DNA of 64,000 bases from Candidatus Moanibacter sp. GTDB lineage: Bacteria; Verrucomicrobiota; Verrucomicrobiia; Opitutales; UBA2987. Positions 1-64,000 of this stretch are shown one piece after another (position 1 is the stretch's first letter; every line of letters begins with the position of its first letter). The notes under the pieces are model-generated. The model was not told the DNA's origin, did no database searches, and saw only the letters and a program-made list of their open reading frames with translations. The position numbers and the translations under genes are program-made. The stretch lies in the NCBI GenBank assembly GCA_965215885.1, contig CBDCEW010000095.1, forward strand, positions 32,001 through 96,000, read 5' to 3'.

Positions 1-532
1 CACAGGGCAGACCATAGTTCTCCCTGTAGATTGTAACAAGATTCTGTGCGTAAGCTTTTGCCGCACCATAAGGGGTGACCAATTGAACCGGTGTCGTCTC
101 ATCCTGCATCGCCGCATCCGTCTTTCCGAAGACCTCGCAACTGGAGGCGAAGAAGAATTTCGCCGGCCCCTCCATAAGCCGATTCAACTCCAACATCTGC
201 AGGGTATAGGTCGCGTTGCTCTGAAGCGTCTGCTCGGGAAAATCAAAACTCAACCGCGGACTGCTCTGACCGGCTAAATGGTAGATCTCTTCCGGTTCAA
301 TCCGCATAACGATTCGCTCCAGTCGCATGTTGTCGAAGACCTCCATCCCATGGACAAAGAGCCGTTCCCCGTATATCTCCGGGTCATTGACAAGGTGCGC
401 CAGATTGCCGGTCTCCAGTGAACTCAGGTATCGCGTGATCCCATGTACCTCATACCCCTTTTCCAGAAGCAGATCACACAGATACGATCCATCCTGCCCC
501 GTGATCCCAGTAATTAATGCTCGTCTCGCCAT
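1..532 (-). CDS. gmd: GDP-mannose 4,6-dehydratase, 5' part (runs off the window edge)
   Basis: Minus-strand translation from ATG at 532 reads MARRALITGITGQDGSYLCDLLLEKGYEVHG..., the Gmd N-terminal signature; SSEV and PYGAAK motifs follow. Confidence 0.95.
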   Translation of the reverse strand, partial: MARRALITGITGQDGSYLCDLLLEKGYEVHGITRYLSSLETGNLAHLVNDPEIYGERLFVHGMEVFDNMRLERIVMRIEPEEIYHLAGQSSPRLSFDFPEQTLQSNATYTLQMLELNRLMEGPAKFFFASSCEVFGKTDAAMQDETTPVQLVTPYGAAKAYAQNLVTIYRENYGLPC

Positions 533-1055
533 AAGTTATGATGTTGTGCGGATCTCTTCATGCGTGGGCGCGTTAAATCGAAAATGTTGAGGAGGAAAAT
601 CTAAATTGGCGCCGAAATTTCCTTTGAAAGGTATCAGATCCAAAGTAGAGAAACCACGGATTGCACGGATGAAATGCAGTCGACAAGGTTCGCGACGAGG
701 TTTCCAAGGGAAGTAGGAGTTTCCTTCTCCATTCGCGTCCATCTGCGGTTCTCTTCTTCTTTTTTGGTTGCAGCTTCGCTGCGCTAGTCGATCCGTGGTC
801 TCTCTCCGTGTCTCCCCCTTTGCGTCTTTGCGTGAGAATTCTTTCCTTTTCGTCTTCCACTGTTTCCTTCTATTCACTTTTCTTCCCCATTCGTTGCCCT
901 TCATTCATTCGTTGCTAACTCCTACCTTTGGTTGCGGCTTTGCTGCGCTAGGTCCATTCACGTGCGTTCGTGTTTTCCCTCTCCCCTCTTTGTCCCGAAT
1001 TGCCGGGTTTCACTAATCACGCATCCTGCATCACTGGATACTTCCTTCCCCCACC

Positions 1056-1067
1056 CACGCTACCGCC
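1056..1067 (-). promoter_or_regulatory. ops element (RfaH recruitment site)
   Basis: Minus strand reads CCAGGGGCGGTAGCGTG (1072-1056), an exact match to GGCGGTAGnnTG. It lies in the leader between the RfaH-like gene and gmd, on the non-template strand. Confidence 0.8.
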
Positions 1068-1541
1068 CCTGGTCGCTCTCCGCCTCAAGCGAAGAAACCT
1101 TCTTTATTCCCTGCCGCACAACTCCTCTCTTCACGGCACTTTTGACTGTCACCCTGCCGTACGGCAGGGACTCCGTCCCTCTCAGCGGGACTACGACTGG
1201 TCACTAATCACTCTTCTACTGTTCACTTCTGAATTCCCCGCATCCCGTATCTCGCATCCCCCATCTCGTATCACTGCTCCATCCCCAAAAAGATTCCCGC
1301 CTGCCCTGAGCTAGTCGAAGGGCTTTAGCGCATTTTCGCGTATTTAGCGGGCATTCACTCTTCAACTCTGTCACTATGAAACTCTGTAGCTTTTTCACTG
1401 CTGAGAGAAACGAAGTCCCGGCTTGCCGGGGTTCACTGACTACCTCCCATCCCCATTCGTCGCCCTCCTTGGCTCGGCGTAGCATGCGTAGACGGCTCAT
1501 TCATTCGTTGCTAAACTCTTCCTCTTCCCTCAACCTGACCC

Positions 1542-2105
1542 TCACCCAACCGCCAGCAAGTCCATCCGTGGATCCCCTTTCTTCGGCAAAATCGACTCCA
1601 CCGGCATCTCCAACGCGAGTTGCCGGCCCAGAAAATCCAATAGCAGCGAAACCCGTTGCATAGCCGTCGATTCGCCGCTTACTACCGCCTCGAAGTTCAA
1701 GAAAGGCCCCGCCGTCACCACCACTTCGGTCCCTACGCCCAGCCACGGTTCGGGCGCTTCGCAAGTCTGACCTACGGCAGAGCCGAGCCGCGCTTTTAAT
1801 TCTTCCACGAATTCAGCCGGAATATCGCTTCCGTAACGCACCACCGATACCACACCGCCCATTGCCAGTAGATGCCGCATCGCCTCAAGAATCTCACAGC
1901 GCACAAAGATATAGCCCGGAAACATCGCTTCCGTAAAGCGCACCTTCCCTCTCCGTGTCATCTTATGATAACTCACCCGTGGACAATATACCTCCGCCTC
2001 CACCTGCGTTCGAATATTCGCGGCTGCTACATGCTCACGTTTCGACTCCGTGCGCAAACAGTACCACGCTGCTCTATCCCGCTCCCGACTCAGATCCACT
2101 ACCAT
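1542..2105 (-). CDS. RfaH/NusG-family transcription antiterminator
   Basis: WYCLRT...EAMFPGYIFV (NGN domain) and VVVTAGPF...RVSLLLDFLGRQ (KOW domain); located upstream of polysaccharide genes. Confidence 0.9.
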   Translation of the reverse strand: MVVDLSRERDRAAWYCLRTESKREHVAAANIRTQVEAEVYCPRVSYHKMTRRGKVRFTEAMFPGYIFVRCEILEAMRHLLAMGGVVSVVRYGSDIPAEFVEELKARLGSAVGQTCEAPEPWLGVGTEVVVTAGPFLNFEAVVSGESTAMQRVSLLLDFLGRQLALEMPVESILPKKGDPRMDLLAVG

Positions 2106-2107
2106 AT

Positions 2108-2617
2108 TCAGAACTTTATGAAAGAGGTTATCTTATCGATCAGGCCGCCGCCCATTTTATGCCAGTTTTCGAGTTTGTGAAGCCGACTCTCATAGTGCTC
2201 TATCTGCTCCTTGGAGATTTCCTCCAGTAAAGGCCTGATACTCTCCAACCGCTCAGTCGTGCTCTCCAAATGCGGGGAAACTTCCTCTCTGAAAAAGCCC
2301 GCCATCAGTTTGCGAAATTCCGTCTCCGCCATATAAAAATCCTTGCGCCTCCCAGGCATATATACCGGCTTTACCGCCCGAAATCCCCGCAACTGCTTCA
2401 AGCCCTGACTCGCCGTCCCTAAACTGATTCTCAGCTTCTCCATGATCTGATCCATCGACAACGGCTCCGGCGAAATATACAACAAGCCATAGATTTCCCC
2501 AATCGACTTCGGCAGCCCAATCAACTGCGCCGCCCGCACAAAGATATCAATCACTTCCGCCTCAATCTCCTCCAGGCTCTCAACCTCTAATGCCATTATT
2601 GCACTCTCTTCGGCCAT
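2108..2617 (-). CDS. GbsR/MarR-family HTH regulator
   Basis: GLPKSIGEIYGLLYISPEPLSMDQIMEKLRISLGTASQGLKQL...GRRKDFY; start placed at MAEES (2617). Confidence 0.85.
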   Translation of the reverse strand: MAEESAIMALEVESLEEIEAEVIDIFVRAAQLIGLPKSIGEIYGLLYISPEPLSMDQIMEKLRISLGTASQGLKQLRGFRAVKPVYMPGRRKDFYMAETEFRKLMAGFFREEVSPHLESTTERLESIRPLLEEISKEQIEHYESRLHKLENWHKMGGGLIDKITSFIKF

Positions 2618-3353
2618 TTTCTCCCCGGGGTTAATAATCAATTCGTAAATTTCAAGAAAAAATGAAATAATTGATTGTTTTAAATGCCATTGAACCCATT
2701 GAACCAAACGACCAATGAGCCAGAAAACAGGTTACAAAGAGGCACTGCGCAGCGAAGCCGCAATCGAATTGAGGGAAAGAGAGGAACCGCAGATGAACGC
2801 GAATGAAGAAGAATTGACCACGGATTCGAGAAAACCGCGGATTGAGCGGATAAGGAGAGGACAAAGATTCCGCAGTCGCAAGAAGGAGTATAGAGAATAT
2901 GAAAACGAGTGCAATTGCTCATGCCGCTGGGTGGAGGGCATTGAATCCAGGTTTTCCGGTCCCTTCGAGTTGGCCCCTAAAGATCGGTCTTTCCATCTCC
3001 TTTTTTCCGGCCTACCCGGATTCAATCCTCTTCTGCGCTTCCCTTTCTCCCAGATCCCTCCTGTCTCATCCGTGATTTTATCGAATCCGCGGGGTTTCCT
3101 TCTATATCTGAGTCCATTTGCGTGAATCTGCGGTTCTCTTCTTCTTTTTCGGTTGCGACCCTACTGCGCTAGGCTTCCTTGGCACGCAATGGCCCCCGTC
3201 CGAGCAACGGCGGCTCAGTGGTGCTCTGTGTCGAAGATTCTGCTTTGCAGGAGCCCCTCTTCTGCCCAAGTTCCCACAGTTTCGGCGGCCCAACTCTTTT
3301 GGTTGCAGCCCAAGGCCTCTCTGAAATACTAATACTCCTTCTTTCCTGAAATC

Positions 3354-4772
3354 ATGATCGATAGTCGCAGACGGGGCCTGCTCACCCTGCAGGCGGTGGT
3401 GGTGCTCATCTTCATGCCGCTCTGGTTCTCATTCAACGTCCTCATGGCGGTGGAAGTCTTCCGCAAAATGGCATATGCGCAGGTGAATCTCCCTCTTTAC
3501 ATTTTTGGCATAGCCGCGGCCAGTCTGATTTCCCTCAACTACAACTATCAGACTATCCCTCACGGCACCGAGCGCTACCGGTGGGTTTCGGCGGTCAAGC
3601 GGACTAATGCAGACATCATTATTCTGGCGTTAGTTTTCTTTTCCATCGTATTTGCCACCAAGGACAAAGCGATCAGCCGCCTCTTCCTCGGAGTCCACCT
3701 CGTGTCGACCTGGGGCATGCTCCTCTTTTTCAACCGCTACCTGCCCGGATGGTTGTCCTCAATCGCTTTTCGTGGAAGCAACACCATCAACACCTTGCTC
3801 GTGGGAAGCCCCAGAGCGGCCCGCCGGCTGGAAGACTGGATCCTTACGCGCCCTCCCCTCGGAATGAAGGTAATCGGAATGGTCTGCTACGACGAAGACG
3901 AACAGGAAGATGTCCCACTCCCCATTATCGGCTACATCTCCGATTTCGACAACATTCTGAGTGAGAATGAAATTTATCAGGTGATTCTCCTCGAGGTGCG
4001 GAAATCGAAGGCATGGGTGAACTACGTTGTCGACACCTGCTACCGGGAAGGCTGCCGGGTGCTAATCCTCAACAACTGGGAGGAGTATATTGACCAGCCA
4101 CTAACCGCGGTGACTGAGGGCAACCACACCTTCTTTACTTTGCAGGCGGAGCCGTTGGAGAATCCCCTCAACCGGCTTGTCAAACGCACCACAGATGTCT
4201 GTGTATCGCTGCCCATAGTCCTTTTCATCCTCCCGCCTTTGTGCCTCCTCGTGAAGTTGATGCAATGGAAACAGGCTCCCGGACCCCTCTTCTTTCGACA
4301 GAAACGCACCGGACACCAGAAGCGGGAATTCACTATCCTGAAATTCCGCACCATGCGCCCCCCGAGTGAATCCAAACCTCCATTTGAAGCCAAACAAGCG
4401 AGTATAGAGGATGAGCGCATCTTCGCCTTTGGACAGTTTCTCCGCCGCAAGAGCCTCGACGAGTTTCCGCAGTTCATCAATGTGCTTCTCGGAAACATGA
4501 GCGTCGTCGGTCCGAGACCCCACCTGTCGGCTCACGATGAACACTTCAAACGCCTCGTCGAAATTTACCGAACCCGACACTTCGTCAAACCGGGAATTAC
4601 GGGGCTAGCGCAATGCCGGGGATTCCGTGGGGAGATCAACGATGTCGATCAAATCCGCGAACGCGTCCGCCTCGATATCGAATACATCAACAACTGGTCG
4701 ATCTGGCTCGACCTCGGCCTCATCGTGAGAACCTTCAACCAGATCTTCTTCCCCCCGAAATCCGCCTACTGA
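3354..4772 (+). CDS. Polyprenyl-phosphate sugar phosphotransferase (WcaJ-like priming glycosyltransferase)
   Basis: N-terminal TM helices; KFRTM, SLDEFPQFINVLLGNMSVVGPRPH and VKPGITGLAQ motifs. Confidence 0.93.
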   Translation: MIDSRRRGLLTLQAVVVLIFMPLWFSFNVLMAVEVFRKMAYAQVNLPLYIFGIAAASLISLNYNYQTIPHGTERYRWVSAVKRTNADIIILALVFFSIVFATKDKAISRLFLGVHLVSTWGMLLFFNRYLPGWLSSIAFRGSNTINTLLVGSPRAARRLEDWILTRPPLGMKVIGMVCYDEDEQEDVPLPIIGYISDFDNILSENEIYQVILLEVRKSKAWVNYVVDTCYREGCRVLILNNWEEYIDQPLTAVTEGNHTFFTLQAEPLENPLNRLVKRTTDVCVSLPIVLFILPPLCLLVKLMQWKQAPGPLFFRQKRTGHQKREFTILKFRTMRPPSESKPPFEAKQASIEDERIFAFGQFLRRKSLDEFPQFINVLLGNMSVVGPRPHLSAHDEHFKRLVEIYRTRHFVKPGITGLAQCRGFRGEINDVDQIRERVRLDIEYINNWSIWLDLGLIVRTFNQIFFPPKSAY

Positions 4773-4876
4773 AACACAAGTCCTGGACTTGGAACTCATG
4801 TCTTTATGGCACGATATTCGTTCCTGGATTCAGAGATAAGACCTGAAATCATAGTCTGATTAAGACAAGACTCGAA

Positions 4877-6070
4877 ATGTTTACCGCAAGAGTGAGAAAA
4901 CCTCTACTACTTTCGGGAGTGATCTCTGCCAGCTTTCTGCTCTCCCTAGCCCTTGCCGAGGGTCTCGCTCGCCTTTTTCTTAGTCCACCTCAGAGAACCC
5001 GCGTCCAAAATAAAGCTCCCCCACCGGGCCACGACATCGATTCTTCAACGAATCAGATCGACCAGCAAGAGTCTTCAAGACTATTTGTCCAAACCCAGAC
5101 CGGACTCCGCCTTCGTCCAAACACTAAAGTGACTGTATCCCACTCAGATCTAAGCAAGCTGGATTTTACAATCGAAACGAACGCCCTTGGCTACCGCAAC
5201 CGGGAGATATCATATGAGAAGACCATTCCCCGGTACCTTTTTCTAGGCGACTCAATAACTCTGGGCGCCTACCTTCCAGAGAACGATACATTCGTCAGAC
5301 GAATCGAATCTCTTGCGCAACGGGAAGCTCATCCCATCGACGCAATTAACGCCGGCGTATCTGGTATTGGGGTCTCTGATTATCTCAACATTCTGCGCGA
5401 GACTGGATTGACCGTCGACCCAAACGTAGTCGTCATCAATTTCTACCTAAATGACCATCGACCTTCGATGACGGTCAGTCAAATCCAACTACCTCGCCCC
5501 TTTAGCTCGAGCTATTTTCTAAGCCATTTGGCTCGCTTTACTTCCGTCGCATATACGCGGGTGCAAATCGGACACGATCCCGTTTCAGCCGTACTTCCCG
5601 GTCAACTCAAACTGAAGAGGTTTTCCAATGAAATCGCCGCACATTTCCCAGGAGAAGCGGGCGACTATCGGCACAGTAAGAAAGCCTTTAATACGCTTAT
5701 CCTTGAGAATGTTTTCGACTGGGGTGGTTCGTGGAGCAATTCCGCATGGAACGATATCGAGCCCTATTTCGGAAAATTCAGTGAGCTTTCAAATCTGTAT
5801 GGCTTTGACCTTCTTCTGATTGTATTCCCAGTCAGTTTCCAGGCTGAAGCTGAGTTTCTTTATGACCAACCTCAAGAGCGGATCCAGGCAATCGCGCAGA
5901 AGTATGGCATTTCTACATTGGATCTCCTCCCCTTGTTTCGGCAGTCGTTCAAGCAGAACGGAGGAGGCCTTTTTTACGATCATTGCCACCACACGCCATA
6001 CGGAAACCGTCTCCTCGCGGAATGGATCTGGCGGTTCCTACGGGAGCATACAACCAACTTCAAGGGTTGA
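4877..6070 (+). CDS. SGNH/GDSL hydrolase-family membrane-anchored protein
   Basis: N-terminal TM; LGDSITLG, INAGVSG, ND and DHCHHTPYGN blocks. Confidence 0.85.
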   Translation: MFTARVRKPLLLSGVISASFLLSLALAEGLARLFLSPPQRTRVQNKAPPPGHDIDSSTNQIDQQESSRLFVQTQTGLRLRPNTKVTVSHSDLSKLDFTIETNALGYRNREISYEKTIPRYLFLGDSITLGAYLPENDTFVRRIESLAQREAHPIDAINAGVSGIGVSDYLNILRETGLTVDPNVVVINFYLNDHRPSMTVSQIQLPRPFSSSYFLSHLARFTSVAYTRVQIGHDPVSAVLPGQLKLKRFSNEIAAHFPGEAGDYRHSKKAFNTLILENVFDWGGSWSNSAWNDIEPYFGKFSELSNLYGFDLLLIVFPVSFQAEAEFLYDQPQERIQAIAQKYGISTLDLLPLFRQSFKQNGGGLFYDHCHHTPYGNRLLAEWIWRFLREHTTNFKG

Positions 6071-6646
6071 CAGATTCTATAGGGATTACGCGAAAAAGTG
6101 AAACAAGCCGGGAACGACCCCTAATTCATTGCTGGCATGTGCCCATCATGGCGCTCCGATCATTCGTTTCAGCACTCGGAAGTCCTGCATCAGCCAACTG
6201 AATATCTTTAACTGCCGAATGAAAAGAAACAGAAAATTACACTCCAATCATCCTGTCAACGCCCCACTCCCCTTCCCTCAAACTTCGCAGCAGAGACCAC
6301 GGATTACATTGATGGTAGCATCTTTTGATTCGAGTTTGAAACGACGAAGTCTGAGACGAAGCTCTAACGATCCAAAACCACCCTTCAAACATCGTAGTCC
6401 GTGCGCCCCACATCTCGCATCACTGAACACTCCCCATTCGGTGCCCTTCATTCATTCGTTGCTAAACCCTTCCCTCTTCCAGCCTTCCGTTATTCCGCCA
6501 AAAGTTCCCCCACTTTCGCGCTTTTTAGCGTACACCGTCCGTAGCTTTTACATCCTCTGAAGCTTTGCCGTACGGCAGAGAGGAAGCGCAGGAGGGGGCA
6601 TCCACTCTTTAACTTCAGATCTCACTATATTGCCCCTCTAAAGGCA

Positions 6647-8872
6647 CTATGCAATCGCAAGTTTAAATCCCGATTTTTTGCCCAGTCGGAAGATGATTCT
6701 TCGGCCTGAACCGTCGGGCATCAGTAAGGGCTTCTCATTGAGAGTTTGCAGATACTCAAGCACCACCGCCTGCACCCGAGGGGGATAAGTTGCGGTGGGG
6801 AATAAATGCGCTTCGACCGCACAGCCCCTCTCTATAAGAACGCCGTCACTGTGAGTCAAATTGCGAAACAGATCGTGGTCGTCACGATAGTTGTTGTAGC
6901 GAGCTTTAAAGGGTTCGAGCTGCTTGTAGAAGCTGTTACGGGCGAAGATTTTCAAGGCATCCATGAGGGACTTGTTAGCGGTGTCCAGGCGGACATAGTT
7001 TTCATCAATGAGGCGCTGCAGCCTCGAGCATTCGGTGTCGATTTGCTCCAGTTCGAGTTGGAGGGCTTTGAGGGCCTGATCGAGTCGACGGATCTTTTCG
7101 CCCCTTGAGGCGCTTTTGCCCGGGTGGGCATGCTCGGCCAGGAGCAGTCTTTTCAATTCTTCGGTGCATTGCTGTTTTTGCTTCAGGAGGGCTTTGGCGG
7201 CACCGCTTTTCTCCTGCTTGTCCTCAAGGTGTTGGGCTAATCGCTTGTAGTGGACGGTGCGATAAGAGGTGATCTGATTAATCCCAAAGTGCTTATCGAG
7301 GTATTTGAAGTCATTCTCCTGAATCCAGCGACTGAACATCCCTTTGATTACCTCTTCATTTCGGGCCTGCTGATCGGTCGCCAGGATGCTCACGGTAATG
7401 GTTCGATTTTTTGGATTGGTCGCCTCCACGATCCACTGCACCAGTTGAGGATTTTTCTTCCAGGGGCCCCGCTGATAGCGAAGATGATACTCCTGGAGAT
7501 CTTCGGCATGGTTGCGCGCGCGCTGCAGGCGCAACTGCCCGTCGATCCGTTGGAGGGGCTGGGCGCTGGCCTTGTAACCTTTTTCCCAGGTAATGATTTC
7601 GAGTTGAGGATGCTCCACGATGGCTTCGTAAAACCACTCCGCGGCGATCGCCCGGTCCACGTAAATGCTCACCTTCTTATCAGCCGGCAACTGCACCAGC
7701 TCGAGCATCGCTTCGCAGTTGGGGATAAACCGTTCCCTTATATCCTCATAGTTGTCGGTACTCGCAAAATAGATCGGATAGCCCTTGAGGGTATGAATAA
7801 AATCGCTGTGGAGCGCTTTGTCGGCCAGACGGATACCCGGACACCATCCCGCCAGCACCTTGCTCATTCCGGTGTAATGTTTGGTGTGCGGATCATAATA
7901 AAAGCTCTCTTCATCCGAAGCATTCAGGCCCCTCGCGTTCACTCTGAGGATCTCTCTTAAAAGCCCTTCATCGGCCAGGGCGCTAAGGCTTTGGCGTTGC
8001 AGATAGGGGGTATACAGGACTCGCCCGATGAGTTTTTGCAGGTCTTCGAGATCGAGCAGTTTGCTCTGCTCGATATTGACCGCGGCCAACAACCCGCAAG
8101 CCACCCATTGTTTCAAAAGCCAGCCCTCTTCGCGATCAATCTGAGCGACTTCTCTGAGCGCGGCACTGAACAGAAGTACTCCCAGGTGCCGATACCATTG
8201 CACCGCTTCGGAGCTCTCCCTCGAAAAATCGGGAGACTCCTTGCGATTGTCCCCTTCGCTTTCGGGGCTATTTTCTGCTTCTTGCTCCTGTTCGTCCCTC
8301 CCCGAGTCCTCCGGGCAATCCCAGGGAGTCTCCCGATTTTGCGCCCTCTCGGCTTCGGCCTCCTTTGCCCGGGCCTCTTTAAGCTCCTTAAAGACAGGGC
8401 GCAAAGTTTCCCCACTGAGGTTAACTCCGAACACCTCCTCGATCTCCCCCCGTATCTTCTTGCTGTAGCCATACCGACTCTCCCCATAGATCTGCCCGAA
8501 GCGCACCCGCCCAAAACTCCGGATTTCCCTCGTCAATTTGCGATGAGCGCTGCGTCCCGCCAGCACTCGCGCTAAGGTCTCGGCATCTCCGCTTTGAAGC
8601 GCCTCCCCCCACCGCTTCATCGTTTTGGGGTCAACCTCAAATTGCTTCTCTAAGCGCCCTTTCTTCAACCCCGCATTGTAGAGGCGCCCCGCCAATAGCT
8701 TGAATTCAACTTGCTCCCGATCGTCCTCTACGACTTCAAAAAGCTCATGCCCGTAATAGACGTGCAGTTTGCCTTCGCTCAGATCCCGATAGACCGTGAT
8801 CGAGGGATTACCCTTGTCCACTCCAAGGATGCACTGTAAGAAGGTCTCTTCTTTGACGGTAGGTTTCTCCAT
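6647..8872 (-). mobile_element. Putative DDE transposase (741 aa, family uncertain)
   Basis: N-terminal HTH-like segment; YYDPH..Y, VDRA and RWIQENDFKY DDE-like motifs. Element ends not identified. Confidence 0.7.
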
Positions 8873-8925
8873 TTTTCTTCGAATTTGATGGTTCGAAGAT
8901 GAAGCCTACCGTTTTCTTTAGCTCT

Positions 8926-9021
8926 TAAAGATCCTCGGGGCAAGCCCCGAGGCATTTGATATTAGACTTTATGAATTAGAAACGAAGCAAGCTTCGGGGA
9001 ATTAAACCCGAAGCGATTAAA
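8926..9021 (+). mobile_element. 96-bp palindromic element, copy 1 (IS200/IS605-end-like, PATE-like)
   Basis: Contains hairpin CCTCGGGGCAAGCCCCGAGG; identical inverted copy at 34854-34949. Confidence 0.7.
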
Positions 9022-9328
9022 AGCCGGGAATTGTATCTGCGATTGCCCCCTGCCCGCCAACCCGCATGATAGCGAGTTCTGAACTTTGCAACTCACTGTC
9101 CGCTGCTGAGAGAAACGAAGTCCCGGCTTGCCGGGGTTCACTCTTCACTACTGATCTCGCATCCCCGTCGAAACGAAGTGAAGACCCTGAGCTCTGCATG
9201 CCACGGCGGAGCGGAGACGGGTCGAAGGGCATCCCGCATCACTGACCCCTCCTTATTCGTTGCTCACTCTCCCCTTTTACTCCCCCCCCACTCCAGCCTT
9301 CCAACACTCCAGCACGCCATTCTTGAAT

Positions 9329-10441
9329 ATGCCTCATACCAGCAACGCTACCCCCATCGGCCTCATCGGCTGCGGCAAGATCAGCCCGGCATACTTAAAG
9401 TGTTGCCGTGAATTCGATCAGATCGAGATCGTCGCATGCGCCGACCTCAACCCTGAAGCTGCCCAGGCTCTCGCCACCGAATACTCGATTCCGCGAGTCT
9501 GCTCCGTCGAGGAGATTCTCAACGACGGCGAAATTGAGATCATTCTCAATCTGACAGTCCCCGCCGCTCATACCGAAGTCAATCGGATGGCCCTCGAACA
9601 CGGCAAACACGCCTACTGCGAAAAGCCTTTCGGCCTCGATCGGGACGAAGCTCGCGCCGTCCTCGATCTTGCGAAAGAGAAGAATCTCCGCGTTGGATGC
9701 GCGCCCGATACAGTCTACGGTCCCGGTATCCAGACCTGCCGAAACCTTATCGACGCCGGAGCGATTGGGGAACCGACCGCCGCTGTCGCCTTCTGCTGCG
9801 GTGGAGGGCACGAATCCTGGCACCCAAACCCCTCATTCTATTATCAAAAAGGCGGCGGGCCCCTCTTCGATATGGGGCCCTACTATCTCACCGCTCTCGC
9901 CGTCCTCATGGGTCCGGCCGCCTCGGTCTCAGCTATGACCAAAATCACCTTCCCGCAACGTGTCGCCACCTGCGAGGAGCAACGTGGTCTCGTCATCAAA
10001 GTTGAGGTTCCCACTCATCTCACCGGAACCATCGCCTACGAGAATGGCGTTCTCGCAACAACCGCCTTCAGCTTCGATACGAAAGGGGGAACCCAACTCC
10101 CCCGCATCGAGATTTACGGAACGGAGGCCTCCCTTTCCGTTCCCGACCCCAACCGATTCGACGGTCCCGTTTCCCTCAAGGAAAAGGGAGCCGCCGAATG
10201 GAAGGAAATCCCACACACACACAAGCATTACATCGGCCGTGGGCTCGGACTCGCCGACATGGCCTCCGCCATCCGCTCCGGACGCCCTCACCGTGCTTCC
10301 GGAGACCTCGCCTTTCACGTCCTCGACATCATGCTGGCCTTCCACGAATCCGCTGAGTTGAAACAGACAGTTTCACTCCAATCATCCTGTCAACGCCCCG
10401 CTCCACTGCCCACGGATCTTCCGCCGGGAAAGATCGACTGA
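9329..10441 (+). CDS. Gfo/Idh/MocA oxidoreductase
   Basis: IGLIGCGKIS Rossmann motif, CEKP, GGGPLFDMGPYY. Confidence 0.93.
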   Translation: MPHTSNATPIGLIGCGKISPAYLKCCREFDQIEIVACADLNPEAAQALATEYSIPRVCSVEEILNDGEIEIILNLTVPAAHTEVNRMALEHGKHAYCEKPFGLDRDEARAVLDLAKEKNLRVGCAPDTVYGPGIQTCRNLIDAGAIGEPTAAVAFCCGGGHESWHPNPSFYYQKGGGPLFDMGPYYLTALAVLMGPAASVSAMTKITFPQRVATCEEQRGLVIKVEVPTHLTGTIAYENGVLATTAFSFDTKGGTQLPRIEIYGTEASLSVPDPNRFDGPVSLKEKGAAEWKEIPHTHKHYIGRGLGLADMASAIRSGRPHRASGDLAFHVLDIMLAFHESAELKQTVSLQSSCQRPAPLPTDLPPGKID

Positions 10442-10762
10442 GAAGGCGCTCAAAACACACCGTTAGGGAGAGGACTGAATCCCGGCAGGCCGGGAGCAAC
10501 GAAGAGAAATAAGAGAGGAGGAGTGGGATGGCTACTGCATCGGTGGGCTACAACTTTGTGAATTCTCATCTTCTCTTTTCCTCTTTCTCCCATTGCCCTC
10601 TCTACTTTTCCCTTGAAAAACCTCCGATTCTGTCCGATCTTATTCTCCACACCGTTCTTTGACTTTCAAATCCGCAAACGCTCCATTCCTCTCGGAGAGC
10701 TTTAAGCATCTCCGAACCTCGTCGGCGTTCTCGGACCTGAAAGGGGACCTTTCAGGTCCACT

Positions 10763-11037
10763 CTAAATTTCATTAGAGGATCTGTTTTGCGGGCTGGTTG
10801 ATGAATGAAAAATTGCGAGAAGGATTCTAGAACTTCGGGGTCATGACCTTAAGAAGTTGCTATTTTTCCGCTTCGCAATGGGGTCAGGCCTTGCAAACCA
10901 CCCTCCGACGAGCTCCGGGCAATTTGCTAAGGCGACTGACCCCGAAAAATATCAGCTTCTAAGGCTTGACCCCTTATCCGGACAAGATCGACTACCTTCC
11001 TAGTCAGCCCGCAAAACAGATCCTATAATGAAATTTA

Positions 11038-11038
<1 letters not shown>
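10763..11038. repeat. 34-bp inverted repeat (10763-10796 / 11005-11038) enclosing nested GGGGTCA/TGACCCC palindromes
   Basis: The two arms are reverse complements with one mismatch. Confidence 0.85.
11001..11029 (+). promoter_or_regulatory. Probable sigma70 promoter of ssrA
   Basis: TAGTCA-N17-TATAAT, 8 nt upstream of the tmRNA 5' end. Confidence 0.55.
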
Positions 11039-11394
<356 letters not shown>

Positions 11395-11459
11395 TTAGGC
11401 TAGTATTTATGCGGGTATGGCTTAAATTTGCAGAATTAAATCTGCAAATTTCAAAAGTC

Positions 11460-12728
11460 ATGTCCAAGCATCGTTTCAAAATCTCTCCTTTCACGAATCC
11501 CTCCGGCGGCAAAGCTTACCGCGTGTCGGGCACGCTGGATGGCAAGAGCATCCGCAAGAATTTCAAGACGCGATCCGATGCGGTCGCGTATCGTCAGGAG
11601 CTGGAAATTCAGTTCCTCCAAGGAGAGTCCGAAGGACAGACCGTCTGGACCACCCTGACGCATGATCAAAATCGCGACGCGATTGCGGCGGTCAATCTGC
11701 TGAAAGAGTCGAACTCGAGGAAGTCGTTGACCTTCGCCGTCAAATACTTCCTCGACCATTACAAGGAAGCTGCCGAAACGATGGCGGTTGAAGCTGCCGT
11801 GGAGGAATATACCGATGAGAGGTCCCGGGAGTTTGAGCGCGGGATCATTTCCCGTCGCCAGGAGCGGGCCATCAGCATCGAGATGGACAACCTCAAGGAT
11901 TACTTCGCGGGACGGATTGTCGGGGAAATCCGTGGCGATGAACTACGGGAATACCTGGACAAAACGCGGGGCCGGTCGAAGGCGGTGCCATCCCTGAAGA
12001 CCTGGAACAACCGGCGCGGTTACCTGAGCACCTTCTTCAAATACTGCCTCGCCAAGAAATACGTCGCCGAGAATCCGATCCTCGATGTGCCTCAATTCAA
12101 GGTGAAGAAAGCCCGCGGAACGGCGGCGACGCTGTCCGCTGCGGAAGCGAAGGAATTCATGTACTGGCTGGAGACCTATCGCGGGAAGCAGAACAAGGAC
12201 GGCTCGTGGTGGGGCCGACCGGGCTGCATGGTGCCCTACTTCGCACTCACGCTGTTCGCCGGCATCCGGCCCGACTTCAAAGACGGCGAGATCGGGAAGC
12301 TGCGCCCGCAGGACATCCGCTTCGATACCGACGTGATCCTGATCGAACCAGAAATTTCCAAAGTCAACGAGAAGCGCACGATCAAGCTCCAGCCGAATCT
12401 CCGCCGCTGGCTGGAGAAATACCCGATCAGGGATTATCCGATCATTCCGCGCCGCATGCGCGACCTCTGGGTCGATGTCCGCAAGGGGCGTAACCTCCCG
12501 TATGACGTAATGCGGCACACTTTCATTTCGATGACGGTCGGGGCCTTCCGGTCGGTCGGTGACACGGCCCTGCAGGCGGGCAACTCGGAAGCTGTAAGCC
12601 GCAAGCACTACCTCGACCTCAAGAGTGTCGAGGAAGCAGACGAGTTCTGGAAGATCGTCCCGAAGGGCGAGGAACTGCCGCCGATGGAGAAGAAGGACGG
12701 GCGATACCTGCTGCCCAAGAATCTTTGA
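11460..12728 (+). CDS. Tyrosine integrase
   Basis: FAGIRP (R), KVNEKR, MRHTFIS (RH), GNS and HY catalytic motifs; adjacent to attL. Start moved to 11460, outside the tmRNA. Confidence 0.9.
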   Translation: MSKHRFKISPFTNPSGGKAYRVSGTLDGKSIRKNFKTRSDAVAYRQELEIQFLQGESEGQTVWTTLTHDQNRDAIAAVNLLKESNSRKSLTFAVKYFLDHYKEAAETMAVEAAVEEYTDERSREFERGIISRRQERAISIEMDNLKDYFAGRIVGEIRGDELREYLDKTRGRSKAVPSLKTWNNRRGYLSTFFKYCLAKKYVAENPILDVPQFKVKKARGTAATLSAAEAKEFMYWLETYRGKQNKDGSWWGRPGCMVPYFALTLFAGIRPDFKDGEIGKLRPQDIRFDTDVILIEPEISKVNEKRTIKLQPNLRRWLEKYPIRDYPIIPRRMRDLWVDVRKGRNLPYDVMRHTFISMTVGAFRSVGDTALQAGNSEAVSRKHYLDLKSVEEADEFWKIVPKGEELPPMEKKDGRYLLPKNL

Positions 12729-12931
12729 TTCGGTGGTCGAGGGGGCCCGGAACTCTGAGATTTTTGAGACAAATATTATTATAAAATTGTCCTAAAAATA
12801 GGGAATTATATACTTAAGTAACCACGGCGGGGCGGGTTAAATATTGAGAATTATATCGTTGACTCCACACTCATGATTGACGCCAAATTGACAACGGTCT
12901 AGGTTGCTGCCTCGAAAAGGATGCCGAAGAC

Positions 12932-14476
12932 ATGAAGCCGAACTGGAAAAACCGGACTCTGTTCCACGGCGATAATCTTGATTTCATGCGGGCGATGAAC
13001 AGCGGGTCCGTCGACCTCATAGCCACGGGACCCGCCATTCAACAAGGGGCGAGACTTCCACGCCACTCCGGATAGCCTCGCCGCTGGTGCGAAGTTCCAC
13101 GCCCGATGGTCATGGGAACAGGATGTGCATCAGGATTGGATCGACCAGATAACGGACGACCATCCAAACGTGATGAACGTCGTGCAGGGTTCGCGTTCAA
13201 GCTACGGCGACGACATGGCCGCGTTCCTTTGCTTCATGGCTGTTCGTCTGTTGGCTATGCATAGGGTATTGAAGTCCACGGGAAGCATCTATCTGCATTG
13301 CGACCCGACCGCTTCCCATTATTTGAAGGGACTGATGGATGCCATTTTCGGAAGGAGGAATTTTCGGAACGAGGTGATCTGGAAACGGACTTCCAGCCAC
13401 AATCGAGCAAAGCGGTGGGGACCAATTCACGGCATTTTGTTGTTTTATTCCAAGGGGCGGAAACTCACATGGAATCGCGTCCTGCAACCGCTGGAGAGCG
13501 ACTACGTGGAGTCGTTCTACCGATATACGGATGATAGGGGACGCTACGGGGTCGACAATCTTCTTGGTCCGGGACCACGGACGGGGGATACCGGAATGCC
13601 GTGGCGAGGGACCGACCCGATGGAAAAGGGAAGGCATTGGGAAGTTCCACCGGACAGGGCGATGCCTGACTGGTTCGTTTTCCCGGAGAATTACGCCGAG
13701 CTTAGCGCGAGGAAGAGGCTGGACTTGCTCGACGAACAAGGGCTGATCTACTGGCCGAGAAAGGAAGGCGGAGTCCCGCGATACAAAAGGTATTTCGGCA
13801 GCCACAGCGGCTCGCCCGTTCAGGATATGATTCTCGACATAAAGCCTCTCTCCAAAGGGTCCACGGAGAGAATAGGCTATCCCACTCAAAAGCCTCTGGC
13901 ACTGTATGAAAGGATAATCAAGACCACGTCTAATTCCGGAGACATGGTTCTCGACCCTTTCGCGGGATGCGCCACTACATGCGTCGCCGCCCAGCGTTTA
14001 GGACGCCAATGGGTAGGCATCGACATCTGGGACAAGGCGCATGAAACGGTCATTGACGATTGCAGAAGGAAGGTTTCGCTGGGCCGGACGGAAGCATAGG
14101 AGAGGCGTTGCCTCTATACGGCAAAATCCACTACTCGACCGAACCTCCCGAGCGCACAGACAACGGGGACACGGCGGCACCTTTCCTTCGGGTCAAGGTA
14201 CGTATCAAGGAGCCCGAAGACAAGAAGATGAGTCGGAAGGAGATGTACGAGCATCTGTTGGACCAGCACGGCATGAGGTGCCAAGGCTGCTATAGGACTT
14301 TCGACGACCCGCGCTATCTTAAACTCGACCACAACACGCCGCGTTCCGACGGCGGCATCAACCACATCACCAACAGGATTTTGTTGTGCGGCCCATGCAA
14401 TCTCGCCAAGAGCAATATCTACACTCTGAGCGGATTGCGGAAATTGAATGAAAAGAACGGGTGGATAGCGAAGTGA
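12932..14476 (+). pseudogene. N6/N4 DNA methyltransferase-HNH endonuclease fusion with two frameshifts
   Basis: GDNL..VDLIAT/DPPF broken by an extra G at ~13027; YPTQKP and DPFAGCATT motifs; second shift at ~14058 into CQGC..LDHNTPRSDGG..N..LCGPCN (HNH). Confidence 0.8.
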
Positions 14477-14619
14477 TGTGGAATCAACGATATGAGACAC
14501 TACCGAGTTTCCACAGGTATGAACTCGCTAAGTTGCTTGTTTGCCAAATTGCCAGAAGAGTAATGACATCCTGAATCAAGACCGGAGTATTGGACCTTGA
14601 CAAAGGTTAATTTTGCTCT

Positions 14620-14889
14620 TTAGCTTCTTTAGTGGTGTGATGGCCTCTGGCTTTGCGTTTGGTTGCGCTAAAGACACTGTTGAGTTCTTCAATGCAGGTA
14701 TTGGTGAAGTGCGATTCCCAGTGGGCGAGGGTTTCCTCTTGGTGATTTTCGATTATGTTGGCCCATGGGTTTAAGGAAGCCTCGCCATGATGCTTACACA
14801 TTGCGGTAATAACGTTCGAAATAGGTACTCAGGTTGCGTCTTCTCAGTAAAGGATATTGTGCCAGTACCACTGAAAACGTCGAGGAACC
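14620..14889 (-). mobile_element. Truncated copy of the ISL3-derived MITE
   Basis: Near-identical inverted copy of ~27966-28235, retaining only one TIR. Confidence 0.85.
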
Positions 14890-15079
14890 GAAATCGAACT
14901 CGGCCAGATAACGGTGCAGGTGCTTCTCCGAGCAATGCTGATAGACATCCAAATTGAGGGTTGAAATATGGTCACTCAAGTATATAAGTCCCTTTTTTTA
15001 CAAGCACGGAGGGGTCGTTGAGTATGCAGCCACACGAACAGGATGACACGGGGGTTGATCTCGGAAGCAATGAGCTCTT

Positions 15080-18000
15080 ATGACTTATTCGCACGTGAGG
15101 TATGCCGAAACTGGATTGGTTAAGGAGATGCGTGACGACGTACGTGTCGTATATGGACCGAGCGTAAATCCGCCAGAGTCCCGCGCGCTGCACACCCTAG
15201 CAGCTACATTCCTCCTGGCTTTCGCCATGCTGTTTGCCGCGGCCCTCCCCGCGCAAGCCCAGACCACGATCTGGTCGGCCACGCTGGATCCGCTAGTCAC
15301 ATTCTCAGGGACCCCCGTACCGCTGGGCTGCGACAACACTTCGGGTGCCACCTTGCAATGTTCCAATTCGGACAGGCTGAGCGACGACGACTTCACCGAT
15401 GACGGTATGACCTACGCGGTCACTAAATTTTTCACTAAGAACGGAGTCTTGACATTTAGGCTCGATACGGGTGCCACAGCCGCCACACAGGGTCTGACAC
15501 TGGTGATTGACAGCGAGGAATTCGTCCTTAAGGAGGCCGACCGGATCAACGGCGCCAAGACTCAATGGAAGTGGAATAACACCACCCTGAGTTGGACTGC
15601 GGGGACCGACGTCGCCGTGTCGCTCGTTGTGACCGACGCTCCCGCCACCGGCCAGCCGACGATTTCCGGTGGGGGGCAGGTGGGCAAGACGCTGACGGCG
15701 GCGACGGACGACATCGAGGACCTGGATGGGCTGCCGACGACCCCCACGTTCACCTACCAGTGGGTGCGGGTGGACGGCCTCACCGACACCGACATCCCAG
15801 GGGCGACCTCCGAAACCTACACGCTGACCGCGTCCGACCTGGGCAAGCAGATCAAGGTGAAGGTGAGCGTCACCGACTCCCGGGGCCACGCCGAGGGCCC
15901 GCTCACGAGCGGCGCGTATCCCTCGAACGGGACAGTGACAGTGGTGGTGTTGCCGGGCCCCTGTCCCGCGGTCAACGACTGGTGCGCGACGATGACGGTG
16001 GCAGACGCCGAAGGCGACGGCCGTTTGCTCGGGTATGAGTATGACAAGTTCGGCTCGCTCGACGACGACCAGATCGAATACGGCGACGAAGAATTCAACG
16101 TCTGGACGGTGCACACCTATAAGGAACTGTCCCGTGCTTACTTTTACTTCGGCTCCATACCGCGGGTGCCGCGCGGCACGGTGGTCACCGTTGGCGAGCA
16201 CACGTTTACAACGGACATGGAGTCGGATGACGGCAGCACGGGCGATTTATGGCACTATCCCGCCGGCGAGTTGCCCCCCGGCCTGGTCTGGTTGGACGGC
16301 CAGGAAGTCAGGGTCAGTCTCGTGTTGGGGAGCTCGCCACCTAGACTCTCGATCGCGGACGCCAGCGCCGCCGAGAACGACGGCCACCTCCTGTTCGATG
16401 TCACGCTCTCACCAGCTTCGCCGCACACGGTGAAGGTCGACTTCGAGACTACTTCGGGAGGCACCGCCACCGAAGGCGTCGACTACTGGCCGCACGTCTA
16501 CACCCACGTCATTCAGGCGGGAGAGACGACCGTGCAGATGGGCTTCGCGCTCATTGAGGACACGGTCACCGACGCCGGGGAGACGGTGATGGTAAGGCTC
16601 AGCAACGCGCGCCTGATCAATAAGCGCGGCAAAAAGAAAGCGGACCTCGACATCACGATCGACGAGGCGACGGGAACGATCGACGCGCCGTCGATCTCCA
16701 CGACCAACGTGCCGGGTCTGACCATTGGGATCGAAGACGCGACCGGGGACGAGGACGACGGGTGGCTCGATTTCAGAGTCAGGCTCTCGCGGAAGCATGA
16801 CGACTATGTGTGTTACGACTTCGAGACCATCTCGGGCGGCACCGCCACGGAAGGAACGGACTACCTCAAGTTCCCGAAAGCCATGTACTGGATGCAGATC
16901 GGAAAACGGGTGGACAAGCCCTTCGTCCGCATCATCGACGATAGGGTGAACGACAACGGCGAGACCGTGAAGGTCAAGATCAGCAATGCACGGCTGTGCA
17001 ATGACGCATCCCAGACGCTTTCCATCACGAGAGCCGAGGCGACCGGAACGATCAGGAACAGCGACCCGCTGCCGCAGGCGACCCCCTCCAACCGGGCCGA
17101 AGCTACCCTGGGGGTGGGGGCCCTGGACTTTGCGTATTTCGCCAATGGGGAGGGCATCATCTCCGATCTGGTGCTCAATTCCAGCTTGAATGCTACAACG
17201 ATCAAGGTGACGATCGAAAACCTTGCTCCCGAGGCAGGCACGCACTTGACACCGGTATGGATCGGGTTTCACGACGGGAGTTTCGATCTGTTTGATGAAG
17301 GAGAAACCGTTTCGGAAGCCCTCGAATCGCTCGCCGAGGACGGAGACACGAGTTCGGTAAGTGCCGATTTTGGAATGAGCGCAGGCGGCGTGCGCGATGC
17401 GACGATCACCGGCCCGGGATCTCCTCCCGTCTTTTTCCCGGGTAACTCGAATTCGACTGTCTTCACCCTGGACGCGGGTTCGCCGCTGAGCCGTTACCTC
17501 AGTTTCGCTTCCATGATAATTCCGAGTAACGATGCCTTTGTCGCCAATGATGATCCCCTCGTCTTTGAGATATTCGACGAGGAGGGAAACTTCATCGAAA
17601 CGGAAATTCTCATAATGGGCAGTCTGGTTTGGGATGCCGGCAGCGAGGTCAATGACGAGGTGCCTGCAAACGTGGCATTTCTCGAGCAGGCGGCGCCGAA
17701 CACCGGTGAGAGTGAAGACGGAAACGTCCAGTTCCATGAGGGGTTCAGCGAGGAAGGGGCGATCTTAGGTGCTTTTCCGAATGCCGACTTTACGATGGAA
17801 GATTACGAGATAGTCCGAATAACAATCACCGAAAAACCTGCCACTCCCGTCGAAGTTCTTGTGACAATTAGTAATCTGGCACCGGCGGAAGGGACTCATC
17901 TTGCGCCGTTCTGGGTGGGATTTCATGATGGCAGCTTCAATCTCTTCGATGAGGGTGCCGCAGCCTCTCCCGGTCTGGAATCAACAGCTGAGGACGGCGC

Positions 18001-19357
18001 CACCGCTTTGCTTTCGGCCGAATTTTCCAACGCTGCGTTGGGCTTTGAAGACGCCACCATCACTGGTCCGGGTCCGCCCCCTGTGTTCTTTTCCGGTAAC
18101 ACCAGTGCGTTCAAGTTCAGCCTGGATAGCAGTTCACCGCTTAATCGCTATTTCAGTTTCGCGTCTATGATTATTCCGAGTAACGATGCGTTCATAGGTA
18201 ACGGGGATCCCATGGCCTATGAGGTTTTTGACGAATCAGGGAATTTCGTCATGACGGAGATCATAATCCTCGGAACACAGGTTTGGGATGCCGGTACGGA
18301 AGTGAACGACGAGGTGCCGGCAAACGTGGCGTTTCTCGAGCAGGCGGCGCCGAATACGGGCCCAGACGAAAATGGAACGGTGCAATTCCATAGTGGGTTC
18401 GCGTCGGGGGGCGCGATATTAACGGCTTTTCCGAATGCCGACTTTACAGCCGGTGGATATCAGGTGGCCCGCATTTCCCTTTCGTCGAGTCTGCTCCTGG
18501 AGGGCTCCGCCCTGTTTGTAAACGACGGCACTTCGTTTCAAGGAAATATCTATGACGGATTCGAATTAAACGGGGCGGAAGCGACGTTCTCATCCTTTCC
18601 CGGCGAGATTACTCGAGTCGCTTTCCTCGATCCGGACGGTGATCTCGTATTCGTGGAATTCGGGAGCGACGATCCGAATACGACCCTAACGATCAGCCTA
18701 CAGGACTTCGCCGCGAGTGTACCATCTCCTTATAACCAAACCGGGAAGACCTATGTGCAGGGTCTGGCGACGATAACCATCGCAAATTCCACAGCGGGAA
18801 CCTATTTATCGGTGTTTACTTTAGGCAATGATCCCGATCGCGTCGACACGGCCATAATCAGTGGCAGCACTTTTTCGGGTAATGTCGATGGAATTGCCGA
18901 CATTAAATCAATCTCGGTGGAATCGCCCGATGGGCAAGTAACGATGATCGGCGGCATAAACGCAGCCAATGCAAATTTCGTGGGATTGCCGGGGGTGTTG
19001 CAATTCATCGGCATAAATGCACCCGACGTCATCGTTGCGAATTTTCTGCTTATTGGTGACCTCACTCCTGTCGGGCGGGCTGCCCCGAGAATCATAATAG
19101 ATCCATCATCGACCATTCAGGAGATTTCCGTTACCGGAGGAGACTTGCGTGAAGCGGTAGGGTCACTTCGGGTCGACACGGATGATGGCGTCTATCCTTT
19201 CAGTTTTACCGCTTCATCCGGTCAGCGATCAATCAGCGACTCCTCCCTTCGACCGGACCTCGGTGACGGTAGGCTCGATGCCGCCACGGACACATTCGCG
19301 AGCGATGTGGATAGCTATTTCCTCACCGGTGGTCAATCGAGCGGCGTAGGGCAATAA
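15080..19357 (+). CDS. Large secreted protein: Calx-beta x2, Spondin_N x2, shared C-terminal domain
   Basis: Signal-like segment ..ALPAQAQ; LSIADASAAE/GTATEGVDY Calx-beta motifs; two TPVWIGFHDG..SMIIPSNDAF..WDAGSEVNDE repeats. True start may be slightly downstream. Confidence 0.8.
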   Translation: MTYSHVRYAETGLVKEMRDDVRVVYGPSVNPPESRALHTLAATFLLAFAMLFAAALPAQAQTTIWSATLDPLVTFSGTPVPLGCDNTSGATLQCSNSDRLSDDDFTDDGMTYAVTKFFTKNGVLTFRLDTGATAATQGLTLVIDSEEFVLKEADRINGAKTQWKWNNTTLSWTAGTDVAVSLVVTDAPATGQPTISGGGQVGKTLTAATDDIEDLDGLPTTPTFTYQWVRVDGLTDTDIPGATSETYTLTASDLGKQIKVKVSVTDSRGHAEGPLTSGAYPSNGTVTVVVLPGPCPAVNDWCATMTVADAEGDGRLLGYEYDKFGSLDDDQIEYGDEEFNVWTVHTYKELSRAYFYFGSIPRVPRGTVVTVGEHTFTTDMESDDGSTGDLWHYPAGELPPGLVWLDGQEVRVSLVLGSSPPRLSIADASAAENDGHLLFDVTLSPASPHTVKVDFETTSGGTATEGVDYWPHVYTHVIQAGETTVQMGFALIEDTVTDAGETVMVRLSNARLINKRGKKKADLDITIDEATGTIDAPSISTTNVPGLTIGIEDATGDEDDGWLDFRVRLSRKHDDYVCYDFETISGGTATEGTDYLKFPKAMYWMQIGKRVDKPFVRIIDDRVNDNGETVKVKISNARLCNDASQTLSITRAEATGTIRNSDPLPQATPSNRAEATLGVGALDFAYFANGEGIISDLVLNSSLNATTIKVTIENLAPEAGTHLTPVWIGFHDGSFDLFDEGETVSEALESLAEDGDTSSVSADFGMSAGGVRDATITGPGSPPVFFPGNSNSTVFTLDAGSPLSRYLSFASMIIPSNDAFVANDDPLVFEIFDEEGNFIETEILIMGSLVWDAGSEVNDEVPANVAFLEQAAPNTGESEDGNVQFHEGFSEEGAILGAFPNADFTMEDYEIVRITITEKPATPVEVLVTISNLAPAEGTHLAPFWVGFHDGSFNLFDEGAAASPGLESTAEDGATALLSAEFSNAALGFEDATITGPGPPPVFFSGNTSAFKFSLDSSSPLNRYFSFASMIIPSNDAFIGNGDPMAYEVFDESGNFVMTEIIILGTQVWDAGTEVNDEVPANVAFLEQAAPNTGPDENGTVQFHSGFASGGAILTAFPNADFTAGGYQVARISLSSSLLLEGSALFVNDGTSFQGNIYDGFELNGAEATFSSFPGEITRVAFLDPDGDLVFVEFGSDDPNTTLTISLQDFAASVPSPYNQTGKTYVQGLATITIANSTAGTYLSVFTLGNDPDRVDTAIISGSTFSGNVDGIADIKSISVESPDGQVTMIGGINAANANFVGLPGVLQFIGINAPDVIVANFLLIGDLTPVGRAAPRIIIDPSSTIQEISVTGGDLREAVGSLRVDTDDGVYPFSFTASSGQRSISDSSLRPDLGDGRLDAATDTFASDVDSYFLTGGQSSGVGQ

Positions 19358-19379
19358 AGAGCGGATATTCAAGAGATAT

Positions 19380-19637
19380 AGCCCAATTGACTGAAAGCAT
19401 ACCACGTCAACTCAAAAAGGGAAAGAAATGACCAAAAAATCTGATCCACCGAAGGTCGATTCGCCTGAGAAAGCCAAAGTTGGCCGGAAGCCACGGCCTA
19501 TGCCAAAACTCTATACCGGATTCTCCCGATAATATAGCTCGGGCGATCCTAAGCAGGCCGGCAAAGAAACCAACCGAGTGGCAATTCTTGCGGCGGGGTA
19601 AATGACCCCGCCTTGGTTACTTCTGTATATAATTCCC
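19380..19637. mobile_element. IS1595-type right-end remnant
   Basis: 19615-19637 is the reverse complement of the 12801 IR with 2 mismatches. Confidence 0.5.
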
Positions 19638-19930
19638 ATGTTTTATATATCAACTCTTCCGGATCCAATGGAAGCAGCAGATCTTAAACAGCTAAAACGG
19701 AGGACCTTGCATCAACTTCCCCACCAAGTCTTCCACGCTTCGATCGTTTGCACGGCTGCCAGAGTAAGAACCACTCGGGGCCGTTGAGTGGCCTTTGAGG
19801 GCCGATTCTTGTCCTCGGAACGCAGCGATGCTCGTTCGCTAGCTTTTTCAGGCTTGGCAAGAGCATAATGATGGTTCATCGTCGCCAAGCGAAAGCAGAG
19901 TCGTCGCATCGAACTCGGAGAGGTTACACA

Positions 19931-21199
19931 ATGCCCGATAAACCGAAGAGCCATCTGACCTTGTACATCGCCGTTGCGATTGTCATGGCCATCCTCCTGG
20001 CTGTTTTTGCTCCAGGATTTGCAATGCAGTTCGAGCTTGGGGGTAAAATATTCCTCAACGTGCTCACGATGATGGTCGTTCCGCTGGTGATGGCCAGCGT
20101 GATGAGCGGCATCATTGGACTCGGCGACATTCGAAAACTGGGCCGCCCCGGCGGTTTTGCGGTGACCTACTACCTGATGACAACCGTCCTGGCTGTGCTC
20201 GTGGGTCTGCTCATGGTGAATTTGATTCAACCTGGTGTCGGTGTCGACCAGACGACCCTGGACGCGAGCCTCGCGGAGGGTCAGGTGAGCACTGCTGGCC
20301 GGGAAGATGCGGACCTGGGAACAATCCTTCGGGGCTTGGTCCTGATGCTCTTTACCGACAACCTGATCGAGTCGGCAGCCAAGACCAGCCTGCTACCGCT
20401 GATTTTCTTCTCGATCATCTTTGCCGGAATGCTCACGACAATGGGCACCCGAGTCCAGGCGCTTACCGAGATAATCGTCCAAGTCAACGAAGCGCTCTTG
20501 TCGTTCATCCTGTTGCTGATGAAACTGGCCCCGTTCGGAATCTTCTGCCTGGTGACTGCCCGCTTTGGTGAAGCTCAGGCTGGGGGAAATCTGGGAGCGG
20601 TTCTTCAACAGACTGGAGCGTACTTTGGAACGGTCCTTGCCGGGCTGGGGGTCCATGCATTTTTAACGCTTCCCTTGATCCTGTGGATCTTCACCCGAAG
20701 AAACCCGGTCCGTTTCATGTACCAGATGTCCCAGGCTCTACTGACGGCCTTTTCAACTGCGAGTTCAACGGCAACGCTGCCGATCACGATGAATTGTGCC
20801 GTCGAAAAGGCCAAGGTATCGAAACAATCCTCCGATTTCGTTCTTCCCTTGGGCGCCACGATCAATATGGATGGCACCGCCCTCTATGAGGCCGCGGCTG
20901 CCATATTCATCGCACAGGCGATTGGGTTTGAGCTCACGATCACCTCGCAGCTTGTGATTGCCGTCACTGCTACCATGGCGGCTATCGGAGCCGCGGGCAT
21001 TCCCGAAGCCGGGCTGGTCACGATGGTGATCGTGTTGAACGCGGTCGGATTACCTATCGAATATATCGGGCTGATCCTGTCGGTCGACTGGCTACTAGAT
21101 CGTTTCAGGACGGCGGTGAACGTCTTTGGCGATTCGATTGGTTCCGCAGTGGTCGAGAAGAGCTTCAAACGGCAGGCGGAAGCCTTGGGCGATCGATAG
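19931..21199 (+). CDS. Dicarboxylate/amino acid:cation symporter (DAACS)
   Basis: AFSTASSTATLP, PLGATINMDGTALY and DRFRTAVNVFGD motifs. Confidence 0.95.
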   Translation: MPDKPKSHLTLYIAVAIVMAILLAVFAPGFAMQFELGGKIFLNVLTMMVVPLVMASVMSGIIGLGDIRKLGRPGGFAVTYYLMTTVLAVLVGLLMVNLIQPGVGVDQTTLDASLAEGQVSTAGREDADLGTILRGLVLMLFTDNLIESAAKTSLLPLIFFSIIFAGMLTTMGTRVQALTEIIVQVNEALLSFILLLMKLAPFGIFCLVTARFGEAQAGGNLGAVLQQTGAYFGTVLAGLGVHAFLTLPLILWIFTRRNPVRFMYQMSQALLTAFSTASSTATLPITMNCAVEKAKVSKQSSDFVLPLGATINMDGTALYEAAAAIFIAQAIGFELTITSQLVIAVTATMAAIGAAGIPEAGLVTMVIVLNAVGLPIEYIGLILSVDWLLDRFRTAVNVFGDSIGSAVVEKSFKRQAEALGDR

Positions 21200-21470
21200 G
21201 AGGGGAGGGCACTGTCAGAGGAAATTAGCAGGTCTGAGTTCGCCGCAGATTCGTCCATCTCAGCAAGGAGAAACCATGGGTAAAGACAAACTAGAAGACG
21301 CCGCAAAGAAAAGGGTGAGAGAAGAGCCCGAAACTGAGCTGCTCAAGCGCAGCGATGCGCCGGGGCAGAAACCGGAGAAGCCGGAGAATCCGGGGGGATT
21401 CAGGGACCTGTTCGAGGATATGTGGGGGGGACTTTGAGAACCCCCAGGATTCAAAAAAAAGGAAAATGCG

Positions 21471-21779
21471 ATGAGTTCGGTAGTTTGGGACAAAGACAAC
21501 CTGATCCAAAAAGTTGGAGGTAATGTCGAAGAACTGGGCCATGTGAAGTACGACCAGCACTCGAACGAGTACGTCCTTTGGCTTAAGGACACACGCGGCG
21601 TGTTCGGCACCAAAAAAAGATACATACGAGGCGATTCCTTCCCGTCGATGAAGGATGCCAAGCAGAACGCCGCTGGCTCCAAGTCCGCTTTTCTTTTGCA
21701 CTACATGTGGATGGTCGGCCTGCGCGACGACAGCAATAAAACCGACAAAGATGTTACCCAGGGCATAGAAGATGACTGA
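21471..21779 (+). CDS. Hypothetical protein
   Basis: Open 102-aa frame with an AAGGA RBS-like sequence upstream; no motif recognised. Confidence 0.4.
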   Translation: MSSVVWDKDNLIQKVGGNVEELGHVKYDQHSNEYVLWLKDTRGVFGTKKRYIRGDSFPSMKDAKQNAAGSKSAFLLHYMWMVGLRDDSNKTDKDVTQGIEDD

Positions 21780-22029
21780 AAGAAATAAGCCGCTGAAGGA
21801 GTCAACGTTCAAGGAAGAAATGGACAAGCAAGCAAGAAAATCCGTAAAGCGAGATATTTGTTTTTTCCTCGTCGGATTGGTCAGGACTTGGCATCGGATT
21901 GGTCGGAATTTTTGTATAATTTGGGCGTCCACGTCCAAAGGTATTGCTAATCGAGTCTCTCCAGCAATACCGTTTCGCAACGCCCAAGCCCTTGAAAAGT
22001 CGTCAGGCGACGGATCGTTGCAGAATCGC

Positions 22030-22521
22030 TCATTTGTAGCTGATCGCACCGAGTTCTGGTGGGACCCCAAGCACCCCGACGAGCGCTCACTGTGGATGAG
22101 CAAGATCCGCCTCGGCGAAGACTTCTTCAACGAGATCATCAGCTGTCCCGTCGCCGCTGGACATGAACATCCTGAAGGCCCTCAAGCGGTCCTCGCTGGG
22201 CCTGGACTGGTACCTGTGGCCACCTACCGCACCTTTGCCCTCCGTGCTCCACTACGGCTCTCCTGGCGGTCGCTCTACCGGCAGTTCGGCGCGAACCCGG
22301 CCAGAGCGGGCGACAAGAACACAGTGAACCGCTTCCGCACGGAATGCTTGCGGGAGCTCAAGAAGATCAAGGTGTCCTGGCCGGAGCTGCACTACTCGAC
22401 GGCCAGGGGCGTCTTGATCCTGCATCCATCAACACCGGCCATCCCCCCGCCACCCGAGCCGACACGCCGTTTTTTCAGCAATCCCCACGAAGCCGGTCAA
22501 TCAGATCGCTTTCGGGCTTGA
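22030..22521 (+). pseudogene. Plasmid RepA (RepA_C-like) C-terminal remnant
   Basis: ADRTEFWWDPK..SLW.SKIRLGEDFFNEII..PV and LRELKKIKVSWPELHYST..GVLILHPS; N-terminus absent. Confidence 0.65.
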
Positions 22522-23411
22522 CTTCGAAGGTCTCCACCGATGTGACGGATCTGCGCCTTGAGCGTCTTCAGTGACTGGCCTGAGGGGTCATTGATGAACC
22601 CTGCGAGAAAACCACTCGCCCGGGTTAGTCATGTCGGACAAGGGCAACCTTGAAGTTGGCATTCTGCCCGTGCGTGAGTTTTGCAGGGCGCCAAGGAACC
22701 CGATATGAGCTGGATTAAGCCCTTTAGCTTCTTCCGCTTTCCGATAACCCACCCTACGGAGGTGATGGTTACAGGCCGTTGCCCCACGTTAGTTACATCA
22801 AAGCACACATGTTCCGGCAGGACTGCCGTCACCAGGAACCACCATACGAATGCCAACGAATATTCTGAGACGTACCTTCTCGACATTCTTGGCAAGATAG
22901 AGGGCCGTCATTACGGCCAGGAGTGTTGCCAACCCTGCGACCCACGTCCCGACAACCATCCAGAGCTGGACCTTCTGGTCGAACGTCATCTCATCCGCCC
23001 GTTTGTGTTGATCCTCTTGCCCCCGACCATCCCTCCGTCATCCGACCCGACGCGCCTCGGGGAATAGCTCTTTCCTGGTGCTAGGATCGCCCCTGACGGC
23101 TTCGGCGGGCCGGTTTGGACCGCTCTCTGGTCCTCTCCACTCCCTGAATCGATAGGAGCGCGTAAATTGCCTATTTCCACAGGCTTGTGTGTTTCGGGGG
23201 AGTTTTCCACGAACATTCCGCCAACATTCCCGCTCGATCCTTCGAATATTCCGCCCACATACTCCGTTCATGGGCAATTATACAAGTAATAAAGAACAAG
23301 TAGTAGGAGCGTATGTGTCCCGGGGTCGGCCCCCTAGTCGAAGGGGCTAACACCCCTCCGAGAGAGAACTACCCTCCCCCCTCTGGCGGCTTATCCGTCA
23401 AAGGCCTTTCC

Positions 23412-24380
23412 TTACACCGAGATGCGCTCGACGATATTGCGGGTGACCCGCCTGCGTCTGCGGTCATAGAGCTGGGTCGTTTGGGGATTGGAGTGCCCAG
23501 CCAAGTACTGCACGTCCTCCATGGGCACGTTCTGGCCCAGCAGATCGGTGACCACCATCACCCGGAAACTGTGAGGGGCAATGATCTGGGGCAACCCTGC
23601 CTCCTTGAGCCTCCGCTTGAGCATCCGGCGCACCCCGTGCGCCGTCATGGCTCGATCGAGGAGCCCCAACCCCCACCTGTCCGCCGCTAGAAACAACGGC
23701 GTCGCCTTTAGCGACAAGTCGATTCGGCCCGCTTCCAAGTAGGCGGCGATCCACTCGTCCAAGTCATGCCGCACCGGAATCTCGCGCTGCTTGCCTCCCT
23801 TTTCCCGGAACCGCAAGACCCGCTGCGTCTCCTGCTCTTGCAGGTCCCCACGTCGTAGCCGCGCCAGGGCTCCCACCCGAGCCCCGGTGTAGGTCAGCAC
23901 CCCCAGCACGGCCCGATCCCGCAGCCCCACGACGTGAGAGAGGTCCAGGGAGCCAAGCAAAGCCCGCGCCTGACCGGGGGCCAGCTCGGGCGTCTTGCCG
24001 TCCACGACGGCGTGCTTCCGCCCCCGCACGGAGGAAAACGGGTTCAGAGCCACCACATGGCGCGTCACCAGGGCGTCGAAAAAATGCCGCAGAGCGGCCA
24101 GCGCCAGATTCTTGGTGGGGTCCGATCCGGGCAACTCCTCAATAAAGCGCCCGGCCAGGCCCGGCGTGACCTGACGGAGCTCGATGCCCTGTTCTTCGCA
24201 CCAGAGGAGAAAGCGCCCCACGGGGCGGGCATAGGCGCGGCGGGTGTGGGGGTTGGATATCTTGGCCGAGAAGAACTCATCGGCGGCAAACAGCGCGTTT
24301 CTGCCCGCCCGATGAAGGATGGCGGGGAAGGTTTCGGACAACGCGGCGGTGCGAGGAACAAGTCCGTTCATATATAGCAC
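23412..24380 (-). CDS. Tyrosine recombinase/resolvase (XerD-like)
   Basis: RDRAVL..YTGARV, EKGGKQR, HSFR, LAGHS..TTQLY. Confidence 0.92.
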   Translation of the reverse strand: MLYMNGLVPRTAALSETFPAILHRAGRNALFAADEFFSAKISNPHTRRAYARPVGRFLLWCEEQGIELRQVTPGLAGRFIEELPGSDPTKNLALAALRHFFDALVTRHVVALNPFSSVRGRKHAVVDGKTPELAPGQARALLGSLDLSHVVGLRDRAVLGVLTYTGARVGALARLRRGDLQEQETQRVLRFREKGGKQREIPVRHDLDEWIAAYLEAGRIDLSLKATPLFLAADRWGLGLLDRAMTAHGVRRMLKRRLKEAGLPQIIAPHSFRVMVVTDLLGQNVPMEDVQYLAGHSNPQTTQLYDRRRRRVTRNIVERISV

Positions 24381-24738
24381 GATAACATACTTTATCGTGC
24401 CTTACAAGCCCCACTCCAGCAGTTGGATATGGTCCAGAAAAACCGCCATGATGCTGGTCATCCCCAACAATTTTGAACCACCATTACCCTCAACTATGTC
24501 CGTGGCACTTGAAAGCGTCCCAGGGCAACGAGGGTCAGTCCAATGCTTCGAGAGTGATGGCGATGCGGGGGGGAGGAGGCTTGGGGAGCGCCCACTTCTG
24601 GACGTATAGGGTGCCGATCTTCGGTGGCTGCCCCGCCGTTTCCTCGGCGTAGCGGAACGTTCCTTTGGTCTCTTTCTCCAGCTTGAATTGAGCGGAAAGC
24701 TGCATTTTCCCTCCTTCGATCTTTGATCGATTATTTAC

Positions 24739-25240
24739 GTGCTTACTCAGCCCCTCTCCTCGGCATCCGCATCGCGCTGTCCCAGATTACCCCTGCATTC
24801 CTCCCCGTTTGCGAACGCTCTTGTTGGGAAGAACGAGAGCGGCAAGACAGCCGTTCTCAAGGCGATGTGGAAAAGCCAGAATGTCTCCGACGCAGCCTTT
24901 GTCAAGCTCTACGACTACCCCCGCGACCGCTATTCGGTGGACCGGAAGAGCACTCAGGAAGTGACCATTCTGAAGTTTGAGTTGTTGCCCGAGGAAACGG
25001 AAGACCTTGTTTCACATCTGTCGCAGGCCCCGGCAGCCGAGCCCGGACACATCATCTATACGACCTTTTACGACGGCGAGGACAAGGTTCGCAAAAAGGT
25101 CAGGTTTGACAAGGCTCTCCAATCACGAAGCTCCGGTGCGGTCGCCCGCGCCGCCATAGAAGCTGTCACTAAGGTCATCGACGCCCAGGACGGAGAAGAC
25201 CTTGACCCGGTTCACGCCGCATCCACGAATGTGGAGGGCG
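24739..25240 (+). pseudogene. OLD/AAA_15-like ATPase N-terminal fragment
   Basis: LVGKNESGKTAVLKA Walker A and YDYPR; the rest of the protein is absent. Confidence 0.55.
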
Positions 25241-25479
25241 GCGTGAAAACCGTCAGAATCGGCAGTTTGAAAACCGGTAAAGAATCATTACAAACACAAG
25301 TATCCAGGTTGCAGGTGCTGTCCTCGAAACACTCAGTACCATCCCGATGTTCAATATGAAACGGCGAATGAATGCGCAGCTGAAGAAGATGTCGCATATT
25401 TCGAATGAGTAAGAAAACCAACGGATTTCAAAGCGCCGGTTTTCCCCGAGTTTCGGACCGCTGGTGACAACCCCCACAC

Positions 25480-25591
25480 AGATCAAACTGGCTTGGCCGG
25501 AACTGAATTACTCGACGGGCCGTGGCATCTTGATTCTCTCGCCTTCAACCCCCGTCATCGCCCCAGTGGATCAGCGTCAACTAGCAAGCTA
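25480..25591 (+). pseudogene. Second RepA C-terminal remnant
   Basis: IKLAWPELNYSTGRGILILSPSTPVI, paralogous to the end of the 22030-22521 remnant. Confidence 0.6.
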
Positions 25592-25899
25592 GAACCGCAA
25601 AGCTCGCCCCTGACGGCCCCGCGAGTCGCGGGCGTCCTTCCTAAACGGTCTCCGCACCGCTGAAAGTCGTTCCTGGGGCTTCTTACGGTGTCCTGGTCGC
25701 CCGCCGCCGCGAGGTTTATCCACAGGTGCCAGTGATGCGGGGGAGTTTTCCACGCCTATTCGGGTCACCCCCCCCCGACGATTCTGCACCTATTCGGGTC
25801 GATTGCAGCGGCCCAAAACACTGGGGATTGGCCCCCAGTACTGTCCCCGATCTGAGCAGAGTTTTCTGGCGTTTTGGCCTCGCTCTCCTCGAGATAAGA

Positions 25900-27123
25900 C
25901 TAACTGCCTCGCGTCACCGTCACCCTGTATGTCCCCGTCGTCTTCCCATCCTCCGCTGTCACTTGGATCAATATTGTATTCTCACCCAGCTCAAGGCCGG
26001 CGAAGGTAACGACCTTGCGCAGGGCAGTCTCACGAGAGCGCCCCATCGTCCAATCCATTGCACGCATCGCCAGGGGCGAACCATGCGCGGTCATGCCACT
26101 CGCATTGAGCGCCGATGCCGTCAGGCCCGTGATCGCCATCTTGACCGCCGTCACGTCCGATGGCACAGTAGCTCCATAGGATCTGGTATCGGGGCCAAAC
26201 GCTGGACGCAGGATCCCGCCCCCCGTGCTTACGAGCAGACCGAACCCGAACAATCCCGCCTCTCCCTCCAACACCGTCAGGTCGGCAAGCGTGGTGTCGT
26301 TGCTCGGCCCTAGTCGAAGTACCTCTACGGTGTAGCTTTCCGTCGTTGAGCCATCCTCGGATGTAGCTAGGATCCCAATCGTGTTCCGCCCCACAGTCAA
26401 GCCTGAGAGTGTCATTCCATTCACCGCTAGCTTGCTGCCGTCAGACGCGGTTCCACCCAATTGCAGAACCGTCCCTGCTTCTTTCCTACGGGCGGTCACA
26501 TCGAGACCTGTGGCTCTGTAGACTACGCTTGCCTCATAGGATTTCGTGTCGCTTGCAAAGGCAGGGGTTAGGGCACCATCAGATAGCTCCAGCGCAGTCA
26601 ACGTTGGATCGGTTCCGAATGTCGCGGCCCTTCTGACGGTTACGTCGTAGCTCTCTGAATGCTCTGGGCTTTCAGGTGCGCTCACTAGAATCCGAATCGT
26701 GCTTTCCTCCGACCCAAGGCCATTAAATGAAAGGATTCTTGAGCGCGTTGAGCCCTCCTTGATCGACCAAGTCTTGCGCTTGCGGTTCTTGCCACCCGGC
26801 GCGTTGTACCGCTCAACAATGACCTTGGCCGGGGAATCCATGCTGAAGACCAGCGTAATGCCCGTAGCTGTTCGTGGGGCGTCGATCACGTAGGCCGAAG
26901 TCCCTTCAGCGTGAGTCGCCTGAAGCCGCGGTAGTGTCAACGGAAGACTCCGGGGCTTATTTGGGAGAAACCCGAGATGGGCCTCGAAGGGGTTCAGAGT
27001 GAATTCGGCGACCGCACCAGGATGCGCCTTCTGCCCGAATGCGATACCGGACACCAACAGGCCGCCGATCACTAGTCCGTGGGCGAACACTTTCCACATA
27101 ACGGCTATTATGGGGAATACCAT
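25900..27123 (-). CDS. Secreted cadherin-like beta-sandwich domain protein
   Basis: Signal peptide; repeats LTPAFASDTKSY and LRPAFGPDTRSY...VTAEDGKTTGTYRVTVTR. Confidence 0.8.
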   Translation of the reverse strand: MVFPIIAVMWKVFAHGLVIGGLLVSGIAFGQKAHPGAVAEFTLNPFEAHLGFLPNKPRSLPLTLPRLQATHAEGTSAYVIDAPRTATGITLVFSMDSPAKVIVERYNAPGGKNRKRKTWSIKEGSTRSRILSFNGLGSEESTIRILVSAPESPEHSESYDVTVRRAATFGTDPTLTALELSDGALTPAFASDTKSYEASVVYRATGLDVTARRKEAGTVLQLGGTASDGSKLAVNGMTLSGLTVGRNTIGILATSEDGSTTESYTVEVLRLGPSNDTTLADLTVLEGEAGLFGFGLLVSTGGGILRPAFGPDTRSYGATVPSDVTAVKMAITGLTASALNASGMTAHGSPLAMRAMDWTMGRSRETALRKVVTFAGLELGENTILIQVTAEDGKTTGTYRVTVTRGS

Positions 27124-27152
27124 ACTTAATTCAAGGGAATAACATACTTAAT

Positions 27153-27330
27153 TCAACAAAGCCGTTCCTTTTTCGCATAGATGCGGCAGATGTCATCGGG
27201 AGAAATCCGGAATTTGGTCCCGTGGTTTCTTAGTCCCTTGCTTCCCGGCTTGGCCTCTCTGGCGTCAAAATCAATTTTCACCGTTCCGGCTACGACTTCC
27301 CAAATAAAGAAACTCAATTGCAGATTCTCG
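27153..27330 (-). pseudogene. MvaI/BcnI-like restriction endonuclease C-terminal fragment
   Basis: KIDFDAR..RNHGTKFRI resembles the family C-terminus; next to an IS1595-type end at ~27136. Confidence 0.45.
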
Positions 27331-27339
27331 AAACAGTCC

Positions 27340-27875
27340 GCTCGCTCATAGACGATCTCTTGTCCGGCCATCCCCGCCATGTTCCACCGGACCTCGAACT
27401 CATCCAGATATCGCTGCAGATGCTTCCAAGTGAAGTGGTGAAAGACCCCGTAATAGCCGCGTTTGAGCAAGGCCCAAAACGACTCGATTCCATTGGTGTG
27501 AACCTTTCCCCGCACATATTCACCGATTGAATGCTTCACGTGGTCATGTTCATATTGCGATTTGAGGCCGGCATATGCCGCGTTTTTGTCTGTGTAGACC
27601 GAAGATCAGGGGATTACATGTTGAGTGATAAAACCGCACAATTCAGTGCGATCTGTTCTTGCTACGCCTTGGACCTTAACCCGCCCATCCCGCGATCTCG
27701 CACCCACTACAGCTTGCTTACCGACCGGGCCCCGTCCCAAATTTAGCTTCTTATCGAAGTGCTTGTTGCTCTCTTTCCCACCAAGATATGCTTCATCAAC
27801 TTCGACTTCCTGATCGAATGGCAATTCATGGGAGTTGATCCCTCCGGCTACTTCGCGGATTCGTCCTAGCATGAC
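27340..27875 (-). mobile_element. IS1595-family transposase pseudogene
   Basis: VEVDEAYLGGKESNKH, VHTNGIESFWALLKRG and KHLQRYLDEF spread across shifted frames. Confidence 0.85.
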
Positions 27876-27965
27876 CTTATCCGAAAAGCTACTGATTTGC
27901 CGCAAAGAGGCGCAAAAGGCGCGAGAAAAACTTGAGAAAAATCAGTTTTTTGGCTTGATAAAAAG

Positions 27966-28309
27966 GGTTCCTCGACGTTTTCAGTGGTACTGGCACAATA
28001 TCCTTTACTGAGAAGACGCAACCTGAGTACCTATTTCGAACGTTATTACCGCAATGTGTAAGCATCATGGCGAGGCTTCCTTAAACCCATGGGCCAACAT
28101 AATCGAAAATCACCAAGAGGAAACCCTCGCCCACTGGGAATCGCACTTCACCAATACCTGCATTGAAGAACTCAACAGTGTCTTTAGCGCAACCAAACGC
28201 AAAGCCAGAGGCCATCACACCACTAAAGAAGCTAATCACCATGCTCCACTTCGCCGTCGGTAAACTCAACATCCCCTCCGCAATGTACCACTGAAAACGT
28301 CGAGGAACC
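27966..28309 (+). mobile_element. 344-bp ISL3-derived MITE
   Basis: Perfect 25-bp TIR GGTTCCTCGACGTTTTCAGTGGTAC; internal ISL3 C-terminal peptide TN..IEELNS..KRKARG. Confidence 0.85.
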
Positions 28310-28439
28310 ACAATGAGCTTCATAACTCATTGATTATGAATGACTATTGACTGTTCTTACTGACTCCCCATTTTAACCATATTTAACCAGTAAATGTTTC
28401 ACCATTGTTAATGGTGTAAACATTATCTTAAGAAAGCGG

Positions 28440-29040
28440 ATGAACTTGGGAGAACCAAGCCTGCTCAAACCAGCTATTGCGTCATTACTCGCGGCAGCGG
28501 TACTCTTCGCTACGCCCGCCGCCGCCGAGACCTATCGCGGCCTCACCATCGCACCGGAACACCGCTGCTCCCCCTACAGCCCCGATGACTATCCCTATCC
28601 ACAGTCCGTGAAAGCCCGGATCGTGGCCGAACGCAGCGGGGCGATCTACGGCCCGTACACCGGCACCTACTTCCGCAGCACCCGCGACACGGACATCGAG
28701 CACATCGTCGCCCGCTCCGAAGCCCACGACAGAGCGGCCTGTGCGCAGCAAGCGCCGGCGTCAAAGCCGCCTTTGCCCGCGACCTCCTGAACCTGACGCT
28801 GGCGCATCCCCGTCTCAACCGCTACCAGAAGATCGGCAGACGTAGCCAAGGACGTAGCCGAGTAGACCCCCGCAGTGAACACTTGCTGGTTTGCTGCACG
28901 AACTCTAGCTGTCCGCCGTAAGTACCGCCTGACCATAGACCGGGCAGAAGCCGCCGCGGTCGAGAGGATTCTGACCGGCTGCCCTTCCACCAACATGGTC
29001 CGGCATTCCCCGCGCCCCTTGTCAGCGCCGCCCGTGTCCC
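28440..29040 (+). pseudogene. Secreted HNH/DUF1524-like nuclease, frameshifted
   Basis: Signal peptide; YGPYTG..TDIEHIVARSEAHD; continues in other frames (DLLNLTLA..LNR, CWFAAR). Confidence 0.6.
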
Positions 29041-29265
29041 CCGTCGATTCTCTCTTTTCGATTTTCGACTACGATTATGGAATGATTAATATCCACTTGA
29101 ATGTCGTAATCGTAGTCGATCGTCGATTTGTCGTTACCCCGAAAATCGACTCGGTGGTTATCCATGGCAGGCATTCTTTTGCTGCTTTTTACCTCGGTGG
29201 GTACGGACTCTGAGAGAATTTTAGACCTGAAGGCGCCGAAAGAAAGGTGGAGATTATTGAGGGGG

Positions 29266-32200
29266 CTAATCCTCAGGCACTATGGAAATAACATTCTGGC
29301 CATCCGTCTCGAAAAAGCTGTCGGTATCCTCAAACAAAGTGTCGAGGACAGGCTGAAGTCTCCCATCCCCAATATCCGGCCTTAACGGGCTGTCACTGAT
29401 TGAACGCTGACCATCGGTGGCGGCAAACGGGAAGGGGTAGATTTCGTCGTTAGTGTCGATCTGGAAGGCTTCGATCGCCTCGCTGAGATCGCCACCATTG
29501 ATCTGAATTTCTGGCACCAACGAATCGGGGCTGATGCGGATAACAGGTAGAGTCGTACCCGATGGCGTTATGTCACCGATGAAGAGGAACAACTCGACTA
29601 TCACATCCGGTGCATCGATGCCGATAATTCCTTCGGACGCGATGAAATTAGCGTTTGCTGCATTTATTCCTCCGATTTTGGTCGTTTCTCCCTCCTCAGA
29701 GTCTACCCTTATCAACCGGATATCTGCAATACCGTTGACGTCGCCACTGAAGGTCTGGGAGTTGATTAGGGCTACGTCTACCCGGCTAATATCATTGCCA
29801 AGGGTAAAGGTAGAGAAGAAGGTAAGCGATGTCGCGTTCTCAATGGTGAAGGTGGGCAACCCTCGAGCGTATGTGGTAGCGGGCTGATTATAGGGCGAGG
29901 GCACGGCAGCAAGGTAATTTTCGAGGCTGATGGTCAGCGTGGTGGAGGGATCGGCACTTCCGAACTCGGCAAACATGAGGTCGCCCGCTGGGTCGAGGAA
30001 GGAAATCCGCGTGATGGTCCCCGGGTCAGATGAGAAAGTAGAGACTCGGCTGTTAATTTCGAAACCATTATAGACATTACCCTGAAATTCAGTCCCATCA
30101 TTAACAAAATCTGCACTACCGGCAATGAGTAGTGGGCTCGGGCCCATCGCATCGGGTATTATGATCGAAACCGTACCGCTATCGTTGCTTCCGTTCGAGT
30201 CGCTGACCCTTAGCCAATAATCGGTTGTCTGATTTAAAGGTGGTGTGGTAAAGGAAGCGCTTGTTGCACCATTGATCGCATTTGAAGTATCTCCGGTCAA
30301 CCCTTCATACCATTGATAGGCCAAAGGTACCGTACCGGTAGCACTAAAACTTATCGTAACTGATTGTCCGGGAGAGATTGTTTGTGTTTCAGCCGACGAC
30401 ACTATAAGCGGACCTTCGGCATTAGAAGCTTGGTCTTGTATTACAGCCGTTGCACTATACGGCTCGCCCAGTATGTAGTGGACTGCTGAGGTTAAAGATA
30501 GCTTTACCGTCTCATCGAACTCCGCAACGAAGTCATTCTTCGCTTTTATAATAACGTTAACGTTATCAAAGCCTTTGGGGATAACACCGGTTAATGGAAC
30601 GGTCTCGTAGTCGACTCCGTTATTCGCAGTTCCGGTCAGGACAAAGGAGAAAGGTAAATCTTCACCAAATGCTCCGGTTTTATTTACCCCGAAGACAGCG
30701 AATTCGTTGGTTCCTTCGATAGCAATGTCATCGATAACTTCGGTATTTAACACCGGAAGGGTTGAAGTGTTTTCTCTCCGATATATCACACCGAGTGGTG
30801 CACCACTCAGCCAATTACTAGCAGCTCCCGCGGCAGTAATTCCATCGTCTTGCAATGGGAGCAACTTGATAATCGGAATTTCGTTCGATGATTCCTGGTC
30901 TACAAAAGTATCCGTATACACTAACGCAGTATCGTCTCCATTATAGCTGGGAATGCCGGGATATATTCCCGGCAACTCTACAAGGTCATTTATACGCCCC
31001 GTGAAAAGGTCCAATGCTAGAACAGTCGATATTCCAGTAGAGACGTCCAATAACTCGAAGGTTAACAAATTATTGTGACGTTGACCGATCGCTGGCCAGA
31101 AGGTTTCAAATTCTGTTTCTGGCGGGGTAATTGCAAAAATATCACCACTACTCCGGTCCAGCACGTAGATACTCCATGAATCAATAAAACTCTCGTCATC
31201 AAAATTGATTCGGTTAAGAGCATCGAAAAAAAGAAACCGTCCATCCAGCGAAAAGTCCATCGCATCAGCAAAGAGGATCGTATCAGTTGTATCGCCGTCC
31301 AGAACAGGAGCACGCAATTCGAATATTTCAATGCTTTCCTCCACATTTCCCGTTTCCACTAAAGTTTCAATTTCACCGATAGCAATTAAGTTTATAGGCT
31401 CGCCCGAATCGTCAAGGGATACGAAACTGAAAAATCTGCCATCCCCCGAAATGGCTACACTCGACACCTGACCAGCAAATCCTAGACATGCCGCCCTGAC
31501 GGGAAATGTGTTAAAGATGCAACCATCATTGTCTTCCGAGACAAATACGCCAACTAGACCATTATCCATTAGGGAAGGTCGGTTCGAGGGTGCAATAGGT
31601 ATCTCACTAAGAAAAACACCTTCTTCTGGATCTCCTAGCGAGATCTCTCTCCTAGCGAGAAAAGTAGCGCTCCTCTCCGAGTCAAACAAAGTGAATAGTG
31701 TCGCATCCTCGCCTGAAAATGACGGAATAGGAACGGGAAGAGGTGAACCTGCTTGATCGAATATTTCGACGGCACTGAATGCTTCTGCCGTTCTTAAGGC
31801 TTGTGTTGATCCGGCTCCATATAGCTCTTCCGCCGATTGCACGCAGGCCAGGCGACAGTCGATAAATTGCGATCGAATTGTTAATTTTGTAGTAAGAGCT
31901 CGATAGAAAATCTCCTCTGCCTGGTTGATCCCAATGGCCCCGTTCAATCCTTCCGCCAGTAGGTAAAAGGCGTGTGTGATGATCGTGCTGTTGAGATGCA
32001 CGCCGCCATTATCGCGGTTTCGGAAATTGTCTAGAAAAGGGTCTCTCTCGGGGATAAATTCACTCATTATCGTCGGGTAGGGCCTTCCATCCCCTAATTT
32101 TATATCCGACGGGGTTTCGAGGTCGCGTAGAGGTCGATCCAATTCCGTGCCCACGAGCCAGTCTGGCCCACTTCCATTTTCAAATGCCTCTATTGTCTCA

Positions 32201-33744
32201 CCAAAAATATCGGCAAATGCCTCATTGAGTGCCCCACTCTGGTTAAGATAGATTAGGCCTGCGGAATGGGTGATGACTCCGTGGGTTGATTCGTGCGCGA
32301 CAATGTCCAGTGACTGAGCATAATCATGTCTATTTCCAAATAGCATTAAAGAACCGTTCCAGGATGCGTTGTCGTTAGAGAAATTCACCACAGCGAGGAT
32401 TGAACCGCCACTTCCGTCGATTGAATTACGGCCGTGCCGATCGAAGTAATAATCGTAGACGGTGGACAAATTGGTTGCTGCACTAACGGCGTGTGAGTTG
32501 AATTCAGAGTTTTGGTTCGCCGAGGTTACGGCAGTGGCAACCCACTTCGTTTTTGGATCCTGATCGTCTGCGTCGAAAAGAAGAATCCCCCCGACTACCG
32601 TGCCATGATCCGGAGGGTCTGAGAGAATCGGATCAAACATTGGCTTTGAAGTATCTACCATGTGATAGAGGTCATCTTCGAACCAGAGATGGAAGGCCTG
32701 ATTTTCGCCGTTTAAATCGATTCCGCTTCCAACAACTGCATTCGTGCAGACTGCGTTATAAAAGGCTAAGATCCTGCCGTCTTCCGCCGAAACGATGCTA
32801 ATCCAGTGCTGCACCGGAGACGTGTGTATTTCGATCTTATAAGCAAGGTGTGGAGGCATGTTAACGGGGGCAAAGATAATAAGTGAGGCATCGACTACCT
32901 GTTGTCTCAGACCCGCTTCAATAAGAGCTGAAGCAACTGAAATGGCTGTTCTGTTATCGATGTCAGGCTCTACATTGATACCGATGGGAGTGGGAGAATA
33001 ACCCCCTGTCAAAAGATTAACCCGTCCGTAACGATCAATCTGAACGTTTAATTGAGCGGGCCATAGAGGTAGTTCGGAATACGACTGTTCATACCTTAAT
33101 TGTGTGTAGCCCAGGTTGTCCCGCACCTTTCTTACGAGCCGTAATTCGTTATCGGGATTCTCTAAGAGCAGAAGGTCACCTGCCCGCCGAAGGAATATTC
33201 GGCTGGTAACCTCGTCAGCTGGAAGACCTGACCCGTTGGCAGCGACTGGTTCTTGCAGATTTCTGCCTTTCAGATACATTATTGAATTATCCTCTTTGCG
33301 CGCGCGCACGACCAGTTGCTGACCTTTATGCCATCGTAGTTGACGAAGAGCCGAGCGCTGTCTCTCGTTCAGCCGGACTGACCGATACAAACCTTCATTC
33401 AGATTTGACGCCCCATGAGCATCTATAGCTCTTAGCTTTCTCGGTGAACTATTGGAAGGCGGTCTATTTATCAAATCTCTGATCTTTCCAACCAACAGTT
33501 TTGCTCTAAGCTCAAATTCGGTATCTAGAGAACCCTTGTGAGCCGAATAAATTGGTTTTAATGAGGACAAGGGTTTGACGCTAAAGGGAATGCTTTTATT
33601 CGGTAACTGTCGGTGTATATCTTCTGATTGAGATACGGTTCGACTCAAAGGCGGTGATTTCGTCAATCCCGAGTGAATCAGCACGATTGCAAGGATTCCG
33701 CCCAATGCGCAGAACAGAAGGACTACGAGGCGTGTCGGTTTCAT
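29266..33744 (-). CDS. Thermolysin-family (M4) metallopeptidase with Calx-beta/Ig domains and shared C-terminal domain
   Basis: FTP-type propeptide, NASW, AHESTHG (HEXXH), GALNEAFAD, DNGGVHLNS. Confidence 0.92.
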   Translation of the reverse strand: MKPTRLVVLLFCALGGILAIVLIHSGLTKSPPLSRTVSQSEDIHRQLPNKSIPFSVKPLSSLKPIYSAHKGSLDTEFELRAKLLVGKIRDLINRPPSNSSPRKLRAIDAHGASNLNEGLYRSVRLNERQRSALRQLRWHKGQQLVVRARKEDNSIMYLKGRNLQEPVAANGSGLPADEVTSRIFLRRAGDLLLLENPDNELRLVRKVRDNLGYTQLRYEQSYSELPLWPAQLNVQIDRYGRVNLLTGGYSPTPIGINVEPDIDNRTAISVASALIEAGLRQQVVDASLIIFAPVNMPPHLAYKIEIHTSPVQHWISIVSAEDGRILAFYNAVCTNAVVGSGIDLNGENQAFHLWFEDDLYHMVDTSKPMFDPILSDPPDHGTVVGGILLFDADDQDPKTKWVATAVTSANQNSEFNSHAVSAATNLSTVYDYYFDRHGRNSIDGSGGSILAVVNFSNDNASWNGSLMLFGNRHDYAQSLDIVAHESTHGVITHSAGLIYLNQSGALNEAFADIFGETIEAFENGSGPDWLVGTELDRPLRDLETPSDIKLGDGRPYPTIMSEFIPERDPFLDNFRNRDNGGVHLNSTIITHAFYLLAEGLNGAIGINQAEEIFYRALTTKLTIRSQFIDCRLACVQSAEELYGAGSTQALRTAEAFSAVEIFDQAGSPLPVPIPSFSGEDATLFTLFDSERSATFLARREISLGDPEEGVFLSEIPIAPSNRPSLMDNGLVGVFVSEDNDGCIFNTFPVRAACLGFAGQVSSVAISGDGRFFSFVSLDDSGEPINLIAIGEIETLVETGNVEESIEIFELRAPVLDGDTTDTILFADAMDFSLDGRFLFFDALNRINFDDESFIDSWSIYVLDRSSGDIFAITPPETEFETFWPAIGQRHNNLLTFELLDVSTGISTVLALDLFTGRINDLVELPGIYPGIPSYNGDDTALVYTDTFVDQESSNEIPIIKLLPLQDDGITAAGAASNWLSGAPLGVIYRRENTSTLPVLNTEVIDDIAIEGTNEFAVFGVNKTGAFGEDLPFSFVLTGTANNGVDYETVPLTGVIPKGFDNVNVIIKAKNDFVAEFDETVKLSLTSAVHYILGEPYSATAVIQDQASNAEGPLIVSSAETQTISPGQSVTISFSATGTVPLAYQWYEGLTGDTSNAINGATSASFTTPPLNQTTDYWLRVSDSNGSNDSGTVSIIIPDAMGPSPLLIAGSADFVNDGTEFQGNVYNGFEINSRVSTFSSDPGTITRISFLDPAGDLMFAEFGSADPSTTLTISLENYLAAVPSPYNQPATTYARGLPTFTIENATSLTFFSTFTLGNDISRVDVALINSQTFSGDVNGIADIRLIRVDSEEGETTKIGGINAANANFIASEGIIGIDAPDVIVELFLFIGDITPSGTTLPVIRISPDSLVPEIQINGGDLSEAIEAFQIDTNDEIYPFPFAATDGQRSISDSPLRPDIGDGRLQPVLDTLFEDTDSFFETDGQNVISIVPED

Positions 33745-33884
33745 TCTCTCGGTTGCAACTTAAAGAGCCCAGGCCAGACAATTGCACGGGCGTTTTTAGT
33801 AAAGATCGATTCCACTAATTTTATCCTCTTAGCCTGAAACCCAAAAAAGGTGGACTTTTGTAAGAACCTGTTATTAAACAGGTT

Positions 33885-34430
33885 ATGCCAACAAAAACAG
33901 AAAGTCCACCGGTAAAAAATCGTGATGCAAAGGAACTCGAATTTCAAGGCTTAAAGGGGAAAAGGTTTCGATTGTTTTCGATGAGCCGGAATTAACTTCT
34001 GATGCGGGGCTCTTGGCGATAGCGGAACTTGAAAAATCGCTTGGATGGATTGAGAAGCTCGCTGGATGTATCAGCGATCGACGGATTGGTCCGATCCATA
34101 GTATCGTAGCATTGCTGAGCCAACGGATCTATCAGATCATCGGCGGCTATCCGGATGCGAATGACTGCGACCGAATGCGAAATGATGGGACTGTGCAGAC
34201 GATCAGCGGAGGGGAGCAGCAACTGGCGAGCCAGCCGACAATGTCGCGGCTGGAAAACAGGGTGAAGGCCAAAGATCTGGTGCGGCTGGCCTATGGGATA
34301 GGAGAGATCTTCCTGGACAGCTTCGAGAAGGCGCCCCGCATGATCGTGATCGACATGGATCCGACCGCGCACCTGGTCTACGGGCAGCAGCAACTGGGAT
34401 TGTTCAACACCCATGTGGGCGACACCTGCC
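33885..34430 (+). mobile_element. IS1380-family transposase 5' fragment
   Basis: LTSDAGLL, QRIYQIIGGYPDANDCD, LASQPTMSRLEN, IDMDPT; frameshifted and truncated. Confidence 0.85.
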
Positions 34431-34853
34431 TAAATTGCTTATCTTCCCAGGATTTGTAGTCTCCGTGGCGTGGATTAACTGTGATTTCGTTCTTCATTTC
34501 ACAAAAATGGCTCGCCTGCCCTATTCCTTTCCCGAATTTCGCGGATAAAAGACTTGAGGCCTCTCATACGGTTTACAGAAAACGAAGAGAATTTACTTTG
34601 ACCCCCCCCCTACTCCTCTGCTCTGGCTAGCTACGTCCAACCATTCAGCCTTAAGTTTTTCCTTCATCTTTTCCAGAGGTTTGATAAGGAGGCGCAAGGA
34701 TGCCGATTCAGCGGGGTCCTTGGCAATGGCGGCCTCTACTAAGCCGATAGCGACCCTGTTTTCTTCTAACCGGTCGTTTATCCGTCCAAGGCTCATCACT
34801 CTTTCTGCTTCGCTCCCGACGCTCCAAGGAAACGTTCGCTCTATCTCATCTAA

Positions 34854-34949
34854 TTTAATCGCTTCGGGTTTAATTCCCCGAAGCTTGCTTCGTTTCTAAT
34901 TCATAAAGTCTAATATCAAATGCCTCGGGGCTTGCCCCGAGGATCTTTA
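34854..34949 (-). mobile_element. 96-bp palindromic element, copy 2
   Basis: Exact reverse complement of 8926-9021; supplies the last codons of ORF 34870-35544. Confidence 0.7.
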
Positions 34950-35890
34950 CTTTCACCCTCCATGCTAGATGGGTATCGGTAGTATGTCGTAGGCGTTTTG
35001 AGAGGCCTTTCTGGGCTTCCTTGGCCCATGCTCGCGCTCTGTCGAGCTCTGAGTTCCAATTATTAAGCAGGGTAAGCAAGTTGCGTCGGCGGTAGTCCTC
35101 GTCTTTGCGAAAGTTAGCGGAGTAGTAGCTTTTGAGTAGTTGCAGTTCTTTGGGTAGTGGGTCTATTTGCGCCAGCGCTTCTTCTTCTGCGATGGTCCAT
35201 AGCGTGGATTCGTAGCGTCTGAACAGCTTTCCGACCTTGCACATAAGCGGACTATTCTCCGTAACTCGCAGACGGCTCTTCTCTGTCTGAGAAAGCCTGG
35301 ACTTGGCGACCGTGTTGGGGCGTTTAATGGGTTTGTCTGGGAGATTTTTGGGATTTTCGGAATTTTTCTTTTTTATTTTTCTTTTACTTCTGTTTCTTTT
35401 CTCGGGAAGAGGGGGAGTATGAGGGGGGGGGAAGGGGCTTCTTTTCTTTCGGGTAGGGGGGGCACCCTTAGGATGTGGGTAAGGGGTACCCTTAGGGATG
35501 GGTAGAATTCGTGGGTGTGTTAGTCCTATGGGCAGTGGCTCCACCGCGTTTACCGTGCGCTCTTGACAGCGCTCTGTTGCGCTCGTCTCGAACCATCCTC
35601 CTACACATCAGAGCACCGGTATCAGGGCAGGTGGAGGCAACGCCATATTCCAGCAGAATCGCCTTTACCTTATCCCACTCACTAGGACCAATTCTGAGAA
35701 TATTCGAGGCAATGACGGTGTCGGGCACAGGCGTTTCTGGAGTCAGCATGAGTTTGCCGATTTCAGGGCTGGCGTGCATCTTAAGCAGGATTTCAAACCA
35801 TATTCCCCGTTCAAAGTAGGATAGGGCCTGTATGCCTAGATCGGATGTCCAGTCGCCTGGGGAGAAGCGTATTATTGAGGGTTTAGCCAT
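34870..35890 (-). pseudogene. Phage replication-initiator-like protein (YdaU/DUF1376-like N-terminus), frameshifted
   Basis: FSPGDWTSD..LSYFERGIWFEIL..M..CRRMVRD..GKRGG, then a basic/Pro-rich linker; split over ORFs 35492-35929 and 34870-35544. Confidence 0.55.
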
Positions 35891-35953
35891 AGTGCTTTTT
35901 GATAAGATCGCGGATTTGGCTCGTAGCACAACCCTGCCAAAACTGTTGCTTTT

Positions 35954-36145
35954 TCAGCCTCTTAAGTTCGGCCAGGAGGTTCCTCGTTCGGTGTCCACCA
36001 GCGCAATCCGCTTTCCGCTGATTTGGGCCAATCCCTCGGCAAGGAGTAGGGCGGTGAAGGTCTTCCCTGATCCTGCCAGGCCATACATACCTAACTTGAG
36101 GGCCGCCTGTTGTCGTTTCTGTGCTGCTCTGAATGGTTCTGCCAT
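35954..36145 (-). pseudogene. AAA_24/Sak4-like phage ATPase fragment
   Basis: LYG-type Walker A GLAGSGKTFTAL..IALVDTERG, truncated at 63 aa. Confidence 0.65.
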
Positions 36146-36367
36146 AACTTCTATTCTCCTGGTTCTAAAGCGTGTTGAGGAACGTATCTCAATCCATAAA
36201 TGTCTTCCTGAGAATTTCCCAGAAGACCCGGAGGTATATTCCGGTCACTATTCCGACAACCAAGCATACAAGCAGGATCATCGCCTCATGACACAGGGCT
36301 AGTAATTTATGGGAAGGGAGCTAGCGTGAAGACAGAATTAGTTGCTCTGCGCAGACGGACAAGCCGG

Positions 36368-36595
36368 ATGCTCAAAACCATCATTTTAGCTTTCACCATT
36401 CTCACTATGGCAACCGGATGCGGAACACTCGAAACGGCGTGGCGGCAAGTAGTCGTTCAGCCATTCGCGGAGTATCAGATTGACCCATGCCGAATCCCGA
36501 CAAAATGGGATTCGGAGAAAAGCGACTGGGTTGTGGATTCCGGCCGGATCGGTTCATTCAACCTCGGCAGGTGCATCGAGAAACGGAGGGATTGA
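36368..36595 (+). CDS. Small putative lipoprotein
   Basis: MLKTIILAFTILTMATGC lipobox-like signal. Confidence 0.4.
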   Translation: MLKTIILAFTILTMATGCGTLETAWRQVVVQPFAEYQIDPCRIPTKWDSEKSDWVVDSGRIGSFNLGRCIEKRRD

Positions 36596-36806
36596 GTCAA
36601 ATCGTCGGATGTAGCCGCCCATAGTGGAGCCTCCTCCCTGGGTGAAGTATATAATCTGGGAGGGATCAGCCCCTACCCGGACGCGACAGCGACACTCCCA
36701 TAAAGGGGAGGTGTCGCAGTGTCGCATGACAGGCCTTTGCGACATGTCGTGCGAGGTGTCGCGGAAAGTGTCGTGATGGTTTCGCAGGGCATTGGTTCAT
36801 AGTAAT

Positions 36807-37952
36807 TTATGAATTCAGGGATTCTCCTTTTTTGGTGAGTTTGTAGCCGTCCTTGCCGGTGCGGAAGTAGTCCTCCTTCTTCCCCTTGAGCAGGATGCGC
36901 TGAAGCGATCGTTTGGAGCCGGAATCCTCTCCGCCAAGAGCGGCATGGATCTCGCCGATTTTCTTCGGCCCGTCGGCAAGAGTTTCAGCGGCCTCGGCAA
37001 TGGAGAAATTCGCATTGGACCGCTTGCCCTCAACGTCGTCTTTCCAGGCATTGAGATGGAAGTTCGGATCGATATCATAGAGCATCGTCTCCTCGTTCAA
37101 CTTGAGGCCCACCGGGTCGAAGGGTTTGGCGTCGTTCGACTTGCCGCAGGAAACGACGATGCGGGAATGGTCGTCGGGATCTGCGGGAGCGATGTTGATT
37201 TGGGACCGCGCTCCCGAGTAGAGGGCCTTGGAACCCAAAGCGAAGTTTCCCTTGTCCCACCCTACTGCTTGGGCGATGTTTTGCCGCCCGGTGCGTCCGT
37301 GGTGAACGATGATGATGGCAGTGGTCGGATCGAAGAGGCGGCAAACCTTGGTCAGTTCACGCAAGGTCTGCCGGACATCGACGTCCTTGTTGATGTCGCC
37401 GACATTTACCTCGCCGAACGGATCGACATAGATGCAGTTCGGTTGAGTCGACTCGATCGTGTCCTGCCACTTCTTTCGGATGTCGTCGGAGCCGAGATTG
37501 ATGAAAGCATCGTCAATCTCCCAGACAACATGGAAGAAGACATGGGCATCGACCAAGGCCTTTTGATTAGGTGTGAGCGCGGCGGTCATTTTCAGGTAGT
37601 CGGATTTCTGACGGTAGATACTGTTCTCGGTGCCGATCAGGAGATGGCGCAGTGGCTCCGGGTGCGTAGGCATTCCGGCGACGGGCCAGCCCATGACTTG
37701 CGAAATGGCCGTCTGCATAACGATCCGGCTCTTGCCGGTGCCACCCTGCCCGATGAGCGTGGTGAGTTGCCCGAGCGCGATCACGCCATCGCCCAGGACG
37801 TTGACCTTCGGCGGGACCGATACGCTACGGAGTTGCGCGCCCGAAAGCACGGTGAAGGGCTTCGGTGCGGGATGGGTTTGATTTTCGATGGCGTGGAAGT
37901 CGGGATCTTCGATTTCCCGCCAGAGATCGGTAAGATTCCGCGATGCAGTCAT
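36807..37952 (-). CDS. RepA/AAA_25 (SF4-like) helicase
   Basis: GQGGTGKS Walker A, IYVDP Walker B, IVHHGR, GS..L...AR. Confidence 0.85.
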   Translation of the reverse strand: MTASRNLTDLWREIEDPDFHAIENQTHPAPKPFTVLSGAQLRSVSVPPKVNVLGDGVIALGQLTTLIGQGGTGKSRIVMQTAISQVMGWPVAGMPTHPEPLRHLLIGTENSIYRQKSDYLKMTAALTPNQKALVDAHVFFHVVWEIDDAFINLGSDDIRKKWQDTIESTQPNCIYVDPFGEVNVGDINKDVDVRQTLRELTKVCRLFDPTTAIIIVHHGRTGRQNIAQAVGWDKGNFALGSKALYSGARSQINIAPADPDDHSRIVVSCGKSNDAKPFDPVGLKLNEETMLYDIDPNFHLNAWKDDVEGKRSNANFSIAEAAETLADGPKKIGEIHAALGGEDSGSKRSLQRILLKGKKEDYFRTGKDGYKLTKKGESLNS

Positions 37953-38810
37953 TCATGAAACGGGTTTGGATTGAAGTGGAGGACGTGTTGCGTTTCGCCG
38001 TTGTCGCGTCGGCCTCCGGGCATACGCACGAGCTTGGCCGGGTCCCAGAGGGACGAATCGGCCCCGAGGTAAACCGCGTGCCGGAAAAAGCGGAGCTTGG
38101 CATACTCGGAGATTTGCTGGACCTGGAACCAGCCGTGCAGCGACTTGCCCCCGGACCAAACGACCAGCGTCAGCGGAGTCAGTTTGGTGGACAGCGAACC
38201 AAGGATCGCGGCTTGTTCGGCAAGTGTTCCGCGGTCGAACTCGATGACCAGGTAGGTGCGCTGTTTCGTGGCGTTGTCGTGGCAACGTGCCGAGACGCGA
38301 CCTGATTGATTGAGGCCGGTCTCCGCGGTCATCGGGTTGGCGACGATGAATTGAAGCGCCGCCTCCTTGCCCCGCCATGCATCGCGGGGCTGAGTCTGCG
38401 CGGATCGGGTGTCGAGCGCGGCACAGACCAAGGGATCGCCGGGAAAAAGCCGATCGACCACCATCTCGGCGGTGACCTCCAGCGGCGTCTCGGAGAATGG
38501 AACCGGGTGATGCTTGCGCCGTTCCCATGCGGCCGGATTGAAGTCCGGCCAAGCGGGGATCCGCCGATTTCCCGGAAACCTTGGCTTTTCCGAGTAGGTC
38601 CGGGCGACGGCGCGGTCGATCTCGGGACCGAAGTCGCGGTCGTCCCAACGGGACGCAACCTTGCGAAGGAAGCTGCGGACCTTCTCCGGCGAAGCGAAAT
38701 GGCGTGCCCGCTTGGCGACGGTGAACAGCCACACGTTGCGACTGCCCTTGACCGGCGGATTGTTGAGCGCCTCGGTGAGGGCCGGTGGAAGTCCTGAAAG
38801 AATCGCCATG
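37949..38810 (-). CDS. Primase-like replication protein
   Basis: YLVIEFD, VWSGGKSLHGWF and D...LVRMPGG motifs; translationally coupled to the helicase gene. Confidence 0.7.
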
Positions 38811-38819
38811 ATCGGTGCC

Positions 38820-39790
38820 TCACTTGCAGTAGGTTTGTGTTTCGATGCCCTCGGCAGCGACGGGCAGACCTGGCATCCATGTCGGAGTCCGGGCGAGCAA
38901 ACCGGTGACAATATCGGGCGTGACTTCCGGATCCTCGGGCACTTCGCAGATTACCTCATCGTGAACGGTCCAAAGGATCCGAATTCCGGCCTGGTGGATA
39001 CGGAGCAATCCCTCGGCGAAGACATCGCGACCAGTGGCTTGGACCACGTTTACGGTGAGTTTTCCGCCATACCATTCGAAGCGGCGCCCGCCCCGCTCCG
39101 TTGCAGCGGTGATGCCGCTATCGAAAGCGTGAACGTTGAAGTAGCGGATCCCGCGACCGCTTGGCAGACGCACGAAAAAGGTATGGCCATGGCGGCTCCG
39201 CATCTGGTTTTCGAGATTCCGCCACAACCCGGTGATGCGTGGATTGGCCGCACGGAAGTCGTCTACGGTGGCCTTCGCCTCGGCGAGCGTGATTTCCAGA
39301 CCGTAGGTCTTGGCGAGGTTCTGGAAGGTTTTGGCTCCGGCACCGTAGCCGAGACCGATCACCCGGCATTTCGCCAAGAGGTAGCGACGCGGGTCCTCTT
39401 TCTTCAAGTTCGCTCCGGTGAAACCCATCGAAGTTTCCGCGTGGGCCTGATAGATCGTCAGCCCTCCACGTATTTTCTCCAGCAAGTCGAAGTCGCCCGC
39501 CATCCACGCGAGGACACGCGGCTCGATCCGGGAAAGGTCGGCGATGAGGAGCTTGTGGCCTGGTCGAGCGATCAGGCAGCGGCGCGGATCGACACCGTGA
39601 AGCGGCTCTCGGTTGAAGTTCTGGAGATTGAGGCCGGCATCCCCGGACCATCGACCGGTGGCAATCGCGCCGAAATACTTCAGCGAGAACGGGAGTGAGC
39701 CATCCGGTCGGCAACGGTCACGCATCGTCTCCAAGACCCGAAGCATACGATTCGATTTCCGCCAGTTTCGGATGTGTCGAATCCACGGAG
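38820..39790 (-). pseudogene. Family A DNA polymerase, polymerase-domain fragment
   Basis: TGRWS..NLQN, ADLSRIEPR (motif A), K...LGYG (motif B), VHDE (motif C); exonuclease and thumb N-terminus missing. Confidence 0.85.
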
Positions 39791-39846
39791 AGCGGCAAGA
39801 CGGGGGCCAGTCTCGGTGCGGGTGGTGACTTTGGACAAGTCATCGC

Positions 39847-40068
39847 TTACCGGCGTCGAGGGTTGACGGTGCAATTCTCGTCCAGCGCGGCCCGGACCTT
39901 CTCCACGTCGAAGCGGACGAAGTGGCCGATCTTGACGTAGGGAATTTTCCGCTGGGCCTGCATCTGGCGAAGCCAGCGCAAGGACGGTCGGCTCTGTTCG
40001 TCGAAAAGGGCTTCGAGGAGCCCGTTGGCGTCAACGAGTTTCGGTTGGGTGGGCAAAGGTGTTTCCAT
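39847..40068 (-). CDS. Excisionase-like HTH protein
   Basis: 73 aa; RKIPYVKIGHFVRFDVEKV. Confidence 0.7.
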   Translation of the reverse strand: METPLPTQPKLVDANGLLEALFDEQSRPSLRWLRQMQAQRKIPYVKIGHFVRFDVEKVRAALDENCTVNPRRR

Positions 40069-40297
40069 CTTCGTAATTTATTAGAGTTTGGTGAAGTCGT
40101 CGGAGTGAATCAGGAGCCAGAAGCCGGGCCTGCCCTTCTCGGACAGGCGCAGCCGTTTCGCGTCACGGAGCGTGGTGGGCCGGAGCCCGTCACCGCCCGC
40201 GCGAGGCAAGCGGTGACAGGGCGACCCGTCGGCTTTATACCAGTGCGTGGACTGGCTCTGATCTTTCTTGAGAACTGCCATGATCAGCGAACTCCGC

Positions 40298-40831
40298 TTA
40301 GAATGGGCCGTTCTCCTGCGGATCGACCGCGGGATTCCATGCCTGCTGCGGCGCAGCCGGCGGAGCGGGAGCCTGAGCTTGGGCGAAGGCTTCAAGCGGG
40401 AGCACCTGCGGCTTGAGCTGGTCGATGACCGGAGAAATGCCGACCATGTTGGCGTAGGTCTTCGTCCCCTCGCGGCTTTCCCTGTGGGCCACGGTAATCA
40501 TCGCGCCCTGGCCGCGAAGTTCGCAGTAGTCCCAACCATACTTCGGCGGATGGCCGAGCCAACTGGTCAGCAATTTGAACAGGTTGCTCTTGGGCGATCC
40601 GCTGATGCGGAACTCGAAGGTCTGGACCTTGTAGGTCTGGCCGTCCTGACCGCGGAACCCGAAAAGGAAGCGCGTAACATCGAGCTTCTCGATTTCCTGC
40701 GGGTTCTCGAATTTCGGACGATCAACACCAAACTGGTCCTGAACGTCGAGACAGGTGGCAACGAATGTGCCAGCGGGAGCGAGGGCTCCGGTGTCGAAGC
40801 CAGAGGCTTCGGGTTCTTTCATAACTGCCAT
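40298..40831 (-). CDS. Phage-type single-stranded DNA-binding protein (putative)
   Basis: APAGTFVATC..KSNL..L..W..YAN.. and an acidic/aromatic tail ENGPF. Confidence 0.6.
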   Translation of the reverse strand: MAVMKEPEASGFDTGALAPAGTFVATCLDVQDQFGVDRPKFENPQEIEKLDVTRFLFGFRGQDGQTYKVQTFEFRISGSPKSNLFKLLTSWLGHPPKYGWDYCELRGQGAMITVAHRESREGTKTYANMVGISPVIDQLKPQVLPLEAFAQAQAPAPPAAPQQAWNPAVDPQENGPF

Positions 40832-40965
40832 GATTATCTATTTTCATCAGGCAGACCCTACCTTGCTCGTGCTTCATGCCGTTGCTTCTCGGTGAATCTG
40901 CCTTCACCTCGAAGGCGCTACATGACGCGTAGCGAGAGCTACTTTTCGCGTAGCGGGGGATTTTT

Positions 40966-43089
40966 CTAACTATTTTTCACCGGATTGGGGCTTCGTGGAC
41001 GCGTGCTCCAAGAGGTCGGAACCTCGGGCTGGTATCTTAGCACGGCCCCGAGATCTATCGCATCACGGAGATGATCGGCAAAAACGCGATCATCCTTACC
41101 GATTTCCTCGATGGTTCGGTTAACGCTGTTCCGAACACTGTCGCGAAGGTTCTTCCGCTCATCCCTGGCTTTGCGGATTCTTCCGCCCAAACCAACGGCT
41201 CGACCGATTTCCTTTTCGATCACGGCTACCTCCTCCTCAAGCTCAGTCACGCGGCCGACATCATTGTTTGTCTCGGCCTCGCGCCTTTCTTCAGGGATCT
41301 CGCCTAGCCTCTCGCGGTATTTCGCTAGCGCCTTTTTATCAACCACGTCGCCAAGATCCCCCAACTGCGCTCTGTCGGTGATCGAAAAGCCCTCGGCGAT
41401 TTCCTCGGCGTCGATCTGGCCCGCCTCAACATCTTCGCAGAAACCGATATTCAGTTCTGCCGCCACATCATAAACGGAAAAGGAACGATCGGGTCGCCCG
41501 AGAAGGAACTGGAGATACTCACAACCTTTTCTGTGTTTCTGGATCAAGAGCGGCTTGCCTTTGTTGAACCGAATCTGCCAGACGTTTCCGCGCTTGTAGA
41601 AAAAGTTGGGGGGCTCTTCGTCGGTGCCGACTGCCGGCAGTGACGTAACGAATCCGGACTCGTAGACGATCCGGAGAAGTGAATCACCCGGGAGCTTGCG
41701 TGTTCGGATGTCGCCGGCGTGTCTGGCGAGCAGAATGTCGACTGCTTTACGGACCTCCCGAGCATGGCGCTTGTGTAGTTCAAAAAGCCGCTCGGCACTG
41801 CCTTGACGGTCGCCCGGCAAACAAGCCACTGCACGAAGCAACTCAGGATACTTGTCGATGAATTGAACGACGGAATCGACCTGCTCAATCTCATGGGCTC
41901 GTTCAAGATACGCAGCCGATAAAATCTTGTCGTCGTCCTTGGGCCGCTCACCGAGGAATATGTCATGCTTATAGTGGGTAGCCGGATCGTATTCTTCTGC
42001 ATCCGCTGCGACAATCGCTATGCGCCTATCGATGCATTGTGAACAAGTGCCGCAATGAGTTAGTTCCAGCCTTCGCACCCTCACGTGGGTGCAACTCACC
42101 GAGGTTGTGATTACTTCGGGAATCCCGGCCTCAACTATCAACCTGATGACATCCGCTTTCGTTTTCCAGAGGAAGGGATTCTCAACGGTGAACTGCTCGT
42201 CTGAGAGCAGCGTGAAAAGTTCCTGAAACCCCTCAATAACGCGGGGGTGCGTCGTTCGGGTGGCACGGCTCCCGATCACCTGAGCGCAGATTGGCAGATT
42301 CAGGCTGACGACTCCGTTCTCGTAAAAGCGAATACTGTTCAGGCCAAGCATCTTGGCAATGGTTGCACCGAAGCAGGCAAAAAGGAAAGAGCGGGTTCTC
42401 TGGGTATACTCTCGGGCGCGAGAGTTTCTCTTGCTTGCCCGGACACCGAGATGAATCGGTGCGAGACGGTCGCCAGCCTCTTGACTCAAGGCATCGTGCA
42501 ACTTCCGCAAAATTGTGTTGTTCTTGGTCGTTGGCTTGTGCGTTACCAAAACGACCTTGCGGCGCTGGCGAATCACCTCATCGACGGCTCCACCAAGTGA
42601 ATCGAGACCACCGGAAAACAGGATGACCTGTTCCGGTGGCGCGGAATTTTGTGGGTTTTCATCAAATTTGAGGTAAGTCTGAAAAGCAGGCGGATTCGCC
42701 GCTTGAACGAATTTGAAGGTGAACCGGTCGTCGGACAGGAAGCCGAGTAAACCGGAAAGACACTCGATGACTTCCGGCCTTTTCCAGACCTTCAGTTCGC
42801 GCACTGGAACGTGGAATGTGAAGTTGCGCCGCCAAGCGCCTCCGAAGCTGTCAACGTCTTGGTTGGTGCGCCTGATCAGTTGGTCGGCGCAGTAAACGTA
42901 GACGGCGATTTCAACCAGGTCATGGAGCTGGCTCGGGATTTTTCGAAGTAAACGTTCGTCGATGTCCTCGATGCGCAGAACAACATTCTCGTCTTCATCA
43001 CCGCCCCAGAGATTGAGGTTGATTTCTTTATCGGGGCCGTTGCCTGGCTTGGTCTTTTCACCGCAGTAAATGGAAAAGTCACGATGCAT
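40966..43089 (-). CDS. QueC-family (QatC-like) PP-loop enzyme with ~215-aa C-terminal extension
   Basis: LFSGGLDS, QRTRSFLF, YENG..SLN, TRTTHP, NPFLWKTK, SC..HCGTCSQCIDRR. Confidence 0.88.
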   Translation of the reverse strand: MHRDFSIYCGEKTKPGNGPDKEINLNLWGGDEDENVVLRIEDIDERLLRKIPSQLHDLVEIAVYVYCADQLIRRTNQDVDSFGGAWRRNFTFHVPVRELKVWKRPEVIECLSGLLGFLSDDRFTFKFVQAANPPAFQTYLKFDENPQNSAPPEQVILFSGGLDSLGGAVDEVIRQRRKVVLVTHKPTTKNNTILRKLHDALSQEAGDRLAPIHLGVRASKRNSRAREYTQRTRSFLFACFGATIAKMLGLNSIRFYENGVVSLNLPICAQVIGSRATRTTHPRVIEGFQELFTLLSDEQFTVENPFLWKTKADVIRLIVEAGIPEVITTSVSCTHVRVRRLELTHCGTCSQCIDRRIAIVAADAEEYDPATHYKHDIFLGERPKDDDKILSAAYLERAHEIEQVDSVVQFIDKYPELLRAVACLPGDRQGSAERLFELHKRHAREVRKAVDILLARHAGDIRTRKLPGDSLLRIVYESGFVTSLPAVGTDEEPPNFFYKRGNVWQIRFNKGKPLLIQKHRKGCEYLQFLLGRPDRSFSVYDVAAELNIGFCEDVEAGQIDAEEIAEGFSITDRAQLGDLGDVVDKKALAKYRERLGEIPEERREAETNNDVGRVTELEEEVAVIEKEIGRAVGLGGRIRKARDERKNLRDSVRNSVNRTIEEIGKDDRVFADHLRDAIDLGAVLRYQPEVPTSWSTRPRSPNPVKNS

Positions 43090-43867
43090 CAGGCTCAGCT
43101 CTTTTCTTCATTTCGGAGCGCATTTTCTCCATTGCAACCCGACCGAAGTCCTTCGATTTCTGTTTCGAGATGTGTCCGTTGTTCTCGTAGTGAATCTTGG
43201 AAAACCAATCAGCGCTGAAACGTTGAACGATCTTGGACGCCTCGCGGCAATGCGTCTCCAAGGCTTTCTTGAACTGAGCAACCTGGTTCATTGTGGCGAA
43301 CCGCTGGCCTTCTCCGATCTGAGTGCCGATGGTTTTGGATAGGAAGTAGTCGAGAGACCTGTTGGTCAGGTTGCTGAAGAAGGAACGCGACAACCGACCG
43401 AAGGCCGCAGGTTTTCCCAGATCGGCCAAGGCTGTCTCTAACTCATGTGCGGATAGCGTAAGCAGCGTGCCGTAACGGTCGTTCAGTTGTTCGATCACAG
43501 CAGAGACAAGCGCATTCTGCGCCAGCTCTCCAAAATCCGAGCTTTTCCCCTCAGCTGATACACCCTTGTCGAGCGCTGATACGATAGCGAGCGCAACATC
43601 GGTGAGTGTGGTATGGTCGGAGAGCTTGATTCCGAGCGCCTCAAAATGAGCGACTGGATCGTCAGACCTGGCAGCTACCGCTAACTGAGTCATTAGGTCA
43701 ACGGACTCCGCGAAACCACGGTCATTCTGGATTACCGCGAACGCCTTGTCGGCGGCCTGCATCGTTGCACCGGCCACCTTAGACACATCCGCACCGTCAG
43801 CGATGTAGCGGACGATTTCTTTCCACGCCCGAGTCTGCGGGAGCGTTCCTAGTCTTACGTGGCCCAT
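43079..43867 (-). CDS. Helical partner protein of the QueC-like enzyme (QatB-like position)
   Basis: 262 aa, begins MGHVRLGTLP, overlaps the QueC-like gene by 11 bp. Confidence 0.7.
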   Translation of the reverse strand: MGHVRLGTLPQTRAWKEIVRYIADGADVSKVAGATMQAADKAFAVIQNDRGFAESVDLMTQLAVAARSDDPVAHFEALGIKLSDHTTLTDVALAIVSALDKGVSAEGKSSDFGELAQNALVSAVIEQLNDRYGTLLTLSAHELETALADLGKPAAFGRLSRSFFSNLTNRSLDYFLSKTIGTQIGEGQRFATMNQVAQFKKALETHCREASKIVQRFSADWFSKIHYENNGHISKQKSKDFGRVAMEKMRSEMKKRAEPDAS

Positions 43868-44399
43868 GAATGGTGATGCGGGCGCTCTGTCCCTCCATAA
43901 ACATCAAACTTCCGCTTGAAGCCTTGTCAAAGCGTTTAACTTGCTTAGAGGCGTTATGATGATGAACTTCGGGGATGTCGGTCGGATGCTTTTTGAGCGG
44001 CAAGAGTTCAGTGGGAGGTGTGTCACCCGCTACCTCGAAGTGAAGTCGATGTCGGTTGCCTTCGAGAACGACGTCGAGTTCGTCCTCAAGGAAGCGAAAC
44101 TGAACTACGAGAAGCATTTCCGCGTCGATCCATTCATCTGTGACTTCATCCTGACGTTAGACCGACGACGCTTCGCCATTGACTGCAAATATAACGTCAA
44201 CCGCGACTGTAACCGCACCTAAGTGGCTGTGAAGCTCCTGCGGGAGAAGGGAGCAACCTTTCAGGCGCATCAATCGAACTGAGCAACAAGAGGTCTCCCA
44301 TCTCCGGAACCTGGTCGCGAAAGAGACGCGCGAGGGCAGGCCCGGAATCTGGCTGTCACAGAGCCCAAGGTATGCCGTCAATGCGGCCTCGCTCCCCAG

Positions 44400-46271
44400 C
44401 GGCCTGACAAGATCGAGCAGGAAAAGGGCCTCAAGCGGTGGGCGCGATCAAGCTTCTGGCTGGATGACCGCTACACGACCAACGCCGAAGAAAAGCTGCC
44501 GGAAACATGGGTACCGGGAAATCGGCCAAACCTTAACCAGATGCACGCGAAAGCGGCTGCGGAGATCGACAGGGACGTTGTGAAGGCACCTCTGATCGAC
44601 GAAATCGGCAGAGCAAAGGAATTGACCCGTGGCGCATCGACAAGCGGAGTGCGGACCCACACCCTGCCATACAAGCCGAAGGACGTGGAGGATGACGGCG
44701 AGTTTCACTATGTCATCCTCGGCCCAGACGCGGCCTCCGAATCGGGCAAGCCAAGCCCGGAGGCAACACGCTTCCTCAACGAAACAACGAGCTCGGAGAA
44801 ACCTCGTGTCTTCCGCAATGCCGTGATCCTGCTGACTCCAACCAAAGACGGTGTCGAGCTCGCCAGGAATGCGATCCGCGACTACCTCGCTTGGGAGCAG
44901 GTCCGCACTGAACTCAAGGATGAGGAAGACGGTGGCCAGGTCGATGTGGCGCGGATGCAGACGCTGCTAATTCGGGTGAGAGAATCGCAGGGCAAAATCG
45001 CCAACGCGATCTATCAGGCCTACAGCACGGTTGTCACCGTAACCGAGAAGAACGAAATTCAGGCGTTCAGGATTTCCATCAGCGACGATCCCCATTTCCA
45101 GATCGTCAAGAACGACCAACGCTCACGCATCAAGGACAGTGCCATCAACGCGGAGTCACTGTTGCCGGGCGGCCCCTACGACTTGTGGACCGATGGCCAG
45201 ACGGCGAAACGCGTCAAGGATCTCACGGGCGCATTCGCGCAATTGCCGCGTCTCCCGAAGATGCTCAAGGCAGAGACGATTCTCGATACGCTGGTCGACG
45301 GATGCCGGCAGGGAGCATTCGTCTTGAAACTGACCCGCCCCGACGGGTCGAAGCGGACATGGTGGTTGAGCGAACCGGATGAAAACGCGCGGAAGGACGC
45401 GGCCCTGGATCTCGTTCTTCCCGAGTCGGTGGATTTGGCGGAAATCGACCCAGCCTTGGTCGCCAAAGACGGCTTGGCCGGACTCTGGACAAGCGACGAG
45501 ATCACCGTCCAGGACGCGCTCGCCTACTTCGAGGGAGGCAAAGTCGTCCAGATGAAGAAGGGCGACTATGAAGAGCCAATGATGATCCCAAAGGCCGGGA
45601 AAGCGGTCGTCCAGGAGGCGGTGAAACAGGCCGTGCAAAAGGGCAAGGTCTGGCTGGTTTCCGGGCCGACGAGCATTTATGGTGAGGAGGTTGCTCCGGG
45701 TATTCTCACGGCTGGTGCAGTGCTGTTGCCGCCACCTGAACCAGTAAGCGTCACCGAGATTCTACCCGAAGTGATTCCTGACGTATGGACGAATGTAGAG
45801 ACGACCGCCCTCGCGATTGCGACCGCGCTCTCGCAAAAGGCTGGCAAGACGCTCCCGTGGAAGACCGTGGCCGATGTGATCAACCAAGCAATCAACAATC
45901 GCTACCTGATACTGTCGGAAGACTCCGGCCAGTGGCCCTGCGACTTCTCGGGCGCTGGCAAGGTTGCATTAGAAGAGGCCAAGCAGGAGCCCATTAAGCC
46001 AGATGAAGTCCATGAAGGATCTTCAGGGCGAATCGCTGCCGTGTCGGTAACGTGTGAAGAAGCCCAAGCCCTTCTCGACGCCTTGGCCTATGAGGCCATC
46101 CCAGCTCTGCTGGAGATCAAAGCGAAAACGAGAATCGGGGTGAAGGTGACCGTTGGAATCGAACACGACCCGGAAACGAGCGAGATGACCGAGGAGGCTG
46201 CCGGAGAGATCGGAGACGCCGCAAAGTCGGCGTCCGATGATTTCAGGATTCTCTTCGAACAGAAAAACTAA
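44400..46271 (+). pseudogene. DUF499-type AAA+ ATPase, C-terminal half
   Basis: FWLDD..W..GNRPNL.QMH, PRVFRNAVILL, FAQLPRLPKML; no Walker A, so the N-terminus is lost. Confidence 0.6.
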
Positions 46272-46425
46272 GACCCCTTGGCCCCCTCCGATTTGCAACA
46301 GATTTGCCAATTTGTTTTCAAAAAGCTGCATTTAGCGTCACTTTGTAGCAGCGTTCGATTTTCACAAGTTGCTCATTAGTAACAATAAATGAAAATAGGT
46401 GCGACATTAGGAAATCTAAAATCGA

Positions 46426-46446
46426 GTTCGACTCCCGCCACCTCCA
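46426..46446 (+). repeat. attR (duplicated tmRNA 3' end)
   Basis: Identical to 11369-11389. Confidence 0.9.
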
Positions 46447-46564
46447 GGCTTCGACACTCGCTGCGCTCCTGTCGAAGCCTGTCACGGCGTAGAGCGCGCA
46501 GCGCCCGAAGCCGGACCGAATCAAAATGAAGAAATCGAGCGCTCCCACTACGCCCTGGCAAGCC

Positions 46565-46819
46565 ATGAAAACAGAAAAGTTTCATTACGTTTATATTCTC
46601 GTTTCCGAACAGAACCACCGACAGCATTACACCGGAATCACGGACGACTTGAAAACCCGCCTGCAGAAACACAATGAAGGTGGAACTCCACACACCGAGA
46701 AGTATCGACCATGGAAGATCGAGACAGCAATCGCCTTCACATCCCGTTCTAAAGCAGTTGCTTTTGAAAAACATCTAAAGACCCACTCCGGCCGATCTTT
46801 CGCCCGAAGGCATTTCTAA
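46565..46819 (+). CDS. Short GIY-YIG nuclease
   Basis: YVYIL..HYTG.T.DL..RL..HN.G..AFEKHLKTHSGR. Confidence 0.9.
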   Translation: MKTEKFHYVYILVSEQNHRQHYTGITDDLKTRLQKHNEGGTPHTEKYRPWKIETAIAFTSRSKAVAFEKHLKTHSGRSFARRHF

Positions 46820-47079
46820 TCCTCCCCAGTCCCTGGCGCCTCATCTGGTATGCCGCCTTCTTAGAAAAAGCACCGGCCTGGAGATTCGAAAGACTACTTG
46901 AAGATCGGTTCAGGCTGGCACTTTCAAAACCGCCAAATCTGTCTCGACAGTTGAGTCCATAACGCCGGAAAGATAGCCAGAATCAGCCCAGCACCCGCCC
47001 GGACATTTCACATACATCGTGGCGAGGTAAAATGATGATCAATGTTGATAACGGCATTGCTGCAATACAGTATTGCACC

Positions 47080-47331
47080 ATGGCAGTAGTAATACCTATG
47101 AGCAAACGAGGCACTGTAACTTTGCCTCCTGACCTTCGGCGGCGTCTTGGTCTGGATCGTCTCGAAAACCCGATGCTTCTGGCCGAAGAACGGGACGGGA
47201 AACTGGTTCTTGAACCAGCAACGGCTGTACCAGTGCGTGACATCCCGGAATCGACAATCCGGCAGTGGATCGGCGAGGACGAAGCGGCGATGAGCGCGTT
47301 CTCCAGGCCACGGAAGCGGAAAAAGAAGTGA
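47080..47331 (+). CDS. AbrB/MazE-type antitoxin
   Basis: MSKRGTVTLPPDLRRRLGL; followed by an overlapping truncated PIN start. Confidence 0.8.
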   Translation: MAVVIPMSKRGTVTLPPDLRRRLGLDRLENPMLLAEERDGKLVLEPATAVPVRDIPESTIRQWIGEDEAAMSAFSRPRKRKKK

Positions 47332-47402
47332 GGGTGTTTCTCGACGCCAGCGTCTTGCTGTCGGCATCGCTTCTGAGTGCGCCGGTTAAAGCGGGTGGTT
47401 AG
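47328..47402 (+). pseudogene. PIN (VapC-like) toxin stub
   Basis: MRVFLDASVLLSAS, then a stop after 24 codons. Confidence 0.6.
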
Positions 47403-47446
47403 CTCATTTCTTGATTTTCCGCTCGATTAATGCCATAATTATATAA

Positions 47447-47653
47447 ATGAAGACAGAAGTAATTGCTTCGAATCCGGAAGTTCTCGGAGTTATACCGGTG
47501 TTCCGAGGAACTCGTGTCCCGGTCAAGAATCTGATCGATTACCTTGAAGGGGGACACGACATTCAGGAATTTCTGGACGATTTTCCATCGGTCCAGAAAC
47601 AGCAGGTGATTGAGGCTCTCGAAGCTGCAAAGAGTGAGCTTCTGACTACTTGA
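47447..47653 (+). CDS. DUF433 antitoxin-like protein
   Basis: NPEVLGVIPVFRGTRVPV..FLDDFPSV. Confidence 0.88.
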   Translation: MKTEVIASNPEVLGVIPVFRGTRVPVKNLIDYLEGGHDIQEFLDDFPSVQKQQVIEALEAAKSELLTT

Positions 47654-47742
47654 AGGTAACCTGTCAACATTCCGTGAGACACAGGCAAACATTGTCATCC
47701 TTGCGCATATTGAACCTGTGCCCGGAAAGGTTTATCGCAGTC

Positions 47743-48011
47743 TAGACAAACCGGGAAAGAGCAGCGATTTCAGAAACGGATAAAAGGACGGCAACGGATT
47801 TTTCTGAGAGGTGCCGATAACAGCTAATTTATCATGGGGCCGAATTGCGCGGAAGTGAAAATCGCAAGTCTTATCCGTTAGACAAACCGGGAAAGAGCAG
47901 CGATTTCAGAAACGGATAAAAGGACGGCAACGGATTTTTCTGAGAGGTGCCGATAACAGCTAATTTATCATGGGGCCGAATCCGGAAGTGAAAATCGCAA
48001 GTCTTATCCGT
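47743..48011 (+). repeat. Tandem duplication, ~136-bp unit x2
   Basis: TAGACAAACCGGGAAAG...CTTATCCGT begins at 47743 and 47879, with one small indel difference. Confidence 0.9.
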
Positions 48012-48420
48012 TGCCGTGCTTTAATCCGTTGCCAGAATCCTCCCGTAAAATTGTACCAAATGATTCTGACTTCCTCTCCCCTCTTTGTCCCGGCTACAGG
48101 GCACGCTCATCGATCACCCTTATGCAGTCCGTTGCCCGTGGTCGGTTGGGCGGGTATATTACCTGTCCCTAATTTGCCTCCCTTTCGCGCTTTTTCGCGT
48201 GGTTAGCGGGCAATTCCCTTCCTTGGTGTCCCTCATGCACACCGATCACAGTACCTGATTTGCAGGGGAAGCCGCATCCTGGACAGCACGATTCAAACGA
48301 TCTACTTCGGTGGATGGATTTGGTCGATATACTGTTGCCGCTACTTCGCATCCACTTCCTCCTCTCCGAGTAAACCAGCGGGGATAAAGGGCACCGCGCC
48401 ATCCGCGGTCTCGCCGCAGC

Positions 48421-49443
48421 TCAGAACTGGCTCAGCCGCACCATCCGCTGGGTTTCGACATCCCAAACTTTCAGGCGCAGGCAACGGATCACTTCCAAAG
48501 GGTTCAGCGAGGTCGTCTTCGGCGTCTGCAGTTCCGGCATCTTCCTCATCACTTCGGGCAGCCGGTAAAAGGGAATGCGAGAATTGAGGTGGTGAATGTG
48601 ATGGCAGCCGATATTACCCGTGAACCAAAGCATCACCCTGTTCATTTTCATAAAGCTGGAAGATTCCAGAGCGGCTCCCTCGTAGGTCCAGCCGGCGTTG
48701 TCCTTCAAGGTCACGAGCGGGAAGTTATGCTGGGCATAGAACAGGTAGGACCCGCTCGCGCAGCCGATGAAATGAGGAATGACGAGGGTGAGAAAAAGAG
48801 CGGTCCAGCCGGCGAAAACCACCAATAGAGTGCCGACAGCGATGTGCAAAATGATCGCGACGATCGAGTCAAAGTGTCTCCGCGGGTTACTGACGAAGGG
48901 TTGGATGCACATCCCGAAGATGAAAATGAAGAAATAACCGAAAAAGATCGTGAACGGACTGCGCATGAAGAGATACCTCGCCCGTTCCGCTTTGGACCCC
49001 TCCAGGTAACGCTTCTTGGTCATGATCGGAAAGGAACCGATGTGGGCGCCCCGAAGCTTGGAGTTGTGGGTGTGATGATAATTATGCGAACTCGTCCAGA
49101 TACTGCTCGGGGTGAGTGCGTAGAGGCCGTACAATTTCATCAGGGCGGCGGCTAATCGGGATTTTGGCAGGATAGCGTGATGCTGGTGGTCGTGATAAAT
49201 CACGAACATCCGCACGAGAAGCAGTCCGCAGAGGATGCTGCAAAGCACCCTGCCGAGAATGTGGAAATTCCAAAGGGTACCCGCCATGACGAAGGCGAGC
49301 AGCACTCCCGTGGAAATCACATGCCACCAACTCTCGGCCGTGAAATCCCGCGCGAATTCCTTCGTCGCAAGAATAAGTTGCTTACCCTCTCTCACTTTAA
49401 TCCGGGATTTCCCCATATGATGCGTATGAATCGTTGAAGTCAT
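48421..49443 (-). CDS. Membrane fatty acid desaturase
   Basis: His boxes HDHQH, HNYHH and HHIHH; start uncertain (49416-49482). Confidence 0.92.
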   Translation of the reverse strand: MTSTIHTHHMGKSRIKVREGKQLILATKEFARDFTAESWWHVISTGVLLAFVMAGTLWNFHILGRVLCSILCGLLLVRMFVIYHDHQHHAILPKSRLAAALMKLYGLYALTPSSIWTSSHNYHHTHNSKLRGAHIGSFPIMTKKRYLEGSKAERARYLFMRSPFTIFFGYFFIFIFGMCIQPFVSNPRRHFDSIVAIILHIAVGTLLVVFAGWTALFLTLVIPHFIGCASGSYLFYAQHNFPLVTLKDNAGWTYEGAALESSSFMKMNRVMLWFTGNIGCHHIHHLNSRIPFYRLPEVMRKMPELQTPKTTSLNPLEVIRCLRLKVWDVETQRMVRLSQF

Positions 49444-50145
49444 CCACCTTTGGATCTTTCGAGTGTTTTTACCTCCTTTCAATTCGCTTTCGCAATTGTT
49501 TTTCTTGGTATCTGCCAGTTCAGATCTGTCGCAATGAAACCGACCCGCGCAAACATCTCGTCAGCATGCCACTCTACCTCGGAATGAACGCCGCTCTCGA
49601 CCAAACGTCGTGGTCGACCTTAGAGAAGCCCCTCCAATCGAAGAGAACAGCAGGATTTTCCCTGGTCGACTTAACTACCTCGTTCATCCCGCGCAAGCGC
49701 GGTCCTACCTGCCAGCGACCAGCTTTGCCCCGTTGCCACGTCGGTAACGACGTGGCTGCAAAATAGCTGACCACTGTTTACCGTTTATTTGCTTCACTTT
49801 CATTCTCACTGAATTCCTCTCCCCTAATTGTGCCCTTCTGTTCAGCAGGTTCTTCGACTTTGCGTCTTCTTGACATGGCGTACTCCCGCTTGCGGGTTGA
49901 AGACAGTGTTATGCAACTCCTCTCCCTCCCTATTCGTTGCCCTTCATTTCCCGGCTTGCCGGGACTCACTCTCCCCTTTCACTCGCCCCACTTTCGCGCT
50001 TTTTCGCGTGGTTAGCGGGCAATTCCCTTCTTTGGCGGCGGATATATTACCTGACCCTGGTGCACACCTCCGCTCGGACAGTGGCACGGTTCCGGTAGGC
50101 ACTGTGAATCATGTTAATAACTCCTCCTTGCTCACCGCCACAGTT

Positions 50146-50680
50146 ATGTCGAAAATGCGCCGAATAGACAATCAATCGATTCAAGTTCAATATAACCAGG
50201 GACTGGAGTCGCTGGAGAGAATACTGTCTAAGGTGCGACGGGCCGGAGATTATTTGTTCACGGCAATGCCGAAGTGCCGATGCCGAAACTCGAAGTGGAA
50301 GGCGCGGGCATCATTTCGTTCCCTGTTCCGGAAGTGCAGGTCCGCCAACTGATCCAACAGGCCGAACGCGCGCCATATGGCCGGGGTGTGGAGACGATTC
50401 TCGACACTTCAGTGCGTAAGGTGTGGCAGTTGCATCCGGCGAAGGTGCGCCTCAGCGGCAAATCGTGGGCAGCGCACCGAAAAGACCAAACCCGTCGACG
50501 CCGAGCTCGTGGCGGATTTGCTCGATGCGCTTGCCCTGCTCGAAGCCGATGCGCTGCGCGAGCGAGCGGCGGCAAGCATTATCGCCCGTGCGGCCGTCTT
50601 CGATCCCGGCAAAGTAGTCGTGCCCGCGCTCACATCGCTGCACGAGCGGAATAGGCCGTCCATTGAGAGCGAAGGCTCCG
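50146..50680 (+). pseudogene. Fragments of a 2OG-Fe(II) oxygenase-like gene
   Basis: LIQQAERAPYGRGVETILDTSVRKVWQL; frameshifted and internally deleted. Confidence 0.5.
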
Positions 50681-51009
50681 TCCCGCCCCGGGTATTTGCG
50701 CGAGGCTGGCATCGAGAATGGCCGACGCCTCTATCCGCGCCAGGAGTTGGTCTCCCTGCCAGTGAGGAAGATCAGGACACCCATGTTTTAAATGAAGTCG
50801 AAATTCGGCACGCGCCGTCTATGTTCAATTCAAGAAGGCTCCCGTTGCGAAGACCATTGATCAATCGGGTGAGAGGTTACAGGTAGCGATTGACCTCGAT
50901 AGAGAAGGTCCTTGGAGATTCGAAGACTACCTGAAGAGCGGCTCAGGCAGGCGCTTTCATTAACGCCCGCGACCCACTCAGGAACTTCATTTGCCTGCCG
51001 ACGTTTGGT

Positions 51010-51243
51010 CTACGTTGCCAATTCTCGAACGTGCGCTATCTCATTCGCGGCAACCGGTCGTACCTGGTCAGCCTCCAGAGTTACTAACGCCGCCGTTTTT
51101 CCAGAAAACGTCACGAACTCTACTTCGTAGGCTCTAGCTCCCGGATAAACATGCACAATCGCTCCGATGTCACCTGACTGGAGACCATGGCTGGGTTCGT
51201 CCAGTGCCAATACGACTATGTCATGCTCCTTAAGCTTCATCAT
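51010..51243 (-). CDS. DUF4926-like protein
   Basis: EHDIVVL..GLQSGDIGAIVHVY..AYEVEF. Confidence 0.8.
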   Translation of the reverse strand: MMKLKEHDIVVLALDEPSHGLQSGDIGAIVHVYPGARAYEVEFVTFSGKTAALVTLEADQVRPVAANEIAHVRELAT

Positions 51244-51583
51244 CTTCCTCCTGAACCGGATATACAGTCACCAGTCTGGGAAATTCCTCATCGATGTCGA
51301 GAATCCATACGCTGCGCACAGTAGGGGCACGGCCATCAGGAGACATCAGAGGTCCCTCGACAACCCATTTCGTGCCAAAAGTAGCCTTATACTCTTCAAC
51401 AACAGGGTTTCTGAGGGCATGCGAGCGAAGGGCATTCGCTAGTTCTTCGGGTCGATCGGGCGCAAAGCCAAAACGGATGAAAAATCGTGCTTTCGAACCC
51501 CCTACCGGGTGAGAGACATCCAAAAGGTAACCACCGATCTTGGCGTCATCGATTCTCGCATTCCTCGCGTCAAATTCGCTCAC
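51230..51583 (-). CDS. DUF6883-like protein (partner of DUF4926)
   Basis: KIGGYLLD..HP.GGSKARFF..GF..SPDGR..VRSVW..PRLVT. Confidence 0.75.
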   Translation of the reverse strand: MSEFDARNARIDDAKIGGYLLDVSHPVGGSKARFFIRFGFAPDRPEELANALRSHALRNPVVEEYKATFGTKWVVEGPLMSPDGRAPTVRSVWILDIDEEFPRLVTVYPVQEEDDEA

Positions 51584-51602
51584 GGTCCTCTTAAACCATC
51601 AG

Positions 51603-51824
51603 CTACGGCTGGACCGTCAGAGGTTCGCCCGCATCAGAGTAATCAGGCTTATCTTTCCCATATGCCCTTTCAAGCAATGCAGCAGATGCGGCAAGAAAAT
51701 CGCCCCTCTCACCGGCCGCTTCCGGAGAAGGAACTTCCAAAACAACCTTGCTTCCCACCGGCAGCTTCAAAGGCTTTTGCAGGACAAGATGCCTGGAATC
51801 CTCTATTTCGGCTTCAATTCGCAT
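51603..51824 (-). CDS. Small antitoxin-like hypothetical protein
   Basis: 73 aa, LERAYGKDKPDYS tail; co-oriented with TA-like genes. Confidence 0.5.
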   Translation of the reverse strand: MRIEAEIEDSRHLVLQKPLKLPVGSKVVLEVPSPEAAGERGDFLAASAALLERAYGKDKPDYSDAGEPLTVQP

Positions 51825-51829
51825 GTAAA

Positions 51830-52048
51830 TCAGGCGCTCGTCAGGCTCTCACATGCGTGCTCCAGAACGGCTTCTACCTGTTCGCGTGAAACTCCGGGAA
51901 ACCATTTAATAAACTCGTCAACCTTCGCTCCATCTTCAAGGTTCTCGAAAAGCGCGGAAACCGGAACGCGGGTTCCCTGAAATATCCAAGCACCGCTAAC
52001 GTTTTGAGGATCGCGTTCTACGGCAGAACACTCCGACCAATCCAGCAT
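51830..52048 (-). CDS. DUF433 antitoxin-like protein
   Basis: DPQNVSGAWIFQGTRVPVSALFENLE..WFPGV. Confidence 0.88.
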   Translation of the reverse strand: MLDWSECSAVERDPQNVSGAWIFQGTRVPVSALFENLEDGAKVDEFIKWFPGVSREQVEAVLEHACESLTSA

Positions 52049-52209
52049 CTGACCAACTTACATCCTAAGTTCAGATTCAGCAAGTGCCCTTTTCCAGATG
52101 TTCCACGCCTCCTCCTAGCCCGATGCAGTCGTGGCGTAGTCGGGCAATACAACCCAAATCTCGGCTTCAGAATCGCAACTCCGCCCGAACCCGCACAAGA
52201 ACCTCCGCT

Positions 52210-52461
52210 ATGTACTACGTTTACCGAATCCAAAGTATCTCACACCGAAAGAGAGATTACTCAGGTTTCACAGAGATCCTTAAGCAGCGTGTAAAAGACC
52301 ACAACGCCGGAAAAATAACCAGCACAAAGGGGCACGGTCCCTCGGAGTTAATCTTCTATTCCGCTTTCGCCCGCCGCAAAGATGCTCTTGCCTTCGAACG
52401 CTACCTCAAGACCGGATCCGGAATCACCTTCGCTCAGAAGCGATTATGGCCTGAACGGTGA
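52210..52461 (+). CDS. Short GIY-YIG nuclease
   Basis: MYYVY..YSGFT..LKQRV..HNAG..AFERYLKTGSG. Confidence 0.85.
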   Translation: MYYVYRIQSISHRKRDYSGFTEILKQRVKDHNAGKITSTKGHGPSELIFYSAFARRKDALAFERYLKTGSGITFAQKRLWPER

Positions 52462-52962
52462 CCCATTCCGGCAGATCATTCGCCCGATGACATCTCTAAT
52501 GTCCTCAGGATTCCGTGGCACCATTGGTCCAATCCTTTCCCACATCCAATTTTCTAAATTGAAGCATTAGGAAGGAAGCGAATTTCTCCATTTCTTCATG
52601 CTCGACGGAATACCCTTCGCAAACCTCGAAAATCGCAGAATCCTCCTCGGCCGAACTGGGAAAAGCATAGATGCGCTCCAAGCCGTGGTCGGCCAATCGG
52701 CCCCCAAAAACCATCAAAAGCGTTGTGCCGCTCCCTCAAGGCGTCCAGCAAACAAAAAAATACAGCAACCGCTTTTCCGGAAGCCTTTGCCAGTTCTTCC
52801 CGCCAGGAGTTGAAAGCCTCCGGTTGGTCCACTAATCCCGTATCGAATGTCGGTTCAATTTTGGGAGGGAAGGGTTCCTGCACTATCGACAGTTGGTCTC
52901 CAACTTGTAGAAAGCCTAATGAAAAGAGACTATTACGGCCTGCCCTCCGATAACCACAATCT

Positions 52963-53604
52963 ATGTTATTCAATTCCTTCCCCTTTCTGCTCGGATTCGC
53001 GCCTATCGTAATCGGCGTTTACTTTCTTCTCGGAAAGCTCGACGAAAAACTCTGGCCGAAGTGTTGGCTAATCTTTTCATCCCTAATCTTCTATGCTTGG
53101 TGGAACCCCCCCTATTTACTCCTCCTGGTCACTTCAATTTCTGTCAATTTTCTCTCAGGAACTCTCATTCACCGAGGGAGAAAGCGAAGACAGATAAGAC
53201 GAAGTCGCGCTGCTGTATTCTTTGGAGTTACCTTCAATCTCGGGGTCCTGGCAGTCTTCAAGTATTATAATTTCTTTATCGAAACGATTCAACCGATAAT
53301 TGGCAGCGAACTGATCTTGCACACATTAATTCTACCACTGGGAATTTCCTTTTTTACCTTCCAGCAGATCACTTACCTGGTCGATCTCTATCAGGAGAAA
53401 ATTCAAATTCACTCGATTCTTGATTTCTCCCTATTTGTTTCCTTTTTTCCACAATTGATCGCTGGCCCGATTGTTCACCACAGCGAAATGATGCCGCAAT
53501 TTCGGCGGAGAGAAACCTTTTCCTTTCATGCAAACAATCTGATTCTCGGATCCTCCTTCTTCACCTTGGGTCTCTTCAAGAAAACCGTACTAGCCCTAAA
53601 ATAA
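52963..53604 (+). pseudogene. MBOAT O-acetyltransferase (AlgI-like), truncated by IS1380
   Basis: MLFNS..SLIFYAWW..LPLGISFFTFQQI..FFPQLIAGPI..GLFKK, ending at the IS end; the 3' half is not found beyond the IS. Confidence 0.88.
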
Positions 53605-55413
53605 GCGCGTTTAAAGGTTGAACAGGAAACTTCGTTATTCCTAACGTTATTTGCCATGCTGGCGGTAGTTTTGCCGCCGCCACCCTTGGGCTGGTTTCAT
53701 GTTTTGCTTTTTTTGAGTCATATCCGTTCTGTTTTAACGTTAGTTCTGTCCCCTTTTTGGGATACGCCGACAGTCCTTCCGTTGTGGCTGTGCGTTCGCG
53801 GTTACTTGATCTGCTACCCAGGCGACATAGATCGGAATCGCTCCCAGGTGCTGATAAAATCTCCCATCCACTCGTTCCAGCTTAAAAGCCGATAAACAAT
53901 TCGGCGCCCGCTTCGGATGATTTGCGCGGGGAGCAAGATGATGGCGTGAAGGAAGCGCCGAAACTCCATCTTCACGATCTCCAACCCCCGCTGGCGGTTG
54001 GGCATGAGTAATCCATACCACGCCTTCAGGTTCCAGGCCAATGCTGTCATTACCATATAGGCCCAATTGCTCAAAAGATCATCCACGGGCATACGCATCG
54101 CATTAACCCCGTTTTTGAGTTGCTCAATAACGTTCTCCTGATCGCAGCGTTGATTCGCAAAGGCGACCACCTGCTCCTTAGTCAGGTCCCTACGATTTGT
54201 GATATAAAAAAAGTAGCGGATCTCATCAAAGAGCACTACTTCGCCCTTTTGCACACTGATGTTCTTACGCACCACCACCATCCGATAGGTCTTTTTGCAC
54301 TTGTTGGGCCGATAGTCCAACTCGGCCACACTTTCTGCCTCCAGCACCTTGTTTTCAAAACCCTTCTGGTGCACGATCCCTTCCTTCACTCGCGGCGCTT
54401 TAGCTCTCGATTCGGTCGCTATTTCATGCTTGGGCAACCGCTCCAGTTCGCTCCAGGCCGTCTCTCTGAACTCCTCGGCCAGTCCCACCACTTTGGGATG
54501 CGCATCCATTCCGAAGATAAATCCCGTTCCTTCTTCATCCCACCGATCGAAGTTTTCTGTCAACGAAAAGTCCGTATCCCCTCGCAAGCAGATTTTCCCC
54601 GCATGCGCACGCACAAGTTCCACCGCCCGATCAATCCACTTTACGCATCCCTCATGGCTAGTCTCATTGCCCGGTCGATTCACCATGTAGAGCACTTCCC
54701 TGGTATTTGCCAAACTCACGATCAGCGGTGCATAGCCCCAGATCCCCTTATAGCTTATTCCCATACCCCCTTTGCACTTCCCTCTCGTCTGCGCTATCGT
54801 CCCGTCCACATCGATGAACGCCTCCTCCATGAATCCTTTTGCCTGCTTGTTCCACACCCCTTGCCGTATCCGGTTGATCCCTTCCATCAATTTTTCGATC
54901 GCGCCTTCATCAAAGCGTCGGGTGAAGTCTCCACTGGTCGTCGGATCCGGTATCCTCTGCGCTCCTAAGGCATTCAGAAAAACCTCGTCCTTGCGGCGCA
55001 ATTCGATGTCTTCGAGCCGGATCCCTCCCAATAATGCGTTGTAGGCTATGTTGAGCACATGATCACTCTCATGATACGGCAGGTGGCGCTTGAGCAACTG
55101 CACGCTCTGGTCGAGCTCTTCCACCAACCCCAGTCTCTTCACCATCAGGTGAATCGCTCCTATCCCTCCACAACTCACCCCTTTGCCTCGTTCGGCCGTC
55201 TCGTAGTGGATGTTGCTCGCTTTGAACATCGGTTTGGCCTGTTCAGGCCAGCCCCGATTTCTAAGCCGATGCTTTATTCTTCTCTTGCTATTGTGGAGGT
55301 TCTTGCGGTATCTTCTTTTCACTCGAAACGTCCTTTTTTTCTGGGTGGTTTTTTTGGTCGATTAACAGTTTTCCCAGTATCTAAGCGCGTTTCGAGCTTT
55401 TTATTGCGTTAGG
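53594..55413 (-). mobile_element. IS1380-family element, transposase 53814-55322
   Basis: PDPTT.GDF.RR, IDVDGT, LRGDTDF, QRCDQENVIEQLK; ends CCTAA../..TTAGG with CTAG at the left junction. Boundaries approximate. Confidence 0.88.
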
Positions 55414-56158
55414 TATATTCCAATCACACTTGTTCGAGGACTAGTCCTCGGACCGAATAGGGTCCCAATAATGATTTCCTCCTTCATCCATCGACCACCG
55501 CAAGGAACAGTGGGACGGCTACTGCACCCGTGGGCATTCTCTTCGAATTTCTCCCACAGTCGGCTTCCCAATCCCCATTCGTTGTACATCCTCCATAGCT
55601 TTAGCGTAGGAGGGCCCTTCATTTCCCGGCCTGCCGGGACTCACTCTCAAAATCCAATGTTCCCTCTCGCTCATTTGGGAGAGCCTTTCGCGCTATTTCG
55701 TGTTGTTAGCGGGCAATTTCCTTCCTTTGCGGCGGATATATCACCTGTCCCTAGTGTACACTCTTTTTGCAAAATGCTTGTCGATTAGCCGGTAGACCAG
55801 CAAGAAATCCTGCCGGATTCCTCTACGCCAAGATTATCCCCTGACTCCTCCCGGTGGGAAGGGACGGTGAAATGATATTGCTTACGGCGATCTCTTGCAC
55901 GACGTCACTGCGGCAGGTGTCGAATTCGAAAAACGGTTGACGGCCATTCTCCTGAATCCTTACGTACGCGCACTTCCTGCGGTTTGATCCCGAGCTCAGC
56001 AACATGAGTAAATCGGCAGAGGTCGCAGACAAGCTCCTCAAGAAACAAGCGTAGCTCGAAGTAATCTTCTTCAGCGAATGACATCGCAACTGGGATCGTA
56101 TCCTATGGCTTCTACATGCATGCCCTAAGACCGCTCCTGCTGAGATAAACAATACTCG

Positions 56159-56302
56159 TCAAGCATCTTCCTCGCTAAGCTTGGCTATTGCCACTGCAAA
56201 GGCTTCAAGATCTCTGAGATCACTTTGAAGCACTTTGTATATGATCTCGTGGTCAATGTCTGCGTAACTCAAACGGGTTGCTAGAATTTCACGATCAACC
56301 AA
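56159..56302 (-). pseudogene. HepT/DUF86 toxin with in-frame internal deletion
   Basis: MVDREILATRLS joined directly to YADIDHEIIYKVLQSDLRDLEAF; the RX4H motif is absent. Confidence 0.65.
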
Positions 56303-56759
56303 GGAACCGGCCCTCCCTCAACTGTTTGAACAAGGCCTCGTCATAAATGCTGGAATAGTGCTGGAAATCGAGGGCTTCTTTAATTGCGGCCGCTTCGAAG
56401 ATAATGCGGTCGCGCTCGCTTCGCGCGTAAACCAGCTTCCCGTTGCGCACAACACGGTCCTTGATGATCGAACCCGCCGTGTTGAGAACGACCAAATCCA
56501 TATCCTCCCGCCCGCAGACCTCCTCAAGGGACGTATGCAGCTCGACCCGTTTTCGCCTATCCCGGGCTGCGCCATGTTCAATAAGTACCGCAATATCAAA
56601 ATCGCTCAAGGCGCTTTGGGTTCCTCGAGCATGGGCACCGTGCAGATAAAGAAGGATAACCGGCAAATCCGCGCATGCCCTTGCCAGGGCGGCAACGATC
56701 TGCTCCACTTCATCCGGCTTCAGAACCTTTACTTCTTGCAATGTCGAGTGCAGACGCAT
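56295..56759 (-). CDS. MntA-like minimal nucleotidyltransferase antitoxin
   Basis: LYLHGAHARG..SDFDIAVL..MDLVVLN. Confidence 0.85.
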   Translation of the reverse strand: MRLHSTLQEVKVLKPDEVEQIVAALARACADLPVILLYLHGAHARGTQSALSDFDIAVLIEHGAARDRRKRVELHTSLEEVCGREDMDLVVLNTAGSIIKDRVVRNGKLVYARSERDRIIFEAAAIKEALDFQHYSSIYDEALFKQLREGRFLG

Positions 56760-57190
56760 GGCTTTATTCAAATAGAAAACTCCTTTATCACAAAGACGGT
56801 GTAACACTTTGCCGCGAAACACAATATTCGAGACATCAATGGTCATTGTTGCTGGTTCCAGCTCCTTTCCAGGTCCCCGCGAACTTCACATATACAGGTT
56901 GCATGGCAATGCTCGCACGCAAGCGAGTTTCCCACCCACAGTCTCACTGGTCGGCACAGCCAATCTGCCCCGATTTACCGTAAGGGTAGGAAGCTCGCTC
57001 GCGAGCGACACACACGTCCTTCGATTTCCTCTTGCGCGCAAGCGCGCTTCCTACCCATCGTATGTAGCCGGTCCGCTCAGCGACAAAATAGCTTGGGGAT
57101 TTTCCCTTGCAACCAATTCAGGCGATCGACCCCTCAATTATTGGCTCGAAACCGATCGACCTATTCGCCAATGATAAAGACGAGAACACT

Positions 57191-57520
57191 GTGAATCTTC
57201 CGGACGTGACAGAAAAGGAAAAACATCGATCTGAAGCCGAGATAAAGCTCCTGACAGGCGCTGTACTCACCGGTCCCGGGGAAACGGAACTCGAATTGAG
57301 AAAGGCCATCGAAGCGAGAGTGGCCGAGCTGGGAGGGAGTAGGCGACCGAAATCTGACTCGGACGTGCCTCCAGAACTTGAGAGCTACGTGGATAAGGTC
57401 GGGAGGCACGCTTATAAAGTGACTGATGACGACATAGAGAAACTAAAGAGCGCAGGTTATTCAGAAGACGCGATTTTCGAAATCACCTTGAGCGCTGCCC
57501 TGGGCGCCGGTCCATGGTGA
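57191..57520 (+). CDS. AhpD/CMD-like partner protein (3' end disrupted)
   Basis: YVDKV..HAYKVTDDDIEKLKSAGYSEDAIFEITLSAALGA; the expected tail MGRLERGLTALKG lies out of frame at 57541+. Confidence 0.7.
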   Translation: MNLPDVTEKEKHRSEAEIKLLTGAVLTGPGETELELRKAIEARVAELGGSRRPKSDSDVPPELESYVDKVGRHAYKVTDDDIEKLKSAGYSEDAIFEITLSAALGAGPW

Positions 57521-57586
57521 GACGTTTGGACGGGAACGCTATGGGACGTTTGGAACGCGGACTAACTGCCTTGAAAGGCACCCAAA

Positions 57587-58168
57587 ATGCGACTTAAGAA
57601 AGTTGAAGAGGGACACGGTTTTCTCACGAAACTAAAGTTGGGGCTGTTTGGAGTCGTCGCGCGCAGGAGAGCGCCCGATGTCGTGAGGACCCTGTTTTAC
57701 AGGCCCGAGTTTTTCGGAGAGCATTATAGTGAGATTCTACAGGACGTGATGCGGGGGGATTCAGACTGGACGGTGGGGGAGCGGGAACTATTCGCAGCCT
57801 ACGTGTCGAAAAAGAATCAATGCCTCTTCTGAACGGGAGCACACGGCGCAGTTGCGTCGAAGGTCATGGGAGACTCCATCGTAAACGCGGTCCTGGAAGA
57901 CGCATCCACCGCGCCCATCGATGATAAGCTGCGAAGCACTCTGCAGTTCCTTGAAAAATTGACCTTGACGCCGGAGAAGGTCGGACCGGAAGACATCAGA
58001 CCGATGAAGGAAGCCGGAGTCAGCGATCGGGCCATTGCGGACGCCATCTACGTCTGCATATTGTTCAACATCATTGACCGAATCGCCGATTCCCTCGACT
58101 TTCAGGTTCCGGAACCGAAGGAATTTTCCCGCGCCGCCACCTTTCTACTCAAGCGCGGTTACCGATAG
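57587..58168 (+). CDS. AhpD-like peroxidase-related protein, probable selenoprotein (CxxU)
   Basis: ORFs 57587-57832 and 57866-58168 share a frame and are separated only by TGA at 57830-57832: ERELFAAYVS..NQCLF-TGA-TGAH. Confidence 0.8.
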
Positions 58169-58432
58169 AACGGAATAGGAGTCGACTTCGGCCGCCGGCG
58201 GGAAACGGATTGGCGAAGATTTGGCCCGCTGATGCAGTAGCCATCCCACTGTTACTTGCGTTAATCGACAGATGAAGGACGAAAACTCAACACAGTCTCT
58301 AATCGATCACGGCAGATTGAGTCACTGACAGGCGCAGTGGTATGGGGCGAAGCCCACCGTGGGAATACTCTTCCTCTTTTTTGAAGCTTCTGTTGACAGT
58401 CTATTCCTGATTAGCGAGAAGATCCAATTTCA

Positions 58433-59440
58433 ATGGAAACCAAGATGATTCGAGTGGCAATAGTCGGAGCCGGCGGCATCGGTAAAAAGCACGCGGCCTG
58501 TTATGAAGAAAATCCCCATACCGAAGTGGTGGCATTTTGTGACCTCGTCAAGGAACTCGCGGACAAGGCGGCGGAACCCTACGGTTGTCCCACCTTCACA
58601 TCGGTGGCCGAACTGCTCGACTCGAATGTGGAAATAGACGCCGCCGGTGTTTGCACGGCCGGGGAAGAGAACGGCAGCCATCATTACGCGCCGACCATGG
58701 AACTGCTCAATGCGGGTATTCCGGTACTGGGCGAAAAGCCGATCTCGAACAATGTCGACGAGGCGAAGGAGATGGTTGCGCTGGCCAGGCAAAAAGGGCT
58801 TCGCTACGCCATCAATCTCAATCATCGATTCACTCCGGCGGCGCTACGGGCGCGCCAATGGCTCGATGAAGGGCGAATCGGGGAGATGAATTTTATCAAC
58901 ATGCGGATGTGGATTAACAATAAAAAGGAATCCAGCGAACATTTCCACATGCGCGCGCTTCATCCCCACTCTCTGGATGTAATGCGCTATTTCGCCGGCG
59001 ATGTAAAAAGAGTGCACGCGTTCTTCAAAAAGGGAGAAGGAAGGAAAATCTGGTCCAACGTCCAGGTAAACCTTCAATTCGAAAACGGCGTCATCGGCCA
59101 CCTCCTGGGTAGTTACGACGGTGGCGGACCCGGGACACCATGGGGTCTCGAAACATGCGAGATTGTCGGTTCGCAGGCACGCATAATCATTGAAGAAGCC
59201 TGTGAAAATCTGATCTTCAGTCCCCGATTTTCGCTCGAGAAGGAGTCTTATGAACATCTGAGCGGCATGAAGAATTTCGGAGAGACCTTTCAATCCCGTA
59301 TCGACGCCTGGGTCGATGATCTTCGTAACGAAACCGCTCCCGACCAGGTAAACGCCAGGGCGGAGGACGCCCTCAAGGTCCAGCTGATCATCGAGGCCGC
59401 TATTCGAAGCTGGTCCGATGGAACGGTCGTGGAAGTCTAG
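58433..59440 (+). CDS. Gfo/Idh/MocA oxidoreductase
   Basis: VAIVGAGGIG, GEKP, NHRF. Confidence 0.92.
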   Translation: METKMIRVAIVGAGGIGKKHAACYEENPHTEVVAFCDLVKELADKAAEPYGCPTFTSVAELLDSNVEIDAAGVCTAGEENGSHHYAPTMELLNAGIPVLGEKPISNNVDEAKEMVALARQKGLRYAINLNHRFTPAALRARQWLDEGRIGEMNFINMRMWINNKKESSEHFHMRALHPHSLDVMRYFAGDVKRVHAFFKKGEGRKIWSNVQVNLQFENGVIGHLLGSYDGGGPGTPWGLETCEIVGSQARIIIEEACENLIFSPRFSLEKESYEHLSGMKNFGETFQSRIDAWVDDLRNETAPDQVNARAEDALKVQLIIEAAIRSWSDGTVVEV

Positions 59441-59997
59441 TCCGCTTATTTCGCAAAATAGGCGGGCTAGAAAGCGAACGCTGGAATAGAAAAGAAACCA
59501 CGGATTACACTGATTGCACGGATGGCACATCCCGCTGAGCGGCACTATTCATCAGACTCTGCTAGATTGGCATTCGGAAATGGAAAACAGGGAATTGACT
59601 ATACTTAGAGACCGATGCAGGAGTCTACTTCGCCTCTCTGCTGTATGGCAGAGCCTGAAGCGCGAAAAAGAGCATTCCCAAGAGCGCTTACGCACCATTA
59701 GCCAACCAACAGCGCTCTTGGAAATGCTCTTCGTTGCCCTTCATTCATTCGCTGCTCCCTCTAATTCTCCACTTTCACTCTTTCCACCCGTGGTACTGCG
59801 GAGCCATCCGTGGGCATCCTCCTCCTCTCTTATTACTCTTCGTTTCCTTCTGTTAAACTCTCCGTGGTTTTCTGTGCTTCCCACGGCACGGCGCAGCGGA
59901 GCGGAGACGGCTCCGTCGTCCTCTGTACATCCTCCGTTGCTTTAGCGAAGGAGGGATGACCCCTCTTTCTTTCTTCAGTATATCGACATAACTCAAA

Positions 59998-60795
59998 ATG
60001 AGAATCGGCATCAACTCAGTCCTCTTCGGCGGTTACGACATGGAGACCGCCTTCAAATATACCGCGCTCTGCGGCTACGACGGGATCGAAGTCTCCGCCA
60101 TAAAAAGCATGAGCGAACACCTCGTCATCAATCAGTGGCGAGAATGCGCTCCCGAGGTCAAACGGCTCGCCGGTGAATATGGCCTCGAACTCCTCGCGAT
60201 GGAACAACCCTCCACCGATCCTGATACTATGGAGTCCGCCATGCAGGCCGCCGTGGAGACCGGAATTCCGATTATCAATTGCGGCCCGGGCGGTTCAACC
60301 GATGACCCCTTTTCCATTCAGGGGACCATCGATACTTTGGGTAAACTCTCGGAGCGAGCGGAGCATTACGGTGTAACCCTTTGCGTAAAGGCACATGTTG
60401 GAAGAGCGGTTTACAACACTCCGACCTCGCTGCAAGTTCTCGAAGCAATAGATTCGCCCGCCTTTGGACTGGATATGGACCCGAGCCATATCCACCGGGC
60501 AAACGAAAATCCCGTCGAAGCGATAGCGGCGGTCGTCCATCGAATAAAGCACATACACATCCGCGACTGCAAAGGCCGCGAGTCTGGCCCGGGTAAACCT
60601 GAGCTGCAGGCGAACGGACGGGGAGACATCGACCTTGTCGGCTATATCCGTGTCTTGCATGAAAACGGTTATACAGGACCGGTAAATCTCGAAGTGATCG
60701 GCGCGAAGGAATACGATCTGCCGGCATGCGTCGCCATTGCGGCGGAGACGAAAGGTCACCTGCAAGCCTGCCTGCAGGCTTGTGGCGCGCGCTAG
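59998..60795 (+). CDS. Sugar phosphate isomerase/epimerase (TIM barrel)
   Basis: GYDGIE, DMDPSH, HIHIRD, GRGDID..GYTGPVNLE. Confidence 0.9.
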   Translation: MRIGINSVLFGGYDMETAFKYTALCGYDGIEVSAIKSMSEHLVINQWRECAPEVKRLAGEYGLELLAMEQPSTDPDTMESAMQAAVETGIPIINCGPGGSTDDPFSIQGTIDTLGKLSERAEHYGVTLCVKAHVGRAVYNTPTSLQVLEAIDSPAFGLDMDPSHIHRANENPVEAIAAVVHRIKHIHIRDCKGRESGPGKPELQANGRGDIDLVGYIRVLHENGYTGPVNLEVIGAKEYDLPACVAIAAETKGHLQACLQACGAR

Positions 60796-60811
60796 GAGTC
60801 TCCGTCACCCA

Positions 60812-61810
60812 ATGAGAAAAGGCATCGGCATCCTCGGTTGCGCCCATGGTCATATTAATTCCTACTGCAACCGCTGGCGGAATGAACTCTCAGACCAGGT
60901 TGAGCTCGTCGCCGGGTGGGACCACGATGCCGAACGTTTGAGAAATGCGGCCGTCACACACGGGTTCGCGGCAAGCGAGTCAGTCGAGCAATTGCTCTCT
61001 CGAGAGGATATTGACGCGATCGTAATCGGTTCGGAAACCGCATTTCATGCCGAGCATGTCGAAGCCGCCGCCGCCGCCAAAAGAACGATTATTTTGCAAA
61101 AGCCGATCGCTCTCACCCTGGAAGAAGCCACCCGGATCGTTACAGCTGTTAATACGAACAGGATCCCTTTTACCATGGCATGGCAGATGCGGGTCGATCC
61201 TGAAAATCTCAAGATGAAGGAACTCGTCGATTTAGGCGTGATTGGTCGCGTCCTCATGGCGCGGCGTCGCCACTGCCTGAAAACCCATCAAATGGCCGGG
61301 TTTGAAGACAGCTGGCACGTCAAACCGGAACTCAATCGCGGAATGTGGGCGGATGACGCCGCTCATGCGATCGACTTCCTTTTATGGATGTTCGGAGCAC
61401 CGAAGACCGTGGTCGCGGAAATTGATACGCTGGTCAACCCCAAGGTTCCTGACGATTCCGGCATCGCTGTTTACCGCTACGCCGATGGGTTGTTCGCTGA
61501 AGTCGTCAGCTCTTTTACCGCCACCGCCGGCGAGAACACGACTGAGATTCTGGGTGAGAAAGGAATCATTATTCAAAATTTCGGAGACCAGCCGAGCGCC
61601 GCGGCGCCAAAACCGAACGGGGCCATCGCTCTTAAGTGGTTTCTCGATGAAGACGACACCTGGCACTACGGCGAATTCGAACCCTGCAGCCGACAGACCG
61701 ACCGAATCGCAGGCCTGGCCGAACCGCTTGCCGAATTTATCAACGGCAAGAGACCGCCCCTCGCGACCGCCGAGGAAGGGCGACGGATCAGAATTTCCGA
61801 TATCGGATAA
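60812..61810 (+). CDS. Gfo/Idh/MocA oxidoreductase
   Basis: IGILGCAHGH, QKP, GMWADDAAHAID. Confidence 0.88.
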   Translation: MRKGIGILGCAHGHINSYCNRWRNELSDQVELVAGWDHDAERLRNAAVTHGFAASESVEQLLSREDIDAIVIGSETAFHAEHVEAAAAAKRTIILQKPIALTLEEATRIVTAVNTNRIPFTMAWQMRVDPENLKMKELVDLGVIGRVLMARRRHCLKTHQMAGFEDSWHVKPELNRGMWADDAAHAIDFLLWMFGAPKTVVAEIDTLVNPKVPDDSGIAVYRYADGLFAEVVSSFTATAGENTTEILGEKGIIIQNFGDQPSAAAPKPNGAIALKWFLDEDDTWHYGEFEPCSRQTDRIAGLAEPLAEFINGKRPPLATAEEGRRIRISDIG

Positions 61811-61834
61811 CTCGAAATCAAAGCGGTATTACAC

Positions 61835-63238
61835 ATGGCACAGAAAAAGAAGACTCGATTCCCCAACATCCTGCTAATCGCTATCGACTCGTTGCGACGG
61901 GATCATATGAGCTGCTACGGCTATGAGCGGCTGACGACTCCACACATCGACCGCTTCGCGGAGGACGGCACGCTCTTTGAGGACACCTTTTCAGCACATA
62001 TTCCGACGACTTCGGCCTATGCCTCCATGCTCACGGGACGCGACTGCTTCGGCACGGAAGTGGTAGCCCTACGGCACAAGGGAGGTCTCACGAAGAAGGT
62101 AACGACGCTCCCTGAAATCCTGAGAAAGGAGGGATTTAATACCACCTGCGTCGGCTTTACCGGAAATCCATCTTCCCGCGGATTCTCGAAGTACCTGGAC
62201 TATACCGCCTGGGGCGACTGGAGCGAACGACCCCTGAGGAAAGCGGAACTGTTGAACGATATGGCGCTCCCCGAGATGGATCGGCTGAACCGATCAAAGA
62301 AACCGTGGTTCATGATGCTCCGGCACATGGATCCCCATGCGCCTTATCTACCGCCTGCGCCCTATGATTGGATGTTTTACGGAGGCAATCCTTGCGACCA
62401 AATAAACAAGAGCATGGAGCCTGTCAGGAAATTCAAACCTTTCGGGGATTTTCACCTTTCATGGATGCCTCCCGGAATCACGGACCGGCACTTCGTCGAC
62501 GCGCAATACGATGGCGCCGTGGCCTACATGGACGCATGCATCGCTGTGATATTCAGGAAACTGGAGGCGCTAGGTATCCTCGATGATACTATCGTGGCGC
62601 TAAACGGCGACCATGGCGAAACCCTCTACGAGCACGATTGCTTTTACGACCACCACGGTCTTTACGAGCCCACCCTGGTCGTGCCCTTAATCATACGCTA
62701 TCCGAAGAAATTGCCCGCGGGCCGGCGCGTCTCCGGAAACAATCAGCACAGGGACCTGGTGCCTACCCTGCTCGAGTTGGCCGGCGTCAAAACCGGTCTG
62801 AAATTCGACGGCCGGCCATTGACGCGCCTGGTCAAGGGACAAGCGGCGAGTTTCGAGTCGGATTTCTACATCACCGAGTGCACCTGGATGCGGAAGCACG
62901 GCTGGCGCACACCGGAATGGAAATTGATAGTCGCGCTCGAGCCGGACTTTCACTTCAAGCCCGAGGTCGAACTCTATAACCTGGTGGAAGATCCGCTCGA
63001 GCTGAAGAACGTGGCCAAGCAACATCCGGACATCGTGGCGCATTTGAAGCAGCGGATGGATGCCCACATTGCTCGAAGAGAGAAGGCGCTGGGCATAACG
63101 AATCCTATGCTTACGCAGGGTGATTGGCACGGGGAGAGTGGAGTGGGGGCATTCAAAACGAGCCGGCAGGCCTATGATACTTTGCATATTGGAACCGCTT
63201 CGGCCGCCCAGCGGCTACAGGCCCAATCCCGCAAATAA
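61835..63238 (+). CDS. Sulfatase-like alkaline phosphatase superfamily hydrolase
   Basis: PNILLIAIDSLRRD, TTSAYASMLTG, DPHAPY, GDHGE. Confidence 0.88.
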   Translation: MAQKKKTRFPNILLIAIDSLRRDHMSCYGYERLTTPHIDRFAEDGTLFEDTFSAHIPTTSAYASMLTGRDCFGTEVVALRHKGGLTKKVTTLPEILRKEGFNTTCVGFTGNPSSRGFSKYLDYTAWGDWSERPLRKAELLNDMALPEMDRLNRSKKPWFMMLRHMDPHAPYLPPAPYDWMFYGGNPCDQINKSMEPVRKFKPFGDFHLSWMPPGITDRHFVDAQYDGAVAYMDACIAVIFRKLEALGILDDTIVALNGDHGETLYEHDCFYDHHGLYEPTLVVPLIIRYPKKLPAGRRVSGNNQHRDLVPTLLELAGVKTGLKFDGRPLTRLVKGQAASFESDFYITECTWMRKHGWRTPEWKLIVALEPDFHFKPEVELYNLVEDPLELKNVAKQHPDIVAHLKQRMDAHIARREKALGITNPMLTQGDWHGESGVGAFKTSRQAYDTLHIGTASAAQRLQAQSRK

Positions 63239-63415
63239 CCCTACCTGCCTGCCGAACTTTATAATTCTATCGGAAGAGTTACTCAGTTTCATTCCGGTCC
63301 CGGCTTGCCGGGACTAAGGAATCTGTCGGTCTCATCTTCGTCGTGATCTACATTTCTCACCCAAGAATTTCGTACTTCAAGGATGTTTGAAAATCTATGA
63401 CCGACAGATTCCTAG

Positions 63416-63589
63416 CCCGAAAATTTCACAAGCCATCTGCTCCAACTGCGGATGTCACAGCGCCTCAAGGACTTCCCTCGTCCGCCGACTTCCACGTGTT
63501 CCAACACGCCGTCACCCGCCGGACTTTGGTAAGCCCCTGATCCGCGGCAACCTCCGCAGTCTCGCTTCGAAGTGTGTGAAATATGCGGG
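63416..63589. mobile_element. 174-bp MITE (IS1380-like ends) with CTAG target duplication
   Basis: Ends CCCGAAAATTTCACA and TGTGAAATATGCGGG; CTAG at 63412-63415 and 63590-63593. Confidence 0.75.
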
Positions 63590-63600
63590 CTAGCTCAATC

Positions 63601-64000
63601 TTGAACGATCCAGAGTCAACCGATTCACATCGACCCTACTTCGGGATCGGTCTCGCCCTCTTTACGACTCTCGCCTGGGGCCTACTTCCTCCGATCCTCA
63701 AGGTTCTCATCTCGGAAGTCGACCCGATCACGCTGACCTGGTATCGCTTTGCGGGATCCGCTACGATCATCGCCGCGGTCAGTGGACGCAGAGAGCTCCA
63801 AAGATTCGCCAATGGGATTAACCTCCTTACGGGGTGTCTGCTGTTCCTCGCCGGCGCAGGGCTCACGGCAAACTATTTTCTATACCTGAAGGGTCTCGAA
63901 CATCTGACGCCCAGCGTGGCGCAAATCATCATGCAGATCGCGCCCTTCTTCGTGCTTCTGGGCGGCGTTTTCATCTTTGGGGAACGGTTCTCCCGTCGGC
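63601..64000 (+). CDS. EamA/DMT-family transporter (partial)
   Basis: GIGLALFTTLAWGLLP..K..VDPITLTWYRF; runs off the window. Confidence 0.85.
   Translation, partial: MNDPESTDSHRPYFGIGLALFTTLAWGLLPPILKVLISEVDPITLTWYRFAGSATIIAAVSGRRELQRFANGINLLTGCLLFLAGAGLTANYFLYLKGLEHLTPSVAQIIMQIAPFFVLLGGVFIFGERFSRR

Follow-up and report, generated by a model that had tools for sequence, protein, structure and literature searches.

QatABCD is reportedly an anti-phage system described by Gao et al. in 2020. According to the available text of PMC13279940, QatB and QatC alone defend against phage lambda-vir, the pair being sufficient for some phages, and Gly2 of QatB is essential. The two-gene locus described here, proposed in an initial annotation as a candidate new system, is less novel in light of that report. 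Reconstitution of the QatC reaction failed in two groups (PMC13279940, in its available text, and PMC13639016), and canonical QatC did not complement a queC deletion in the accessible part of PMC13329287. Surveys disagree on how often QatC occurs in an operon with qatA and qatD: ~34% in the available text of PMC13329287, 'essentially all' in that of PMC13434339, whose accessible portion gives seven qat gene combinations, with qatBC alone not among them. Another related system is type IV CBASS, in which, as the available part of a preprint describes it (bioRxiv 10.1101/2025.04.06.647259), the QueC-family enzyme Cap9 acts on the N-terminal Gly of an adjacently encoded partner, an arrangement that we likewise propose here. 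According to that text and the Qat papers, type IV CBASS comprises a CD-NTase substrate, the TGT-like Cap10 and effector genes, none of which is present at our locus. We found no description of the two-gene family in the literature; supplementary cluster 2 neighbourhoods of PMC13329287 may already include these proteins.

We analysed a window of 64,000 nucleotides, in which the ORF listing gives two intact minus-strand genes, one for a 262-aa partner protein (43079..43867, beginning MGHVRLGTLPQT and reading M-G-H) and one for a 707-aa enzyme (40966..43089). Both genes, their overlap, the partner length and its M-G-H start are as the initial annotation had them. The partner ATG is the first start codon past an upstream in-frame stop, and a longer form of the protein is therefore impossible. 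The partner stop codon and the enzyme start codon overlap by 11 nt (ATGCATCGTGA, 43079..43089, minus strand); the identical overlap occurs in 107 of 147 partner-enzyme pairs across loci and suggests translational coupling. A 673-nt spacer (43868..44540, no strand assigned) separates the pair from a divergent 576-aa ORF and is likely the promoter region; it holds one minus-strand sigma-70-like match, not above shuffles, and a promoter and terminator scan likewise did no better than shuffles. A truncated HmaC-like ORF, recognized by PADLOC, adjoins the pair.

Similar to QatC, the enzyme combines an N-terminal extension, a PP-loop core, a Thr-x-Thr-His-Pro motif, zinc cysteines, a long loop at residues 264-279 and partner-binding helices, and in both systems the substrate gene lies directly upstream. 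HMM and PADLOC searches, which the initial annotation had proposed, matched the enzyme to PADLOC QatC (PDLC02214; E 7.8e-57, residues 53-376) and left the partner without a PADLOC match. Solved QatC (9vlk_A) matched at E 1.9e-29. Against NCBIfam QatC (NF041925), the enzyme scored 212.3 bits (E 1e-62), below the equivalog cut-off of 280 bits, and the control, canonical QatC from locus L084, scored 483.4 bits. Residues 1-150 (42640..43089, minus strand) form the QatC-type N-terminal extension with a D..R..WRR motif (D78, D80, W86, R87 and R88). Residues 151-377 (41959..42639, minus strand) form the QueC-like core, delimited by alignment to solved QatC and by invariant columns, and hold SGGLDS (159-164), RTRSFLF (231-237), ENG (257-259), the 264-279 loop, T277-R-T279-T-H-P and the zinc cysteines C333, C346, C349 and C352.

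Aligned with solved QatC, the enzyme shows SGGLDS, RSF.F, ENG, TRTTHP and HCG.C..C..RR. Across an alignment of 20 family members, SGGLDS, RSFLF, ENG, TRTTHP and the Cys cluster are invariant, in keeping with the initial description of intact PP-loop, RSFLF, ENG, RTTHP and Cys motifs. The QatC-specific motifs given in the available text of PMC13329287 (D..R..WxR, RxRxxxF, ExG, HP, P(x)4TK and a variant Cys motif ending in RR, alongside the SGGxDS loop) are all present and fall in invariant columns of the same alignment: D78/D80...W86 R87 R88, S159-S164, R231 R233 F235, E257 G259, H281 P282, P305...T310 K311 and C333 C346 C349 C352 R355 R356. The enzyme nonetheless stands apart from canonical QatC, being ~250 aa longer (707 aa against ~400-460 aa) with an added winged-helix-like domain and sharing ~30% identity; its relatives are either ~700 aa or ~615-650 aa long. 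Cap9, by contrast, has ~185 aa and canonical QueC substrate motifs, according to the preprint and the Qat papers.

The partner belongs to a family of 1094 representatives at E<=1e-3. Gly2, whose conservation across homologues the initial annotation had singled out for checking, is invariant in the partner alignment, as is W15, and H3 and P10 are nearly so. Among 132 near-full-length partners in the 150 listed representatives, the start dipeptide was MG in 125, VG in 4 and LG in 1; at the loci, every one of the 146 copies with a readable partner N-terminus begins with a start residue followed by Gly-His, and 8 more copies are truncated. The AF2 model of the partner (pLDDT 92.6) consists of 12 helices, of which the first begins at residue 13, with low pLDDT in the first 10 residues only. 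QatB shares the all-helical make-up, the length of ~260-290 aa and, behind an essential or invariant Gly2, a conserved Pro and Trp. Canonical QatB differs in having an MGTS N-terminus (QatB alignment and available text of PMC13279940) where the partner has MGH, and 30-90 disordered N-terminal residues where the partner has a ~12-residue tail.

In sequence searches, the partner matched nothing in Pfam, PADLOC, PHROG, NCBIfam or PDB. Namely, the PADLOC QatB models (PDLC02211-02213) gave no match at E<=10, NCBIfam QatB (NF041924) gave none against 159 bits for a canonical QatB control, solved QatB chains gave none, and PF28083 was annotated in 0 of 120 partner relatives versus 120 of 120 canonical QatB matches. 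An hhalign comparison of the partner profile with a canonical QatB profile was borderline (probability 48%, E 1.8e-4, 152 columns). The rank-16 ESM Atlas cluster for the partner scored 0.88 and carries PF28083 in 15% of its members; the fold libraries (to 2026-04-08) listed no QatB chain. In all likelihood, the partner is a QatB counterpart that has diverged very far.

Co-folding of enzyme and partner gave an ipSAE of 0.85 in three runs, compared with 0.00 for the best control; of 157 solved complexes, 116 attain the ipSAE mark, as do 2 of 215 mismatched pairs. All three runs had at least 80% of contacts in common and a partner pLDDT of at least 85. In the predicted complex, the partner contacts enzyme residues 76-87, 120-122, 229, 260-279, 334 and 350-354 through its residues 1-8 and 10-12. 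This places the partner N-terminus at the conserved cleft motifs, though the model does not single out the residue that meets the PP-loop. The partner body touches residues 385-432 and 468-477, with the lowest-error pairs at 411-421, within a helical C-terminal extension (residues 378-480; 41650..41958, minus strand) that is predicted to cradle it and is the counterpart of the helices with which canonical QatC binds QatB. This is the layout reported for QatB on QatC in the available texts of PMC13279940 and PMC13376578, and the high score may reflect likeness to the existing QatBC-related structures (9vlk and 9zee). As modelled, the partner would bind the enzyme and insert its N-terminus into the cleft, and its N-terminal glycine probably enters the active site, the question that the initial annotation had set for a co-fold.

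The ~250 extra C-terminal residues are conserved in the family and are predicted to adopt an OmpR/PhoB-like winged-helix fold that a coiled coil interrupts. Residues 493-555 (41425..41613) supply the first half of this domain as beta strands and helices. Residues 556-640 (41170..41424) form an insertion composed of a low-confidence acidic linker and a two-helix coiled-coil hairpin (pLDDT <50 at residues 192-208 and helices at 211-233 and 237-257, in model numbering), which is absent from ~620-aa variants. Residues 641-690 (41020..41169; all three segments on the minus strand) supply the second half, a beta hairpin and a conserved basic helix with R645, K646, D650, R653 and R658. A Foldseek search with the C-terminal model returned nothing at E<=0.001 and only weak OmpR-family rows, and a profile of the short-variant C-termini found no significant match in PDB. 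The likeness to OmpR/PhoB-type winged helices such as GlnR (8hml_B), BaeR (4b09_A) and CadC (5ju7_A) is one of predicted fold; unlike those proteins, the enzyme domain is split by a ~85-aa insertion and has neither a receiver domain nor a significant sequence match. The shorter enzyme variants terminate in G-Y-R-L-N-P, which we take to resemble the C-terminal hairpin of the OmpR/PhoB family. On the strength of the model, the domain may bind DNA. The initial annotation had overlooked it.

Species-representative genomes yielded 244 relatives and viral contigs (IMG/VR) a further 92, and the two-gene layout recurs in both across many phyla. The partner lies directly upstream of the enzyme in 78 of 80 genome loci; one of the two exceptions is at a contig edge and the other (L011) is truly without a partner. 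Among 80 viral-contig loci, 76 have the partner (75 detected by HMM and 1 by tblastn), and in the remaining 4 the contig ends within the locus. A near-identical pair occurs in a second genus, with the partner cluster 94% identical and the enzyme again 707 aa long. Searches of 50,697 phage records and 72,556 plasmids uncovered no full-length relatives, only canonical QatC-like cores. In public annotation, the enzyme relatives appear as '7-cyano-7-deazaguanine synthase' and the partner as 'hypothetical protein', so the family is missed by defence-system finders and genome annotation.

Unlike QatABCD, the pair lacks qatA and qatD. Pfam scans of 47 window ORFs detected no KAP NTPase, TatD, PTPS/QueD, TGT or CD-NTase, as the initial annotation had observed. 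KAP_NTPase, QatD and three QatB models all went unmatched in the host assembly (90.3% complete), and in the neighbourhood survey that had been suggested for qatA and qatD, KAP_NTPase or TatD appeared in 0 of 107 neighbour representatives drawn from 265 clusters. Together with the paired loci, these absences agree with the initial view of a stand-alone module as opposed to a broken QatABCD. Neither que genes nor a CD-NTase-type nucleotidyltransferase occurred among the scanned window ORFs and neighbours. The initial annotation had also cited as reported that QatC-type enzymes attach a deazaguanine base, which is unestablished even for canonical QatC given the failed reconstitutions. The host family is without queC and queD, which argues against host 7-carboxy-7-deazaguanine (CDG) as the attached group; the copy in the host genome may be without substrate if that substrate is CDG.

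The pair is carried on mobile elements and predicted proviruses. In the window, a carrier-element remnant lies downstream (36807..40831, minus strand) with replication-initiation-like, excisionase-like, truncated PolA, primase-like and AAA_25 helicase genes. Compared with the syntenic elements at loci L002 and L003, only residues 302-625 of the 625-aa PolA are left, a 270-285-aa gene keeps its first 32-46 residues and the replication-initiation-like gene keeps 149 of 220 residues, whereas nothing is missing from the primase-like and AAA_25 genes. The 'heavily decayed island' of the initial annotation is thus partly accurate. A large serine recombinase is found near the pair in 38 of 80 loci, and other neighbours across loci include phage replication genes and the defence genes type I R-M, GmrSD, BrxL, Cas3 and SIR2.

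We consider the pair to be probably a natural two-gene QatBC-type anti-phage module, borne as cargo on a partly decayed integrated phage-like element, with homology and genomic context pointing to the defence role. The enzyme would be a QatC-type ATP-dependent ligase and the partner its dedicated substrate. After removal of Met, the free amine of partner Gly2 would reach the active-site cleft and, with ATP consumed, be linked there to an activated acyl or adenylyl moiety, and the modified enzyme-partner complex would then restrict phage. The fused DNA-binding-like domain would plausibly assume the sensing or targeting role of the DNA-binding QatA and/or QatD in four-gene systems. It is unlikely, by our estimate, that the pair instead serves the mobile element as a DNA-binding regulator of lysogeny, excision, replication or competitor exclusion, with partner N-terminal modification as the switch. 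Such a role would suit the recombinase or integrase and phage-type replication genes that adjoin the pair in many loci, the 92 relatives on predicted viral contigs, where they frequently lie close to one end, and the resemblance of the enzyme C-terminal domain to transcription-factor DNA-binding domains. A prophage-edge position beside an integrase, however, is also typical of defence cargo, and some loci have no nearby element genes but do have R-M, BREX, Cas3 or SIR2. Moreover, the window and G406 retain an intact pair but have lost the element replication genes, which fits host-benefit selection better, and the nearest characterized relatives are defence proteins.

Decay of the island, the truncated HmaC-like ORF and a host without queC and queD would all fit a QatABCD remnant that had lost qatA and qatD, or of a non-functional relic. 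We regard this as very improbable and rejected the broken-Qat reading: the two-gene layout recurs in genomes and viral contigs of many phyla, a conserved 250-aa extension is peculiar to the enzyme and a conserved MGH motif to the partner, both ORFs are intact and near-identical in a second genus, and canonical QatB and QatC are clearly apart by score. We also rejected, as having next to no probability, a metabolic preQ0/queuosine enzyme (a true QueC) beside an unrelated neighbour. The public '7-cyano-7-deazaguanine synthase' label and a Pfam QueC match (E 7.4e-9) point that way, and the enzyme has the PP-loop ATP pyrophosphatase fold and Cys4 zinc site in common with canonical QueC (TIGR00364; PF06508 cluster 1). 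Yet it is three times longer, has no que operon or other nearby que genes, and scores 30.6 bits against the TIGR00364 cut-off of 150.3, the match covering only residues 285-355 at the Zn-ribbon end. Its substrate-binding motifs are replaced, with QatC-typical Thr-x-Thr in place of the base-reading Tyr/Asp (our alignment and the available text of PMC13279940), and even canonical QatC, in the accessible part of PMC13329287, fails to complement a queC deletion.

A bolder and rather doubtful proposal is that the family acts as a self-contained immune switch based on protein conjugation, in which the attached group is other than host-made CDG and the winged helix ties the reaction to DNA. The different attached group is suggested by intact copies in a bacterial family without queC and queD. 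If this is true, the enzyme might attach another carboxylate, or AMP itself, to Gly2; alternatively, it might use a phage-supplied 7-deazaguanine precursor, substrate supply itself then signalling infection. Three structural papers neither reconstitute the QatC reaction nor explain how modified QatB stops phage. The family, large yet overlooked under its '7-cyano-7-deazaguanine synthase' label, offers a simpler natural version of Qat, with two genes and a ~12-residue N-terminal tail instead of the long disordered one of QatB. Its fused DNA-binding-like domain hints at the roles of the absent QatA and QatD, and its occurrence in hosts without queC and queD offers a direct route to identifying the first substrate.

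The pair comprises two minus-strand open reading frames (ORFs), a 262-aa partner (43079-43867, beginning MGHVRLGTLPQT) and a 707-aa enzyme (40966-43089), which share an 11-nt overlap in the window sequence. The partner ATG is the earliest start codon past the upstream in-frame stop, and the Met-Gly reading therefore involves no choice of start. Enzyme residues 53-376 matched the PADLOC QatC model (E = 7.8e-57), and the protein also matched NCBIfam QatC (E = 1e-62), PHROG 1550 ('QueC-like') and the solved E. coli QatC chain 9vlk_A (E = 1.9e-29), with which its SGGLDS, R.RSF.F, ENG, TRTTHP and HCG.C..C..RR motifs aligned. These data confirm the two overlapping genes and QueC/QatC motifs reported in the initial annotation. 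The partner had zero matches in Pfam, PADLOC, PHROGs, NCBIfam and PDB sequences.

For the enzyme, a search of 5.8 billion proteins scored 8000 candidates, of which 3684 were hits at E ≤ 1e-3. The best 120, with Burkholderia, Ralstonia, Geobacter, Hydrogenophaga and Rhodanobacter among their source names, are nearly all ~700 aa long (the two outliers measure 814 and 631 aa), and query coverage is 96% or more in 119; in an alignment of 20 of these relatives, conservation runs over the full length, the final 330 residues included. The partner family numbers 1094 representatives of 50%-identity clusters at E ≤ 1e-3, most of them ~260 aa long with alignments beginning at residue 1. An enzyme relative was encoded in 244 of 253 pattern matches in species-representative genomes and in 92 of 106 in IMG/VR; no full-length copy occurred in the phage and plasmid collections searched. 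Two plasmids, from Leptospira noguchii (H3, NZ_CP091938.1; E = 1e-46 to the window enzyme) and a Rhodobacteraceae bacterium (H9, CP049029.1; E = 4e-42), carry 'hypothetical' QatC-like genes that are closer to the window enzyme than annotated qatC genes are, and these may be further variants. The two-gene family is real, widespread and unannotated, and our literature search turned up no account of it.

Pairing was examined in 80 of the 244 genome relatives and 80 of the 92 IMG/VR relatives, many of them near-identical loci, so that the counts that follow are not independent events. Of 80 genome loci, 78 have a partner homologue immediately upstream of the enzyme in the same orientation. A contig edge cuts one of the other two (L002), and L011 (enzyme at 3777-5897) is the sole genome locus with an enzyme yet no upstream partner by tblastn at E ≤ 1e-3. 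Viral loci showed a partner in 75 of 80 cases by HMM and in one more (L146) by tblastn; in the four without, the enzyme sits within 300 nt of a contig edge. The 11-nt overlap recurs in 107 of 147 enzyme-partner pairs. Conservation of Gly2, on which the proposed role of the partner N-terminus depends, was borne out: G2 is invariant in a 72-sequence alignment, together with W15, A38, G185, F199 and W221, and H3 and P10 are almost so. The 132 near-full-length partners among 150 listed representatives start with MG (125), VG (4), LG (1), LP (1) or MD (1). Start-Gly-His occurs in all 146 locus ORFs with the N-terminus present (8 of the 154 in total are truncated), in translations whose first residue is always written M whatever the start codon; where the frame extends further upstream (24 ORFs), a genuine internal ATG-Gly-His occupies the aligned position.

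We compared the pair with canonical Qat loci of the same phylum, where 6 of 401 genomes matched the QatB model. Control QatB begins MGTS and scores 159 bits with NCBIfam QatB (cut-off 100), whereas the window partner gives no score; control QatC (~454 aa) reaches 483 bits against the QatC cut-off of 280, whereas the window enzyme stays below it at 212 bits. The pair thus fails both the formal QatB membership tests and the QatC equivalog test. Pfam PF28083 is found on all 120 canonical QatB relatives listed, and no Pfam family is found on any of the 120 partner relatives listed; the partner falls outside the QatB family as currently defined. Profile comparison of the partner alignment with a 47-sequence QatB alignment (hhalign) gave a probability of 48% and E = 1.8e-4 over 152 columns, pairing partner t-D-l-g-E-m-A..A..E-t with QatB I-D-E-g-I-A-R-D-A..E-t, and an ESM Atlas cluster at rank 16 (score 0.88, 15% PF28083 members) offers a lead only. 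The predicted partner model (pLDDT 92.6) is all-helical, with 12 helices. The first begins at residue 13, leaving a free tail of only ~12 residues, in contrast to the 30-90-residue tails of QatB (PMC13279940). Both proteins share a conserved Pro/Trp behind the Gly (partner P10/W15; QatB P16/W18, same source). The partner is probably homologous to QatB, as a very diverged counterpart.

Co-folding enzyme and partner with both alignments gave an ipSAE of 0.85 in each of three runs (best control, 0.00), a mark that 116 of 157 solved complexes attain, as do 2 of 215 mismatched pairs. The runs agreed on at least 80% of contacts, with a partner pLDDT of at least 85. In the model, the partner N-terminus (confident interface, residues 1-8 and 10-12) meets enzyme residues 76-87, 113-122, 229, 260-279, 334 and 350-354, which are the conserved motifs surrounding the cleft. 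The partner body (87-129, 170-197) rests on enzyme loop 267-273 and helices 385-432 and 468-477; on the enzyme side, the confident interface extends no further than residue 477. This predicted layout agrees with QatBC crystal structures, which are described with a core loop and C-terminal helices gripping QatB and the QatB N-terminal loop inside the cleft (PMC13279940, PMC13376578). With such structures already available, recall may account for part of the score, and the model supports, short of demonstrating, binding of the partner by the enzyme.

Enzyme residues 375-707, folded with 39 sequences (pLDDT 77.7), show three short strands and two helices (496-555) past the partner-binding helices, then an acidic, poorly predicted stretch, a two-helix coiled coil (585-631), a long basic helix (641-666), one more helix and a hairpin. 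Foldseek returned no match at E ≤ 0.001; an independent aligner ranked OmpR/PhoB-type DNA-binding domains top (GlnR, CssR, BaeR, AdeR, CadC, ArlR, CpxR, VicR, VanR, KdpE, ToxR, PhoP, PrrA, PmrA, OmpR and TcpP). A second sub-type on viral contigs (loci L150-L171, ~615-650 aa) has the same MGH partner and shares residues 1 to ~485 with the long type; its shorter tail lacks the coiled-coil insertion and ends in an invariant G-Y-R..N, which we take to resemble the OmpR-family C-terminal hairpin. Searching these tails against Pfam, and their profile against the PDB, gave no significant match.

The absence of qatA and qatD seen in the window extends to the host assembly (105 contigs, 90.3% complete), which had zero matches to KAP NTPase, QatD or QatB models, and to the neighbours of relatives: none of 107 representatives, drawn from 265 clusters of 461 ORFs (≥140 aa, ≤5 kb away), matched KAP_NTPase or TatD. 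A large serine recombinase is the gene most often found nearby (38 of 80 loci), with DUF2924; others include SNase homologue, AAA_24, DUF669, RecD2-like, Prim-Pol and PolA genes and, at other loci, type I restriction, GmrSD, BrxL, Cas3, SIR2-DUF4020 and methylases. Genes downstream of the pair are syntenic with loci L002 and L003, with three internal deletions in the window. A host-family genome of a different genus (G406) carries the same pair, its enzyme likewise 707 aa, with PolA intact and the upstream HmaC-like ORF split. The pair is intact while its carrier erodes, which fits selection on the pair itself.

Divergent from the pair, a 576-aa ORF (44541-46271, plus strand) matches only positions 545-769 of the 941-position PADLOC HmaC (AAA+ ATPase) model and may be a 5'-truncated defence gene; its syntenic counterpart in G406 (L091) is in 343- and 183-aa pieces. 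Just past it lies a small stand-alone GIY-YIG nuclease-domain ORF (97 aa, 46526-46819, plus strand). Elsewhere, a tmRNA gene (11038-11392) is immediately followed by a 456-aa ORF (11358-12728) related to both integrase-like genes beside the pair in L001, then by a DNA methylase (13125-14099) and an HNH endonuclease (14060-14476); the arrangement across 11038-14476 resembles an island integrated at ssrA. A tyrosine integrase (23412-24380), an IS1595-type fragment (27153-27539), and a 148-aa DDE_Tnp_1_4 transposase fragment (34013-34459) with an intact 502-aa member of that family (53814-55322) make this region a mosaic of mobile-element pieces.

Neither a QueC scoring above cut-off nor a PTPS/QueD was detected in the host. 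QueC was above cut-off in 0 of 9 host-family genomes (G000, G401-G408) and 10 of 31 relatives overall, and QueD was found in none of five host-family genomes searched, two of them 96-98% complete; in the control genome of L003, queC and queD adjoin. The host family seems to be without de novo preQ0 synthesis. QueC is present in all five other carriers of the module, and this distribution indicates that the module does not track the host deazaguanine pathway. This agrees with the published doubts on the QatC substrate: QatC has Thr/Thr in place of the base-reading Tyr/Asp, and its activity with CDG could not be reconstituted (PMC13279940, PMC13639016). The pair most likely works like QatBC, from which the window enzyme differs by a fused winged-helix-like domain.
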